Shown here: positions 1 to 64,000 of the stretch, piece by piece
Numbering within the stretch: the stretch's first letter is position 1
Layout of the letters: each line of letters begins with the position of its first letter
Assembly (NCBI GenBank): GCA_014905635.1
Contig: JABVCE010000002.1
Span: 930,001-994,000, forward strand
Direction: 5' to 3'
Length of the DNA stretch: 64,000 bases
Origin: Scenedesmus sp. PABB004
Lineage: Eukaryota
Made by a program: the position numbers and the translations under genes
Notes under the pieces: generated by a model
Databases searched by the model: none
What the model was told of the DNA's origin: nothing
The model's input: the letters and a program-made list of their open reading frames with translations, nothing else

Positions 1-300
1 TCCCGGCAGCTGCAATCACGACCGCTGCCGCCGACAGCTGCGCCGAGGGCGAGCAGGCAAGGGTAGGGTGGGAGGGGCGAGGTCCGGGCGCCCTCCCACG
101 CGTCGCACGAATCACGCGGGGCAAGAAAATGCTGCCTACACCATTGGGTGGCATGCCGTGCCGGATGCCTGACTGCCAAGAGCCTGCGTGCGCGCTGCGC
201 CCCTCCACACACAGAGTGAGTCTGCGCTGCACCGATCGTGGGCAAGCTATACATCACGCGCCCCGCTCGACCCGGGCCCGGCTAGCGCTCCGAGCCCCGG

Positions 301-2324
301 CTAGCGCTCCGGGCCGCGCGCGGCCGCGTCGGCCGCGTCGGCGTCGAGCGGCATGAACGTCTGCAGCACCTGGCTGGTGCGGCGGTTGAGGTGCTCCGCG
401 AGGTCGCGCACGCGCTGCCGCAGCGCATACACCTCGGCCGCCGGCATGCGCAGCACCTGCGCGCCCGCGCAGGCGGCGGCGGCGCGGCGTCGGGCGGCGC
501 CGACGCCGGCGAGCGGCGCCGCCGCCGCCGCCAGCGCAGCGGCCCCGCCGCCGCGCCGCCCCGCCCTGCCCGCGCGCGGCGCGCGGCGGCGGGCGGCGGC
601 GCGGCAGCGCAGTGGCTCACGCGCTGCATGACCTCCATCTCTCCCTCTCCGGGGGCCATGAGCAGGACGTGCTCCGGCTTGAGGAAGGTGTAGCTCGCGA
701 GCACCTTTGCGTCGGCCACGATCGGCACGCCCGTCATGAGGCTGCTCACGATCGTGCTGCTCATCTTCTGCAGCAGGTAGTTTGCGCTGCCCAGCAGCAT
801 CAGCAGCGCGTGCGTGCGGTGGATCTGCGGCGCGGCGTCGCGGCGCACGGCGGCCGCGTGTCGGCGCGCGGGCCGCGCGGCGCGGCGCCGGGCCCTGCCG
901 CCACGCCCTCGCGCGGCGCCCCCGCCGCGGCGCCCCCGCAGCGGCGCCCCCTGCGGCGCACCGTGTCGTAGTAGGCCGGGAAGCGCAGGTTGGTGTGCAC
1001 GCTCGTGAGGTTGGCGAGCACGGGCGGGATGCCGAGCGTGTGCACGTCGCCGCGGCCGACGAGGTGCATGTGGAACGGCCGCGCCGGCGGCGCCGTCGGC
1101 AGCGTCCCCGCCGCCTGCGCGGCGAGCATCTGCGCCCACACGCGCGTGTAGTTGCGCCGCGCGGTCTCAAAGTTGCCCTGTATGGAGAAGCCGCCCAGGC
1201 AGTCGGCGGGGCCGCCCTCCGCGCAGGGCGCCTGCGCGGGCTCAAACGGCCACGTCGCCATCATCCAGTGCGTGTGGATGTGCAGCACCTGGCGCGACGC
1301 CGCCGCGACGTGCGGCGCGAGCGCGGCAAAGTGCATGCGCGGGTGCAGGCCCTGGAGGCGCTGCAGCGCGTGGTTCATGCCGTTGTGCCCCAGAGCGACG
1401 GCCGTGATGGGCCGCGCCGCGTCCAGGAAGGCCTGCGGCGCCGGCGACGGGTGCGGTGGCGGGGGCGGGTGGGGTGCTGCGCAGACCGACCCCGACCGCC
1501 CTGCCGCGCCGCCGCCGCTGCTGCGCTTGCCGCCCAGCCGCCGCCGCTGCCCCCGCCGCCGCGTGCGCGCGCCGCACCGCGGTCTCGCGCTCAAAGTACT
1601 CGGGGCTGACCAGGATGGCAAAGTCGGTGCGCTCGACGTCGCGCGGGCGGCTGGGCAGCATGCGCGGCAGGTAGCCGAGCAGCTGCGTGAAGCCGGTCGC
1701 CTCGAGCAGCGCGACCGGGCTCAGCGGCGGCGTGCCCGCCTGGCCCGCCTGGTACCACGTCACGTCCACGGGCAGGCCCGAGAGGACGTGCAAGAAGCCG
1801 GCCACAATCTCAAGGTGGTACGGCGCCTCGTTGACGAGCGCGACGCGCAGCCGCCGCCCCGTGGCCTTCAGCCAGCGCTCCGCCGCGTCGGCCGGCGCGA
1901 GCGGCGGCGGCTGGTGCGGGTCGCGGTGCGCGGCCGCGGCCGCGGCCGCGGCCGCGCCGCCGCCGGCCGCCGCGGCCGCGGCCGCAGCCGCGTGCTGCTG
2001 CGCCGCGAGCGCCTGCGACGCGGCGGCGAGCTCCGCCGCGGCCGCCGCGTGCGCCTCCTGCGGCGCGGCGCCGCGCGCGGCGGGCGCGAACGCGCCGCGC
2101 CCGCCGCCCAGGCGGGGTGCCTGGTAGAGGAGGAGGTAGGTGGTGTAGGAGGACAGCAGCGCCACAAACAGCAGCGGCAGCAGCCAGGAGAGCCAGCGCA
2201 CGCAGCGCCCGCGCGCCGCGTGCTGGTGCCCGCTGCCCGGCGGCAGCGCGGCGTAGTGCGCGCCGTTGACCTTGGCGTACGGCAGCACCTGCTTGAACGC
2301 GGTCGGGCTGCGCCGCACGCTCAT
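301..2324 (-). CDS. Type II membrane protein, putative GT-B-fold glycosyltransferase-like (multi-exon)
   Basis: ATG at 2324 (MSVRRSPTAFKQ). N-terminal TM segment WLSWLLPLLFVALLSSYTTYLLLY, Ala-rich stem, then globular exons LRVALVNEAPYHLEIVAG, FSIQGNFETARRNY and KMSSTIVSSLMTGVPIVAD, the last resembling the GT-B C-terminal donor-binding segment. TAG at 301-303. The function is an inference. Confidence 0.55.
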
Positions 2325-3544
2325 GGCGGCCCACAGCCTGCCCGGTGCCTGGCGCCGCGGGCCGCGAGGCCGCGGGCCGCGGGCGGCGCGCGGCGGCGCC
2401 GGCTGCCGCCGCGGCCGCGCCGGCCCGCCGGCTGCTGGGGGCGGGGCGGCCCGGTCAGGCCCCTGCGGGCAGGCGGCGGCAGCGGCGGGCGCGGCGGTTG
2501 GCGCGGGACAGCAGCGCGCGCGGCAGCGGGCGGCGGCGTGGCGGCCGGCGCCGCGCGGCGGCGGCGCCGCTGGCCACCCGGCTGGCCTGGCTGCCGTGGC
2601 GAGTGCGTGTGGAGCGGGTCCAGCAGGGGCCACTGCTTCCTGGAGGCCTCGAGGGCTGCTGGCCGCTGGCCCTGCCGCCCCGCGCGCCCGCCAGCCCCCG
2701 GCGGGCCCTCCAGCGCGCCCTACGCGGTGGTCTGCGTCCCACGCACCTTGGCGTGGGGCTTTTCCCTTGCCTAGCTGCAGCGACAGTTGAACGATGGCTG
2801 GCGCTGCCTCCCCGCAGGCGGTCGCTCCTGGCCCACCTCGCCGCCACAGCAACACAAGGTGCCGCCAATTGGCTACGCGCCTCGCGCAGCCCGCATGCGG
2901 CCTCGACCGGGCAGGCACTCGGCTGCTGCTGCCGGGCGCGGGGTCAGCGGCGTGCGGCGGGGGCGAGTTCGGACGAGCGCAGTGGCCAGGACGCCGCTGC
3001 GGCGGGGCGAGCCGCCACGCCGCAAGACCGCGCCGCCGGGACCTGCGCGTGGCGCCGCCGCGCCAGCGGCTTGTCGCGGATCGCCCTTCACTGCCGTGGA
3101 TCGCACGCTCGTTTACCATGGCGGGCCGCGGCCGGTTCGTCCGCGGCCGTGCGGCGCGCGCCGCCGAGCCGCCCCCGCGCGCGCGAGCGCGCGCGAGAGA
3201 GCGCGTCGAGCAATCGGAGTTCTCCAGTGCAGGCAGTTGGCGCTAACGTGCTGTGCGCCCGGCAGCACACACCCACAACAACAATGAGAGCTGTGGCGCG
3301 CCGCGGCGCCCTGGCAGGCGCGCGCTCCCAGGCAGGAGGGGCGCGGGGCGGGGCCGGGCGGCGGCCACGCCCGCGCGGCCGCCGCCCGCCCCGCCCTTCT
3401 TGGCTTGTGGCAGTCGCCGCGGGCCCGCCGGCCCGCCGTGTGTGTCGCCAATAATCACCGCACCGCTGCGCCCCGCCCCGCGGCCGCGCCCCGCGGCGCG
3501 GGGCCCCCCGCTCGAGCCCCCAGAGCCCCCGCCGCCGCCGCGCC

Positions 3545-6500
3545 TCACGCCGGCGTGGGCGACACGGCGGCGGGCAGCTCGCCCTCCTCCACCTTCTCCT
3601 CCTCCTTCTTCTCCTTCTTGGGCGCGAGGTAGCCGATGGACGTGCCTGCGCGAGCGCCGCGGCGCGGCGGGCCCCGCGCGCGCGCGGTGTCAGCCGGCGC
3701 GTCCGCCGGCGGGAGGGCGCGCGGCGCGCGCGCTGGGCGCGCGCGCGCGCGCTGGCCGCGCGCACCCGAGAGGTCGGCGAGGGCCTGGAGCTCGCTGAGG
3801 TGCTTCTTGCGGAAGTTGTTGAGGTGGGTGTTGATCTCGTCGGGCTGCAGGTTGAACTGGCTCAGCACGCTCGCGGCGAGCTGCATCGACGGCTCAAGCG
3901 TCTCGGGCACCACGACCGTCGCGCCGGCCTTCTCGAGGTTGAGCCCGTGCGTCACGTCGTGCGCGCGCGCGTAGGTCCGGATGTTGGGGAAGTGCTTCTG
4001 CATCGCCCAGACCGCGCGGTAGTTGGCGCCCGGCGTGTCGAGCGTGATGACCGCGCACGCGGCGCGCTCCGCGCCGACGCTGTGCAGCACCGCGGGGCTG
4101 CCCGCGTCGCCAAAGTAGATGGGCAGGTCGCCCGCCTTGCCCGCCGCGACCCTGCGGCCGGGCGGCAGGGCGGCAGGGCGGCGGGCGGGCGGCGGCGCGC
4201 GGGCGTGGGCGCGGCGCGCGCGGGCGGGGTGCGCGCGCGCGCCACGGCCCACGCGCGCGCCCCCGACGCCGGCGCGTGCGCGCCGCGTGCGCGGCGGCGG
4301 CGCGCGCGCGCCTGTTGCTGTCGACGTCGAGCGCGACAAAGGGGATGACGAGCTCGCTGAGCATCTGCGCGATGATCTGCCCCGACCGCCCGTAGCCGGC
4401 GATGATCACGTGGTTGCGCAGCTCCGCGACCTCGCTGTCGTTCGGCTGCAGCGTCTTCATGTCTGCGCAGCGCGGCGGCGGCCGCGGCGTCGGCGCGCGG
4501 GCGGGCGCAGAGGCGCGCGAGCGCGGTGCGCGCGCGGCGCCCGGGGGCCCACGCGTGGCGCACCGGAGCGCTCAAAGAGCACGCCGAGGCGGCCGCCGAG
4601 CGCGGCGAGGTACGGCACGAGGGCCATGGAGAGCGCGACGACCATGTAGAGCTCGCCGGTCAGCGCCTCGGGCAGCACGCCCTTGGACACGGCCTCGCCA
4701 AACGCGACGAACGCAAACTCGCCGCCCGTACCCAGCAGCAGGCCTGGGAGGCAGGGCGCGCGGGGGCGCGTGAGGGCACGGCGTCGTGCGCGCGGGCGCG
4801 GCAGAGCGCGGCGCGCGGCGCGGGCGCGCACCCGCGCGCAGCGAGGCGAGGCGCGAGAGGCCAAACATCTGCCCCGCCGCGACCATGACGCCGAGCTTGC
4901 CCGCCACGAGCACCGTGATGGCGGCCATGATCATCTTCCACTTGGCAACAAAGAGGCCCACGCTGATCTGCATGCCTGCGCGACGCATGCCCCCCGCCGC
5001 GGCGGCGGCGCGCTGTGAGCTCCAGCGCTGCGCAAGCAGAGAGGCCGCCCCGCCCCGCTCGGAGCCACGCGCCCGCCCCTGTCCGCCCGCCCCTGTCCGC
5101 CCCCTGACGTCAGCAGCGCTGTCGTCGCACCGACGGTCATGAAGAACAGCCCCATGAGCAGGCCCTTGTAGGGCGCGATGTCGCTCTCCACCTGCAGCAC
5201 GTACTCCGTCTCCGCGATCAGCAGGCCAGCCAGGAACGCGCCCAGCGCCAGCGACAGCCCTGCGCGGGCGCGCGGCCGGCGGCGGCTCGCCGGGCGCGCC
5301 CCAGGCGCCTGCACGGCGGCGCGCGGGGGCGCGGCCCACGCAGGACGGCGGCCGCGCGGCGCAGCGCGCACCCGCTAGCTGCGTCATGAGCGACGTGCCG
5401 AGCACCACGAGCAGCGTCGTCGCGGCAAAGATCTCGGCGTTGGCGAGCTGGCTGATCTTCTTGTACAGCGGCCGGATGAGCAGGCGGCCGCCGCCGACGA
5501 TGCCCACGATCGCCGCGACCGCCTTGACCGCGGCGAGGCCGAGCGCCTGCGGCAGAGGGGGGAAGGATGGGCAGGCGGCGCACGTTGGCGCGTGCGCGCT
5601 GCGCGGTGCGTCGTGCTCCTGCTGCGTGCTGCGTGCTGCGTGTGCTGCGTGCTGCGCGTGCTGCGCGCCGCGCGGCCACGCCGGCCGCACCGTCGCGATC
5701 TTGGCCATGCCCGTGGACGCGCCGGACGGGTCGGGCGCGAGCAGGGGGATGAGCATGAGCAGCACCACGACCGCGAGGTCCTGGAACAGCAGCACGCTGA
5801 ACGTCGCGCGCCCGTGGCGGCTGCCCATCTCGCCGCGGTCCTCCAGCACCTGGCGGCGGCAGCGGGTCGGCGGCGGCGGCGGACGCGTTGGCGGGCGCAG
5901 GCGTGCTCGCTGCTGGGCCGGGCGCGCCGGCGCGTGCCGCCGCCGCGCGCGCGCCTGGATGGCGACCGCGGTCGTGCTCATCGCGAGCGCGCCGCCGAGG
6001 ATGATGGCGGAGGGCCCCGGCAGCTGCGCGAGGTTGACCGCGAAGAACGCGACGCCCAGCAGCGTCAGCACGACCTGCGCGCGGCGGCGCGCGGCGGACG
6101 GGTCGGCGGCGGGCGCACCAGCGGCGCCGGCGGCGGCGCGCGGCGCGGCCGCGCCGCTGCCGCGGCGCGGCGCCTCACCTGCGCGGCGCCCATGCCGAAG
6201 ACGTACTTTGCCATCGACTGCAGGCGCTCGAGGCTGAGCTCGAGGCCGATGTTGAAGAGCAGGAAGACCACGCCCAGCTCGGCGAGGTGCTGCACGCTGT
6301 GCACGTCGCTGATGAGGTTCAGCGCGTGCGGGCCGACCAGCGCGCCGCCGATCTGCGCGCACGCGCGGCGGGGCGCGCGGCGCGCGGCGCGTGGGCGGGT
6401 CGCCGGCGGCGCGCAGGGCCGGCGGCGGCGGGCGCAGCTGCGGCGGGCGGCGCGGGCGCGGCGCAGAGCGGGGGCACAGCTGCGGCGCGGCGCGGCGCAC

Positions 6501-8014
6501 CAGGTAGCCCAGCACGGGGCTGCCGCCGGGGATGAGCTTGCAGACGGCGGGCACGCACACGATGCTGGTGAGCAGCAGCCAGATCGTCTCCAGCAGCCCG
6601 CGCTCGGCGGCGCCGATGTGGATGGGGCCGATGCGCTCCGCGACGCTCGCGCCCAGGCCCTGCACCGCGGCGACGAGCGACTGCGCGCGGCGGCGGCGGG
6701 GGCGCGGGCGGGCGCGGGCGTGAGGGGAGGGGAGGGGCGCGTGAGTCGCCAGCGCGCCGTCTGCCGTGCCGGCGCGCACGCCGCACGCCGCCGGCGCGCA
6801 CGCCGCACGCCGCCGCCGCCGCACCTGGCCCGCCGCGGTCTGCAAGAACGCGTACGCGAGGCCCAGCCCCACCGCGACGCCGCCCAGCTGCATCAGCTGC
6901 GCCTTGGCCTGGGCCGCCTTGGCCGCCTTGGCCGCCTCCGCCGGCGGGTAGGCCGCGGGCGCCGGCGTCGCCGCCGGCGCGGGCGCAGCCGCCGCCGGCG
7001 CCGACGCGTCGCCGTCCACGGACATCAGCAGCGCGCCCGCAGCGGCGCCCGCGCCGCCGGTGAGGCTGTCCAGCAGCTGGATCGCGTCCGCCGCGCCGCC
7101 GGCGGCGGGCTTGCCGGCGGCGCCGTCGGCCGCCGCGGCGGCGCCGCCGGCACCGCCATCGACCGACGCGAGCACCGACGTCATCTCGGCGACGACCGCC
7201 TTGGCCGACTCGCCGCTGAGGGCCTGCAGGTCCTGCAGCGTCGACGCGAGCGCCGTCTGCGTCGCCGACACGACCGTCGCGGCCTCGACCTCGTCCTTGA
7301 CCGCGCTCTCGACCGCCTGCATCGCCGCCGCGGCGACCTGGTCGAGGTCGACGTCCCCGCCCTCCGCGTTGACCGCCTGCTCAAACAGCGCGCACACCTG
7401 CGGCGCGCCGCGCACGCGGGGGCGGTCGGCGCCGGCCGGCGCCGCCGCGGGCGGCGCGCCGCGCGCCCGAGCCCTAGGGTTGTCTCAGCAGCGGCGGCCG
7501 CAGCAGCGCCCGCCGCCCGCGCTGCGCGCGGCCGCGCCGCGGGCTGCCGATTGCCGCGGCGCCGCGCCGGCGGCGGCGGGTCGCCGTGTCGGCTCGCCGG
7601 CGCACCTCCGCCTCCAGCGCCTCCCGCACGCCGGTGGCCTTGGTGTGCATGTTGATGGCGTCCTGCAGCGCGACCTTGAGCGGCTGCAGCCGCGCCTGCC
7701 GCAGCGCCTGCACCGAGGTGTCGGCCACATTCGTCGGCACCTGCGGACGCGCGGCGCGCGTGAATGGCAGCCCCGCGGCGCGGCCCGGGCGCGCCCCGCG
7801 CGGCGGGCAGGCGCACCTCTGCCGCGGGCGCGGGGGGCTCCTCTGCTGCCGGCGGAGCATCCTCGGTGGCGGCACGCGGCACCGGGAACCTCCTCAGCCC
7901 CAGCGCCGGGCGCGACAGGGCGGCCCGGCGCGGCAGGGCGCCCGGGCGAACGCATGCCGGCGCGGCCCCGACGGCGCAGGCCGGCCCGCGGGCCCGCAGT
8001 CCCAGGGCTGCCAT
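3545..8014 (-). CDS. KEA2: Chloroplast K+/H+ efflux antiporter, KEA1/KEA2 type (CPA2 domain + TrkA-N/KTN), about 14 exons
   Basis: Transit-peptide-like start [10 protein letters not shown]. Motifs [98 protein letters not shown] and [18 protein letters not shown] at 3545-3547. Confidence 0.95.
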
Positions 8015-8961
8015 CGTTCGCGCTCGGCGGCGCGCTGGTCCGCTGGCTGCGGCGCTGCGGCGCTGCGGCGAGCGGCAGCGGCGGCAGCAGCGGCACGCGC
8101 GGGGCCGGCGGCGCGGCGGGGAGGACGCTTGGCTGGCGCCGGGTGTGGGGCGCTGGGATCGTGGCACGCCGCGGCGCTGCGCGGCGCAGAACCATCGGGC
8201 CCTGATGCCCGAGGCCGCCGGTCGACCGTGCAAGCACGCTGCCGCGCGGCCACGCCGCCGCCGCCGCGCTGCCGTCAGTCTTATCAGCTGTGCCCCACCG
8301 CCGCGGTGCCGCCGCCTGGGCCGGGCGGCCCACGCCTGGCCAGTGGCGCGCGGCCGGCGACTCGGCGGCGCGCGCACCCGCCGCGCACCCGCCGCGCACC
8401 CGCCGCGCACCCGCCGCGCCGCCGTCGGCTCGTCCAGCAGGCCGCCTCAGGTGGGACACACCCGTGGCACGACCAGCTCCGCCGCCGCAGGCGCGGCGGC
8501 CCCCGCACGGCGGCGCCGGTGCGGCGCCACGCGCGGCGCCTGGCAGTGCCCCAAACCGCGCAGCCCGCGCTCCAGGGGCCCCCCGCCCGCGCGCCCGCCC
8601 GTTTCTCACCGCTCCCTGCGCAGTGTGCGCGCCGGCAGCTCTCTCTCGTGGCCCTGCGCGGGGCAGGGCAGGCACGCCCCCGCTCGCGCGCCCCAGCGCG
8701 CTCCCCGCGGCCAGGGGGCGCGTGGGGAGGCGCGCCTGTTGCCTCTGGTCTCGTGAGGAAAGGACGGGCCGAAGCTGCGCCGGTAAGCCGCCGAAGGCGC
8801 CCCGAGCGCGCCGCGGGGCGCCTGGCGCGCGCGGAGCGGCGCCCGCGCGACGCCAGCACCTGAGTTGGCCGGGGGACGGTTCGCCCCGGCCTGTGGCGCG
8901 CGGGCGCGGCCTCGCGGGGTGCGGTCTGACCGCGGGGCCGGCTGCCGCATTCGCAGGCACA

Positions 8962-10174
8962 ATGGCCGCCGAGGGCGCCGTAGACGAGGCGGCCCTGCGC
9001 GCCGCCGCGCCCTGGCTGGCGGACTGCCCCGAGCTCTGCATCAGCGGCGTCACGGCGCGCCTGCTGGGAGGTGCGGCGCTGCAGGAGGCCGGGTTGTTGC
9101 CCGCTGCTGCTCGGGCGCGCCCCGGTCGCGCGGGGGGCATAAACGGCGGCACCGCCAGCCCTCGATCGGGGCTTGGGTCCGTATACACCGGCCCGGCCGG
9201 TCCGCGCACGCATGCGCGGCGGGATCGGCGCGGCGCGCCGCCCGGCGCCGCGCGCAGCAGCGGGCGGCGCCGCAGCCCGCCCGCCGCTGCCGGCGCGTGC
9301 GCGCAGCCCCACGCCGCCGCCGCCGCCGCCGCCGCCTCCCCGCAGGCACCAGCTCCGACGCCTGCGCGATCTATGCGCGGTGCCAGTGCGCGCCGTGCGC
9401 GGCGGCGCCGGGCGGCGGCGGCGCGCGCACGCTGGAGTCGCTCGTGCAGCACGTCACCGGCGACGAGGTGCCGCCGGGCACGGGCAACAGCATCTGCCGC
9501 AACTTCCTCCTCGTCCAGGGCGGCCCCAGCCAGGTGCGGCGCCGGGCCAGCGCGGCGGCGGGCGGGGCTCCCGGGGAGCCTCCGGCCGCGCCCCGACGCG
9601 GCCTACCCCACCCCCCCCTCTCGCGCGCGCGCGCGCCCGCGCTGCCCAGGTGCCGTTCAAGGCGCACATGCGGGCCGTGGGCGAGCAGCTCGGCGGCGCG
9701 CGCCTGGCCGGCACGGCGGTGTGGGTGTACCGCTTCGACGCGCCCGCGCTCGCCGCCGCCGGCGCGGCGCCGGGCGCGGGGCTGTGGGCGCGCGCGCGCG
9801 TGGCGGGCTACAACGACGCCAGCGGCGAGCACCGGGTGCGTGGCGGCGGCGGCGCGGCGGCGGGGCGCGCGGCGGGCGGGCGCGGCAGCCCGGGCCGCGC
9901 GCGCGCTCGCGCTCACGCGCCGCCCGCCGGCGCGTGGCTGGCTGCAGGTTGAGTACCTGCAGGGCGGGCCGCTGGCGGGGCAGGCGGCGTCGGTCTTCAT
10001 GGGCGCCACGCACGTGCACTTTGGCGACGTGCCGCCGCGCGCCGGCGAGCCGCCCAACCGCGTGCCCCCGGGCGGGCTGGCCTCCGAGCAGCCGCCGGCG
10101 GCGCTGCAGCCGGCGGCGCCCGAGCCGGCCACGGGCGGGCAGCCGCAGCAGCAGGAGCAGCAGCAGGAGCAGCA

Positions 10175-10238
<64 letters not shown>

Positions 10239-12624
10239 CAGCAGCAGCTGCCCGACCAGCCGCAGCAGCAGGCGCAGCCGCTGGACCAGGACGCGGCCAT
10301 GCACGAGGCGGAGCCCGCGGCCGCCGCTGCCGAGGACGCGGCGGTCAAGGCGGAGCCGGGCACCAGCCCGCCGCCCGCGCGGCTGCCCAGCAAGCGGCAG
10401 GCGGCGCTCGCGGCGCCCGCGCACTGGGCGGCGGCGGGCATGACCGTCGGCGGCGGTGCCGCCAAGCGCGAGGCGGCCAGCGCAAAGCGCGAGTCCGCCG
10501 CGCCCAAGCGGCAGCGCCTGTCGAGCGCCGGCGGCGGCGGCGGCCGCGCGCTGGGCGCGCTGCCGCCCGGGTACGTGACGCTGCCGTTTGCGGAGATGGC
10601 CAAGGCGCCGGGGCTGACGCCGGAGCAGCGGCAGCACTTCATCCTCATGGCCGCGCACCAGCAGTACCTCAGCAGCCCCTCCCCCGCAGCGGCTGCGGGC
10701 GGCCCCACCGCCGTGCCGCACCCGTCGGGCAAGATGCGCGGCGGCGGCCGCGGGCACGGCTACGACGTCGCGACCAAGACCTCGCGCTTCAGGCGCGCCG
10801 CCGCGCCGCGCTGCGCTGCGCCGCGCCGGCAGGCAGGGAGCGCAGCCGCACGCTCCGCCGCGCCGCCGCGCCCCGCGCCCACGCGCCGCCGCCGCGGCCG
10901 CCGCCGCCGCCGCGGCGCAGGGGCGTGAGCTGGAACAAGCGCACGCTCAAGTGGCAGGTCACGCTGTACGCGCGCGGGCGGTACCGGTACTTTGGGAGCT
11001 ACACCAACCAGGAGGAGGCGGCGTGCGCGTACGACCGCGCCGCGCTCGTGTGGAAGGGCCCGTCCGCACAGCTCAACTTCCCGGCGAGCACCTACCTGCG
11101 CGGCAACCAGCGCGTGCAGCTGCAGGCGCTGCAGGACCAGGCGCAGCGCGAGGCGGCGCGGGGGCACGAGCCGCCGCCGGAGCTGCCCTACGGCGAGGCC
11201 GCACCGCCGCGCTGGAGGCGGTCGTGGCCAAGGAGGAGGCGGAGGCCGCGGCCGCGGCCGCCGCGGCCGCGGCGGCGGCGAGCGCGACGCGCTGCCCGCG
11301 CGCTCCGGCCGGCGGCGCAGCAGCGAGCCGGGCGAGCCGGGCAGCCGGCGCAGCAGCGGCGGCGGCGGCGGCGACGGCTCCGGCGACCAGGCCGGCGACA
11401 GCGACGACGGCGACGGCGGCGCGGACGACCAGGCCGGCGGCGACGCGTCGCTGGCGGGCGGGCTGAAGAAGAAGCGCAAGCGCAAGGCCGCGGGCAAGCT
11501 CTTCACGCGCAAGAAGATCCACAAGGCAGACCTCGCGGCCAACGCGCTCGCGGTCTACACCGCGGCGGCGCTGGCCGACCCCGCCGCGCACATCCAGCGC
11601 TTTGTGCAGGGCAACCGCCGCGGCGGCACGCCGCGGCTGCCGATCTCGGCCGCCATGCTCGGGCTCACGCCCGAGCAGCACGTCGTGGCGGAGGCCACGG
11701 CCGCGGCCGCGGCCGCGGCGGCCGCGGGGCGCGCCGTCGGCGCGGCCAAGCGCAAGCCCGGCCGCCCGCCCAAGTTTCCGCCGCCGTCGCGCGCCGCGCC
11801 CCGGGCGGCGCCCGCGGCGGCGCGCAAGCACGAGCCGGCCTCGCCGCCCGCGGCCGCGTCGGCGGGCGCCGCGTCGGCGGCCGTGGTCAAGTCGGAGGAC
11901 GGCGAGGGCCAGCCGCGCCGCAGCAGCCGCGGCGGCAGCGCCGACCCGGCGCTGCCCGGCGGCGACGCCTCGGCCGCCACCGGCGACGGCGCCGCCGGCG
12001 GCGAGGCGCGCCCGAGCCGCGGCGGCAGCGCCGCGCCGAGCGCGAGCGCCGCCACCGGCAGCGGCAGCGGCAGCGACGATGGCGGCGAGGGCGACGCCGT
12101 CGGCGAGGCCGGCGAGGGCGACGCCGAGGGCGGCGGGATGCGGCGCAGCCAGCGCCAGGCGGCGCGGCGCGCGCGCAAGCGCACCGCGCGGCGCATGGCC
12201 AGCGTCGTCAACGCGCGCCCCGACGGGCTGTGGGGCCGCCTCATGCAGCACGCCGGCAGCGACACGGGCAGCAGCGACGCGGAGCCGGCGCCGCCGGAGG
12301 GCCTGGAGGCGGGCGACCTGGAGGCCATGACCGCGGGCGCGGCCGCCGCGGGCGTGTCGCCGGCGGCGGTCATCGCGGCGCACGAGCAGGCGGTGCGCAG
12401 CCTCGACGCCGGGCGCGGCCGCGGCCGCGGCGCGCGGCGCAGCGGCGTGCGCCGCAGCGGCGCGCGGCGCAGCGGCTCGCGCCCCAGCACGGCCATGGCC
12501 GCGCGCATGGCGGAGCTGAACGCGCAGTACGCCGCGCTGGGCGGCGTCTACGGCGACCCGCCGGCCGGCGGCGACAGCGGCGGCTCCGATGCCGAGCGCG
12601 CCGGCTCGCCCACGGGCTCGCGCA

Positions 12625-12669
<45 letters not shown>

Positions 12670-13746
12670 GCGGCGGCGACGACGGCGACGACGACGACGA
12701 CCGGCTGGGCGACGACGACGCGGACGTCGCCGCGCTGCTGCTGGGCCTCACGAGCGGGCTCGGGCACGCGCGCGGCGGCGGCGCGGGCGGCGGCGGCGCG
12801 GAGCTGGACGCCATCATGCACGCGGCGGAGGCGATGGAGGCGCACGACGGCGGCGCGCGCAGCGGCGACGCCGCCGACTGGGGCGCGCGGCGCGGCGGCC
12901 GCGTGCTGCCCGTGCGCAGCGATCGGGGCATCAACCCCAAGTACGCCGACCGCGAGGACTGGGAGCCGCGCACGCAGCGCGCGCCGCGCGGCCGCGGCCG
13001 CGGCCGCGCGGGCAGCGCCGGCCGCGCCGGCAGCGCCGGCCGCTCGGGCGGCGCCGCGGGGCCGCGCGGCGGCGCCTTCGGCGGCGCGCCGGGCGGCGGC
13101 GCCTTCTTCCCGGGCGCGGCGGGGCCGCTCGGCGCGATGTGGGGCGCCATGGCCGGCTTTGGCGGCCTGCCCGGCGGCCTGCACCCGGGCATGATGCTGC
13201 CCGCCGCGCTCATGCCCGGCGCCGGCCCCGCCTGGCCCGGCGCGGGCGGCGGCGGCAGCGGCGGCGCGGCGCGGCGCGGCGCCGGCGCCGGCGGCGACGG
13301 CAGCGGCAGCGAGGGCGAGGGCGAGGGCGACGCCGCCGCCGACGCCGCGGCGGCGGCCGCGTCGGCCGCGCGCGTCGCGGCGCTGCCGCCGGCCGCGGCG
13401 GCGCAGGCGTTTGTGTGTGTCATGTTCAGCGCCTTTACGAGCGGCGCGCCGCGCCAGCTGGCCGAGTTCCAGGCCCTCTACCACCAGGTGCTCATGGCGC
13501 AGCCGGCCACGATGAGCGCGGTCATGGCGCTGCTCTTCCAGTTTGGCAGCCAGATGGGCGCCAGCATGGCGGCGCGCGGCGGCGCCGGCGGCGCGCCGCC
13601 CGGCGCGCCCGGGCCCATGGCCGCCGCGCTCGCGGGCATGGGCATGGGCATGGCCGGCGCGGGCGGCAGCGGCAGCGGCGCGCCCGCCGGCGGCAGCGGC
13701 GGCGCGCGGCGGCCGGGCGGCAGCGGCGGCATGGCGCCGCCCGCGC

Positions 13747-13800
<54 letters not shown>

Positions 13801-14836
13801 GCAGCGGCAGCAGTCGTCGTCGGGCGCCGGCGCCGCAGGCAGCGCGGGCAGCGCGCCGCCCTGGCCGCTCATGGGCCCGCCGCCGGGCGGGCTTCCGCCG
13901 GGCTTCGACCCCGGCGCGGCGGCCGCGGCGGCCGCGGCGGCGGCGGCTGCCGCGGCGGGCATGGCGCCGGCCGACTACGTGCGGGCAATGATGGGCCTGC
14001 CGGTGGAGGACAGCGAGGACGAGGCGAGCGAGGCGGAGGAGGAGGACGAGGAGGTGACGCGCCTCGCGGCGCGCGGGCGCGACGCGCACGGCGGCCCGCC
14101 GTCGTCGTCGGCGTCGCCCGTGGCCTCACTGCCACCCCTGGAGCACGGCAGCGGTGGCGCGGCGCCCGCGGCGGCGCAGCCGGCGGCGGCAGAGCTGTCG
14201 TCTGAGGAGCCTGCGTTTGAGGAGCCGGCGTCGGACGAGCCGGCGGCCGCGTCGGACGAGCCGGCGGCGGCGTCGGAGGAGCCGGCGGCAGATGAGCCGG
14301 CGCCGGCGCCGGGGGAGCCAACGGCAGAGCCAGCGGCTGCGCAGGAGCCGGCGCCGGCAGCGGACGAGCCGATGGCAGAGCCAGCAGCGGGGGAGCCGGC
14401 GGCAGAGCCAGCAGCAGCGGAGGCGCCGGCAGCAGCAGCTGACGGCGCCGCCGACGCGCCGCCGCAGCCGGCGGGGGGCGGGGCAGCAGCAGGCGGCGCG
14501 GCGCCGGCAGAGGCGGCGGCGCCCACGGCGCCGGACGAGGCGCCCGCGGCGGGGCTGCCCGCCGCCGGCGTCGAGCCGCCGGCGGCGGCGCCGCCGCCGC
14601 CCGTGGCGCGCACGGCCGCGTTCCCCGTGGCCGCGCCGGCCGCGTACGCGCAGCGCGCGCTGGCGCTGGCCGGCTCGCCGCTCGGGCAGGAGCTCGACGG
14701 CTGGGCGGGCAGCCCGGGGCTGGGCGTGCCCGCCGCGTCGGGCGACGCCGCGTTTGTGGATAGCGAGCTGGCGGACGCGCTCGCGGGGCCGGACCTCGAC
14801 ATGGCTGACGCGCTGCAGCTGCCGGAGCTCCCCTGA
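8962..14836 (+). CDS. AP2/ERF-domain transcription factor with an N-terminal Cys-rich and Tudor-like region, an AT-hook-like motif and long low-complexity tracts (three apparent 1-nt deletions in the assembly)
   Basis: AP2 domain TSRFR|GVSWNKRTLKWQVTLYARGRYRYFGSYTNQEEAACAYDRAALVWKGPSAQLNFP, split by GC-AG intron 10793-10920. KRKPGRPPK near 11748. NLS-like KKKRKRK. Poly-Q tracts. TGA at 14834-14836. Confidence 0.85.
10146..10248 (+). repeat. (CAG)n/GAG microsatellite encoding poly-Q
   Basis: Directly visible CAG run inside the AP2 gene. Confidence 0.95.
13748..13813 (+). repeat. (CAG)n microsatellite
   Basis: Directly visible CAG run inside the AP2 gene. Confidence 0.95.
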
Positions 14837-14884
14837 CCGGCAGCGCGGCGCGTCGGCGCGCGCGGGCGGGGGCGCAGGGTGTTC

Positions 14885-14907
14885 GGGGGGGGGGGGGGGG
14901 GGGGGGT
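14885..14907 (+). repeat. Poly-G tract in 3' UTR
   Basis: Run of more than 20 G downstream of the AP2 stop codon. Confidence 0.9.
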
Positions 14908-15326
14908 ACAGACGGGGGGCGACGGAGCGCAGCAGCACTGTTCCTATTGCGGCGGCGGCGCGTTTGCGCCGCTGGCGGCTCGAGCGGCGTTGCCGGGTGT
15001 GGCACACGTGCGCCGCGCGCGGTGTGCGGCTCGCTTGCGCAGGTGTGTGTCGCGCGGCGGCGGCCCATGGTGTGTAGCAGTCAAGTTGCCCGCCGCCCGC
15101 CGTGCCGGCCCGCCCGACCAGCCGACCAGGCCGCCGTCGATCAGTGAATCCTCGACGCGTCCGAGGGGTCTAAAACACGCGGGCCCGGACCCGACGGGAA
15201 AGCAATGGGTCAGGAATGTACAGGGTCATCACATGCTGCCGCCGCGCTGCCGGCGCGCGCCCGACGCGCCCGCGGCAGCAGCGCGCCGCCCGCCCGCTGC
15301 GCTGCGCGCCCGCGGGCGGCGGGCGC

Positions 15327-15924
15327 TCACTGGCTCGCGCGGCGCGGCCCCGCGGCGGCGAGCTCGCGCAGCTGTCCGAGCGCCTGCACGCCCTGGTTGT
15401 ACGCGCCGAGCGCGACGAGCCCGAGCACCGCGGCAAACACGAGCAGCACGAGGACCTTCTCCTCGTAGTCCAGCATGTTGATGCCGCACACGTGCTCCAT
15501 CCACCACAGCACGTCGCGCACGTGCCTGCGCCGGCGGGACCGGGGGTCGGGGTTCGAGCGCGGCGGGGGCGCGAGACCGTGCGCCGCGCCGGCGGCGGTT
15601 GCGCCACGCCCCCTGCAGCGCCCGGCCCGCGCGCGCACGTGAGCAGCGCGTGCCCCAGGCCTCTGGGTTGCTGCCAGGCCTTGCGGTATTCGTCGAGCAT
15701 CGCGCGGTCGCGCGCGAGCTGCTCCTCCTGCGCCCGCGCGTACTCTGCGGCGGCGCGCGGCGTGCGCGCCGCGCGGCGTCAGGCTCTGCGCTGGGCGCGG
15801 CGCGGCCGCCCGCCAGCGCCGGCGCGCGGGGGGCGCCACCTGCGATGGTCCCGCCGCTCGCGGGCTGCTGCTGCTGCTGCTGCGCCCGGCGCTGCGAGCT
15901 GCTGCTGCCCCGCGTGACCGCCAT
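15327..15924 (-). CDS. Small membrane protein, serine palmitoyltransferase small subunit (ssSPT)-like, 3 exons
   Basis: Spliced product MAVTRG...MLDEYRKAWQQPRGLGHALLT|HVRDVLWWMEHVCGINMLDYEEKVLVLLVFAAVLGLVALGAY. G-x-x-MLD-x-x-E followed by a TM helix resembles the ssSPT GLYMLDxWER motif. Confidence 0.55.
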
Positions 15925-16233
15925 GGCGGCTCACGGGGCCCCCGCGCCAGCAGCCCGAGCCGCGGGCGCCGGCGGCGGCCTGGCGCAGCAAGGCGGGGCG
16001 GCCCGGAGCGATGGCGAGCTGTGGCGGAGGGCAGCGGCGCGCAGGGAGGGAGGCGCGTGCGGTCTGCAGCTCAGGGCGGTCAGGGTCTGCCACGAGGACG
16101 GGAGACTGGGCGCGGCAGGGCCGGCGGCGGCGGCGGCGCGCGCTGCTGCGGCGCAGGCAGCGCAATGCCCTGGCGACGGCGGCCGGCGGCGCAGAGCGGC
16201 GTTGCCGTCCTCCCGCCCGCTCCGCCGCGCTCG

Positions 16234-18382
16234 TCAGCCGAACAGCCGCGGCGCCGCGTCCGCCGCGAGCGCGCGGCACACGCCGTCGGCGTCGGTCGGC
16301 AGCGCGTCGGGCGGCAGCGGCACGTCGGGGGTGATGCCGACCTTGTTGATGTCCATGCCCGCGGGCGTCTGGTACCGCGCGACCGTGACCGCGACGCCGC
16401 TGCCGTCGCTGAGGTCGACGACCGTCTGGATCAGGCCCTTGCCAAACGTGCGCTCACCCGCGATGACGCCGCGCCGGCTGTCCTTCAGCGCGCCCGCGAG
16501 CACCTGCACAGCGCGCCGGCGGCGGCGCGGCGGCGCCGCGCTCGACGGCCGCAGCGGCGCGCGCGCGCGTGCGAGCACGGCGCGGCGCGGCGCGGCGCGG
16601 CGCGGCGCGGCGCGGCGGCGGCGGCGCGCCGCGCGCGCCTCGGACGCGCTGGCCGTGCCCCGGTTGACCAGCACGACGAGCGGCGTGGCGCTGTCGATGG
16701 AGTTGCCGTCGGCGCTGTAGATGTCGCGCACGCCCGCCGCGTCGGCGATGAGCACGAGGTCCCCGCGGTCGACCAGCATGCGCGCGACGTTCACGCCTGC
16801 GCCGCGGCGGCGGCGGTGGCGGCGCAGATGGTTCGGCGCAGAACGGGGCGCGTCGCGCCATCACCCCCGCGGCGCGCAGGGGCGGCGCGCGGTGCGGGCA
16901 GCGGCGCGCACCCGCTGGGAAGAGGCCGCCGCCGTTGTTGCGGATGTCGAGCACCAGCCCCGCCACGCCCGCCTTGTCCAGCGCCGCGAGCGCCTCCTGC
17001 GCGGCCGCGGTGGTGTTGGAGTTGAACGTCGCCAGACGCAGGTAGCCGAGCTTGCCGGGCGCCGCCGCGCCTGCGCGGCGATGCGGGCGTGGGCGGAGGG
17101 GGCGGCGCGGGCGGCGGCGCGCGGCGGCGGCGGCGAGCCCGGCGCCCGGCCCGCGCGGCGCGCGCACCCGGCGGCAGCACGGCGGGCGCGACGCCGGTGC
17201 AGGTGGCAAAGGTCACGGGGTTTATCGACACGCGCTGGCGCACGAGCTCGAGCGTCCGCGACGCGCCGGGCGCGCCCGGCGCGTGCAGCACGAGCCGCAC
17301 GGTCGAGTCTGCCGCGCCCTGCAGCAGGTCCGACGCGTCATAGAGGGACAGGCCGCGCGTGGGCGTGCCGTCCACGGAGACGAGCACGTCGCCCGCGCGC
17401 ACGCCCGCGCGGTCGGCGGGGCCGCCGGGGCTGGGCGTCTGCACCACGATGTCGTCGCCGGCGCCGCCGCCGTACGTGATCTCCAGCCCCACGCCCGTCA
17501 CCGAGCCTGGCGCGCCGCGCGGCGGCGAGCGCGGGCGGGGCGGGCCGGCCGGGGCGGGCGTCGGCGGCTGCGGCGGCGCGGCCCGCACGGCGCGCGGCCC
17601 CCTGCCCGCCAGCCGCGCCGTGCCGCGCTCAGCCGCGCGCCGCACCTGCGGTGCCCCGGCGCAGCGCCGCGAGGCGGCTGGGCTCGAGGAAGCGCGTGAA
17701 GGGGTCGTCCAGGCTGGACAGCAGCTTGCGGATCGCGTCGTACGTCTGCGCCCGGCTGGCCATGGGCTCCTTCTTCAGGTAGCTCTCACGCAGCTGCGGC
17801 GCACCGGCGGGGGGCCGCGCGTGGGCGGCGGCCGGCCGGCCGCCGCTTCGGCGCTGCGCTGCGCTTGGCGGCGCGGTGCGGTGCGGCGCGGCGGCGGCGA
17901 CAGCGGCGCGCGCCTTGAACCAGCTCTGCCCGTTGAACGTCTTGTCGACGTACGCGCGGTCCACCGCGCGCCACGCCTCCAGGAAGAGCAGCTGCTCGCT
18001 CGTCACCGCGCGCGTTGGCGGCGCGCAGGGGCCCAGCGCGACCGCCGCGGCGGCGCCCGCCGCCGCCAGGCCCAGGCCGACCTGCTGCCACAAGCTGCCC
18101 CGCTCCTGCTGCCGCTCCTGCTGCTGCTGCCCCTGCAGCAGCTGCTCCCGGCGTTGCGGCGGCGCCGCGGCTGCGCCGCGCCTGCGCGCCGGCCGCAGCG
18201 TCGGCAGCAGCGGTGTGTGGCCGGCGCGCGGGGCGGCGGCCGGCGCCGGGCGGGCAGCACTGGCGCCCGCCGCACCGTGCGCTCCCCGTCGTCGTGCCGG
18301 CCGGCCGGTCCCGGCTGCTGAAGGGCCTGAAGGCCGCGCGCGCGGCGCGCGGCGGCGGGCCGCAGCGTGTGCGCTGCTGCAT
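16234..18382 (-). CDS. ctpA: Photosystem II D1 C-terminal processing protease (peptidase S41, PDZ domain), thylakoid lumen
   Basis: Bipartite-type presequence ending ...PPTRA. Motifs QLLFLEAWRAVDRAYVDKTFNGQSW, LDDPFTRFLEP, GYLRLATFN, LDIRNNGGG, LVNRGTASASE (catalytic Ser) and GERTFGKGLIQ (catalytic Lys). Confidence 0.95.
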
Positions 18383-18668
18383 GGCTGCGGCGCGCCCCAG
18401 GCGCGGGCGGTCAAAGACGGGTCACGAGCGAGCGGCCAAAGACGTCGAGCTGACGCGCACGACGAGCAAGCCGGCCGCGAGGGCTCAGCGCGGGCCCGGA
18501 GCGCTGCACCGCCGGCGCCGCCGCCGCGGCAACTGGGGTCGACCCTCTCGCGCCGCTTCGACCCGAGCGATCGCCCGATCCACCACGCAGAGCGTCGCAG
18601 GCGCAGCTCGGCAGCGGCGCGCGCGCGCGTCCAGCGCTCGCCGCCGCCGGCGCGCAACGGCGGCAAGC

Positions 18669-20160
18669 ATGGACCTCGACAGCGAGGTCACCGCCGACAT
18701 GGAGGAACAGCTGGAGGGGCTGGAAGGGCTGGAAGACACGGAGGATGAGATGGGCGGCGACGCGCAGCAGCAGCAGCAGCAGCAGCAGCGGCAGCCCGCC
18801 GCGCGCGACTCCGAGCCCGGCAGCACGGCGGACGCCGACGACAGCCGGCGGTGAGCGTGGGCGCTCCGCGGGGCGGGGACCGGGGGCGGCGGCGGCCGCG
18901 GGCCCCGCAGCAGCGGCCGCAGCGGCAGCAACCGCCGCGCCGCGCCGCGCCCCGCAGGTCGCGCGGCGCCTCGCCCGACGTGAGCAGCGACGGCGGGCTG
19001 GATGACTTGCGCCTGACGGCGCGGCAGCGCGCGCGCATGGAGAAGCAGCAGGGCCTCGCGGACGACGTGCAGTGGCACGAGATGGGTCTGCCTGCGGAGC
19101 TGGCCTACACGTACCGCGGCCGCGGTGCGGCCGCCCGCGCCGCCTGCTGCGCCGCGGCGCGGCGCGCCCAGGCGGCGCGGGGCGGCGCGCCCTGCCGCCC
19201 GCCCCCCGCCCGCGGCGCGGCGCGCCGAGGCCTCGCGGCGCCGCGGCGCTGCTCTGCGCGCAGACAAGAAGGCGGCGAGCCAGCTGACCGAGGAGGAGTG
19301 GCTGAAGCGACAGGAGGCCGCCGAGCGGCGCCGCCTGCGCATCCTGCGGGACAAGCGGGAAGCCGAGGAGACGGTCAAGGCAAAGATCCGCAAGGCTGTG
19401 ACCGTCAAGTTCCGGGGCAAGCTCGGCGAGGGCGCGGGCTCGGCCACCGAGGGCGAGCCGGGGCGCGCGGAGCAGGTGCGGCATCGGCGCACGGCAGCGG
19501 TGGCGGCGGCGGCGCCCGCAGCCGGGGCGGGCCGGCCTCAGCTGCTGCTGCTGCTGCTGCTGCTGCCGTCGCAGGCGCCGCTGCGGCCAGGCTGGGCCCG
19601 CGTGCGGCAGCACGCGGGGGGCGCGACCATCGCGTGGCACGCGGGCGCGCACCCGCTGTCCTTCCCCATGGCTGTGCAGGCCGGCGCCGGCCCGCCCGAC
19701 CCCGTGGGTGCGTGCGCGGCGGCAGCGTCGGCGCGGCCGCGGCGCATGCCCCTGCCCCCGCGCCGACCGGCCCGCCGCGCGCCGCCGGCCGCGCGCAGAG
19801 CTGTCGCTGCAGCCCCCGGACGGCGGCGGCGGGCCGTGGGCCGTGCCGGAGCTGAGCCGTGGCAGCTTTGCGCTCGGCTGCGCGCTGGCGCTGCAGCAGC
19901 AGCCGTCCGGCGAGCAGCTGCGCTGCGTTGACGGCAGCGGCTGGGCGGTCGGCTGCCTGCAGCTGGCAGACGTGCTGTCTGCGCTCGCGGACGCGGGGCA
20001 CGGCGGCGACGACGCGGCGGCGCTGCAGCAGCAGCTCGCGGCCGGCTGCTGGCGCGCGGTCGTGCGCAGCATACGGCGGGGCGCGGGCGCGCCGCCGGAG
20101 CAGCTGGGCGGCGTCGTGGTGCGGCTGGTGCCGTCGGCGCTAGGACGGGGGCCTGGGTGA
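18669..20160 (+). CDS. INO80 complex subunit B / Ies2 (PAPA-1 domain)-like protein
   Basis: Acidic N-terminus. LTARQRA motif, then LTEEEWLKRQEAAERRRLRILRDKREAEETVKAKI and PGWARVRQHAGGATIAW, matching PAPA-1 family architecture. The 3' exon structure is less certain. Confidence 0.7.
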
Positions 20161-20511
20161 GGTCAGCCCGGAGCTCCTGGGCAGTTCGGCGCCCCGGTGC
20201 GGCGCGCGGCGACGGGGCTGGCAGCGCGGGGCAGCCGACCAGTCGGCGCGGCGGCCGGGCGAGCGGCGCCGGCGCGAGGTCTCTGTGCGCGCGGCGCTGC
20301 CCCCGTGCGTGCCGCTGTGGTGTGCTGTGACTGCAGCGCCCCTGCCCCGCCCGGCCCAGCACGCCAGCACGCGCCACGCAGCCGGCAGCAGCGGCGGCAG
20401 CAGCGGCAGCAGCGGTCGCGCGGCGCGCCGCGTGCCGCCCGGCGCCATGGCGCTCCCGACGCGGGCAGAACTCGACGGGCTCGCAGGGCCCGTCGGCGAG
20501 CTCGCGCGCTG

Positions 20512-20533
20512 CCGGCGCGGGGCGCGGCTGAAC
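20512..20533 (+). repeat. Left direct repeat (TSD-like) CCGGCGCGGGGCGCGGCTGAAC
   Basis: Matches 21367-21387 apart from one G. Confidence 0.85.
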
Positions 20534-20535
20534 GT

Positions 20536-21365
20536 CGGTGCGGCAGGGGCGGGGGGTGCGCGGGCGCGCAGCCAGCTGCGCCGCCGGCAGGGCCAGCCGC
20601 GCGACAGGGCTGGCCCACCGCCGCCGCGTCGTCGCTGCCAGGTTTTGTCGCTGAGCGACGCCCAGCTGTCGCGGCCGCTGGTCACCTGCTCGACCGGCAA
20701 CCACGCGCTCGCGTTCATGCACGCCTGCACCGTCAGCGCCGCCGCGGCCGCGGCGGACAGCACGATCTACCTGCCCACCACGGCCAGCGAGGCAAAGGTG
20801 TCCAAGCTGCGGCGGCTCGGCGCCCGCGTCGTGCAGCACGGGGCCGACTGCGTTCTGGCGGAGGCCGAGGCGCGGCGCGTGGCGGCCGAGGCGGGCGGGA
20901 CGTACGTGAGCCCGTACAACGACTGGGAGGTCATGGCGGGCCAGGGCGGCGTCGCGGTGGAGCTGCTGCAGCAGCTGCGGGGGCGGCGCCTGGACGTGGC
21001 CATCGTGCCGGTCGGCGGCGGCGGGCTCATCGGCGGCGTCGCGGCGGTGCTCAAGGCGGCCGCGCCGGGCTGCCTGGTGGTGGGCGCGCAGCCGGCGGCC
21101 AGCGACGTCATGGCGCGCTGCGTCGCGGCGGGGCGCATCCTGGACGACGCGCCGGACAGTGACACGCTGTCGGACGCCACCGCGGGTGCGGCGCACGCGC
21201 GCGCTCGCTGGCGCGGCAGCCGGGCGCGCGCGGAGAGCGTGCGCCGAGCCGGCGCCCGCCCGTGCCGCCCGCGCAGGCGGCATCGAGCAGGGCGCGATCA
21301 CGCTGCAGCCGTGCGTCGCGCACGTGGACCGCTGGGTGAGCGTGAGCGAGCAGGACATCGCGGAC
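20536..21365 (+). pseudogene. Truncated, partly intron-less duplicate of the Ser/Thr dehydratase gene
   Basis: Near-identical to 23588-24516 but lacks intron 23867-23946, exon 1 (SFKARG, the PLP lysine) and the C-terminus. Flanked by direct repeats at 20512-20533 and 21367-21387. Confidence 0.9.
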
Positions 21366-21366
21366 C

Positions 21367-21387
21367 CCGGCGCGGGGCGCGCTGAAC
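21367..21387 (+). repeat. Right direct repeat (TSD-like) CCGGCGCGGGGCGCGCTGAAC
   Basis: Starts 1 nt after homology to the parent gene ends. Confidence 0.85.
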
Positions 21388-22129
21388 CCGCAGCTCGAAT
21401 TGGCGCGAACGGGGCCGCAAGCCCTGCGCAGCCGCCGCAGTCTCCGCCTGGCTCCCCAGAGCACCCGCCAGCGCAGCGCCGGCGCCCCCGGCTGCCCCCG
21501 GACGCCCGCGCCGCCGCCGCCCGCCGGCCGCCGCCGCGCGGCGCCCGCGATCGAACCGCGCGTCGCCGCCGAGGTCCAGGGCCGCAGCCCGCGCCGCGGT
21601 GAGTCGCTGGGGCGGGCGGCCGGGCGGGCCGGGGGCCCGCGCCTGCCGCCGCGCGCCGCGCCGCCGGCGACAGCGCGCGCGAGCAGCGCGCGCGCGTCGA
21701 GCTCCCCGCGCGCCTGGCCCGCCCGCCCCGGCGCACGCGCTGTGCGGCCAGCGGCGGGCGGCGGCCTGCCGCTCAGGCGCCGCGCCGGCGTGCCGGCGCG
21801 ACGCCGCGCCGCTGCTGTGCGCACGCGGCTATGCTTGCGCACCTACGCCGCCCACCGCCGCCCGCCGCCGCCTGTGAGCCTGTGCCAGAGAACTGCGCGC
21901 GCTCGCCCGGGTGCGGCGCCGCGCCGGCCTGGCCTGGCAGGGCGGGCGGAGAGGGCGCCGCGGCAGGCCGGGCGCGCGCAGCAGCTCCCCGCGCGCGTGA
22001 GCGCGCTGGCAGCAGCGCCCGGCACGGCCGGCAGCGGGCGGCGGCCCGGCGCTCACGCGCCTCGCCGCGCCCCGTGCCGCCCCGTGCCGCCTCAAGGTGC
22101 CGCCGCGCAGGTGACCTCACGGGCGCGCG

Positions 22130-23027
22130 ATGGGTGAGGTCTTCGACGCCGCCGCCGCCGACGATGCGTTCGTCCTGGAGTGCTTCGGCGAGATGTACGA
22201 CAAGCTGCCAAACAAGCCGCCCGGCCCCAGGCCCGACACGATCGACGGGCTCGTGCGGTCGGTCATGAACGTCACGGCACAGTGCGGCTGCACAGCAACG
22301 CGGGCGGGCAGGCGCAGCAGCGGGGCGTGCGCCGAGCGCCGCACACTCTGCGCCGCGCGCGCGCTGCGCGAGGGGCTCTCTTCCCCTCCACCCACCCACC
22401 CACCCACCCTGCTCCACCCATGCCGCCCGCCGCCCCCCCCCCTCCCCCTCTCCCCTCCCGCCGCCGCCGCCGCCGCCCCGCGCCCCAGCCGCGCGCCGCC
22501 GGAGGCCGCCAAGGGCACCTTCACCGCCGCCACCGACAACAACAACGGCGGCCTGCTCGTCAACTTTGCCAAGTGGGACATGCACGTCGGCGTGCAGACC
22601 TTCAACACGCAGGCCGACGCGGACAAGGCCGCCGCCGCCGGCCACAAGGCCATGACGGCCAAGATCGGCGAGCTCTTCAAGGGCCGCGAGCGTGAGTGCG
22701 CCGGCCGCGCGGGGACGGGACGCCCCAGGGCGAGCGAGGGGCGGCCGGGGCGGCGGCGCCGCCGGCCAGCCGCGCGGCGCGCACTGCCCCCCCCACCCCC
22801 GACCGCGCCTCTGGAGCTGCGCGGGGCACGCGCCGACGCTGCCCGCGCCGCGGCTTGGCGCGGCCGAGCATCGGGCGCGGCCCTGCCTCGACTGCTCGCC
22901 GCCGCCCGCGGCGCTGCCCGCCGCCTTGCCCCGCCACCGCCCCGCAGTGTCGCTGGCAGAGAAGGAGGACGCGCTGGCCGCGGCCCGGACGGCCGCGCTG
23001 GCCGTGCTCAAAGCCATCATCAAGTGA
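22130..23027 (+). CDS. Small protein of unknown function (3 coding exons, probable 5' UTR intron 21599-22110)
   Basis: MGEVFDAAAADDAFVLECFGEMYDKLP...NVTAH|RAPPEAAKGTFTAATDNNNGGLLVNFAKWDMHVGVQTFNT...|VSLAEKEDALAAARTAALAVLKAIIK*. Typical codon bias, canonical splice sites and a downstream TGTAA. Confidence 0.75.
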
Positions 23028-23091
23028 GCGCGCACGACTGACGTGCCGCGGCGGGCGGCGGCGGGCCGCAGAACCCTGGGCCCCGGCCATT

Positions 23092-23096
23092 TGTAA
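23092..23096 (+). terminator. TGTAA polyadenylation signal
   Basis: Chlorophyte consensus poly(A) signal 65 nt after the stop at 23027. Confidence 0.65.
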
Positions 23097-23327
23097 CCGG
23101 CCCTCTGACATGTGGCAGCTCCGGGGCACGGCCATAGCTCGCAGCCTCCCAGCTCGTGTGGCGGCCAAGCGAGAGGAGAGCAGCGGCGCGCTCGCTCCCG
23201 AGTCGAACGCGCGGCGGTGTTTGCTCTCAGCCACTTCATGCGCACAGCTGCTCGCGGGTCAGGCGATCTATCGGCCTTGAGCTGCTTTGCTCGCGGGAGG
23301 CTGTCGAGCCTACGCAGGGGCGCGGCG

Positions 23328-24708
23328 ATGAGCGCCGGCGCCGCTGCTGCCGGCGGCGGCGAGCCCGCGCAGCCCCGGGGGCTGCAGCTGGTCGCGCCCA
23401 ACGAGCTGGCCCGCGCTGCTGTCGCCGCCCACGAGCGCTGCGCGCGGCACGGCGTTCGGCGCACGCCGCTGCTCGAGGCCGCGTGGCTGTCCGCGGTCGG
23501 TGGCGGCGGGTGCGAGGCGCTGCTCAAGCTCGAGAGCGAGCAGCACACCAACTCGTTCAAGGCGCGCGGCGCGGTCAACAAGGTGCGCGGTGCGGCAGGG
23601 GCGGGGGGTGCGCGGGCGCGCAGCCAGCTGCGCCGCCGGCAGGACCAGCCGCGCGACAGAGCTGGCCGCGTGACAGGGCTAGCCCGCCGCCGCCGCGTCG
23701 TCGCCGCCAGGTTTTGTCGCTGAGCGACGCCCAGCTGTCGCGGCCGCTGGTCACCTGCTCGACCGGCAACCACGCGCTCGCGTTCATGCACGCCTGCACC
23801 GTCAGCGCCGCCGCGGCCGCGGCGGACAGCACGATCTACCTGCCCACCACGGCCAGCGAGGCCAAGGCGCGGCGCGCGCACGGCGCGGCGTGCCCGCCGC
23901 CTCGGTGGCGCGGCGCCGAGCCGGCGCCGCCGCGGCCCTCCCTCAGGTGTCCAAGCTGCGGCGGCTCGGCGCCCGCGTCGTGCAGCACGGGGCCGACTGC
24001 GTTCTGGCGGAGGCCGAGGCGCGGCGCGTGGCGGCCGAGGCGGGCGGGACGTACGTGAGCCCGTACAACGACTGGGAGGTCATGGCGGGCCAGGGCGGCG
24101 TCGCGGTGGAGCTGCTGCAGCAGCTGCGGGGGCGGCGCCTGGACGTGGCCATCGTGCCGGTCGGCGGCGGCGGGCTCATCGGCGGCGTCGCGGCGGTGCT
24201 CAAGGCGGCCGCGCCGGGCTGCCTGGTGGTGGGCGCGCAGCCGGCGGCCAGCGACGTCATGGCGCGCTGCGTCGCGGCGGGGCGCATCCTGGACGACGCG
24301 CCGGTCAGTGACACGCTGTCGGACGCCACCGCGGGTGCGGCGCACGCGCGCGCGCTCGCTGGCGCGGCAGCCGGGCGCGCGCGGAGAGCGTGCGCCGAGC
24401 CGGCGCCCGCCCGTGCCGCCCGCGCAGGCGGCATCGAGCAGGGCGCGATCACGCTGCAGCCGTGCGTCGCGCACGTGGACCGCTGGGTGAGCGTGAGCGA
24501 GCAGGACATCGCGGACGCCATGCTGAGCCTGCTGCACCACGAGAGCAAGCTCGTGGAGGGGGCGGCCGGGTGCGCCCTGGCGGCGTTCAGGGCGCTGGCC
24601 GAGGCGGGCGAGCTGCACGGCAAGCGCGTGGCGGTGGTGTGCTGTGGCGGCAACGTGTCGCCCGCGGTGCTGGCGCGCGTGCTGGCGGAGGGCCGCGTGT
24701 GGGGCTGA
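23328..24708 (+). CDS. PLP-dependent serine/threonine dehydratase (fold type II, PALP family), 4 exons
   Basis: Motifs RTPLL, LKLESEQHTNSFKARGA (PLP Lys), CSTGNHA, SPYNDWEVMAGQG, VPVGGGGLIGG, TLSDATAG|GIEQGAIT, VEGAAG and VVCCGGNV. Confidence 0.92.
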
Positions 24709-25068
24709 GCTCAGCGCGGCGTACGCGGCGGCCCCCGGCACGGCACTGGCAGCCCGGGTCGGCCCGCCAGGCCCTGCCAGGGCCTGGCGGGCGGGGCGCC
24801 GCCCTGGGCCGGGCGAGCCCCCTTCGCCAGGCGGTGGCAGCAGCAGTGTCCACACACACACACACACTGGGGGTGACGGCTGCACGGCTGCTCGCGTCGC
24901 GGTTGGGTCCTGGGGCTCTGGTCGGCGGCGGTTGGCCGGCCGCGGCGCTGTCACCTGCCTGTCACGCGGCGGTGCCGGCCCCGCCCCGCGACGGGGGAGC
25001 CGACAGCCGAGACCGTCCGGCGACAGGCACCACCAGCAGCGCGCCAGGCGTGCGCCCCGACACTCCCG

Positions 25069-25836
25069 ATGCGGCCCGCCCTCAGCGGCGGCCCCTGCGC
25101 TCCGCCGAGCCGCGTGCTCAGCGTTGGAGGCCTGACGGCGGTACCGTGCGCCCTGTCGCGGCGCGGCAGCGCGGTGCGCGCAAGCATGCGGCGGCCGGAG
25201 AGCCCGACCGAGGAGCGCGGCCTCCTGGACGCGATCGCGGACATCAAGGCCCACGGCGCCTACCCGGACGTGCTGCCGCCGCACCTCCAGCTCCCGGACC
25301 TGCAGGGCCGCCTGGCCGACACGCTGGGTGCGCGCGGCGCGGCGGCGAGCAGCGGCGCGCGCAGTTGCCGGCGGCGGCGCCAGCCGGCGGCGCCGCGGCA
25401 GCGGCGGCGGCCGGGGCGTGGGGTGGGGGCCGTCCGGCCGCGCCGGCGCAGCGCCGCCGCGCAGCGCGCGGCGCCGACGCCCGCCCGCCACCCGCCCCGC
25501 CCCCGCGCCGCGTGGCCGGCCGGCCGGCGCGCAGGCTGGGTGCGCCACGCGCTGGAGGACCCCGACGACTTCAGCAGCGCCGCGATCGGGCGCATGGTCA
25601 GCAAGGAGTACGGCCGGCACGAGCGCCCCCACACCGAGCGGCACGCGTGGCTGTCGTCGCCGCCGGGCAGCCCCGCCGCGGCGGCGGCGCGCGGCCCGGG
25701 GCAGCACGACGAGCCGCCGCCGCAGCAGCCGCAGCAGGCGCAGCAGCAGGCGCATCAGCAGGCGCAGCAGGGCGGCTGGACCTCGCCGCCCTGCGGCCCC
25801 GGCTTCCTGCGGCCCCGCGAGCCCGACGCCAAGTAG
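25069..25836 (+). CDS. Small hypothetical protein with a plastid-transit-like N-terminus (intron about 25329-25534)
   Basis: ...RRGSAVRA cleavage-like site, then EERGLLDAIADIKAHGAYPDVLPPHLQLPDLQGRLADTL|GWVRHALEDPDDFSSAAIGRMVSKEYG. Confidence 0.65.
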   Translation: MRPALSGGPCAPPSRVLSVGGLTAVPCALSRRGSAVRASMRRPESPTEERGLLDAIADIKAHGAYPDVLPPHLQLPDLQGRLADTLGARGAAASSGARSCRRRRQPAAPRQRRRPGRGVGAVRPRRRSAAAQRAAPTPARHPPRPRAAWPAGRRAGWVRHALEDPDDFSSAAIGRMVSKEYGRHERPHTERHAWLSSPPGSPAAAAARGPGQHDEPPPQQPQQAQQQAHQQAQQGGWTSPPCGPGFLRPREPDAK

Positions 25837-25935
25837 CTGGCTGCTGCGGGGCGCGCGCGCAACGGCTTGACCCTGACCCGCGCGCGGCGCTGCGCCCGCG
25901 GCTGCCTGCTGCCGCGCGTGCGTGGCGCCTGTGCA

Positions 25936-25986
25936 TCAGTTATTCACAGCCATGCTGTGAATAACTGCCATGCTGTGAATAACTGA
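25936..25986. repeat. AT-rich inverted repeat with a tandemly duplicated arm
   Basis: CAGTTATTCACAGC-CAT-GCTGTGAATAACTG followed by a second CCATGCTGTGAATAACTG. Confidence 0.9.
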
Positions 25987-26277
25987 CTGACTGAACGTGT
26001 GGCGTGGTTGTGTCGTGTGTGTGAGTTTGCCGGCCGCCTGGTGCGGCCGGGGCAAGCGCCTGCTTTGCTCAACATTTCTGCCTTGTACAATTCCTGTCTT
26101 GGTTCGCCGTGTTTGATCGCTGCTGTCGTTTTCGTCGTCGCCTTGCAGGCGTGTGTGTGTCTGCCGCGAGGGCGCCTGCTGCTGCCGGCTGCCCCGCGCC
26201 GGCGTGTGTCAGTCCGTTGTGTTGCGCGGCGGCGCCCCTGGTCACAGCTGCCGCCCGCTCTTGCAGCGGCGCAGCGC

Positions 26278-26282
26278 TTACA
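26278..26282 (-). terminator. TGTAA polyadenylation signal for the SPIRAL1-like gene
   Basis: TTACA on the + strand, about 260 nt downstream of the stop at 26543. Confidence 0.55.
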
Positions 26283-26542
26283 AGCAGTGAAACCACCACC
26301 AGACGCTATGTACAGTCCGCGCCGCCGCCGCAGCGGCGCGCTGCCAACGCCCCGCGCCAGAACGCCCGCCCCACGCGCGCGGCCCGGGGCAGCCAAGCAG
26401 CAAAGCAGTGCCGCTCAGGCCGCGGGCCTGGCACAGCCGGTCGCACGCGCCGCTCCGCTGCAGCCTGGGAGCTGCCGCCGCCGGCCCTGCGCGGCGCGCC
26501 CGCCGCCCCGGCGCCGCTGCCGGTGGTGGCGGCGCCCCGCTC

Positions 26543-27353
26543 TCAGCCAAAGGTGATCTGGCTGGCGCCGCCCGGGGGCGCGTGCACCTTGACGGCCTTG
26601 CGGTCGGTCAGGAAGTTGCCCACGTTCTGGCCCTCGGGGCGCGCGTAGTTGTTGGTCGCGTGGCCGTCGCCCTGCACGCCGCTCGCGAGCGAGCCCGGCG
26701 CGGGCGCGCGGCCGCGGCCGCGCGCGCGCTCCTCGGTCGCGCCGGCGCCGGCGTCGTCGCCGAACACGATCGACGACTGCCCGCCGGGCGCCGCCAGCAC
26801 GCGGCTGGAGGGCCGGTCCGTGAGGAAGTTGCCGCAGTTCTGGCCGTCGGGGCGCGAGTAGTTGTTGCGCGCGCTGCCGCCCTCCACGTCGCCCGTGGAG
26901 AGGCCCGCCTGGCCCTCGGACGTGTCGATGAGCGCGCCGCTCTCGCTGCGCATGGCGCTGCGCGGGGCGGTCGGGGGCGGCGGCGGCGGTCGGGCGCGGT
27001 CAGGCGCGGCGCCGGCGGCCCCCCGCGCCGCGCGGCCGCCGCCGGCAGCAGCGGCCCCCCGCGCTGCCGCCGCGCGCGCTGTGCCGCCCGCGGCGCCCGC
27101 GCCGCTGCCCGCGCGGCGTGCGGCTCGCTGCCGCGGCGCTGCGCTGGCTCGGGCCCGCCGCCGCCAGGGCGCGCGCGGCGGGAGGGCGCACGCACAAGTC
27201 GTTCGTCTCGAGCATGTGCTCCTTGAGGCGCTCGCTCAGCTGCTCCTTGCCGCCCGCGGGCGAGATGCCGCGCGCGCGGCACTGGATGCGCAGGTCCTTG
27301 AGCAGGACGGGCTTGAGCATCTTGTCGATGTCGTTGGCGCTCATGGCGGCCAT
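26543..27353 (-). CDS. SAP-like domain + two SPIRAL1-type repeats (putative microtubule-associated protein)
   Basis: LKDLRIQCRARGISPAGGKEQLSERL (SAP pattern). NNYSRPDGQNCGNFLTDRPSSRVLAAPGG and NNYARPEGQNVGNFLTDRKAVKVHAPPGG match the conserved SPR1 C-terminal motif. Confidence 0.85.
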
Positions 27354-27957
27354 CCTGCGCGCCCGCGCCTCGCGTGAGCCCGGGGCGGCCCGCCCGGCGC
27401 CGGGCGCGCGCGAGCGCGGCGCCACATTCACGAGGCGCCGGCGGGGCGCGCTGGCCCGGGGCGGGGCGGCCCGGCGCGCGCGCGGGGGCCGGCGCGGGCA
27501 TGGCGCAGGCCCCCCGGGCACCCCCGGGCGGCCTGCGGGCCCCCGCCAGCCCCGAGGAGCTGGGGGCTGCGCCCATGCACCCCCCAGGCACCCCGCCGGC
27601 CTCCCACCTGACGAGCGTGAGCGCCTGCGGGCGGCACAGTCCGGACGTGCGGGCACGCGGGCGAGGTGGCAGCGGTCGAGAGGAGGCGTCGGTCCTGTAA
27701 GTGGTGTGCAGCTGGCGGGAGCGTTGGCGCACGAAGCGCGGTTGCTGTCGCAGGTTTGAAACTGTAACACACGCTGTCATGTGACAAAAAGAGCGCTTGA
27801 AGCGCGATCGCAGGGCCGAGAGGATTGCACTGCTCACCACCTGCCCAGGGCCTGGCGGGCCGACGCTGCATCGCTGCTGCTCCGCGCGCCGCGCGCCGCG
27901 CACGGTCGCGGCACTCGCCGAGCTCCCCCAATCCGACGGCGTTGCCCGTGCCCGCCG

Positions 27958-30900
27958 TCACCGCCCCGTCTGCGGCGTCGCGCCGATCCGGCCTGCGCGG
28001 CGCCGGCCGTGAGCGAGGCGCGGCCGCCGGCGTCCCGCGCTCTGCTGCGCGCGCGGGCCGGCGCCGCACCTGGCGCCGCGGGCGGCTGCAGCGCCGCGCC
28101 GTGAAAGTCGACCTCGGGCTGCCCGCTGGCGCCGTTGATGACGAGCGACGCGGGGATGGCCGCAAACCCCTCCAGCACCGCCGCCGCCGCCGCGACTGCG
28201 CGGGCGCCGCGCGGGCGATGTGAGGCAGCAGCGCGCCCGCGGCCGCAGCGCCCCACCAGCCCACAGGCGGCCTGCCACCCACCCTCCGCGGCGACCTTGG
28301 CGGCCGGCGCCCGGGCGGGCGGCGCGCCCGGCTTGAGCCTGCCGCCGGCCTTGGCGTGGCTGGCGAGGCCGATGGGCGAGCCCGGCCGGAAGAGCGCGCT
28401 GGCCCTGACGCCGGCGTCGGCGGCGGTGGGCTCCGGGCTGGACGCGCTGCTGGCCAGCCGCGCCCGCGCCGCGCGCAGGCCGCCGCTGCCCGCCGGCTTG
28501 AGCTGCCCCCGCGGCGAGCCCGCCCAGCCGCCGCCGCAGTTGGGGCCGGAGAAGGGCGACGCCCCGCCACCGCCGCCGGCCGCCAGCTGCTGCGCCGCCT
28601 CGCGCACGATGGCGGCCGCCTCGGCCAGGGTCCGGCCGTGGTGGCTGCCCGGCTGGGGGCTGCCCCCGCCCTGCCCTGCCGCCCGCTGCTGCTGCTTCAG
28701 CTGCGCCAGCTGGTCGAGGGAGCCCCGCAGCCCCCCGCGCCGCTCGCCGGCGGCGACGCGCCGCAGCGGGGCGACGCGCTGGGCTGCGGGGCCGTAGGCG
28801 ACGCGAGCGGGCTGCCGCCCGCCCACACGCCGGCGTCGGGCGGCAACAGCGGCCTCGGCGAGCTGCTGCAGCTGCCGCCGCCGCCGCTGGGCGACCCACA
28901 CCCGGGGACGGGCAGCGGAAACTGGCGCGCGAGCGGCACCCGTCTGTGGGGCGCGCGCGCGGGGGCGGCTCGCCGCGCGCAGCCCGAGCTCGCGATGCCG
29001 CACCGGCGCGCGGCCGCGCGCCGCCGCACCTGTCGGCCGCCGAGACGTGCGTCGCGCCGCGCGGCGAGCGCCAGTCGGTGAGCAGCGCGAGGAACTCGCC
29101 CGGCGGCGGCGTGGGCACCAGGAGGCCGGCGCGTCCGAGGCTGCCGACGTAGGCCTCCACCTCGCCCGCCTTGGCCGCCCACGGGCCGCGCGCGCGCGGC
29201 GCCGGCGGGCCGGGGCCAGCGGCGGTGCCAAACACGAGCTCCAGGGCTGGTACGGGGGCGGCTGCGGGGCGGGCGGCGGCGCGGTGGGCTCCGTGTGTGT
29301 GTGGGAGGGGAGGGCTATGCAGCAGAGCCCCGGGCGCGCCGGCGGCTGCTGCGCCGCGCACCCTCTGCGAGGCCGCCCACGGCCCCGCCGGCCGCGCCGC
29401 CGCCCGCCTCCAGCAGCGCGCGCAGGCCGCGGCCGCGCAGCACGGCCTCCGGCACGGCCGCGCCGCCGAGCAGGACGTGGCCGTCGCGGCCCGCCGCGGC
29501 GCGCGCGCTGGCGGAGCGCTCGTTCATGACCAGCTTCTGCCCCGCCACGTGCGTCATCTCGGCCAACACCTCGGCGGGCATGCGGCGCTTGAACTCGCGC
29601 AGCGGCACCTTGTACGTGAGCAGCTCAGTCAGGGCGACGACCGTCGCGGAGCGCCGCGGCGGCCCGCCGGGGCCCTCGCGGACGCTCATGTCGCCGATGA
29701 TGGAGCCGCGGCCGAGCAGGCACACCTGCACGAGGCCCTTCAGCGCGTCGCCGGCCGGCTCGGCGCCCGCGGGCGCGCTCGTGCACGGGGTGGGCAGGGT
29801 GAGGCCGGGGTCGATGAGCACGCAGACCTGCACACGTGTGCATGTGTGCGCGAGCGTGTGCGAGTGCGTGTGTGTGAGAGCTCACACGTGTGAGCTCGTG
29901 CACGCTGCGCGCGCCGCAGTGCCGCCGCGCGCCTGCGCCGCCGGGCGGCACCGGGGCGGGGCGCTGCGGCGCTCACACCCGCGCGCCCACCTGGCCAGAC
30001 TTGAGGACGTACAGGTCGCTCGCGACCTCGCCCTGGCGCACCAGCACCTCGCGCGGCTCAAACTGCACCTGGTGGAAGCAGTGCGACAGGCTGCGCAGGT
30101 ACTCGGCGCTGAGGCCCTTCAGTGCCGGCAGCTCGCTGAGGAAGGCCACTTTTTCCTCCAGCATCGCGCTCAGGCGGCCCTCCAGCACGGCGCCGTAGTC
30201 GCGCGCGCTCAGCTCCAGCAGCACCGCGCCGCCGCCGGCCGCCCCCGCGGCGCCGGGGCTGGGCGGCGCCTCGCCCGCCGCCGCGCCCGCGGCGGCCGCA
30301 TTGACCGTGCGCCGGCGCGGCTCGAGGGCGCCCCGCGCGCCCGCGTCGCCGCCGGGCGGCGCAGGCGCAAAGGTGGCCGCGCCCGCGCCGCCCGCGACCG
30401 CCGACTGCTCGCGCGTGCCGCCCGCGGTGACCTCGTCCTCGCCAAACGCCTCGCGCGGCCCCACGCGCCGCACCTCCACCACGTCTGCGGCGGCGGCCGG
30501 CGCCATGGGCGCGGGGGTGCCGCGCGGCGGCCGCACTGCGCCGCCCAGCAGCCGGGCGCGCGCGCGCCGCCGCTGGCTCACCCGCGGGCACGCCGTCGGC
30601 GCCGCTGCCGCCGCCGTGCGAGCGCAGCGCGCGCGGCGAGCCTGCCGCTGCCGCCGCCACGGCGCCGCGCCGCGAGCCGCCGGCCCCGCTGCCGCCGGCG
30701 GCGCTGGCGCCGGCGCCAGAGCCGGAGCGGGCGCCGCTGGACGACGGCGGCGCCGCCGCGCCGGCGCCCGACGTGCTGGCGGGCGCGGGCGGCGGCGCGG
30801 GCGCCTCGCGCTCATACATGACCACCTCGCCGAGCGCGACCACGTAAAAGTGCTGCGCCGGGTCGCCCTGGCGGTAGATGAGCTGCAGGGCGGGGATGGC

Positions 30901-31340
30901 GGCCGGCGCGCGGCTGGAGGAGGGCTCGCAGTGCAAACGCCCGCGCGGGGCCCGGCGCGCGCAGGCGCGCAGTGCGCAAACACCTCGCCGTCCTCTAGCA
31001 ACCGGCCCCGCATGGCGCCAGCAAGGTCACGCAGGTTGCTGGGCTGCAGGTGGCACAGGAGGTGCGCGCTGGAGAGGAAGGACGTGAGCAGCTCAACCTG
31101 CTCCCGCGTGCGCTGCGCCGGCGCCATGAGCGCCGCGCCGCGCAGCTCGCCGGCGCGCTCCTCCGCGCGCTTCGCCGCCGCGCGCTGCTTTGCTGCCGCC
31201 GCGGCCGCCTGCCCCGCGTCGGCGTGAAGCCGGGCGCCGCCCATGAGCGCGGCGGCGGCGCTGTCGAACGCGCTGCCGAGCGCGCGGCCGCCGCCGACCG
31301 ACGCGTCCCGCCCCGAGGGCGGGCCACTGGGCGGCGGCAT
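27958..31340 (-). CDS. Protein with two cyclic-nucleotide-binding domains (CNBD2-like)
   Basis: RTREQVELLTSFL. LIYRQGDPAQHFYVVALGEV...FGEDEVTAGGTREQSAVA. EVLVRQGEVASDLYVLKSGQV...IIGDMSV...RRSATVVALTELLTY. The 3' end and apparent frameshifts near 30760 and 28735 are uncertain. Confidence 0.8.
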
Positions 31341-31407
31341 GCTGACGACGCTGGTGAGAAGCTTGTGAGCGCGGCAGCCGTGTGGCGGCCGCGGGCGGCG
31401 CGGGCGT

Positions 31408-31459
31408 CGCAAGCGGTCTTGCGGACTGACGCACGCAAGCGGTCTTGCGGACTGACGCA
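31408..31459. promoter_or_regulatory. 26-bp tandem duplication containing a palindrome, in a bidirectional promoter
   Basis: CGCAAGCGGTCTTGCGGACTGACGCA x2 between divergent ATGs at 31340 and 31588. The repeat is certain; the regulatory role is inferred. Confidence 0.55.
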
Positions 31460-31587
31460 CGCCGGCGGGCGACTGCGCGGCGTCACGACGTGGCCGCGCG
31501 GCGACCGTCCAGTCTCAAGCAGCGCGGCGTGGAGGCCGGCTCGCGTCTCAATCACCGCGCTCCGCAAGCAGCGGCGGCGGCGGCGCG

Positions 31588-33924
31588 ATGCTCGGTGCGC
31601 CGTAGCCGCTGCTGCTGCCGCCCTGGCGCCCACTGCTGCCGTGCCTACGAGCCGCGCACAGCTTCGCGCCGTGGGCGCGCCGCGCCGCCGCGCCGCTCAC
31701 GGCGCCGCCGCCGCCGCTCGCTGCTGCCGCCGCCGCAGGCTGGCTCCCGCCTGCGGGCGCAGCGGCGGCGCAGTGGGCGCCGCTGGCCGCTGCGGGCGCG
31801 GTGCGCCTGCTGAGCACAGCCGCCGCGGGCGCGCAGCGGCAGGCCGCGGAGCAGGCGGCACAGCACCCGCAGCCGCACCAGGCGCGGCAGCGTGGCCCCT
31901 CTGCCGCGTCGCCGCGCCGGCAGCGGCGGCCGCGCGGCGCGCGGGAGGAGGCCTGGCCGCGGCCGGCGGCGCCCACCGCGAGCGCGGTGGTGCCCGGCGC
32001 GAGCGCGCGCGAGCTCACGGCGCAGCTCAAACGCGCGGAGGCGCCGCGCGACCTCGTTGCGCTCGTGGTCGCCGCCGCGCCGCGGCTGAATCACATTCAC
32101 GTCGTGGCCGCGCTGCGCCGGGCGGCGGCGCTGTGGCCGTCGACGGCGGCGCCGCCGGCGGGCGACGGCGGCGCCGGCCCGGCTGAGCAGCTGGTGGCGC
32201 GGCAGCAGCTGCACGCGCTCGTCGAGGGCCTGTCGGGCCCGCTCGGCCGCGCGCTGCCGCGGTGCAGCGTGGAGGACGTGGCGGGCGTGCTCAGTGCGTA
32301 CGCGCACTGCGGGCTCGCGCCGCCGCCGGAGCTGGCCGCGGCCGCGGCGGCGCGCGCGGCATGGGGGGAGCTGCAGGCCGCGTCGCCGGGCACCCTGGTC
32401 AGCTTTGCGTGGGCGGCGGCCAAGCTGGGCCTGGGCGACCGGCAGCTGTTTGCCGCCGTCGCCGCCGCGGCGGGCCCGGCGGCGCCGGAGATGCACGCCA
32501 GGCACGTCGGCAGCCTGCTCTGGGCGCTCTCTCACGGCCGCCGCGACGACGCGCTGCCGGCGCTGCCGGCGCTGTGCGCGCGCCTGCGCGCCGCGCTCGA
32601 CGACGCGCTGGCGGCGCGGCAGGCGGGCGCGGGCGCCGCGCCGCGGGGCGCGCGCGGCCCGGGCGGGGGCCTCTCGGCGGCGGCGCTCGGCAGCGCGGCG
32701 CACAGCCTCTCCCGGCTGCGGTTCGCCGAGCCGGGCGTGATGGCGCGCGTCGCCGCGCTCGCGGCGGCCCCGCCCACGCTGCACGACGTGCGCCCGCACG
32801 ACGCAGCGGCGCTGCTCAGCGGCTTTGCCGCCGCGGCAGGCACGGGCCCGCTCGGCAACGACGCGCCCGCGGGCGGCGGCGGCGGGGGCGTCGGCGGCGC
32901 GGGCGCGCCGGCCGCCGGCGCCGCCGACGCTGCCCACGCCGCGGACGACGACGGCGAGCCGGCGCGGCAGCGGCCGGCCGCGAAGGAGCAGCTGCTGCCC
33001 GCGGCGGTCGCGCTCGCGACGGCGGCGCTGCGGCGGCTGGACGAGGCCACGCTGCTGACACTGGCGCGGGTGCTATGGGGCCTGGCGGCGACCGCCGCCA
33101 GGCAGCCGCCGGGCGCCACGCAGGAGGCGGGCGCCGCGGGGTCCGTGTTTCAGCAGCTGTGCGCGGCGCTCACGGCGCGGGGTGCGCCCGACCTGTACAG
33201 CCTGACCGTGGTGGCGTGGGCGCTCGCGCACGGGCAGAGCGGGCTCGCGTCGGCGCCGGAGCAGCAGCCTGTCGGCGCCTGGGCCGCCAGGGGGGCGCTG
33301 CCGTCGCAGGAGCTGCTGGAAGCGGTGCTGCAGGCGGTCAGCGCACAGGCGGCCGCGCTGGTCGAACAGCCGGAGCAGCTGGGCGACCTCGCGGCCGCGC
33401 TGGAGCGCCTGCGTGCCCGCAGCCGCCCCGCCGCGGCCGACGACAACGCGCCGGATGCAGGCGACAATGGCGGCGCGGCAAGCGGCGCGGACGCGCCGGA
33501 CGCGCAGCTGGCGGCCGCCGCGGCCGCGCTGGCGGCCGCCGCGGAGCAGCTGCCGCCGTCGCGCCCGCTGCCGGTGCATGCGGCGGCGCGCCTCGCGTCG
33601 TCGCTGGCCGGCCTGGGCGTCGGCAGCGAGGCGTTGTTTGCCGCGCTCGCGGCGCGCTTTACGCCGGCCGAGCTGGCATCGTGCGCCGAGGCGAGCCTCG
33701 TCGCGGCGGCGCGCGCGGCGGCCCGCATCGCCGCGGTGGCCCCGGGCGCGCTGGGCGACGACGTCTGGGCGGCGCTGCGAGCCGCCGCGTCGCGGCGGCA
33801 GCCCGCGCTGAGCGAGGGCGCCCGTTCGCGGCTGACGGCGGCGCTCGAGCCGCTGCCCGCGGGGCTCAGCGGCCCTGCCGCCCAGGGCGCGGGGCTCAGC
33901 GTGGACGAGCCGCCGGTCGTGTAA
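31588..33924 (+). CDS. Organelle-targeted alpha-helical repeat RNA-binding protein (OPR/HPR/FASTK-like)
   Basis: After removing intron 31595-31738 the protein starts MLGWLPP...AVRLLSTAA (mitochondrial-like presequence). LNHIHVVAALRRAA and repeated units such as LVSFAWAAAKLG, VGSLLWALS, LARVLWGLA and LTVVAWALA. Confidence 0.75.
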
Positions 33925-34116
33925 CGAGGGCCCTCCACGCAGCCTTTGGACGGACCGGCGGCAGCGACGGCAGCGGCTCCGGGCGGCGGCAGCAGCAGCG
34001 GCAGCAGCGGCAGTCGCGGCGGCAGCAGCTAGCAGCGTGCGAGAGCTCACCAGCGCCTGCGAGACCCCCGAGGCTGCGCGCGCGGCTCGCGCCGCTGCAT
34101 AAGCGGCCCGGCAGGC

Positions 34117-35619
34117 ATGCGGCGCCTCGCCGCCGTCGGCGCCGCCGGCGGCCGCTGCGCGCTGCCGGCGCGCCGCCCTTCGCCCCACGCCCGCGTGGCA
34201 GCTCCGCGGCCCTGCCTCCTGGCCTGTGACGCGGCACGGCGGCGTGTCGGCGCGGCAGGGGTCGGCAGCGAGGGCGCCGGCGCCGCTGCCGGCAGCGGCA
34301 GCGGCAGCGGCAGCGACGGCGCCGCTGCCGGCAGCGGCAGCGGCAGCGGCAGCGGCAGCGACGACGCCGCTCGACTGCTGGCGCGCCTGGCCGCGGCGGC
34401 GGCCGCCGCGGACAAGCCGGTGCGCGTGGAGCGAATTCTGTCCAACCTCGGGCACGGGACGCGCGCCGAGTGCGCCGCGCTCATCCGCCGCCGGCGCCTC
34501 GTGCTCGCGGCGAGCGGCGCGCCCGCGCGCGTCGGCGACAAGGCGCGCCCGCGCGAGCTGCTGCTCGACGGCGAGCCGCTCGACCCGGCGCCGCTGGCGC
34601 TGGTGCTGAACAAGCCGCGCGGCTACGTGGTGACCAGCCCCGACGACGAGGCGGTGTCAGACCCAAAGATCTATGACCTCCTGCCCTTCCGCTTCGGCCG
34701 GCGCAAGCCCTTCCTCTCTGCCATAGGGAGGCTGGACAAGGACACGAGCGGCCTCCTGCTGCTCACCGACGACGGGAAGCTGCTGCACAGCATCCAGTCG
34801 CCCGCCAAGGGTGCGTGCACGTGCCGCGCGCCGGCCGGGCGCCGCGCGGGCCGCCGGGGGGATCGCGCAGGCCGCGGCGGCAGCGCGCCGCCGCCGGCGC
34901 CACAGGCCCGCCACGCGCCGCCGCGCCGCCGCACCGCCGCGTCAGGCATATGGAAACTCTACGAGGCCAGCCTCGCCGAGCCGCTCGAGGGCAAGGCGGC
35001 GGCCGCGGCGGCGCGCAAGTTTGGCAGCGGGCGCCTGCTGCTGCACGGCGAGCGCACGCCGCTGCTGCCGGCGGGGCTGCGCATGCTCGACGCGACGACC
35101 GCCGAGGTGGCGGTGTGTGAGGGCCGCTACCACCAGGTGCGCCGCATGTTTGCCGCGCTCGGCAACGAGGTCGTCGCGCTGCGCCGCCACGCCATCGGCG
35201 GGCTGCGCCTCGACGACGAGGCGGACCTGCCGGAGGGCAGCTGGCGCGTCGCGACGCCCGAGGACCTGGCGGCCGTGCTGGGCGGGCCCGACCTGGGCGA
35301 GGCCATCGCCGCGGCGCAGGGCGGCGACGAGGGCGACGCGGCGCCGCAGCAGCCGCCCCCGCCACAGCCGCGGCCGCGGGCCGGCGCGGCGGGCAGCAGC
35401 AGCGGCGGCGGCGGCAGCAGCGGCAGCGGGGGGCTGGGCGAGGGCCCGGAAGAAGAGCTGCTGCTGGAGGACGCGGAGGAGCAGCTGGCAGCGACGCGGC
35501 GCTACAAGAGCAGCAGCCGCTGGGCCAAGCGCCGCGCCGCGGTCGCGCGCAGCATGGCGGGCGTGCGCTGGGCGGACCAGCCAGGCGGGCGGCGAGGCGG
35601 CGGCGGCGACGGCGAGTAA
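34117..35619 (+). CDS. RsuA-family pseudouridine synthase (S4-like + catalytic domain), organelle-targeted, intron about 34811-34946
   Basis: Motifs RVERILSNLGHGTR, LNKPRGYVVT, IGRLDKDTSGLLLLTDDG (catalytic Asp) and EGRYHQVRRMFAALGNEVVALRR. Confidence 0.92.
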   Translation: MRRLAAVGAAGGRCALPARRPSPHARVAAPRPCLLACDAARRRVGAAGVGSEGAGAAAGSGSGSGSDGAAAGSGSGSGSGSDDAARLLARLAAAAAAADKPVRVERILSNLGHGTRAECAALIRRRRLVLAASGAPARVGDKARPRELLLDGEPLDPAPLALVLNKPRGYVVTSPDDEAVSDPKIYDLLPFRFGRRKPFLSAIGRLDKDTSGLLLLTDDGKLLHSIQSPAKGACTCRAPAGRRAGRRGDRAGRGGSAPPPAPQARHAPPRRRTAASGIWKLYEASLAEPLEGKAAAAAARKFGSGRLLLHGERTPLLPAGLRMLDATTAEVAVCEGRYHQVRRMFAALGNEVVALRRHAIGGLRLDDEADLPEGSWRVATPEDLAAVLGGPDLGEAIAAAQGGDEGDAAPQQPPPPQPRPRAGAAGSSSGGGGSSGSGGLGEGPEEELLLEDAEEQLAATRRYKSSSRWAKRRAAVARSMAGVRWADQPGGRRGGGGDGE

Positions 35620-35719
35620 CCGGCCGCCGTCGCGAGTCGTTGCCACAGGCACAAGCCGCAGCGCCCGTCAACCGATCAAAGGCGAGAGTCGCGGCGCCGC
35701 GCTCGCATGCGACGGCCGC

Positions 35720-36527
35720 TCAGCTCTCGGCCGCGGGCTGCTGCGCGCCGTCGCCGCTGCCAAACACGCTGCCGAGGCTGCGCGCGTCGCGCTCCTGTGC
35801 GAGCAGGAGCTTGAGGTCGGACAGCTTGTGCATGCCGTGCACCACGTTGTCGCGCGTGCGCACGTTGACCGTGCCCTCCGCCTGCGCGCGCCGCAGCGCC
35901 GCCGCGGCGCCGCCGCGCTCAGCAGCAGCGCACAGCCCGCGCGGAGCCTGCCGCGGCGCCCGCGGGGCAGGCGTGTGCGGCGCGCGCGCGGCGTCTGCCC
36001 CCCACCTTCTCCTGCTCGCCGACGACGAGGATGTAGTTGTACTGCGCCAGTTGCGCCTCGCGCACTTTCTTCTGCATCTTGCGGTCGCTCACGTCCGCGT
36101 CGACGTGCAGCTTGCAGCCGCGCAGCTCCTTGCGCACCTGCGGCGCGCGCGCGTGCGACGCGCTCGGCGCCGCGTGGCGGCCGCGCGGCCGCGCGCGCGC
36201 CCGCCGCCCCGCCGCCCCGCCGACGGCGGGCGGCGTGTGCTCGCAGCGCTCGCCTGGTGCGCGTACTCGTAGCTGCTCTCGCTGATCGGCACGACCATGA
36301 CCTGGCGCGGGCTGAGCCAGAGCGGCCACTTGCCAGCGAAGTGCTCGGTCAGGATGGCCATCATGCGCTCCACGCTGCCCAGCACGGCGCGGTGCACAAT
36401 CACGGGCCGCTCGCTGCCCGCGCCGCTCGTGCCCTCGGTCACGTAGGTCAGGTTGAACCGGATGGGCAGCTGGAAGTCGAGCTGCACCGTCGCGCACTGG
36501 AACTTGCGCCGCAGCGCGTCGTACACT

Positions 36528-36566
<39 letters not shown>

Positions 36567-39500
36567 TGAGCCGGGCGCAGCGTGGGGCGCGTGGACCGCG
36601 CGGGCCGCAGCCCGGCAGCGGTGCGGGGCCCCCGGCGGGCGCTGGGCGCCTGCCGCCGCCCCGCGCGCGCGTGCGGGCGCAGCAGCGCGCAGCGCGCACC
36701 TGTGATGTCGATCTTGGGGCCATAGAAGGCGCCGTCACCGGGGTTCATCACCCACTCCCGCCCCGTCGAGTTGAGCGCCTCCTCCAGCGCCGCCTCGGCC
36801 TTGTCCCACAGCGCAAGCTCGCCTGCGAGCGTGCGCGGCGCGGCGCGGCGGGAGCGGTGTCGGCGCGGCGGGCGCGCGTCGGCGTGCCGCCGGCGCGCCG
36901 CCGGCCGGCGACGCGCCAGCCGGCGCCGCGCGCCGCGCGCCCGCGCTGAGCCGCGCCGCACCGAGGTAGCCCTCTGGCCGCGTGGAGAGGGCCATGGTGT
37001 AGTCGAGGCCAAAGATGCCGTACACCTCGTCCAGCATCTTCAGGAAGCTCGTGACCTCGCCCATCACCTGCGCCGGGGCGCGGCGGCGCCCGTCCTGGCC
37101 CGCGTGAGGCCGGCGCGGCACGGCGCGCGCAGCACGCGGCGGCCCCCGCGTGTGCCGCGAGCGCTGCCGCCGCCCCGCGCGACGCTGCGCCGCGCGCGCC
37201 TGGTCGGGGCGGCAGAAGATGTGCGCGTCGTCCTGCACGAAGCGCCGCACGCGCGTGAGCCCGCTCAGCGCGCCGCTGTACTCGTTGCGGTGCAGCACGC
37301 CAAAGTCGGCGAGGCGCAGCGGCAGCTCCCTGCGGCACGCGCGCATGCGGGCGCGGGCCGCCGTCGGACGCAGCGCGCGCAGCGCCGCCGGCCCGGCCCT
37401 GCAGCTCGAGCTCTGCCGCCCCGCAGCCCCAGCCCTGCAGCCCCAGCCCTGCGCGCGCCTGTAGGAGCGCGTGCGGTTGCCAAACATGACGCAGTGCCCC
37501 GGGCAGTTCATGGGCTTGAGCCCGTACTCGGCCTTCTCGACGTCAAACGCAAACATGTTTTCCCGGTAGTGGTCCGCGTGCCCGCTCGTGCGCCAGAGGT
37601 CAAAGTTGTAGATGTTGGGCGACACCACCTGGCAGCACGCGCCGCGCGCGGGGGCGCAGCGGGCGGCGCGGGCGCGGCGCTCGTCGGCCGCCGCCCTGGC
37701 CGCGTGGGCTCCTGCCCGCCCTCCCACACACACCCACACGCCCACACACCCAACACAATAGCCCCACGCACACGCCCACACCCCCACGCCACACGAGCAC
37801 ACCCCCCGCACCTCCTCGTACTCGTACTCCCAGTACTTCTCCCGCATGAGCTCGATGAGCGCGCCGTAGATGCGGCCGCCCGCGGGCAGGAAGAACGCGC
37901 TGCCCGGGGAGAGGGGGTTGAAGAAGAACAGCTCCTGCTGCACGCCCAGGTTGCGGTGGTCGCGCTTCTTCGCCTCCTCCATGCCTGCGCACGCGCGCCG
38001 CGCGCCGCCGCCCGCGGGCGCCGCGCGTCGGGGCCCGGCCGCCGCGGGGACGGGGCGGCGCGCGCCGCGCGCCCCGCGCTCGCCGCCGCGCCGCCAGCAA
38101 GCCACCCCTCCCCGCCCCGGCCCCGCAGGGCCCAGCGGCGCGGCGTGGCGCGGCGGTCTCACGGTGCTGGTAGTCCTTGAGCTGGGCCTTGTCCGGGAAG
38201 GTGATGGCGTAGATGCGCTGCAGCGGCTCCTTGGTCACGTCGGCGCGCCAGAACGCGCGCGAGACGTTGGTCACGCCCGCGGCCTTGAGGAAGCTCGTGT
38301 TGGGCAGGTGCGGGCCGGTGCAGAGGTCGACCATGGGGCCCACGCGGTACAGCGAGATCGTCGCGTCGGCGGGCAGGCCGTTGATGATCTCGACCTGGCC
38401 GCCGCGCGGCGCGGCGCGGCGCGGCGCGGCGCAGGGCGCCGTGAGCCGCCGCCGCGCGCAGCCGCCGCCGCCGGCGCCGCGAACCCGCGCGCGCAGCCGC
38501 GAGCCACCCGCCGCAGGCTGGGCCCGCGGGGGAGCCGCCCGTCGCGCGGCGCGCGGCTTGCGGCGGCAGGGCTGACTCGTTGCTTGTGAGTCACCTTGAA
38601 CTTGTTCTCCAGGAACATCGCGAGCGCCTCGTCGCGGCTCACGACGACGCGCTCAAAGCGCTGGCTCTCCTTGACGATCGCCTCGATGCGCTTCTCGATG
38701 ACCGGCCGGTCCGACTCCACCGACAGCACCTGCGCGGCGCGCGCGGGCGTCGGCGGGGCGGCCGCCGGCGCCGGCGCCGCGCCGCGCGCTGCCGGCCGCC
38801 TGCCGCCTGCCGCCTGCTCCGCCCGCCGTGGTGCCCCCCCCCCCCTGTGCGTGCGCGCCTTGTCGCCCATGTAGCAGTCGTAATAGAAGCCCTCCTCGAG
38901 CGCGGGGCCGATGGTGAGGTCGACGCCAAACTCGAGCTCCAGCGCCTGCCCCAGCACGTGCGCCGAGGAGTGCCAGAACGTCTGCGGCGACGCGCGGCGC
39001 GCACGCGCGGCGTTGGCGCCGGCGCGCGCCCGGCGGCCCGGCGGGCGGGCGGCCGCATGGGGGGCCGCCGGCCGGCGGCGGTTGCGGCAGCCGCCGCCGC
39101 TGCTGCTGCTGCTGCCGCCGCTGCTCCCGCGGCCGCCGCGCCGCCCGCGGGCGCCGCCGCGGCGCCGCTGTGGGTCCCCGCACCTCCTTGCCCTCGGGGT
39201 CGTCGAAGGAGTGCAGAGAGAGCGCGCAGTCGGCCTCGAGGGGGCGGAAGAGGTCCCACACCTCGCCGTCCACCTTGGCCACGACCACCTTCTTGGCCAG
39301 CGACTTGGAGATGCCCTCGGCCACCTCCAGCGGCGTCGTCGCGCCCTTCACGCCCGCCTTCTCGCCGCCGTCGGGGAGGGTGATGGTGATGGGCACCCCC
39401 GCCGCGCGCGCGGCGTCCACCTCCGCCCGGTGGCGCGCCGCATACTGCTCGAACAGGTCCACGCGCTTCTGGTAGTAGGGCTTCTTGGCCGCCACCATCT

Positions 39501-39567
39501 CCGCAAAGCTCTTCTCGGCCACGCTCAGCTGCTCCAGGCCCGCTGCGGCCTCGCTGACGGCCCCCAT
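35720..39567 (-). CDS. TARS: Threonyl-tRNA synthetase, cytosolic type (about 14 exons)
   Basis: TGS domain, [83 protein letters not shown] and [13 protein letters not shown] at 35720-35722. Confidence 0.97.
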
Positions 39568-39746
39568 GGCTGCGTGCGGGCGGCGGTGTGCGTCCGCGTC
39601 TCCGGGAATGGCTGGGCCATCGCGCCGCGGCGCGGGGAGGGCCGGCGGCGCGCGGCGGCCGGCGGTTGCGGCCCGCTACTGACGCCGACGGCGCGCGACC
39701 CCGCGGCTGCCCGAGCACGGCGCGGCGGTCACCACGCACCGCCGCG

Positions 39747-39751
39747 TTACA
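39747..39751 (-). terminator. TGTAA polyadenylation signal for alpha-adaptin
   Basis: TTACA on the + strand, 23 nt after the stop at 39774. Confidence 0.65.
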
Positions 39752-39773
39752 CTGTCGCCGCCCCCGGGCGCCC

Positions 39774-42700
39774 TCACGGCGCCGCGAGCAGCTGCGCGGC
39801 GATGGCGTCCTTGAGCGCGGCCGCGAGCTCCGCGTGCGGCGCGGCGACGGTGACGCGGAACTGCATGCGGTTCTGCGGGTTGCCCTCGACGCGGCTCTGC
39901 GCGGGCGGCGGGCGCGGTGTCAGCCGCGCCGCGCCGCGCCGCCGCGGTCACGCTGCGCGCTGTGCGCCGCCCCGGCCCGCGCGCGGCGCGGCGTGCACCT
40001 GCACCAGCGCGGCGGCCTCCGCGCCCGGCGGCCCGGCCATGAAGTAGGCCGCCCCGGCCTCGTTGTTGGGGGAGGGGTCGAGGTAGAGGTGCTCCACGCC
40101 AAAGCCCAGCCCGCGCAGCAGCAGCAGCACCGCGTCCGCGCCGAGCGGCGTCGGGCGCTCCAGCATCTGCTGCACCTTCAGCGGCGGGCCTGGCGGCGGC
40201 GGGGCGGCGGCGGCCAAGCGGCGGCCGCGTCGGCGCGCGCCGCCGGCACACGCGCGCGCCGCGCAGGGGTCGCGTGAGGGGGTGCCTCACCCGGGTAGGC
40301 GCGCCACCTGTCGAAGAACGCCTCGCGCGTGATGGCCGGCTCGGGCAGCAGGAACTTGTGCGGCGCGAGCGGCAGCGACAGCTCCTGCGCGACGCCGCGC
40401 CCGCCGCACGCGTAGCGCAGCACGAGCGCCGGCGGCGTGGCAAACGGCGCGAGGCACGTCACGCCGACCGCGACCTGCACCTGCTGCTTCGGCGCGAGCG
40501 ACGCCGGCAGCGCGCCGAGCGCGAGCGACACGCCGGGGCAGACGCCCGCGGGCGCGAGGCTGAGGCTGGTGAGCGGCGCGGCGGCGTGCTTGTTGCCGAG
40601 GAAAAGCAGCAGCTCGCCGGCCGCGCGCGCGTAGCGCGACTGCAGGCCGACTTGCAGGAAGGTGTCCTCGTACAGAATGCCCTGCGGCGCGGGCAGCGGG
40701 CAGGTGAGGCAGGTGAGCAGGCGAGCAGGTGAGCGGAGCGGGCGCCAGTTCAAACAACGGCCGCGGCGGCGGCGGCGCCCCGGGCCGGGCGCGCGTGCCT
40801 TGTCCTTGGTGAGCAGCGCGCGGTGCCACGCGCCGACGTCGCCCAGCACGCGCCAGCCGTCCGCGGGCGGCGCAAAGGCGTGGTCGTCAAAGCCGGCCGC
40901 GCTCGGCGGCGCGCCGCCCGACGCCGCGGGGTGCAGGCCGTGCGCCTCGTGCAGCCCGCTGCTGGCCGTGCTGCCCGCGGGGTTGAGCCCGCCCGGGCCC
41001 CAGGAGCCGGCGGACGTGAAGCCGCCCACCGAGCCCATGGGGGCCGCGTGCATGCCCGGCCCGCCGGTGAAGCCCGCCGCGGCCCCGCCCGTGAAGCCCG
41101 CGGCGGCGGCGCCAGTGAAGCCCGCCGCGGCGGCGCCCAGCCCCGCCGCCGCCACCGGCGCAAACGGCCCCTGCGCCGCGGGCGCTGGCTCTGCGGGCGC
41201 GGGCGCGGGCGACGCAAAGAGCGCCTCCAGCGGGTCCACGGGACTCGGCGGCTGCGGCGACTGCTGCGGCTGCAGCGGCAGCTGCTGCGGCGGCGGCGGC
41301 GGCTCCGCTGCTGCGAGCGGCGGCGCGGCCGCGGGCTCGGCCGCTGCCGAGGTGCCTGCGCGAGGGGAGCGGCGTCAGTGGTGCGCGGCGCAGCGCAGCG
41401 GCGGGCGCGGCGGGGCCGGCAGGCGGGCGGCGCGGGGCCCACCGTTGCCATAGCTGATGTCGTCTCCGAGCAGGTCCAGCAGGGACGCAGCGGGCGGCGC
41501 GGGCGCGGGCGCGGGCTCGGCGGCGCCGCCCAGCGCGGTTGAGAGCCCGGCGCTGCCAGCGGCTGCACCGCGGTCGGGCGAGGCGAGCCCCAGCACGTCC
41601 TCCGCCGCGGCGGCCGCTGCCGCCGAGGAGGGCAGCGGCGCCTCCACGGTGTCCGCGTCGTTGCCCTCGGTCGCCTGCGGCGCGCGGCCCCGTCGCGCGC
41701 CAGTGCCTCGCGCGCCCGCGGCGGCTGCGACACAACGGGCGGCAGCGCGTGCGCGCGTGCGCGCGGCGCGCCGCTCACCGCGAGGCGCTTGAGCAGCGCC
41801 GACTCGCGGCCCTCCCACTTGGGCATGGGCAGCACGTAGCTCGCGGCCGCCCTGCTGGGGTCCTGCGCCAGCACCAGGTACTCGGTCGCGCGCTGCTGCA
41901 GCTCCGCGTCGAGCTGGCGCGCGTAGCGGCCCAGCACCGCCCCGACCTCGCCCGCGAGCGCGGCGTCGCCCGGCTCGGCGAGGCGCATCTTGAGGAACGC
42001 GCTCAGCAGCAGGCCCTTGGTCGGGCCCGCCACAATCGGCAGGCGCTCCTGCAGCAGCCGGAACTGCTCCAGCAGCGACACCTGCGCCTGCGGCGCAGCG
42101 GCAACACGGCGGCGCGGTCGGCGGCCGCGCGCGCGCGCGCACGAGCGTGGGCCGCGCAGCACGGCGTGCGTGCCGCGCTGGGCGCCGCCCGGCCCGGCCC
42201 GGCCCCGGGCGGCGCACCTTGATGAGCCGCCCGTACTCGCCCAGCACGTACGCGGCGCAGCACATGAGCGCCTCGTGCCCCGCGCCGCGGCGCAGCACCT
42301 CGACCGTCTGCCCCGCCGCGTACGCCTGGCTGGGCGCGTTGTTGGTGATGAGCTGCACCACGCGGTGCCAGATGTCTTCGCTGCAAAAGTCGCCCGCGCG
42401 CTCGAGCAGCGCGAGCACGATGTCAACGTACCACTGCGCCGGCCGGCGGCGGCGGGCGGCGGCCGTCACGGCGCGGCCGCCGGGCGCGATGCGCACACCG
42501 TGTGGTGCGCGGCGCGCGGCGCGCAGCGGCGGCGCGGCGCCGCACCTCGACGGTCGGAGCAAACTTCTCGGCCAGGATGGCGATCTTGAGCACGAGCTCC
42601 TCACGCATGCCAAAGTCAGCGACCGTCAGGTAGGTCACCTGGGCGCGGCGGCGGCGGCGGCGGCGCAGCAGCAGCAACAGCTCGGCAGGCAGCGCAGCAG

Positions 42701-45296
42701 CCCGGGCCGGGCGGCCCGCACGGGCGCGCCGGCGCCCCGCCGACCCCGCGCTGCCCCGCGTGCGCCGCGGCGCACCAGCTCCTCGACCACCTCCACCGCG
42801 CCGCCGCCGCTGCACATGGTGAAGAGCAGGTCCAGCGCGCGGCGCCGGATGGAGACGTCTGGGTCCTTCAGGCAGGCCAGGATCGTCGGCTGCGCGGCGG
42901 GGCGCCGGGCCGGTGGGCGGCGGGGCCGGGCGCGGCGCGGCGCGCGTGCGAGGGGAGCAGCTCGCCGGCCGGCCGCCGCGCGGCACGGCGCGGCGCGGCG
43001 CGGCGCGGCGCGGGCGGCGCGCCTGGTGCGCGCGGATGCTCTCCTCGACCTCGGGCACGAGCGCGAGGCGCGTGAGGTTCTCCAGCGCGAGGTAGCGGAT
43101 GTTGGGCTCCTGCGCGCCAGACGCGGCCGCGGCGGCGGTCGGCCGCGCCCTGGCCCGGTGTGTGCGCGCGCGCCCGCGCCGCGCTCACGCCCGCGGCATG
43201 CCCATGTGCGCGGCGCGGCTGAACATGTGCCCCCCCCCCCACACACACACACTGCGCCGCGCCGCGCCTTGACGGACAGGAAGCGCCCCAGGCTGGTGAC
43301 GCTGCTGGCGAGCAGGTCGCGCGACGCGTCGAGCGCGAGGATGAGGGCGATCGCCTCAAACAGGATCGCGTGCTGCGCGTTGCTCTTGTTGATGGTCGCA
43401 GACTTGGCCGTCTCGCCGCACGCTGCGCCGGCGGCGGCGGCGGCGGCGCGTGAGCGTTGCGGGGTGTTGCGGGGTGTTGCGGCGCTGCAGTGCTGCCGCG
43501 CCGCCGGGTCTCACAGTTGAAGATGGTGACGAGCGCGTCGTGCAGCTGCTTCTGCGGCCCCGCGCCCTCCGGCAGCGGGAAGTACTGCAGCGCGCGCAGC
43601 ACCTTGGTCTGCGGCGGCGGCGCGGGCCGGGGCAGCGCGGCGGGGCGCCTCGCGCGCGCCGCCTCGCGCTGCGCGGCGCCACGCACAGCGCGGCGCGTGC
43701 CCCGCGCCGCGCGCCGCCGCGCCTGCAGCCATGGGCTGGCGATGCCGTAGTATGTGTAGTCGGGCGTGACGTCACGCAGGTACACCAGGCGCTCCAGCAG
43801 GCGCAGCAGCTTGCCATGGCACTGCTCGTACCCGGCTGCGCGCGCGGGGGGCGGACAGCGCGGCGTCGGCCGCGGCGCCGGCCGCGCGGCGGCGGCCGGC
43901 GCGAGCGCCCCGCGCGGGCGCGGCGCCGCACCGCTGGTCGTGCGGTTGCAGATGCCGAGCAGCAGCGTGACGCAGCTCAGCAGCAGCCCCAGGTCGCGCT
44001 CCTCGAGCAGCTGCGCCATCACGGGCGCGAACGAGTCCGCCGACACGAGCTGCGCGTCGGGCGGCGTCTTGCGCATGAGGCGCAGCAGGCACAGCGCCGC
44101 CTTCTTGCGCACCACCGCGCGCGCGACGCCGCTCTGCTGCGGGGCGGCGCGCGGGGGCGGCGCGCGGGGGCGGCGCGGGGGCGGCGCGGGGCGCGCGCGG
44201 GCGTTGGCGGCTGCCGCCGGCCCTGGGGCGCGCGCCGCCGCCATCGTGCAGCGCCGCGCCGCCCGCGTGCGGCGCACCAGCAGCTTCATCACGTCCGGCG
44301 TGAGCGCCTCCGCCATCTCCTGGCCGGCGACTGCGGGCGCGGGTGCAGGGCGCCTTCAGGTGCGGCGCCCGCCCGCCCGCCGCTGCCTGCCCCCCCCCAC
44401 ACCCTGTGGCCCCTGCCTCCGCCGCGCCCCCGCGCACTGTTGGCCACGAAGGTGAGCGCGAGGCTCTGGAAGGCCTCGTTCCTGCTGACCAGGTCGTTGT
44501 GGATGGCGTTGATGCCGAGGCGCAGGAACTCGTCCTTCTGCGGGGGCCGCACCCGACAGCGGCGGCGGCGGCGCGCAGCAACGTAAAGCGCTGCTCGCTG
44601 TGCGGTCGGCCCGCCGCCGCCGCCGCCGCCGCCTGGCGCGGGCGCCTTGGCGCCGCCGCCGCCGGCTGCGTCGCCCGCTCCGCTGCAGCAGCCCTGCTGC
44701 GCCGCGCCGCCGCGCACCTCGTTCATCAGGATCGAGCAGGCCATGTAGCCGACCTGCTTCTCCGAGTACCTGCGAGCCCGCGGCGCCCGCGGCATGAGCG
44801 GCGAGGCGGGCCGGCGGCGTGGCGCGGCGACCGCGCTGCGCCGCCGCACTTTGCGCTCGGGATGAGGTCGCAGGCCTGCTTGTGCCCGAACTCGACGTCG
44901 TAGCCCAGCATGTAGATGTAGAGCAGCTTCCAGACGTACTTCTTGCGGTCGTAGGCTGCGCGGGCGGCGGCGGCGGGTCGGCGCGCGCCGCGCCGCGCCG
45001 CGCCGCGCGGGGCGCCGCTGCTGCGCTGCGCCGATCGCCGCGCCGGCCCGCCGGCGCGCCTGTGAGCGTCTTCTTGTCGTCCCCGAACTTGGCACGGATC
45101 TTGGCGAGCTCCTTGTCGACGCGGCGCGTCTCCTGCTCCTTGTTCTGGCACGCCCGGATGTCGCTGATGAACACCTGCGCGCGATGGCCAGGGATCGGCG
45201 CCCCGCCGCCACGCCGATGCACCCCCAGCACCTCCACATCCAGCACCTCCCCAGGCGCACCTGCAGGCCCCGTATCGTCTGCCCCAGCTTCGCCAT
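39774..45296 (-). CDS. AP2A: AP-2 complex subunit alpha (alpha-adaptin)
   Basis: RGLQ|VFISDIRACQNKEQETRRVDKELAKIR, YDRKKYVWKLLYIYMLGYDV, YSEKQVGY, DYTYYGIASPWLQ, KDPDVSIRRRALDLLF, EELVLKIAILAEKFA, ELQQRATEY, and appendage GILYEDTFLQVG. Confidence 0.97.
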
Positions 45297-45723
45297 CGCA
45301 GCTGCCGCGCCTCCCGGCGCTCGCTGCCCGCGCGGGGCCGATCCCGGGGCTGCGGCGTGTGTGAGGCGGCCACGGCACGCGCGAGGGGCGGACGGGACGG
45401 CGGCCCGGCGGCGCGGCGCGCGGGGGGCGGGGCGCAGCGCGGCGGCGGTGCAGCGGTTGGCGTTCGGGCCGCGCAGGCGCGCCGCCGCGCTCGGGGCTGT
45501 GCTGCCGTCGCTTTCGTGGCCGATCTCGCAGAGGTGAAGCGGGCACGGCTCGTCAACTTGCACAATGGCAAGCACGTCGGCGCCCAGCACGCGGCGCGCG
45601 CGCGAGGGGTGCCGCCCCGGTGATGACAGGCAAGCAGTGCGCAGTCGCTCGTCCGCGCGCAAGTACCTACGGGTTCCCCGGGTGCAACAGTCACCGACCG
45701 ACCGACCGCCGAGCGCCGCCGCC

Positions 45724-48700
45724 CTACGGCGGCCCCTGCTGCGGCGAGCCGCGCGCGAGCACGGCAAACGGCGACGCCGGCGGCGGCGCCGGCGCGCCGA
45801 CGACGCCGCAGCCCGCCGCCTCGGCGGCGGCCTCGGCGGCCGCGCAGGCCTCGGCGCCGGCGACCTCGGCGTGCTGTGCCAGCGGCACCGCCGCGCCCGA
45901 GCCGCCGGAGCCGGCCGACCTGCCGCTCGTGGCGCGAGAGCCCGGCTGGCCGCCCGACATGCTGCCGCTGATGGAGCCGCCCGAGCGCGAGCTCAGCGAG
46001 TGCTCGCGCACCGTGGTGAGCAGGGTCGTCGACGGCGGGATGACCACGAGGCGGCCAGAGGACGTGCGGTAGAAGAATCCAGGGCGCTGCTGCGACGATG
46101 CTGCAGCTGGCCCGCCGGGGCCGCTGCCGGGCACGGTGGGCGCGGCGGCGGCGCCGCCGTCGTCGCCGGCGGGCGCCGCGGTCGCCGCGCCGCCGTTGGC
46201 CGCCTGCGCGTGGCGCGCGGCGACGGCGCCCGCGCCCACCGCGCCGGCCACGCGCGCAAAGGGCGACGACGAGCGTGGCGCGGCCGCCGGCGCCTGCTGC
46301 GCTGCGGGCTGCGCAAAGGGGCTGGGCGCGGCCGCGGGCGCCGCCGCCGGCGGCGGCTGGGACGCCGCGGCCGCCGCGGCCGCGGGCCGCGCCTGCGGGC
46401 GCGCGCCCCAGCCGCCCACCCAGCCGCGCAGCCCGGCGCCCCTGCCGCTGAGCTCGGGGGGCGCGGCGGGCACCGCAGACACCACGTGCACCGTGGGCGC
46501 GGGCGGTGCGCCGCTGCCCGCGGCGTCCGCTGGCGGCCCGGGCGCGCCGGGCGTGCCGGGCCGGGCGCCGCCGGCGGTGGGCGGCAGCGTGGCGCCGGCG
46601 CCGGCGGTGCCGCCGGAGCTGCGCAGGCCGCTGAGTGCGGAGGCGCTGCTGCTGGGCAGCATCGACAGCGCCATGCTGGGCAGCTTGTCGGCGAGGACCG
46701 AGGGCAGCGTACCCGTCGTCACGCTGCCCCATGGCTCGCCGCTGGCGGCGGCGCCGAGCGCGGCCAGGCCGGGGCCGCTCGCCGTCGTCGCGAGCGCCTC
46801 CACGTAGCCCGCCGCCGCCGCCGCGTCGCCGCCGGCGGCGCTGGGGCGCGCCGGCCGGTCGCCGCGCCGCGCGGCGCGGTGCACGGTGGCCAGGTAGCCT
46901 GCGATCGGCCCCGCGTCGCCCTGGGCGGCGTGGAGGTCGGCGACGTCGCCGTACGCGGCGTTGCTGCTGCTGCTGACGGCGACGTCGCCCTCGCTGCGGA
47001 AGAGCGACTCCGACGGCAGCGGCTCGTTGTCCAGCGGCTCGATCTCGCCCCGACCCCCGCCGCCGCCGCCGCCGCCGGGCCCAGGCGGGCCGTGCGGCGC
47101 AGCGAGCGGCGGCGCGGCGCCCCACTGCTGCCGCTCAAAGGGCGGCGCCTGCTGCTGGAGGTGGAAGGGCGAGGCGCGCGGCGGCGGCGCACCGCCGCCG
47201 CGGGCGTCGGCGCGCCACGCTGGCCGGGCGGCGGGGCTGCCGCCCGGCAGCGCGCCCGACACCTGGCGCACCGCCACGGCGTGCGCCCAGGGCTGATACT
47301 CGTCCTGCCCGCCCTCCGTCCCGCCGCTGCCGCCGCCGCTGCCGCGCAGCCGCGCGGCGCCGGCGTCGCCGCTCGAGCCTGAGGCGGCCGAGGAGACGCC
47401 GGTCCGCGACTCCAAGCTCGGACGGCTGGGCTGCCCCGCGCCCGGCACGCCGGCGGCGCCCTGCCCCGGGTAGGACCAGGTGGTGAGGCTGGGCGCCGCC
47501 AGGGTGCCGCTGGCGACCTCGCGCGCGTTGCGGTAGCGGTCCGAGTCGATGCTGGACCGGTCGGCGCCGCCCGCCCCGGCGGGCCGCCGCTCGCCGCCGC
47601 CGCCCCTGCCCGCAGGCACGGCCGCGGCCGCGGCAAAGGGGCTGACGGCCGCCGCCTGCGCCGCGGCGGCGGCGGGCGAGCCGGTGCTGCGAGTGCCGGC
47701 GCTGCTGCTGGCGGGCGGGTGGACCGTCTGCCCCGGCGGGCTGCCGACCAGCGCCGCGCCGCCGCCGCCGCCGCCGGCCGCGGCCGCGGCGGTGCGCGCG
47801 GCGGCGGCGCGCTGCTTCTCAGCGACGTAGAGGCGCTGCAGGGAGCGCAGCAGCTGCTGCACGGTGGGGCGCTGCTCTGGGTCCTGGTGCCAGCAGGCGG
47901 TCATGATGGCGGCGTACCCCGGCGGGCAGCCCGGCGGCAGCGGCGGGCGCCAGGCCTGGTATGCGATCATGTAGAAGATCTGGCCGATGGACAGGCCCTC
48001 CTCAAACACGCGCGCGCCCGTCAGAAGCTCCCACACTGCGACAGCGGGCGCGCGCGCGCCGCGCGGCGGCGCGGGCGCTCGGCGGCGCCAGGCGCGTGCG
48101 CGCAGGGCGCGCCACGCAGGCGCGCAGGCGCGCAGGCAGGCGGGCGCGCAGGCGCCGCTCACTCATCAGGCCAAACGAGTAGATGTCGGTGGCCGGCGTC
48201 ATGCGCCCCGTCAGGAGCAGCTCGCTGGGCATGTACGCGATGGTGCCTGTGGCGGCAGTTGCGGCGGTTGGCGGCGGTGGTTGGGCCGCACAGGCCGGCA
48301 GCCACACGCGCGTGGCGGCCGCGGCGGCTCGCGCGCGTGCGGCGCACCGTATGTGCGCGTTGAGATGTGCGTCGCGTCGAGGTCGAGCACGCGGCTGAGG
48401 CCAAAGTCGGTGATCTTGCACGCAAAGCCGCGCACGTCGCGCGTGGAGCCCTTGAGCAGCACGTTGGCGGTCTTGAGGTCGCCGTGCACCACGCCGATGG
48501 AGTGGAGGTAGTCCAGCCCGCTCGCCGTGTCCAGCAGCGCCTTGAGGATGCCCACCTGCGGCGCGTGGGCCGGGGTCGGCGGTCAGGCGGCGCGCTCGCG
48601 CGCACGCGCGCGGGCGCGCGCGGGCGGGCGGCGGCCCCGGCGGCGGCGCACCAGCTCCGGCCGCCCGTCCTCGCGCCGCACGAACCGCCCCTGGCTGATG

Positions 48701-51700
48701 GCGCGCTCAAGGCTGCCCTTCTCGCAAAACTCCATGAGCATCCACGTCTCCAGGGCCTCGCGCTGCTGCTCCGAGTTGCTGGCTGTGCTGGCGCTGCTCT
48801 CGGACGAGCCGTCCTCCTCCGCCCCGCCGGCGACCAGCTGCGGCGCGGCCGCGAGCGCAGCGCCGCTGCCGCCGCTGCCCTTGTCGGCCAGCCAGCTGCT
48901 GGCGAGGGCGTTGCGCTGGGCGATGGTCATGGTGCTGATGTGGTACGTCTGAACCTGCGGCCGGGCGGGCGGCAGGCGATCGAGGGGCGGCGCCGGCCCT
49001 GCCAGTGCGCACTGGCAGCGCAGCATGCTGCGCGCCCCGGCCGCGGCGCCGCAGGCCGGCGCCGGCGCCGGCCTGAGCGGCGAGCCGGGCCCCGGCGCCA
49101 CACCACGTTGGGGTGCGCGACGCTCGTGGCCAGGAGCGTCTCGTTGCCGACGCTGATGCACTTGCCGCCGCTGCTGGCGGTGCCGGGCGCGCCCTCGTGG
49201 TGCTCGATGATCTTCACAGCCACCGTCACCGCCTTCCACCGGCCTGCGGCGGCAGGCGCCCGCGCGCGGGGAGGCGGCGCTCACGCAGGCGGGCAGCCTG
49301 GCGCCAGGCTCTGGGCCGCACGCTGGGCCGCCGCCCGCCGCCGGCCCCGTGCGCAGCGGCGGCGGCGCCGCACCCTTGTAGACGCGGCCGTAGCTGCCGC
49401 GGCCCAGCAGGGGGCCGATCTTGAGGTCGCGCAGCACTGCCAGCTCCGACCGCGCCTTGAGCAGCGCCGGCACGCCGCGCGTGCGGTCAGCCAGGCGGGC
49501 GCTGCCGCTGGTGCTGGCGCCCGGCTCGCCACGCGCCGGGCTGGGCGAGGTGCCGCTGCTGCCGCCAGTGCTGCCGCCGCCGCCACTGCCGCCGCCGCCG
49601 CCGCCGCTGCCCGCAGCCAGGTCATCGCCGACGGTGGCGGTCAGCACTGTGGCGGTCGCGCTGCCGGCCGTGCTGCCCGCGCTGCCGTCGCCGCCCACGC
49701 CGCTCTCCAGGCTGTTCTCGCGCGTGGCTGCGAGGACGCTGGGCGGCGAGGCGCTGCCGGCCCTGAGCCGCGCCGCGCCCGCGAGGTGCGCGGCCACCGC
49801 CAGGCTGCTGGGCTCCGGGCCCGCCTGCGCGGCGGCGGCGTCCAGGCTAAGGCGCTCAAGCGAGCTCGTCTCAGCCAGCGTCATGGCACCGCGCGCCGTG
49901 CTGCCGCTGGCGCTGCGGCTTGTGCTGTGCCACATGATCGACGACAGGGGGCTGGGCGCAGCCTGGCCGGCGCCCAGGCCAAACAGCCCAGCCCCGCCCG
50001 CAGCGCCGCCGCCGCCGCCGCCCGCGCCAGCAAAGCCGAGCGCGCCCGGCGCGGCCACTGCTTCGGGCTGCGGCGGTGTGTGCAGGCTGCCGGGGGTGCT
50101 GCCGCCGCCCTTGTCGCTGCTGCTCGGCGGGGCGGACGGCGCCGGCGTGCCTGCGGCGGCCTGCGCGCGGCGGGCGGGGGCGAGCGGCGTCGGCGCGCGG
50201 CGCGGCTTGGGCGGCGCCGGCAGCCGGGCGGCGGCGGCCGCGGGCGCTGTGTGCCCCGCACCTCGGGGCGGCCCTGGTCGCGCGAGCGGCGCGTGTCGTC
50301 GCGGTCAGCGTAGCTGGCCAGCTGCAGCCGCCCACCCTCCAGGTCCTTGGCGCGGCGGGAGGCCGCCCGAGCGGCCGGCGCGGCGCGGCGGCGCCGCCGC
50401 CGCCTGTGCGCCAGCAGGCAGGCCGCCAGGCACGCGCCCAGCGCGGCCACTACAGCGATGGGCACCGCGATTGCCGCCGCCAGGCCGCCGCCCGAGAGGC
50501 CTGCGGGCGTGACCCGCACGTGCACGTTGAGGGCGGCGCGCGCGACGGGCCGCGCCGCGCCGGCGCCGCCAGGCTGCCGCAACGGGGGCCGCGGTGCGCG
50601 CGCGCACCCGGGCCGCGCGTGGCGTTGGGCAGGCAGACAAACGTGAAGTTCTGCAGCAGCGCAGTCGCGTTGCCGGCGGTGCTGCCGGGCGCGGTGGCGC
50701 TGGCGCTGCCGTTGATGACGGCGACGCGGACCGCCAGCGGCCCGACGACGCGGCCGGCCGTCGCGTTGACCGGCTCCACCCCCCGCTCGCCCCACTGCTG
50801 GCGCATGCCGAAGACCACCCTTGCCACGTACTGCTCGCACGTGTCGACGTCCGACGGGTCCGCAAACGCGACGCCAGAGTCGCGCAGCTCGATCTGGCGC
50901 GGCGCGGCTCGTGGGCGGGGCGGCGGCCGCGGCGGCGCGGAGCGGCGGCGCGGCGGCGCCACGCGCCGCACCGTGGCGTTGGGCGCGAGGCCGATGGAGG
51001 GCCACAGCGGGTAGCCGATGCCCGCGTTGCGCCAGGGCTGCGCAGGGCTGTGCGCGTAGCTGCCCGCGGGCGCGATGTTGGCCAGGACCACGCGCTCAAA
51101 GCTCAGCACGCCGCCGGGGCCGACGAGCATGGCGGAAGGCATGCTGCCAAAGTCGAGCGTCTGCCAGGCGAGCGGGTCGTCCGGCGGGCCGTCTGGCGGC
51201 GCGTGGGCGCGGCCGGGCCGCGGTCAGGGCTGGCACGGCGTGCGCGGCGGGGCTCGAGGCCGCGCCGCCGTGCTGCTGGCGCGGGCTACCGCCGCGCGCT
51301 GCGCGGGCGCACCGCTCGTGATGGTCAAGTTGGACTTGGACACCAGCTGCGCCACGCCGCCGCTCGCGGCAAACGCGCGCCGCCACGCCTCGCCGTCCAG
51401 CGCGACGCGGTCTGCGCGCGTGCGCCGGCGTGGGCGCGGGCCGGCACGGCGCGCGCCTGCGTGGGCGGGGGGCGGCAGACCGCGCGCAGCGCGGGCGCTC
51501 GGCTCACTCTGCAGGCGCACGCTGCTGACGGAGGGGTCGAGGCAGAACTGCTGCAACCCAGATGCGCGGAAGACGAGGCGCGCTGTCAGGTTGCTCGCGA
51601 CTGCGCGGCGGTGGCGGAGCGCTCACGACTGCGCGGCGGCGGAGCGCTCGCGACTGCGCGGCGCGGCGGCGGAGCGCTCGCGACCGGCCGCCGCCAGCCG

Positions 51701-51862
51701 TCGCGGCCGCCGCCAGCGCACCGCACCTGACGGAACGTCATCGGGAAGAAACTGGGTCGCTTGCTGGGCCGCCGTGGGCGCCGGGGCGAGCGCCGCGAGC
51801 AGCAGCGCGAGCAGCAGGGCCGTGCGCGGCGGCAGCGGCAGCGCCGCGCGCCGCCGCGCCAT
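45724..51862 (-). CDS. Receptor-like TKL Ser/Thr kinase, paralog A (signal peptide, ectodomain, TM, kinase, long low-complexity tail)
   Basis: Signal MARRRAALPLPPRTALLLALLLAALAPAPTAA. TM LAAAIAVPIAVVAALGACLAACLLA followed by a poly-Arg stop-transfer. Kinase motifs LLGRGSYGRVY, VAVK, HGDLKTANVLL, DFGLS and DIYSFG. Confidence 0.9.
51594..51684. repeat. Intronic minisatellite (three 24-29 bp units GCTC(G/A)CGACTGCGCGGCG...GCGGAGC)
   Basis: Visible tandem units in the first intron of kinase A. Confidence 0.75.
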
Positions 51863-52223
51863 GCCCGCCCGCCCCCGGTGCGGCGCGATCGTCGGGCACC
51901 CGGGCGGCGGCGGGGCGGCGGGGGCGGCGGGGGCGGCGGCGGTGCTGGTCGCCGACGACGCAGCACGCGCTCGCAGCGCACCGACGACGCGCCGACGCAC
52001 GCGGATGGCGGCGCGGGGGCCGGCGCGGGTCCTGGGGCGGTCTGAGCCTGCAGCGGCGGCGAGGGCGTGCTGGACCGCCCGGGAGGCGCGGGCGCGACGA
52101 GCGGTGCCTGCAAAAGCGCGAGCCCGAGTGCCGCGACTGCCCGGAAGGCCGCCGGCTCACCGCGCTGCGGAGAGTTGGGTGGATCCACATGACGTTCGCG
52201 CGTGCCGCGCGGCCTGGGCCGTG

Positions 52224-54077
52224 ATGCACGCCCGCGGCCTGCTCCAGCAGACGCAGCAGCAGAGTTCTGCCTGCCGCTGTGCCGCACGACGAGACCGGGC
52301 CGCCGCGGCCGCTCGCCGGCGCGCCGGCACCGCGGCAGCGGCAGCGGCCGAGCCGGCAGGGCGCGGCGCGATGTCGCAAGCCTGCGCCCCCGCGCAGGGC
52401 AGCTGCCTGGCGCCGCGGGCTGAGGTGCAGCTGCACGGCCCACCCGGCGCGCACCCGTTCCGAGTGGTCACGTTCAACGTCCTGGTGAGGCGGCGGCGCC
52501 AGCGGCAGCGGCGGCGCTCGCCGCTGCCCACTCATGCGGCGGAGCGCGCGGCCGCCGCCGCGCCGGCCCCGACCGCCCGGCGGGCGCTGTCGGGGGGCGC
52601 TTGCCGTGCCGGGGGGCGCTGCGGCGTCCAGCGCATGTGTGGCCGGCGCCGGCGCAGAGCGAGCAGGCTGCTGCGCGGGCGCCGACCCCGTCCCACGGCG
52701 CCGCGCCGCGCCGCCGCCGCGCGCGCGCAGGCCGACGGCCTGGCGCAGAGCGGCGACTTCGTCAAGGTCCCGCTCAGCTGCCTCGCGTGGGAGCACCGCC
52801 TGCCGCTCATCCTGCAGGAGGTGCGCGCGGCGGACGCGGACATCATCTGCCTGCAGGAGCTCAACCACTTTGGTGCGGCGGCGCCGCTGGTCGCGCGTGC
52901 GGCGCCGCGTGCAGCGCGCGCGCCCCGCCCCGCGCGCCCCGCCCCGCGCGCCGCCGCCGCTGAGCCGGGCCGCGCGCGCGCGCAGACACGCTCGCGGCCG
53001 CGCTCGTGCCGGAGGGCTACTGCTGTTTCTTCCGCGCCAAGAAGCCCTCGCCCGCGCTCAAGTTTGGCTTCCCCGCCGACGGCATCGCGCTCTTCTACCG
53101 CGGCGCGCGCTTTTCCGCGAGCCCAGCGCCCTCGGGTGAGCGCTCACGGCGGCGGCGCCGCCGCGCGTGCCGCGGCGCGCGGCACCGTCCCGCGCGTGGC
53201 ACCGGCACGCACACACCACGCGCACGCGCGCACGCAACGCAGGGTCGTGCTTCAACTCCATGGACGGCCAGCCCGCGGCGCAGGGCTTTGTGACCGCGCT
53301 GCTGCACGACAAGCTGTCGGGGCAGGCGCTGCTGGTCGCGGCGACGCACCTCAAGGCGAAGGCGGGCGCGGACAACGAGCAGACGCGCGTGCACCAGGTG
53401 CGGCGCGCCGCCGGCCCCGCCGCCGCGCCCGCCGCCGCGCCCGCCGCCGCGCCCGCTGCTGAGGGCCGTGCGCCGCTTCGCAGGCCTGCCAGCTCCTGCA
53501 GGAGCTGGAGAACATGGCCGACCGGCACCAGCTGCTGCAGCGGCAGCAGCAGCCGGCGGGCGGCAACGGCAGCAGCAGCAGCAGCAGCAGCAGCGTGCGC
53601 CCGCCGGCGGTGCTAGTGTGCGGCGACTTCAACACCACGCCGGACAGCGAAACGTTGCGGGTCATGCAGCAGCACGCCCTGGGGCTGCAGAGCATCTGGG
53701 AGGTGCCCTGGAGCGGCAGCTACAGCCCGCTCGGCGGCAACAGCAACGGCAACGGCAACGGCCGCGCCGCGAGCAACGGCAACGGCAACAGCGACCGCAG
53801 CGGCGGAGCGGCGGCCGCCGGCACCGCCAACGGCAACGGCAACGGGCGCGCCGCCGCGCACGCGGCGCAGGGGCGCGAGTTCACGACCTGGAAGTTCCGC
53901 AGTGGCGGCGGCGTGCAGCGCACGATCGACTACATCCTCTTCAGTGCGGGCCGCCTCTCGCCGCGCAGCCGCTGGCGCATGCTCAGCGAGGACGAGATCG
54001 GCCCGGACGGCCTCCCCAACCGGGCGTACCCCTCCGACCACATGGCCGTCGCGGCGCAGTTCGGCTGGCTCGAGTGA
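52224..54077 (+). CDS. Nocturnin-like EEP/CCR4-family phosphatase (second in-frame ATG at 52371)
   Basis: RVVTFNVL|ADGLAQ, LAWEHRLPLILQEV, DIICLQE, KKPSP...PADGIALFY, ATHLKAK, VCGDFN, FTTWKFR, TIDYIL, and LPNRAYPSDH. This is the nocturnin subfamily pattern. Confidence 0.9.
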
Positions 54078-54561
54078 GGCGGCGCCGGTAGGGGCGCAGT
54101 TTTGGGGCCGCCGGGGCGCGGCGGCGCACTCGCCTCCTGGGCGCGCGGGCGGCGCGCGTTTGCGGCGATTTTGTCGACCAGCCGCGGTGCATGTTTGCCG
54201 GCGCACTGTGTCTGTGGGAGTTGAAATCATCTGGCGGGCGCGGGGGCGGGACGGGACGCGTGCAGCGCTGGGCCGGAGCAGGCAACTGACACCTCGGGGC
54301 CCGAGGCTCGGGCGGCGGCCGGCCGCGGTTTTCCCCAACCCTCGCTCTGCCCCGCCCGCGCCCTCGCGCCCCACGCCTGAATCTCGCCCAGCCACGCCCA
54401 GGCGCCGAGCGCGCCGCCGCCGCGGGGGCCGCTGCCGCTGGCGCTGCCAGCGCAGCGCGCCGTGGCTGCGGCCAGCAGCACGCTGCCTGCCTCGCAGCAC
54501 TCCCAGGGACGCGAGCCGTGACTGCACGCCATTTCGCGCCTGCCCGACGGCCTGCGGCGCG

Positions 54562-57500
54562 ATGCGCAGCGCGGCGGCGGCGGCGCTGCTGCTGCTGTGC
54601 GCCGCCGGTCTCGGTCTCGCCCCCCGCGCCGCGCGCGCGCAGGTGGGCGCGGCGCCGCGGGTGTTGCGCATTTGCGGAATGCAGGGCGTGACTGGCGCCC
54701 GCGCGGCTCGGCGGTCGGCGGCGGCGCTGCTCACGCTGCTCGCGCTGCGCGCCACGCGCAGTCGCCCACGCAGTTCATTCCGGCCGAGCTCTCCGGCGAG
54801 GTTTCCGCAAGGCTTGTCTTCCGGCAGGCGGTGAGCCGCGCGGCCAGTCCGGCGGTGCGCGGCGCAGCACGGCGCGCTCGGGGCGCGGGGGAGGGGCCCT
54901 GCGGCGAGTCCGGCGGCCTGCGTGCGCCGCGCCGCGCAGGGCCTCGCTGCGGCCTGGGCCGACCCGACTGCGCGGCGCGCGGTCGTGCGCGGCCGCATCG
55001 CGCTCGACGCCCCCGCCTGGCGCGGCGCCTTTGCGGCGACCGGCGGCGTCGCGGCGATGGGCGCCGACCTGCCGGGCCTGCAGAACTTTACCATCACCGG
55101 CGACGCGTGCGCCACGGACGCGTGCGGTGCCGACGCCGACACCGGCGACGGCGGCACGCCGCCGCCCGCGGCACAGCACGCGCCGGAGATTGACTTGCAG
55201 GAGACGCCCGGCGTCATGCTTGTCCGCGGCGGCGGCCTCCTCGCGCTCACGCGCCTGCGCCTGTCCAACATCGCGCCGGCGTCGGCCTACGCATACTCCA
55301 ACTCCCAGCCCGTCAAGAGCGTCGGCATCGGCACAGGCACTTGGCCCACCATCGCGCTCGCCCCCAACGCGACGGTGCGCGCGGCCGGGCGGCGCCGCGG
55401 CCGCGCCGGCGCCCCGCGACCGCCGGTCCCCCGATCGCCGTCGCATGCGCGCAGCTGGTGCTGAGCGACGTGGAGATCACGTACCGGAACCCCGCGCCCC
55501 TGGACACCTGCGAGCAGTACAACGAGCGCGCTGTGTTCGGCCTCCAGCAGGTCGGCCGCCGGACGCCCCGCGGCCGACACCCCCGGCCGCCGCTGCGCGC
55601 GCTCACGCCGCGCGGCGCCCGCGCGCCGGGCGCGCGCGCGCAGGTGTACAACGCGTCCACGGTGCTGCCCATCAACGCGACCGCGGGCCTCGTGCGCGGG
55701 CCGCTGGAGATCCGCATCGTCGTGATCAACGGCAGCGACAACTCCACCCTCGGCCTCGCGCGTGGCGTGTTTACCAACGTGCGACCGGCCGGTCGCGCGC
55801 GCGCCGTCAGCGCACGCCGCCTCCCGCCGAGTGAGTGCCAAGCACGCGCTGCCGCGCCGCAGGTCTCCTTCACCTGCCTTCCAGCGCTGCCGCAGCCCGG
55901 CGCAGGTGCGTGCGGGTTGCGCGCACGCGGTGTGGCGGCGCGGGCCCCGTCCGGCGCCCGAGCCCGCCCGGCGCGTGCGCGCGTGACCCGCGTCGCAGGC
56001 GGCCTCGCCCCAGGCGCGCTCGCGGCGGCGGTCGCGGTGCCGCTGGCCGTGGCGACGGCGCTTGGCGCGGGCCTGGTGGCGTGCCTGGCGGCGCGCCGCC
56101 GCCGCCGCGCCGCCGCCGCCGCCGCCAACGCCGCGGCCGCGGCGCCTGGCGGCGCTGGCAAGGACCTGGAGGCTGGGTTGCCCTGGCACGGCGTTGCGCG
56201 GCGGGATGTGGACGGCTGCCGCGACACCGACGCCGAGTGCGATGGGGCGCAGGCCGAGCCCGGCCTCGCGCGTGGGCCGACGGGGGTTGCAGCGAGCGCC
56301 GCTGGCAGCACGCCCTACGGCAGCAGCTTCCCAGGCAGCAGTGCCTCGGCCGCGTCGTCCACGCTGCCCGCCATGGGCCTCGCCTCGGGCGGGCTTCACG
56401 GCGAGCCCGCCACTCCGGCGCAGCTTGCAGCGCTGGCAGCCACGCCGGGACGGGGCAGTGCCGACAGCGCTGCCTGGGCCCGCGGCCGGGCGCCATCCAG
56501 CGGCGAGACCGGCAGCTTTGCCCAGGCGCAGCACGCGAGCGCCGCGCCCCCGAGCGCTGGCAGCAGTGGCGGCGTGGGCGGCAGCGACGTCACGCGTGGG
56601 GGCAGCGGCGCCGCCACGTCAACGAGCCCGGGCGGCTCAGGCACTGCGGCGCAGGGCCGCACCAGCATCGGCGCTGCGGAGCGGGCCCAGGGCGCGCCCA
56701 CGTGTCTGGCGCTGCTCAAGGCGCGGTCCGAGCTGGCGGTGCTGCGCGACCTCAAGATCGGCCCCCTGCTGGGCCGCGGCAGCTACGGCCGCGTCTACAA
56801 GGGTGCGGCGCCGCCGCGCGTGCACGGCCGGCGGCGGGCGGCGGCCCAGCGTGCGGCCCAGAGCCTGGCGACCAGGCTGCCCGCCTGCGTGAGCGCCGCC
56901 GCCCCGCGCGCGGGCGCCTGCCGCCGCAGGCCGGTGGAAGGCGGTGACGGTGGCTGTGAAGATCATCGAGCACCACGAGGGCGCGCCCGGCACCGCCAGC
57001 AGCGGCGGCAAGCGCATCAACATCAACCGCGAGAGCATGCTGGCGACTAGCATGGCGCACCCCAACGTGGTGCGGCGCCGGGGCGCGCCGCCGCGCGGGG
57101 CCGGGTGCCAGCGCGCCAGTGCTGGCGCGCTAGCGCCAGCGCGGCCGCCAGGCTCGTGCTGCGTCCTGCGAGGCGCGCCGAGCGGTGCGCGCCCGCCTGG
57201 CCGCAGGTTCAGACGTACCACATCAGCACCATGACCACGGCTGAGCGCGCCGCCCTGGCCAACACCTGGGTGCTGGAGCAGGGCGCCGAGGGCGGCAGTG
57301 GCCAGGGCCAGCAGCGCGCGCGCGGCCGGCGCGGCTCCGGCCTGGCCGGCGCCGGCGGTGACGACGACGAGAGCGGCGGGAGCAGCCGCAGCAGCGACGG
57401 CGAGCAGCGCGAGGTGCTGGAGACGTGGATGCTCATGGAGTTTTGCGAGAAGGGCAGCCTCGAGCGCGCGGTGGCGCGCGGCAAGTTTGTGCGACGCGAG

Positions 57501-59984
57501 GACCGCCAGCCAGAGATGGTGCGCGGGGCCGGCGGCAGCGGTGGCCGGCGTACGGGCTCCGGGCGGCGCGCGCGAGCGCGGCGACCGGCGCCGAGCGCAC
57601 CGCCGCCTCGGCCGCCAGATTGGCATCCTCAAGGCGCTGCTGGACACGGCGAGCGGTCTGGACTACCTCCACTCTATCGGCGTGGTGCACGGCGACCTCA
57701 AGACCGCCAACGTGCTGCTCAAGGGCTCCACGCGCGACGTGCGCGGCTTTGCGTGCAAGATCACCGACTTTGGCCTCAGCCGCGTGCTCGACCTCGACGC
57801 GACGCACATCTCAACGCGCACATACGGTGCGCCACACGCGCGCGAGCCGCCGCGCCCGCGCCGCGCGCGCGCGCGTGGCTGCCGGCCTGTGCGGCCCAAC
57901 CACCGCCGCAACTGCCGTCGCAATTGCCGCCACAGGCACCATCGTGTACATGCCCAGCGAGCTGCTGCTGACGGGGCGCATGACGCCGGCCACCGACATC
58001 TACTCGTTTGGCCTGATGAGTGAGCGGCGCCTGCGCGCCCGCCTGCCTGCGCGCCTGCGCGCCTGCGTGGCGCGCCCTGCGCGCACGCGCCTGGCGCCAA
58101 CGGGTGCCCACGCCGCCGCGCGGCGCGCGCGCGCCCGCTGTCGCAGTGTGGGAGCTTCTGACGGGCACGCGCGTGTTTGAGGAGGGCCTGTCCATCGGCC
58201 AGATCTTCTACATGATCGCATACCAGGCCTGGCGCCCGCCGCTGCCGCCGGGCTGCCCGCCGGGCTACGCCGCCATCATGACCGCCTGCTGGCACCAGGA
58301 CCCAGAGCAGCGCCCCACCGTGCAGCAGCTGCTGCGCTCCCTGCAGCGCCTCTATGTCGCCGAGAAGCAGCGCGCCGCCGCCACGCGCACCGCCGCCGCG
58401 GCGGAGACCGCCGCCGGCAGCCCGGCGGGCACGGCCCGCGGAAGCGGCGGCGCGGCGGGCAGCCGCAGCGCTGGTGGCGGTGGCAGCTCCCTTGCGCCTG
58501 GAGAGCCGGCGCAGCGCGTGAGCAACGATTCCAACGCCTCGGACAGGTACAAGAACGCCGTGGCGGCGGCCTCGGCGGCCGGGGGCGAGGTGGCCGAGGG
58601 GGCGGGCGGCGCGAGCGCAAGCCCGCTGCGGCAGCTTGCAGCCAGTGTGAGCAGCTCGGGCGCGGATGCGCCGACCTCATGGGCGTACCCTGGGCAGCAG
58701 TCGGGCGACGGCAGCAGCGGCGGCATGGGCAGCAGAGGCTCGGCTCAAGCGGCGGTGCCAGGCGGCGGCCTCGCGCCCTCGGCGATCGCGCCCGCCATGG
58801 CTGTGAGCCACGGTGGGCGCGCGGCGCCCGCTGGCCAGCTCAGCTTTGCCGGCGGCTCAGCGGGCTCGGCCCCAGGCCGGGGCAGCCGCGGCCGCGGCAG
58901 CGGCGGCGCGCGCGGCAGCGGCAGCGCCGCCAGCGGGGACGAGCGGGAGGCTGACATCTACACGCCCTGGGCGCGAGCGGTGACGGAGCCGCGCGGCCCA
59001 GGCTCGCTGCACTCTGGCGGGCCCGGCTCTGGCAGGCCCGGCGCCTGGGGCGCGCCCGCGGCGGCGTCTCAGCTGACGCTGCAGGCGGCGGCGCAGCAGG
59101 GCGCCGCGTTTCAGCGGGTGTCGTCGCCCTTCGAGCGGCAGCAGTGGGGGGCCGCGCCGCCGCTCGCTGCGCCGCACGGCCCGCCTGGGCCCGGCGGCGG
59201 CGGCGGCGGCGGGGGTCGGGGCGAGATTGAGCCGCTGGACAACGAGCCGCTGCCGTCGGAGTCGCTCTTCCGCAGCGAGGGCGACGTCGCCGTCAGCAGC
59301 AGCAGCAACGCCGCGTACGGCGACGTCGCCGACCTCCACGCCGCCCAGGGCGACGCGGGGCCGATCGCAGGCTACCTGGCCACCGTACACCGCGCCGTGC
59401 GGCGCGGCGGCGACCGGCCAGCCCCGCAGGCGGGGGCCGGCGCCGCCTGGTCCGGCGGCGCGGCCCCGGCGACGGCGGCGGCGGCGGCGGGGTACGTGCA
59501 GGCGATTGAGCTGGCGGCCGCGCCGCCGCAGCCGCCGCTCGGCGCGCCGGCTGCGCCGCGGGCGATGCTGGCGCCGCGCGCGCTGCCGGGCAGCGCAGGC
59601 GGCGGCGGCTCGAGCGTGTGGTGGCCCAGCGCGTCGACGGGCACGATGGCCTCGGTCGTCGCGGGCGCGAGCAGCGCCGGCCTGAGCAGCTCCGACCTCG
59701 GGCTGGGCGGCTCGCGCGCGCCGAGCGGCGCGCCCAGCTCGCTGCTGACGAGCCCCGGCCCGGGCGGCAGCGGCGCGGCGCCCTGGACCGCCAGCGGCAG
59801 CTCCGCGGGCGCGCCGCGCGCCGGCGGCGGCGCGCACAGCGCGGCCGGCGCGGCCGGCGCGGCCGGCAGCGGCGGCCCCGGCGTGCGCGCCGGGCTGCGC
59901 AGGCTGGTGGTGGGCTGGGGCGGCCGCGGCGGCAGCCCCACCGCCTCGCCGCCGGGCAGCCCTGTGGCGCAGCGGCAGGCCTGA
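54562..59984 (+). CDS. Receptor-like TKL Ser/Thr kinase, paralog B
   Basis: Signal MRSAAAAALLLLCAAGLGLAPRAARA. Ectodomain homologous to paralog A (NIAP, WPTIALAPNAT, DTCEQY, NATAG, VING, FTCLP). TM followed by poly-Arg. Same kinase motifs as paralog A. Confidence 0.9.
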
Positions 59985-60287
59985 CCCGGGGCGGCGGGGG
60001 CGAAGCGTGCGTGCGCGCACTGGGTCCCGCGCAGCATGAGAAGGAGGAGGCTCGCGCAGGCCGCATCAAATGAGAACGAGAGGCGTTGCGTCGAGCGAGG
60101 TTTTGTTGTGCCCGCGCCCGGCGGCCGTTCAAAAGTTGCTTCTTCCGCCCGCAGGCGCCCCGGCGCCCCGCCCCGCGTGCAGACCGCGCTCCGCTCGCTC
60201 CGGAATCTCGCGCACGCACCGCTGCGGCGGCCGCGCGGCGGCGGGGCGGCGCCGCTTGCGCCGCTGCAGCAGCGCGCGGCGCGCCGC

Positions 60288-60649
60288 ATGGCGTCCTCTG
60301 ACGCCAACCCGCTGATCGAAGCCCCGCACTTTCCGCCTGCCTTCCCGCCGGGTGGGCGGTGGGGCGCGTTCCTGGACGGCGCCGGGCGGGACCAGAGCAG
60401 CGGCCGGGGCGCGGGGCACCCCTTCCCGCACCCGGCGCACCCGCAGCGGCCCTGGACCGCGCCGGCGCCGCCGGGCGCCTGCCAGCAGCTCGCCGCGCCC
60501 CGGCCTGTCAGCGGCCTGCCGGCGGGCGGCCAGCCACACGGCTGGCCGGGCGCGCAGCCCGGCGCCGCCAGCGCGCCCTGGCTGCCCGGCGGCGCCGCAC
60601 CGCCGCAGGGCCAGCCCTCGCAGCAGGGTGGGCGATGGCACCAGCAGGG

Positions 60650-60706
<57 letters not shown>

Positions 60707-63700
60707 GCAGCAGGGCTGGCCGCAGGAGCAGCAGAGCTGGCGGGGCCGGGGGCCTGGGCAGGGGCGCGCGCCCGTGGCGTGGGCGTGCGGCGGCAACGAC
60801 GACGACGACGACGACGACGCTGACCTTGAGCTCCCCGACGACGACCTGGATGCCCTGCTGGACGCCGGCGCGCGGCAGCTGCGGCCTGCGGCGCCCGCGC
60901 ACGGCGCCGCCGCCCAGGGACCGCCCCCGCAGCCCGGCCAGCCCTGGGCAGGCCGGAGCGCGAAGCCGCAGTGGCCGCAGCAGCAGCCTCAGCGGTGGCC
61001 GCAGCAGGACGAGCAGCAGCCGCCGTGGCCGCCGCAGCGGTGGCCGCAGCAGCAGGAGCAGCAGCAGCAGTGGCCGCCGCAGCAGCTGCAGCCGCGTCAC
61101 ATCAGCTGCGTCCCGCCGCCGCCGGGCGTGCTGCTTGCAGAAGAGGAGCAGGCAGCGCCGCGGCCGCTGGGCGCCTGCGCGCCGGGCGCGGCCGACGCCG
61201 GCGCCGCGACCACCAGGTGGGCGCCCGCCGGCGGGCGCGGCGCGGCGCAGCCGGTCAGGCTCGTCAAGCCGCAGGCCCCGCCGGCTGGCGGCGCAGCCGG
61301 GGCTGGCGCTCCACAGACGGCCGCGCCGCTGCCCTGGGGCCAAGGCGGCGGCCGGGGTCGTGGCCGCGGCCGCGGCAGGGCGGGCCGCGGCAGGGGCGGC
61401 GGCGGCGGTGGCAGCAGTGGTGGCGGCAGCGGCGGCAGCGGTGGCGGCGGCGGCGGCAGCAAGTCGGCGGCCGCCGCCAAGCAGGCCGGCGGCATCACGT
61501 TTGAGTTTGTGCGCGGCGCGCCGCCCGGCCCCGCGCCCAAGCTCACGCAGGCAACGATCCACGACATGCTCGCGCGCCACGTGCAGCAGGCCAGCAGGCA
61601 GGAGCAGCAGCCAGGCGGCGCGGCAGAGCTGCCGGCGCCGGCGCAGGCGGCGCCGGTGCCGGCGCCGGCGGTGGGCAGCAAGCGCAAGAGCAGCGCCGCG
61701 GCAGGCGGCGCGGCGCGGGGCGGCGCCGCCGCAGGCGACGCGGCGGCGGCGGCGGTCGGCCGCAAGCGCCGCAGCAGCAAGGCGGCTGCGGCTGCAGAGG
61801 TGGCCGAGCAGGCGCAGGCGGACGCGACGGAGGCGCTGGACCTGTGGCGGCTCGACCCGGCGGCGACCGGGGACAGCGCGCCCGCGGCCGGCCCGCACGT
61901 GCTCGACCTGCGCAGCAGCGCGGTGCGGGCGCAGCTCCAGCAGCAGCTGGCCGCGGCCGAGGCCGTCGGCGTCGGCCTGCTGCTGGTCCGGCGCGGCGCC
62001 GGTGCTGGCGGTGGCGCGCAGCACTTCACCAGCCTCGCGCCGCTCACCAAGGCGCAGCTGGCCGCGCTGCGCAAGGCGGCGGCCGCGGGCAAGCGCGCAG
62101 CCGCGGCGGCGGCGGCGGCGGCAGTCGGGGAGGCCGACGGCGAGGCGGAGGAGGGCGACGCTGCGGGCGGCGAGGACCCGGGCGACGCGCTGGTGGGCCT
62201 CGCGCTCATGCCTGCGTCGGCGGCCCACACGCAGCGCCTGGCCGCGCCGGGCGGGCTGGGGGAGCGCGCGTGCAGCATGTTCTTCTTGCCCGCCGGCGCG
62301 GGCGGAGAGGCGACGGGCCCGCCCGAGGTGCCGGCCGGCGCGCTGCGCCTGCTGCGCGAGCTGCTGCGCGGCGGCGCGGGCCGGCGGCCGTGCGTGGTGT
62401 CCAACGCCAAGGGCGTGCTGGCGCGCCTCGCGGGCGTGGGGCTCGACCCGCCGGCGGCGCGCGACGTGGGCGCGCTGGTCGACCCGGAGGTGCTGGGCTG
62501 GCTGCTCGACCCCCAGCTGGTGCAGGACAGCAAGGCCGAGGTGTATTGCCTCGCGCCGCAGCTCGAGCGCCTCGGCCTCGCGGTGAGCGGGGGTTGGGCG
62601 GGGCGGCGGGGCAGCGGCGCCAGGCGGAGCAGGCTGTCCGCCGCGCCGCGCCGCGCCGCCGCCGCCCCATGCTGCCGCCGCCGCGCGTGCAGGCCCCCGG
62701 CGTCGGCGCCGGCGCGCCGCTGGAGCGGCTCCACGCGCAGCTGCAGGCGTCGCTGGCGCTGTCGGGGGTGCTGATCAGCCGGCTGCGGGGGCACGTCGCG
62801 CCGGCCGCGATACAGCTCGAGATGAAGGCGCGGCGCGGGGCGCGGGGCGCGGGGCGCGCCGTGTCCTGCAAGCCGCGCCGGCCGTCCTGCGAGCCGCCGC
62901 TGCCGCCGCGCGCAGGTGGCGGCCGTCCTGGCGCGGATGGAGGTGGCCGGCGTGGGCGTGGACCCGCGCCAGCTGCTGCGCCACCGCCCCGCGCTGCTCG
63001 CGCGGCAGGCCGCCATCGCGGCGCACGCCGCCGAGATCGTGGGCCGGAAGTTCAACATCGCCAGCGCGTCGCAGCTCGCCGTGGTGCTCTACGAGGACCT
63101 GGGCCTGCCGCCGCCCGCGGGAGGTGCGCCGGCGGGGGAGGCGCCCTGCGCGCCGGGGCGCGCCGGCGCACCGCGGGTGCACCAAGGTGCGCTGCACCCC
63201 GCCCGAGGCCGGCGGGCGCCGCGCCCGCCTGCGCGCGCAGGCGGGCGCGGCGCCGCCAAGACGCACCTGCCCACCGACGAGGCGTCCCTCAAGCAGCTCG
63301 CGGCGCTGCACGAGATGCCGGGGCTGGTGCTCGAGCACCGGTGCGGCCGCGCCGCGCCCGCCCCGGCGGGCCCCGCCCGCAGCCGCCGCGCCGCGCCGCG
63401 CCGCCGCCGCCGCCCACGCACCGCGCAAACGACTGCTGCACACCACCGCCGCCGCCGCCAGGTGCGCGGCCAACGTGATGAGCAGGTGGATGGCGCCCCG
63501 CTGGGTGCAGCGCGCCGCCGCGGCGCTCGCCGGCGGCGGCGCGCCGCGCGTGCGGTGCAGCTGGAACCAGCTCCAGACGTCGACGGGGCGGCTCTCGAGC
63601 AGCGCGCCCAACCTGCAGGCGGTCACCAAGTACACGATCGACGCCCTGCACGCGACCCACGCGCCGCACGCCGCGCCGGCGCCGCACGCCGCGCTCGTGA

Positions 63701-64000
63701 TCAACACGCGCGACGCGTTTGTGCCCGCGCCCGGCCGCCTGCTGCTGAGCGCGGACTACAGCCAGATGGAGCTGCGCCTCCTCGCCGCGCTCTCGCGCGA
63801 CGCCGCGCTCGCCGCGCTCGTGTCCCGCCCCGGCGCTGACGTGTTCAGCGACATCGCCGCCGCGTGGCTCGCGCCCGGCGGCGCGCCGGGTGCGCAGCGG
63901 GGCGCGGCGGGGCACGCGCGCGGGGCGGCGCTGACGGACCAACCTGCGCCCCTCGCGGCGCGGCGCAGGCCTTGGCGGGCGCGTGGAGCCGGCCCTGCGC
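60288..64000 (+). CDS. Family A DNA polymerase, Pol theta/Pol nu-like polymerase domain (continues past the window end)
   Basis: VLARMEVAGVGVD, FNIASASQLAVVLYEDLGL, TDEASLKQL, WNQLQTSTGRLSSSAPNLQ, motif A LLSADYSQMELRLLA, and DVFSDIAAAW. Confidence 0.9.
60654..60703 (+). repeat. (CAG)n microsatellite encoding poly-Q
   Basis: Directly visible CAG run in the polymerase N-terminus. Confidence 0.95.

What the first reader, a model, noticed from the sequence alone, without database searches (positions are those of the whole stretch)
20512..21387. TSD-flanked, semi-processed copy of a neighbouring gene: one intron precisely missing, flanking intron sequence kept
Seen: 20536-21365 is near-identical to 23588-24516 of the dehydratase gene about 3 kb downstream. 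It starts a few nt inside intron 1, keeps the rest of intron 1 and all of intron 3, but joins AAG|GTG at 20797/20798 exactly where the parent has an 80-nt GC-AG intron (23867-23946). It stops mid-exon with no poly(A) and is bracketed by a 22/21-bp direct repeat (20512-20533, 21367-21387) with only 1-2 filler bases at each junction. Established: staggered-break insertion creates such duplications, and precise intron absence is the hallmark of an RNA intermediate. Inference: a partially spliced nascent pre-mRNA was reverse-transcribed or used as a repair template and captured locally, by LINE machinery or RNA-templated end joining. The alternative is a DNA duplication followed by precise intron gain in the parent or loss in the copy.
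Basis: partly seen in the sequence, partly recalled or inferred. Interest (0 to 1): 0.85.

Follow-up and report, generated by a model that had tools for sequence, protein, structure and literature searches.

The report
Half-spliced RNA-derived gene fragment beside its parent
An 830-base piece of a green alga's dehydratase gene sits 3 kb upstream of the gene, flanked by a duplicated target site and lacking exactly one of its introns, so it was most likely copied back into DNA from a partly spliced transcript.

Summary
Window 20536-21365 matches parent 23588-24516 with 6 substitutions, a 17-nt and a 2-nt indel, and exact absence of the 80-nt GC..AG intron 2. A 22/21-nt direct repeat brackets it; 3 of 20000 random flank pairs score as well.

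The gene is a PLP-dependent Ser/Thr dehydratase; the best protein match is named Scenedesmus sp. PABB004.

The sister sequence P0004 (ML support 99/98) carries a 44-residue read-through insert at exactly the same K|V position, starting V and ending Q as a GT..AG phase-0 intron would. So the intron appears far older than the about 0.7%-diverged duplication. Recent intron gain in the parent is therefore unlikely.

A chance deletion is also unlikely. The intron-exact deletion is one of 3957 equally or better microhomology-flanked deletions.

Best reading: a partly spliced, non-polyadenylated, probably nascent transcript was reverse-transcribed and inserted in cis. The enzyme route is open.

Not verified: junction-spanning reads, RNA data, P0004's DNA, and a genome-wide scan; none was reachable. 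It is a new variant of semi-processed retrocopies and templated insertions.

The parts
20512..20533 (+). Left copy of the target-site duplication (22 nt)
   Evidence: matches 21367-21387 at 21 of 22 with one gap. 3 of 20000 random flank pairs score as high.
20534..20535 (+). Two filler bases (GT) at the 5' junction. They are either untemplated or the first two bases of intron 1 followed by a 3-nt loss.
   Evidence: no ungapped homology to the parent here. GT equals parent 23583-23584.
20536..20641 (+). Intron 1 remnant, from position +6 of the intron to its 3' splice site, lacking one 17-nt tandem unit
   Evidence: aligns to 23588-23654 and 23672-23710. It holds 4 of the 6 substitutions.
20642..20797 (+). 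Exon 2 copy (156 nt)
   Evidence: one synonymous-type difference at 20794.
20798..21185 (+). Exon 3 copy, joined directly to exon 2 (intron 2 absent)
   Evidence: window:20642-21184 translates to 181 aa with one unbroken PALP match, E 2.1e-34, profile positions 56-218.
21186..21276 (+). Intron 3 copy (91 nt, against 93 in the parent)
   Evidence: no substitutions, one 2-nt indel.
21277..21365 (+). First 89 nt of exon 4. The copy ends here without poly(A).
21366..21366 (+). One filler base at the 3' junction
21367..21387 (+). Right copy of the target-site duplication (21 nt)
23328..24708 (+). Parent gene, a PLP-dependent Ser/Thr dehydratase-like enzyme. Exons: 23328-23582, 23711-23866, 23947-24334, 24428-24708. 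Introns: 23583-23710 (GT..AG, 128 nt), 23867-23946 (GC..AG, 80 nt), 24335-24427 (GT..AG, 93 nt).
   Evidence: 359-aa product, PF00291. It aligns end to end with algal homologues.
23867..23946 (+). Intron 2 of the parent, the one missing from the copy
   Evidence: No second copy of it exists in the window; the best other match is 25 nt.

Best explanation
The fragment is a semi-processed retro-insertion. A transcript of the neighbouring dehydratase gene had already lost intron 2 but still carried introns 1 and 3. It had no poly(A) tail, so it was most likely a nascent, chromatin-tethered RNA. This RNA was copied into DNA and inserted 3 kb upstream of its own gene, at a break with about 21-nt staggered ends. 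Fill-in of those ends produced the flanking duplication.

Shown here:
- the anatomy of the insert;
- the significance of the duplication;
- that the missing 80 nt is a true intron.

Strongly indicated but indirect: the intron is older than the duplication.

Inferred:
- the RNA template itself;
- that the RNA was nascent. The grounds are that it lies 3 kb from the source, has no poly(A), ends 89 nt past intron 3, and starts 0-5 nt from the 5' splice site of intron 1. That start would fit a transcript already cleaved there by the first step of splicing.

Open: the enzyme. I put it at roughly even odds between two routes. One is nick-primed reverse transcription by a LINE or Penelope-type element. 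The other is a cDNA or RNA patch ligated into a staggered break.

The fragment lacks exon 1, which encodes the PLP-binding lysine motif. It cannot be an active enzyme.
For: 1. Exact intron absence. The copy joins exon 2 to exon 3 precisely where the parent has the 80-nt GC..AG intron. The joined ORF gives one unbroken PALP match.

2. The intron is older than the copy. P0004 is sister to this gene (99/98, path 0.46 changes per site). It has a 44-residue insert exactly between the homologous K and V, and it is the only one of the 40 aligned proteins with an insert there. The insert starts with V and ends with Q. Across all 7 complete read-through inserts I saw at three intron sites, P0004's included, 6 start with V, 1 starts with A, and 7 of 7 end with Q.

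3. A chance deletion is improbable. The intron-exact deletion has 3 nt of microhomology. It is one of 3957 possible 20-200-nt deletions in the segment with at least 3 nt of microhomology; 233 of them have at least 6 nt.

4. The flanking duplication is real: 3 of 20000 random pairs match it. At 21-22 nt it is longer than the duplications I recall for cut-and-paste transposases or integrases, and within the range I recall for nick-primed reverse transcription.

5. Proximity. A random site in a 39.8-Mb genome (size from PMC12571836, passages read) lies within 3.1 kb of the parent with probability about 1.6e-4.

6. Precise intron loss has occurred in this clade. P0004 is contiguous at the intron 1 and intron 3 sites, which this gene and more distant relatives occupy.
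Against: - No sequencing reads of the organism could be laid on the junctions. No RNA data were reachable.
- P0004's intron is inferred from a protein. Its DNA could not be fetched.
- There is no poly(A) tail, which processed copies made by L1-type elements carry.
- The intron that was removed has the weaker GC donor, while two GT introns stayed.
- Nearness and same orientation are also what a DNA-level local duplication gives.
- The left repeat copy resembles the end of the parent's exon 1 (17 of 20). This could hint at homology-guided template switching. It is weak: 642 of 20000 random pairs score as high.
- The genome is reported to hold only 1.31% repeats, so sources of reverse transcriptase may be scarce.
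- Substitutions are uneven: 5 in the 260 nt before the junction against 1 in the 570 nt after it (Fisher p 0.013). Later gene conversion may therefore blur the age estimate.
Confidence: 0.68

Rival explanations
1. A DNA-level local duplication copied the segment with all its introns. The mechanism would be replication template switching or synthesis-dependent repair that used the nearby gene as filler. Intron 2 was then removed precisely from the copy in a second event. That event would be conversion by a spliced cDNA or a microhomology-mediated deletion.
For: - The copy is close to the parent and in the same orientation, and has no poly(A).
- There is a 17-of-20 resemblance between the left repeat and the parent's exon 1 end.
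- A 3-nt AGG microhomology flanks the intron.
- Precise intron loss has occurred in this clade.
Against: - It needs two rare events within about 0.7% divergence.
- The second event must hit a non-functional fragment, where no selection favours precision.
- The exact deletion is 1 of 3957 equally or better flanked deletions.
- The flank resemblance is weak (642 of 20000), and the junction sequence does not follow from simple annealing there.
Confidence: 0.12
2. A DNA-level local duplication came first. The parent then gained intron 2 recently, so the copy preserves the ancestral intron-less state.
For: - 12 demonstrably genomic relatives have no intron at this site.
- The site AAG|GTG is a proto-splice site.
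- The intron has an unusual GC donor.
- Intron positions turn over in this group.
Against: - The sister sequence P0004 has an intron-like insert at the identical position and phase. This rival therefore needs two independent gains at one site in sister lineages.
- No second copy of the 80 nt exists in the 64-kb window.
Confidence: 0.08
3. It is an assembly or polishing artefact and is not present in the organism's chromosome.
For: No read-level confirmation was possible. The public gene model across the region is clearly poor.
Against: I know of no assembly error that produces a target-site duplication, an exact splice join, six substitutions and two further indels relative to the parent, all in one place.
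Confidence: 0.05

Closest known systems
Semi-processed retrocopies or pseudogenes. Examples are rodent preproinsulin I and the human TMF1 insertion in CYBB (PMC4151081, passages read).
   Same: Both are copies of a gene that lack some introns precisely, keep others, and are flanked by a target-site duplication. Both are taken to derive from an incompletely spliced transcript.
   Different: The described cases end in poly(A) and lie far from the parent. This one has no poly(A), is cut at both ends (inside intron 1 and inside exon 4), and lies 3 kb upstream of its parent in the same orientation.
Templated sequence insertions, classes 1 and 2 (PMC5110952, passages read)
   Same: In both, non-transposon RNA is copied into DNA and inserted. 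Class 2 shares the lack of poly(A) and the few untemplated bases at the junctions. Class 1 shares the target-site duplication.
   Different: This insert fits neither class as defined. Class 1 requires poly(A) and a cryptic signal. Class 2 has no target duplication. This insert has a 21-22-nt duplication and no poly(A).
Retrogenes of green algae (Chlamydomonas and Volvox survey, PMC4972966, abstract and passages read)
   Same: Both concern RNA-based gene duplication in chlorophytes.
   Different: That survey looked for whole, mostly old and functional intron-less genes. In the passages I read, no fragmentary, partly spliced, TSD-flanked copy next to its parent is described.
Intron loss by recombination with a cDNA
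   Same: Both involve precise removal of single introns through a reverse-transcribed spliced RNA.
   Different: In that model the cDNA replaces the gene's own sequence. Here it was integrated beside the gene as a separate fragment.

Membership tests
Processed or semi-processed retrocopy (L1-type retroposition) | One or more introns are precisely absent relative to the parent | tested here: met
   intron 2 is exactly absent. Introns 1 (partial) and 3 are kept.
Processed or semi-processed retrocopy (L1-type retroposition) | Flanking target-site duplication | tested here: met
   21 of 22 matching; 3 of 20000 random pairs reach the score.
Processed or semi-processed retrocopy (L1-type retroposition) | 3' poly(A) tail | tested here: not met
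   the copy ends inside exon 4 and is followed by one base and then the repeat. There is no A-run.
Processed or semi-processed retrocopy (L1-type retroposition) | A reverse-transcriptase source (LINE or similar) exists in the genome | not testable with these tools
   No whole genome is held. Reported repeat content is 1.31%.
Class 2 templated sequence insertion (break repair patch) | No target-site duplication; microhomology or untemplated bases at the junctions; no poly(A) | tested here: not met
   Fillers of 2 and 1 nt and the lack of poly(A) fit. A 21-22-nt duplication is present. Definition from PMC5110952.
DNA-level segmental duplication | The copy is colinear with the genomic parent, introns included | tested here: not met
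   an 80-nt intron is missing exactly.
Recent intron gain or introner insertion in the parent | The intron is absent from the closest relatives' orthologues | tested here: not met
   Sister P0004 has an intron-like insert at the same site. This is inferred from protein, not DNA. Twelve more distant relatives lack it.
Recent intron gain or introner insertion in the parent | Many similar copies of the intron sequence exist in the genome | tested here: inconclusive
   None in the 64-kb window; the best other match is 25 nt. The genome itself was not available.
PLP-dependent Ser/Thr dehydratase family (PF00291), parent gene | Match to the PALP profile above the curated cut-off, with the lysine motif | tested here: met
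   One search gives matches for the exon pieces. One search gives 272 bits for the public model. The motif with the lysine lies in exon 1 (translation); its role as the PLP-binding lysine is recalled. The name bhcB is the source's own label.

The most novel reading that the evidence does not exclude
The template was a splicing intermediate still tethered to its gene. Exon 1 had already been cut off at the 5' splice site of intron 1, intron 2 was fully removed, and intron 3 had only just been transcribed. On this reading the fragment is a DNA fossil of one co-transcriptional splicing state. It would have been written into the chromosome in cis by nick-primed reverse transcription.

Such cis-integrated, half-spliced copies could then act as standing donors for gene conversion. 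That would make them the physical intermediate of single-intron loss, in a clade where intron sites visibly turn over.
Probability: 0.2. Interest if true: 0.75.

Novelty: new variant of a known kind. Interest (0 to 1): 0.55.

Why it matters
Precise intron loss is usually explained by reverse-transcribed RNA, but the intermediates are almost never caught.

This is a young, well-preserved insert. Its ends, retained introns and position all point to an unfinished transcript captured next to its own gene, in a repeat-poor, 79% G+C green alga.

If reads confirm it and a genome-wide scan finds further cases, two things would follow. It would show that nascent RNA can be written back into nearby DNA in algae. 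It would also give a testable route for intron turnover.

It also flags a faulty public gene model. That model fuses several genes, counts the fragment as coding exons, and skips exon 2 of the real gene.

Tried and rejected
- Whole genome: none is held. No genome-wide scan was possible for other such fragments, for reverse transcriptases, or for copies of the intron.
- Sequencing runs: one run was listed, a freshwater metagenome holding 5% of the words. No RNA holder was listed.
- Laid reads: laying that run gave mostly low-complexity pieces from other organisms. One 278-nt contig was identical to 23099-23376. Nothing covered the junctions or an empty site.
- Metagenome scan: I used an alignment of algal proteins, hoping to fetch P0004's contig and other algal loci. 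It returned 80 loci, all at 36% identity or less and apparently bacterial. A single-protein query would have been the better choice.
- Introner idea: introns 2 and 3 share an exact 16-mer. Matches of 15-16 nt are common in this window, so I rejected it as chance.
- Homology-guided template switching at the left junction: the resemblance of the left repeat to the parent's exon 1 end is not convincing (642 of 20000 random pairs).
- Pfam on 48 ORFs around the site: hits in 3 of 48. One is a PDZ ORF and two are the dehydratase pieces.
- Upstream gene: I recalled a PAPA-1-like domain for it.
- Second duplication in the window (inverted, 46.5-49.8 kb against 56.4-59.8 kb): it shows no clean intron-sized indel.
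- Earlier findings of this scan: nothing was returned in three look-ups.

Full report
**What is there**

The window is 79.3% G+C. Copy 20536-21365 aligns to 23588-24516 in four blocks totalling 829 columns plus one further matching base. There are six substitutions. The parent has three stretches that the copy lacks:
- 17 nt (23655-23671), one unit of a tandem repeat inside intron 1;
- 2 nt in intron 3;
- 80 nt.

The repeat finder gives the same blocks. A self-BLAST of the whole window finds this pair and only one other duplication.

**The parent gene**

From the sequence and a script translation, the parent has exons 23328-23582, 23711-23866, 23947-24334 and 24428-24708. This gives 1080 nt, or 359 codons plus stop. 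The introns are 128 nt (GT..AG), 80 nt (GC..AG) and 93 nt (GT..AG).

The exon pieces match Pfam PF00291. The best database hit carries the source name bhcB [Scenedesmus sp. PABB004]. A comparative paper lists that genome as 39.8 Mb, 77 contigs, 78.5% G+C and 1.31% repeats (PMC12571836, passages read).

The copy's exon 2+3 ORF (181 aa) matches the PALP profile without a break, positions 56-218. Eighty is not a multiple of three. So the 80 nt is a true intron, and the copy carries the spliced join AAG|GTG at 20797/20798.

The copy lacks exon 1, which holds the lysine motif. It is therefore a dead fragment.

**The flanks**

20512-20533 and 21367-21387 match at 21 of 22 with one gap. There are two filler bases on the left and one on the right.

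In this low-complexity DNA, exact 15-mers of the repeat occur elsewhere in the window, so I tested the repeat in place. Of 20000 random pairs of 25-nt flanks at the same spacing, 3 reach the observed score. The duplication is real. There is no A-run at the 3' end.

**Is the intron older than the copy?**

No eukaryotic genomes can be read with these tools. I therefore used ORFs that prokaryote-style gene callers made on algal contigs, because such ORFs read into or through introns.

I followed four intron sites:
- Site A: NK|VLSL (intron 1).
- Site B: K|V (intron 2).
- Site C: NDWE|V.
- Site D: TAG|G (intron 3).

Site B is contiguous in 12 relatives. Each of these also shows a read-through or a truncation at another site, so they are genomic rather than cDNA:
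- P0188, P0228, P0229, P0240, P0128, P0130 and P0125;
- P0017, P0286, P0290 and P0296;
- P0382.

These relatives have site C instead, which this gene lacks.

One sequence differs. P0004, from a metagenome, has an insert between the homologous K and V. It is the only one of the 40 aligned proteins with an insert there. The insert is 44 residues long in the pairwise alignment. It starts with V and ends with Q, as a GT..CAG phase-0 intron would when translated. Across all seven complete read-through inserts seen at sites A, B and C, six start with V, one starts with A, and all seven end with Q.

An ML tree of 35 rows by 180 columns left out the insert columns and masked the read-through tails. 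It puts P0004 as sister of this gene with 99/98 support, at a path length of 0.46 changes per site.

One gain in their common ancestor is the simple reading. The intron would then be far older than a duplication with six substitutions in 830 nt. Recent gain in the parent would need a second, independent gain at the same site in the sister lineage.

P0004 is contiguous at sites A and D. This gene and more distant relatives occupy those sites. Precise intron loss has therefore happened in this clade.

**Could the copy have lost the intron by a plain deletion?**

The intron-exact deletion is flanked by 3 nt of microhomology (AGG). The parent segment offers 98275 distinct deletions of 20-200 nt. 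Of these, 3957 have at least 3 nt of microhomology and 233 have at least 6 nt. The copy is non-functional, so nothing would select for precision. A chance hit is unlikely.

**Mechanism**

The simplest account is an RNA template that had lost intron 2 but not introns 1 and 3. Four features point to an unfinished, locus-bound transcript rather than a released mRNA:
- There is no poly(A).
- The 3' end lies only 89 nt past intron 3.
- The 5' end lies 5 nt inside intron 1. It could be 0 nt, if the filler GT is the intron's own GT followed by a 3-nt loss. By my arithmetic, a uniform break point over about 1190 nt falls within 0-5 nt after one of the three donors about 1.5% of the time.
- The site is 3.1 kb from the source. 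The chance of landing that close in 39.8 Mb is about 1.6e-4.

A 5' end at the donor would fit a transcript already cut by the first splicing step. This is inference only.

The 21-22-nt duplication needs a staggered break. By recall, that length suits nick-primed reverse transcription by LINE-like elements and is longer than transposase or integrase duplications. The 1-2 filler bases and the missing poly(A) suit end joining of a cDNA patch just as well. The insert fits neither class of templated sequence insertion as defined in PMC5110952 (passages read). Class 1 has a duplication plus poly(A). Class 2 has neither.

**Points against, and loose ends**

- No reads of the organism and no RNA data were reachable.
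- P0004's DNA could not be fetched.
- The left repeat resembles the parent's exon 1 end at 17 of 20. However, 642 of 20000 random pairs do as well, and the junction does not follow from annealing there.
- Substitutions are uneven: 5 in the 260 nt before the join and 1 in the 570 nt after it (p 0.013). Put another way, 4 lie in the 106-nt intron 1 remnant and 2 in the other 724 nt (p 0.003). Later gene conversion of the longer block, stopped by the 80-nt heterology, could explain this. It would make the insert somewhat older than 0.7% suggests. The near-intact duplication still argues that it is young.
- The 80-nt intron has no other copy in the window. The rest of the genome is untested.

**Context**

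The public 1201-aa model P0001 fuses several units:
- an upstream gene (18669-20121) that is conserved with Tetradesmus obliquus;
- the fragment, used as coding exons;
- a small coding-like unit (22490-23024);
- the parent gene with exon 2 skipped, apparently to avoid the GC donor;
- downstream sequence.

The same upstream gene sits fused to the dehydratase in the two T. obliquus models. Gene order is therefore conserved, and the insert lies between the two genes.

**Comparison with what is known**

Semi-processed pseudogenes that keep some introns are described in mammals, with poly(A) and distant insertion (PMC4151081, passages read). A survey of green-algal retrogenes looked at whole intron-less genes (PMC4972966, abstract and passages read).

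My searches for partly spliced retrocopies turned up no fragmentary, poly(A)-less, TSD-flanked, partly spliced copy lying next to its parent. Four word searches of an open-access library do not prove that none is in print.

**Verdict**

An RNA origin is supported at about 0.68. The enzyme route is open. I class it as a new variant of a known kind. Interest is moderate and would rise if a genome-wide scan finds more cases.

Noticed in passing
window 18669-25833: The public 1201-aa model (P0001, named bhcB by its source) fuses an upstream conserved gene, the fragment, a small coding-like unit, the parent gene and downstream sequence. Within the parent it joins exon 1 straight to exon 3 (23583-23946 treated as one intron). 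This skips exon 2, apparently to avoid the GC donor.
   Followed up: yes
window 46501-49775 and 56416-59783: An inverted duplication of about 3.3 kb. It has 232 mismatches in 2702 aligned columns and many 15-55-nt indels. No clean intron-sized difference is present.
   Followed up: partly
proteins P0004, P0017, P0125-P0130, P0188, P0228, P0229, P0240, P0286, P0290, P0296, P0382: Intron sites in this dehydratase turn over among Scenedesmaceae-like algae. The K|V site is occupied only in this gene and its sister. The NDWE|V site is occupied in the others and empty in these two. P0004 also lacks the intron 1 and intron 3 sites.
   Followed up: partly
window 23655-23688: Intron 1 of the parent holds two 17-nt tandem units where the copy has one hybrid-looking unit. 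It is not resolved whether the parent gained a unit or the copy lost one.
   Followed up: no
window 22490-23096: Coding-like sequence of ordinary composition (22490-22690, 22950-23024) has no Pfam match. It is followed at 23092 by TGTAA, which I recall as the green-algal poly(A) signal. This is probably a small separate gene between the fragment and the parent.
   Followed up: partly
window 20447-21385: An ATG at 20447 opens a 312-codon frame. It runs through the left repeat, the intron 1 remnant and the exon 2+3 copy, and then on into the intron 3 copy and beyond to the stop. In 79% G+C DNA, long open frames are expected by chance.
   Followed up: no
window 23099-23376: A 278-nt contig of a freshwater metagenome run (X1) is identical to this stretch. 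The alga or a very close relative therefore occurs in that sample at low depth.
   Followed up: no
window 16791-17774, minus strand: An ORF with a PDZ domain (PF17820, E 6.5e-16).
   Followed up: no

Follow-up and report, generated by a model that had tools for sequence, protein, structure and literature searches.

Gene conversion between adjacent receptor-like kinase (RLK) paralogs is described, in the accessible text of two papers, for Arabidopsis OAK (PMC3136440) and the CRKs (PMC6368629), and non-RD kinases are enriched among plant and animal immune receptors according to the accessible text of PMC8872720. In chlorophytes, the available part of a computational survey (PMC12757656) lists RLKs with "Pectin lyase-like" ectodomains, a term that appears 931 times in its supplement file. 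The Tetradesmus orthologs of the two genes studied here, A and B, are among them (Tables S1 and S2, A0A383VHP9 and A0A383VII3), their annotation being computational and their C-terminal parts also bearing unrelated labels; A0A383VHP9 is our P0164, and the A0A383VII3 row of Table S1 reads like P0003 where shown. Section 3.2 and the opening part of section 4.2 of that survey and term searches of its available text do not treat the pair and gave 0 matches for non-RD.

Here we analyzed A and B in a stretch of 64,000 nucleotides from Scenedesmus sp. PABB004 (hereafter called the window). The reading we favor, with a probability of roughly 0.7, is that they are an old inverted receptor-kinase pair with pectin-lyase-like ectodomains, the kinases of which have been homogenised by recurrent conversion.

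Layout of the locus

As the original prediction had it, two divergent paralogs surround a nocturnin gene, and both A on the minus strand and B on the plus strand splice cleanly (Table 1). The protein encoded between them matched PF03372, and nocturnin chains at E 5.5e-16; two gene models of Tetradesmus combine this gene and the B ortholog in a single fusion. The start of gene A lies 508 bp away from that of the nocturnin gene, and gene B begins 484 bp past the nocturnin stop, so that their starts are 2.7 kb apart with a whole gene between them; thus, A and B have no common promoter interval and do not share a bidirectional promoter.

Each model has a hydrophobic N-terminal signal-like segment, a single transmembrane (TM) segment, placed by hydropathy, with a poly-Arg stop-transfer sequence after it, and an intracellular kinase with HGD. 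The N-glycosylation sequons (8 in A, 7 in B) and all of the blocks named earlier (NIAP, WP(S/T)IxLAPNAT, DTCEQY, NATAG, VING and FxCLP) were found in both proteins. The introns of B between LQQ and VY and between FTN and VS are indeed absent from A, and the difference in intron content is larger than claimed: 5' of the TM segment, two positions are common to A and B, three are A-specific and four B-specific. The likeness of the two kinase regions reaches into introns and silent sites, which the first description overlooked. That the 5' exons belong to the kinase exons is supported by complete transcript ORFs joining ectodomain and kinase in the related algae Enallax (P0004, P0005 and P0007) and Flechtneria (P0161).

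Table 1 Features of the receptor-kinase pair, in positions of the window
Feature	Position	Strand	Remarks
Gene A, receptor kinase, 1635 aa	51862..45724	-	12 exons, one open frame, all introns GT-AG; orthologs P0161, P0163, P0164
Gene A exons 1-6	51862-51727, 51600-51508, 51411-51313, 51192-50972, 50893-50608, 50500-50262	-	
Gene A exons 7-12	50160-49374, 49243-49104, 48954-48652, 48555-48348, 48246-48163, 48035-45724	-	
A ectodomain (aa 33-277)	50608..51766	-	predicted short parallel beta-helix and alpha/beta cap; 8 sequons; Cys pair (DTC, FVC)
A TM segment (approximate)	50400..50490	-	hydropathy; then poly-Arg
A TKL kinase domain (approximate limits)	47830..49425	-	HGD at 48486-48478
Nocturnin-like EEP gene between A and B	52371..54077	+	5 exons, 384 aa
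Gene B, receptor kinase, 1414 aa	54562..59984	+	12 exons, one open frame, all introns GT-AG; orthologs P0001-P0003, P0012
Gene B exons 1-6	54562-54642, 54762-54830, 54940-55374, 55455-55550, 55644-55778, 55863-55905	+	
Gene B exons 7-12	55999-56802, 56930-57069, 57207-57518, 57619-57826, 57936-58019, 58147-59984	+	
B ectodomain (aa 27-285)	54640..55905	+	same predicted class as A; 7 sequons
B TM segment (approximate)	56016..56093	+	hydropathy
B TKL kinase domain (approximate limits)	56750..58350	+	HGD at 57688-57696
Conversion tract I in A	49161..49468	.	kinase start and intron 7; inverted partner 56708-57012; intron 124/131 identical, dS 0.04
Conversion tract II in A	47754..48558	.	kinase C-lobe, introns 10 and 11; inverted partner 57616-58428
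Conversion tract III in A	46823..47157	.	low-complexity C-terminal tail; inverted partner 59112-59446
Conversion tract I in B	56708..57012	.	
Conversion tract II in B	57616..58428	.	
Conversion tract III in B	59112..59446	.	

Ectodomains and kinases of the two receptors

The ectodomain had been called unrecognised, which holds for the domain searches but not for the survey lists cited above. Pfam gave 0 families for 6/6 ectodomain exons at E<=1 and, for 103 aligned members, 13 families with one member each (best E 0.016), and Foldseek returned nothing at E<=0.001 with either predicted ectodomain model. The single weak PDB sequence-profile match in each search (ThreeFoil, E 0.021; the other, E 1.6) was rejected, as were polymerase-beta-like Foldseek rows with TM-scores <0.2 by query length. 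Both models represent ortholog ectodomains, not proteins of the window. The best structural match of model 1 was the SRRP adhesin 5nxk (Z 7.9 against a caution line of 8, rmsd 2.7, 121 aligned), with tailspikes and lyases ranking next; model 2, with pLDDT >89 over most of 91-250 and residues 1-64 unresolved, again matched 5nxk best (Z 3.8, rmsd 3.0, 80 aligned), followed by unrelated folds. Language-model neighbours in the Atlas point to Beta_helix, Chlam_PMP and Pectate_lyase_5 (0.89-0.91 and 0.76-0.80), and the secondary structure was read as about four rungs, after which comes an alpha/beta cap containing a Cys pair. On these models, the ectodomain probably has a pectin-lyase-like fold, that is, a short beta-helix.

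The ectodomains of A and B are 46% identical to each other; between genera, identity is 50-53% for A-A, 50% for B-B and 33-46% for A-B. Conserved columns are mainly aromatic, Gly, Pro and Cys, and a few charged ones are conserved (R53 in 10/10, D67 in 10/11, R164 in 10/13 and D200 in 9/13). In active pectate/pectin lyases, the groove carries conserved acidic residues that bind Ca and basic ones that catalyse; given that a few charged columns are conserved, catalysis by the ectodomain may be possible. The ectodomain is conserved between orthologs, only two copies were found in the Scenedesmus sp. PABB004 genome, and it is not an expanded, variable sensor family; judging from sequence comparison, the ectodomain is a conserved domain that tracks its orthologs. 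Ectodomain dN (0.53) was below dS (0.61), but dS is compressed by a GC3 of 91-94%, and we therefore dropped dN/dS as a test of diversifying selection. A complex prediction for the Tetradesmus A and B ectodomains, run with no alignments supplied, scored 0.03, which speaks neither for nor against pairing.

Both kinases contain HGDLKTAN and the features of an active TKL kinase (GxGxxG, VAVK, alphaC Glu, HxDLKxxN, DFG and xPE), with matches to PF07714 and PF00069. When the Chromochloris homolog P0015 was used as the query, the nearest solved kinases were MLK4, MLK1, Eph, Roco4 and CTR1, and none of the 51 solved sequences at E<=1e-20 had an RLK/Pelle or IRAK name; the assignment leans toward MLK-like rather than RLK/Pelle. 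Among the 15 nearest kinase loci in this genome, a sample biased by the HGD query, 10 were readable and all 10 were non-RD (HGD in 6, A and B among them, HCD in 3 and HND in 1). These loci include one pair without a visible TM segment, as judged by eye. A and B thus have a non-RD loop, yet the loop appears uninformative in this genome, and it says little about a pattern-recognition role because every readable neighbour has one too.

The original prediction saw in A and B a pattern-recognition-like immune receptor pair of the variable-sensor, constant-output type, marked by non-RD kinases. The HGD loops, the enrichment of non-RD kinases in immune receptors, the apparently retained head-to-head order and the faster divergence of ectodomain than kinase would fit such a pair. 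However, the nearest solved kinases and the non-RD neighbours described above argue against it, as do the two-copy, genus-to-genus conservation of the ectodomain, a dN that does not exceed the compressed dS, and the separate promoter intervals. That the two sensors differ and the kinases are alike holds as a description of the sequences, but the constancy of the kinase is due to conversion. We regard the immune reading as weak and unlikely, and the pair gives no evidence for algal immunity.

Conversion between A and B and the age of the pair

Three tracts of A and B have a dS of 0.041, 0.048 and 0.042, compared with 0.44-0.86 in the six remaining regions. Introns 7, 10 and 11 are 95, 86 and 96% identical (the two in tract II at 94/109 and 122/127 positions), whereas the remaining four homologous introns are 62-74% identical against a background of 60 ± 5% (maximum 71%, n=114), introns 8 and 9 being at background even though they lie within the kinase. 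Tracts II (dS 0.05) and III (dS 0.04, 88 aa identical) each contain an exact run of 158 nt, while the longest run in 2000 column shuffles was 51. No third near-identical kinase copy was found among the 40 scored of 47 candidates. A and B thus show concerted evolution, with tract-wise identity that includes silent sites and introns and with tree discordance between regions. As far as the sequences tell, the "constant" kinase is copied between A and B, beyond mere conservation, which is new here: the two kinases are the same through gene conversion, and a conversion history of the pair is very probable. A literature search in a limited library found no report of conversion in this algal pair, and the RLK-conversion titles in it concern land plants.

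We compared four-taxon sites of A and B from the window and from Tetradesmus. Ectodomain sites grouped by paralog (21, against 3 by species and 5 other), while kinase C-lobe sites grouped by species (15, with 0 by paralog and 0 other). AU tests rejected orthology for the C-lobe (p 3e-4, 2e-5) and species grouping for the ectodomain (p 4e-3, 3e-6). Thus, the pair appears to be old and to have undergone conversion separately in two lineages or more. In both Tetradesmus assemblies, the numbers of the two genes differ by two and their C-lobes are 89% identical, the N-lobe (80%) not being homogenised; conversion there is deduced from proteins, not DNA.

We propose that A and B go back to the inverted duplication of a single-pass TKL receptor kinase of chlorophytes, and that this duplication is older than the separation from Tetradesmus and Flechtneria. 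The two genes have since diverged in the ectodomains, the juxtamembrane regions and the greater part of the tails, which follow their orthologs, while the slow-evolving kinase exons remained alike enough for recombination; because of this similarity, non-crossover conversion would keep homogenising the kinases, introns included, of the inverted copies, which lie 7-12 kb from each other, and it would have done so separately here and in Tetradesmus obliquus. Beyond this history and architecture, to which the sequences attest, the ectodomain would be a non-catalytic binder of a wall/matrix glycan or glycoprotein, and ligand binding would activate the MLK-like Ser/Thr kinase. The catalytic cores of the two receptors would then be interchangeable, and what sets the receptors apart would be the ligands they prefer and their docking regions (juxtamembrane, kinase insert and tail). 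For glycan or wall sensing itself the odds seem about even.

The inverted kinase repeats might also cross over and flip the ectodomain-nocturnin-ectodomain segment, each ectodomain alternating between two tails. The near-identical inverted arms with their long exact runs would allow this, and in the Enallax transcriptome two sequences agree over 887 aa of ectodomain and kinase, but the tail of P0005 has the A-type motif and that of P0004 does not. On the other hand, the motif accompanies the A ectodomain in 3/3 clear A genes (window, Tetradesmus, Flechtneria) and is missing from 2/2 clear B genes; the Enallax ectodomain may be either A or B, and assembly chimerism via the shared kinase block or alternative last exons fit Enallax equally. 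We consider the inversion very unlikely; if true, inversion of the enclosed 7-10 kb would rewire each glycan-sensing ectodomain to either C-terminal tail, so that a eukaryotic alga would switch the output of its receptors by inverting DNA, and the Enallax two-tail transcripts would be the products.

It is more improbable still that reads of the two copies were mixed in assembly: the draft genome comprises 80 contigs and the window has ~79% GC, but the tracts fall short of 100% identity, differing at scattered sites and by indels, and the same species-wise grouping recurs in Tetradesmus with equal C-lobe identity in both assemblies. Purifying selection alone, or recent duplication with fast ectodomain divergence, is hardly tenable, since although C-lobes are 81-86% identical even across species, selection on protein cannot equalise introns and silent sites, kinase introns 8 and 9 are at background, and ectodomains sort by paralog across genera.

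Comparison with described systems

The old, converted pair is a clean two-gene case in which recurrent conversion would make the catalytic core interchangeable while the sensing domain stays paralog-specific across genera. It makes testable whether homogenisation is selected for or simply follows from sequence conservation between inverted neighbours, and it cautions that kinase-domain trees misassign orthology among these algal RLKs. Being compact and low in copy number, the pair also lends itself to a search for the ligand of the pectin-lyase-like algal ectodomain, which is common yet uncharacterised.

The orthologs of A and B belong to the chlorophyte pectin lyase-like RLKs and have in common with them a signal peptide, one TM segment and a kinase; the available part of that catalogue, a computational one, does not deal with the pair or its non-RD status (PMC12757656). 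Parallel beta-helix adhesins and lyases (the L. reuteri SRRP binding region 5nxk, PL1, PL3, PL6 and phage tailspikes) gave the best model 1 rows, with ~120 residues of the ectodomain aligning without a sequence-level match. Like the non-RD RLK/Pelle receptors XA21, FLS2 and EFR, A and B are single-pass and have no Arg before the catalytic Asp; unlike them, they have an MLK/Raf-like TKL kinase, judging by the nearest solved chains, and no LRR. Conversion at OAK and the CRKs, in the accessible text of those reports, affects young tandem copies and weakens as they diverge, and the OAK tract is mostly ectodomain (PMC3136440, PMC6368629), whereas in A and B it covers only the kinase and one tail block, in an old inverted pair and recurrently across lineages. 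A and B thus cleanly illustrate a process that was known before, in a class of receptors that has already been listed for algae.

Gene models, transcripts and homologs

The locus lies on contig C13 of an assembly (G000) of 40 Mb in 80 contigs, and the GC content of the window is ~75-84%. Homology places the source among Scenedesmaceae-like chlorophytes. Exon coordinates of genes A and B, the two divergent receptor-kinase paralogs, were chosen by hand and checked by script. Both proteins have a signal-like N-terminus, an ectodomain of ~250 aa (8 sequons in A, 7 in B), an extended juxtamembrane region of low complexity after a single TM segment, a kinase that carries HGD and a complete set of catalytic motifs, and a long C-terminal tail of low complexity; every motif named in the original prediction was found in these models. 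A nocturnin-like gene of five exons lies between them, 508 bp from the A start and 484 bp ahead of the B start. The A/B feature is real. Beyond the A stop, an adaptin-like gene, presumably AP-2 alpha, starts after 427 bp and weakly matches Adaptin_N (E 0.003), and the Gln/Pro-rich frame to the right of B has no Pfam match and a PDB match spanning 27 residues only.

Features of the A/B region and of a second kinase pair (window positions unless a contig is named)
Feature	Position	Strand	Description
Gene A	51862..45724	minus	12 exons, GT-AG introns, single open frame, 1635 aa
Gene B	54562..59984	plus	12 exons, GT-AG introns, single open frame, 1414 aa
5' half of A	50160-51862	minus	high intron turnover
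5' half of B	54562-55999	plus	high intron turnover
B exon 3	54940-55374	plus	loop insert with CxxxxC pair
Adaptin-like gene	~42900-45297	minus	next to A
Gln/Pro-rich frame	60288-62774	plus	long open frame
Second TKL kinase pair	G000:C29:169772-177020	inverted, head-to-head	L009, L010, L021-L022; HCD loops

Upstream of the TM, two intron positions are common to A and B and seven are unshared (three A-only, four B-only), and the A juxtamembrane region has one further unshared intron. Unlike the 5' halves, the kinases have all five introns in common.

Homology searches recovered Tetradesmus obliquus orthologs of B (P0001-P0003) and of A (P0163, P0164). P0001 and P0002 are annotated as nocturnin fusions; the fusion is probably a misannotation and reveals the synteny. 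P0003 is a separate B with its own N-terminus. In both Tetradesmus assemblies A and B are separated by one gene (OEZ85_011898/011900; Sobl393 1583/1585), a spacing read from gene numbering. In Enallax (P0004, P0005, P0007) and Flechtneria (P0161), complete ORFs derived from transcripts each contain the ectodomain, TM and kinase, showing at the family level that the 5' exons are joined to the kinase exons in transcripts, as the original prediction required. Enallax also has an ectodomain isoform with a 12-residue Cys-pair insert, and a further paralog (P0004, P0005, P0007, P0013). The ectodomain profile gave 190 matches at E<=0.001, mostly exon-sized fragments among the 150 listed; longer ones include Chromochloris P0015, Symbiochloris P0128 and Myrmecia P0048. 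The last has two stretches matching the ectodomain in a model without TM or kinase, possibly a secreted or truncated relative. In the window genome, protein searches found the ectodomain at A and B alone, giving a count of at least two loci.

Ectodomain and kinase class

The ectodomain gave no sequence match in Pfam or PDB, and its language-model neighbours, leads only, are Beta_helix, Chlam_PMP and Pectate_lyase_5 clusters. For the Enallax ectodomain model (pLDDT 66, pTM 0.70), 5nxk was the top structural match, with Z 7.9 and rmsd 2.7 over 121 aligned residues; after it came tailspikes, lyases and one autotransporter, which are beta-helix folds. The Tetradesmus A model, confident at ~91-250 with residues 1-64 unresolved, also had 5nxk as its best row, at Z 3.8 only and with unrelated folds next, and Foldseek returned nothing at E<=0.001 for either model. 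The original prediction considered the ectodomain unassignable; in the available part of PMC12757656, both Tetradesmus orthologs are already catalogued as RLKs with ectodomains labelled 'Pectin lyase-like', a label appearing 931 times in supplementary file 2, and the C-terminal part of both is also given some unrelated labels. The ectodomain is therefore of an already recognised class, and the A and B receptors are members of a catalogued one.

The conserved ectodomain columns (152 rows) hold mostly aromatic residues, Gly, Pro and Asn, besides two Cys and a few charged positions. The odds are about even that the domain is a non-catalytic binder of glycan or glycoprotein. Orthologous ectodomains from different genera share 50-53% identity, compared with 46% for A against B, so the domain follows lineage in its conservation and is not hypervariable. 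The loop insert of B-type ectodomains is absent from A of the window and of Tetradesmus, the latter also missing the first conserved Cys.

According to the available part of PMC8872720, the association of non-RD kinases with immunity was derived from kinomes with 9-29% non-RD kinases, so that non-RD status carries little weight here; among the 15 closest kinase loci in the assembly, a set biased by the HGD query, all 10 readable catalytic loops were non-RD (5 were not parsed). The solved chains nearest to the P0015 kinase include MLK4, MLK1, Eph, Roco4 and CTR1, and 0 of 51 bear RLK or IRAK names. Neither green alga nor Chlamydomonas nor pectin is mentioned in the available part of PMC10463195. 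The evidence does not support reading A and B as an immune pair. In the second TKL pair, on contig C29, a 1 kb stretch is 96% identical and another 1.9 kb is 87% identical, with no signal or TM segment seen by eye; the pair appears to be a duplicate that is younger or has been homogenised more completely.

An old pair with a mosaic sequence

A and B form a mosaic in which three tracts (the start of the kinase, its C-lobe and a tail block of 90 codons) are 97-99% identical in amino acids with dS of 0.04-0.05, and the six other regions are 36-66% identical with dS of 0.44-0.86. Identity is 95%, 86% and 96% in introns 7, 10 and 11, respectively. It is 62-74% in introns 8 and 9, which lie within the kinase, and in the two introns shared on the ectodomain side, with 114 non-homologous pairs giving a background of 60+-5%. 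The longest exact A/B runs are 158 nt, and 2000 shuffles gave none above 51 nt.

When the Tetradesmus genes were included, informative ectodomain sites were paralog-wise at 21, species-wise at 3 and other at 5, and all 15 in the kinase C-lobe were species-wise; the counts were 1, 0, 0 at the kinase start and 3, 3, 0 in the middle. AU tests rejected species clades for the ectodomain (p 4e-3 and 3e-6; 10 rows, leaving out Myrmecia, Symbiochloris and one fragment) and ortholog clades for the C-lobe (p 3e-4 and 2e-5; 8 rows), several tree branches having moderate support only (bootstrap 84-97). It follows that the pair is old and that its C-lobe was homogenised separately in the window genome and in Tetradesmus.

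A third donor for the kinase tracts was not found among the 40 scored of 47 candidates. A crossover between A and B would flip the middle segment and exchange the tails; the A-type tail motif accompanies the A ectodomain in 3/3 A genes and is missing in 2/2 B genes, so these lineages show no sign of a tail exchange. In Enallax one ectodomain does occur with both tail types, the sequences splitting after residue 887; an assembly chimera is the likelier explanation, and inversion of the middle segment a less likely one. Architecture, age, mosaic structure and tree discordance can be read directly from the sequences. The homogenisation probably reflects intrachromosomal non-crossover conversion between A and B, favoured by their inverted orientation, a distance of 7-12 kb and the slow evolution of the kinases.

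Literature searches found no published account of this pair. Conversion between neighbouring plant RLKs is known, judging from the available parts of PMC3136440 and PMC6368629, and the recurrent, kinase-restricted conversion seen here is apparently an undescribed case of that known process.
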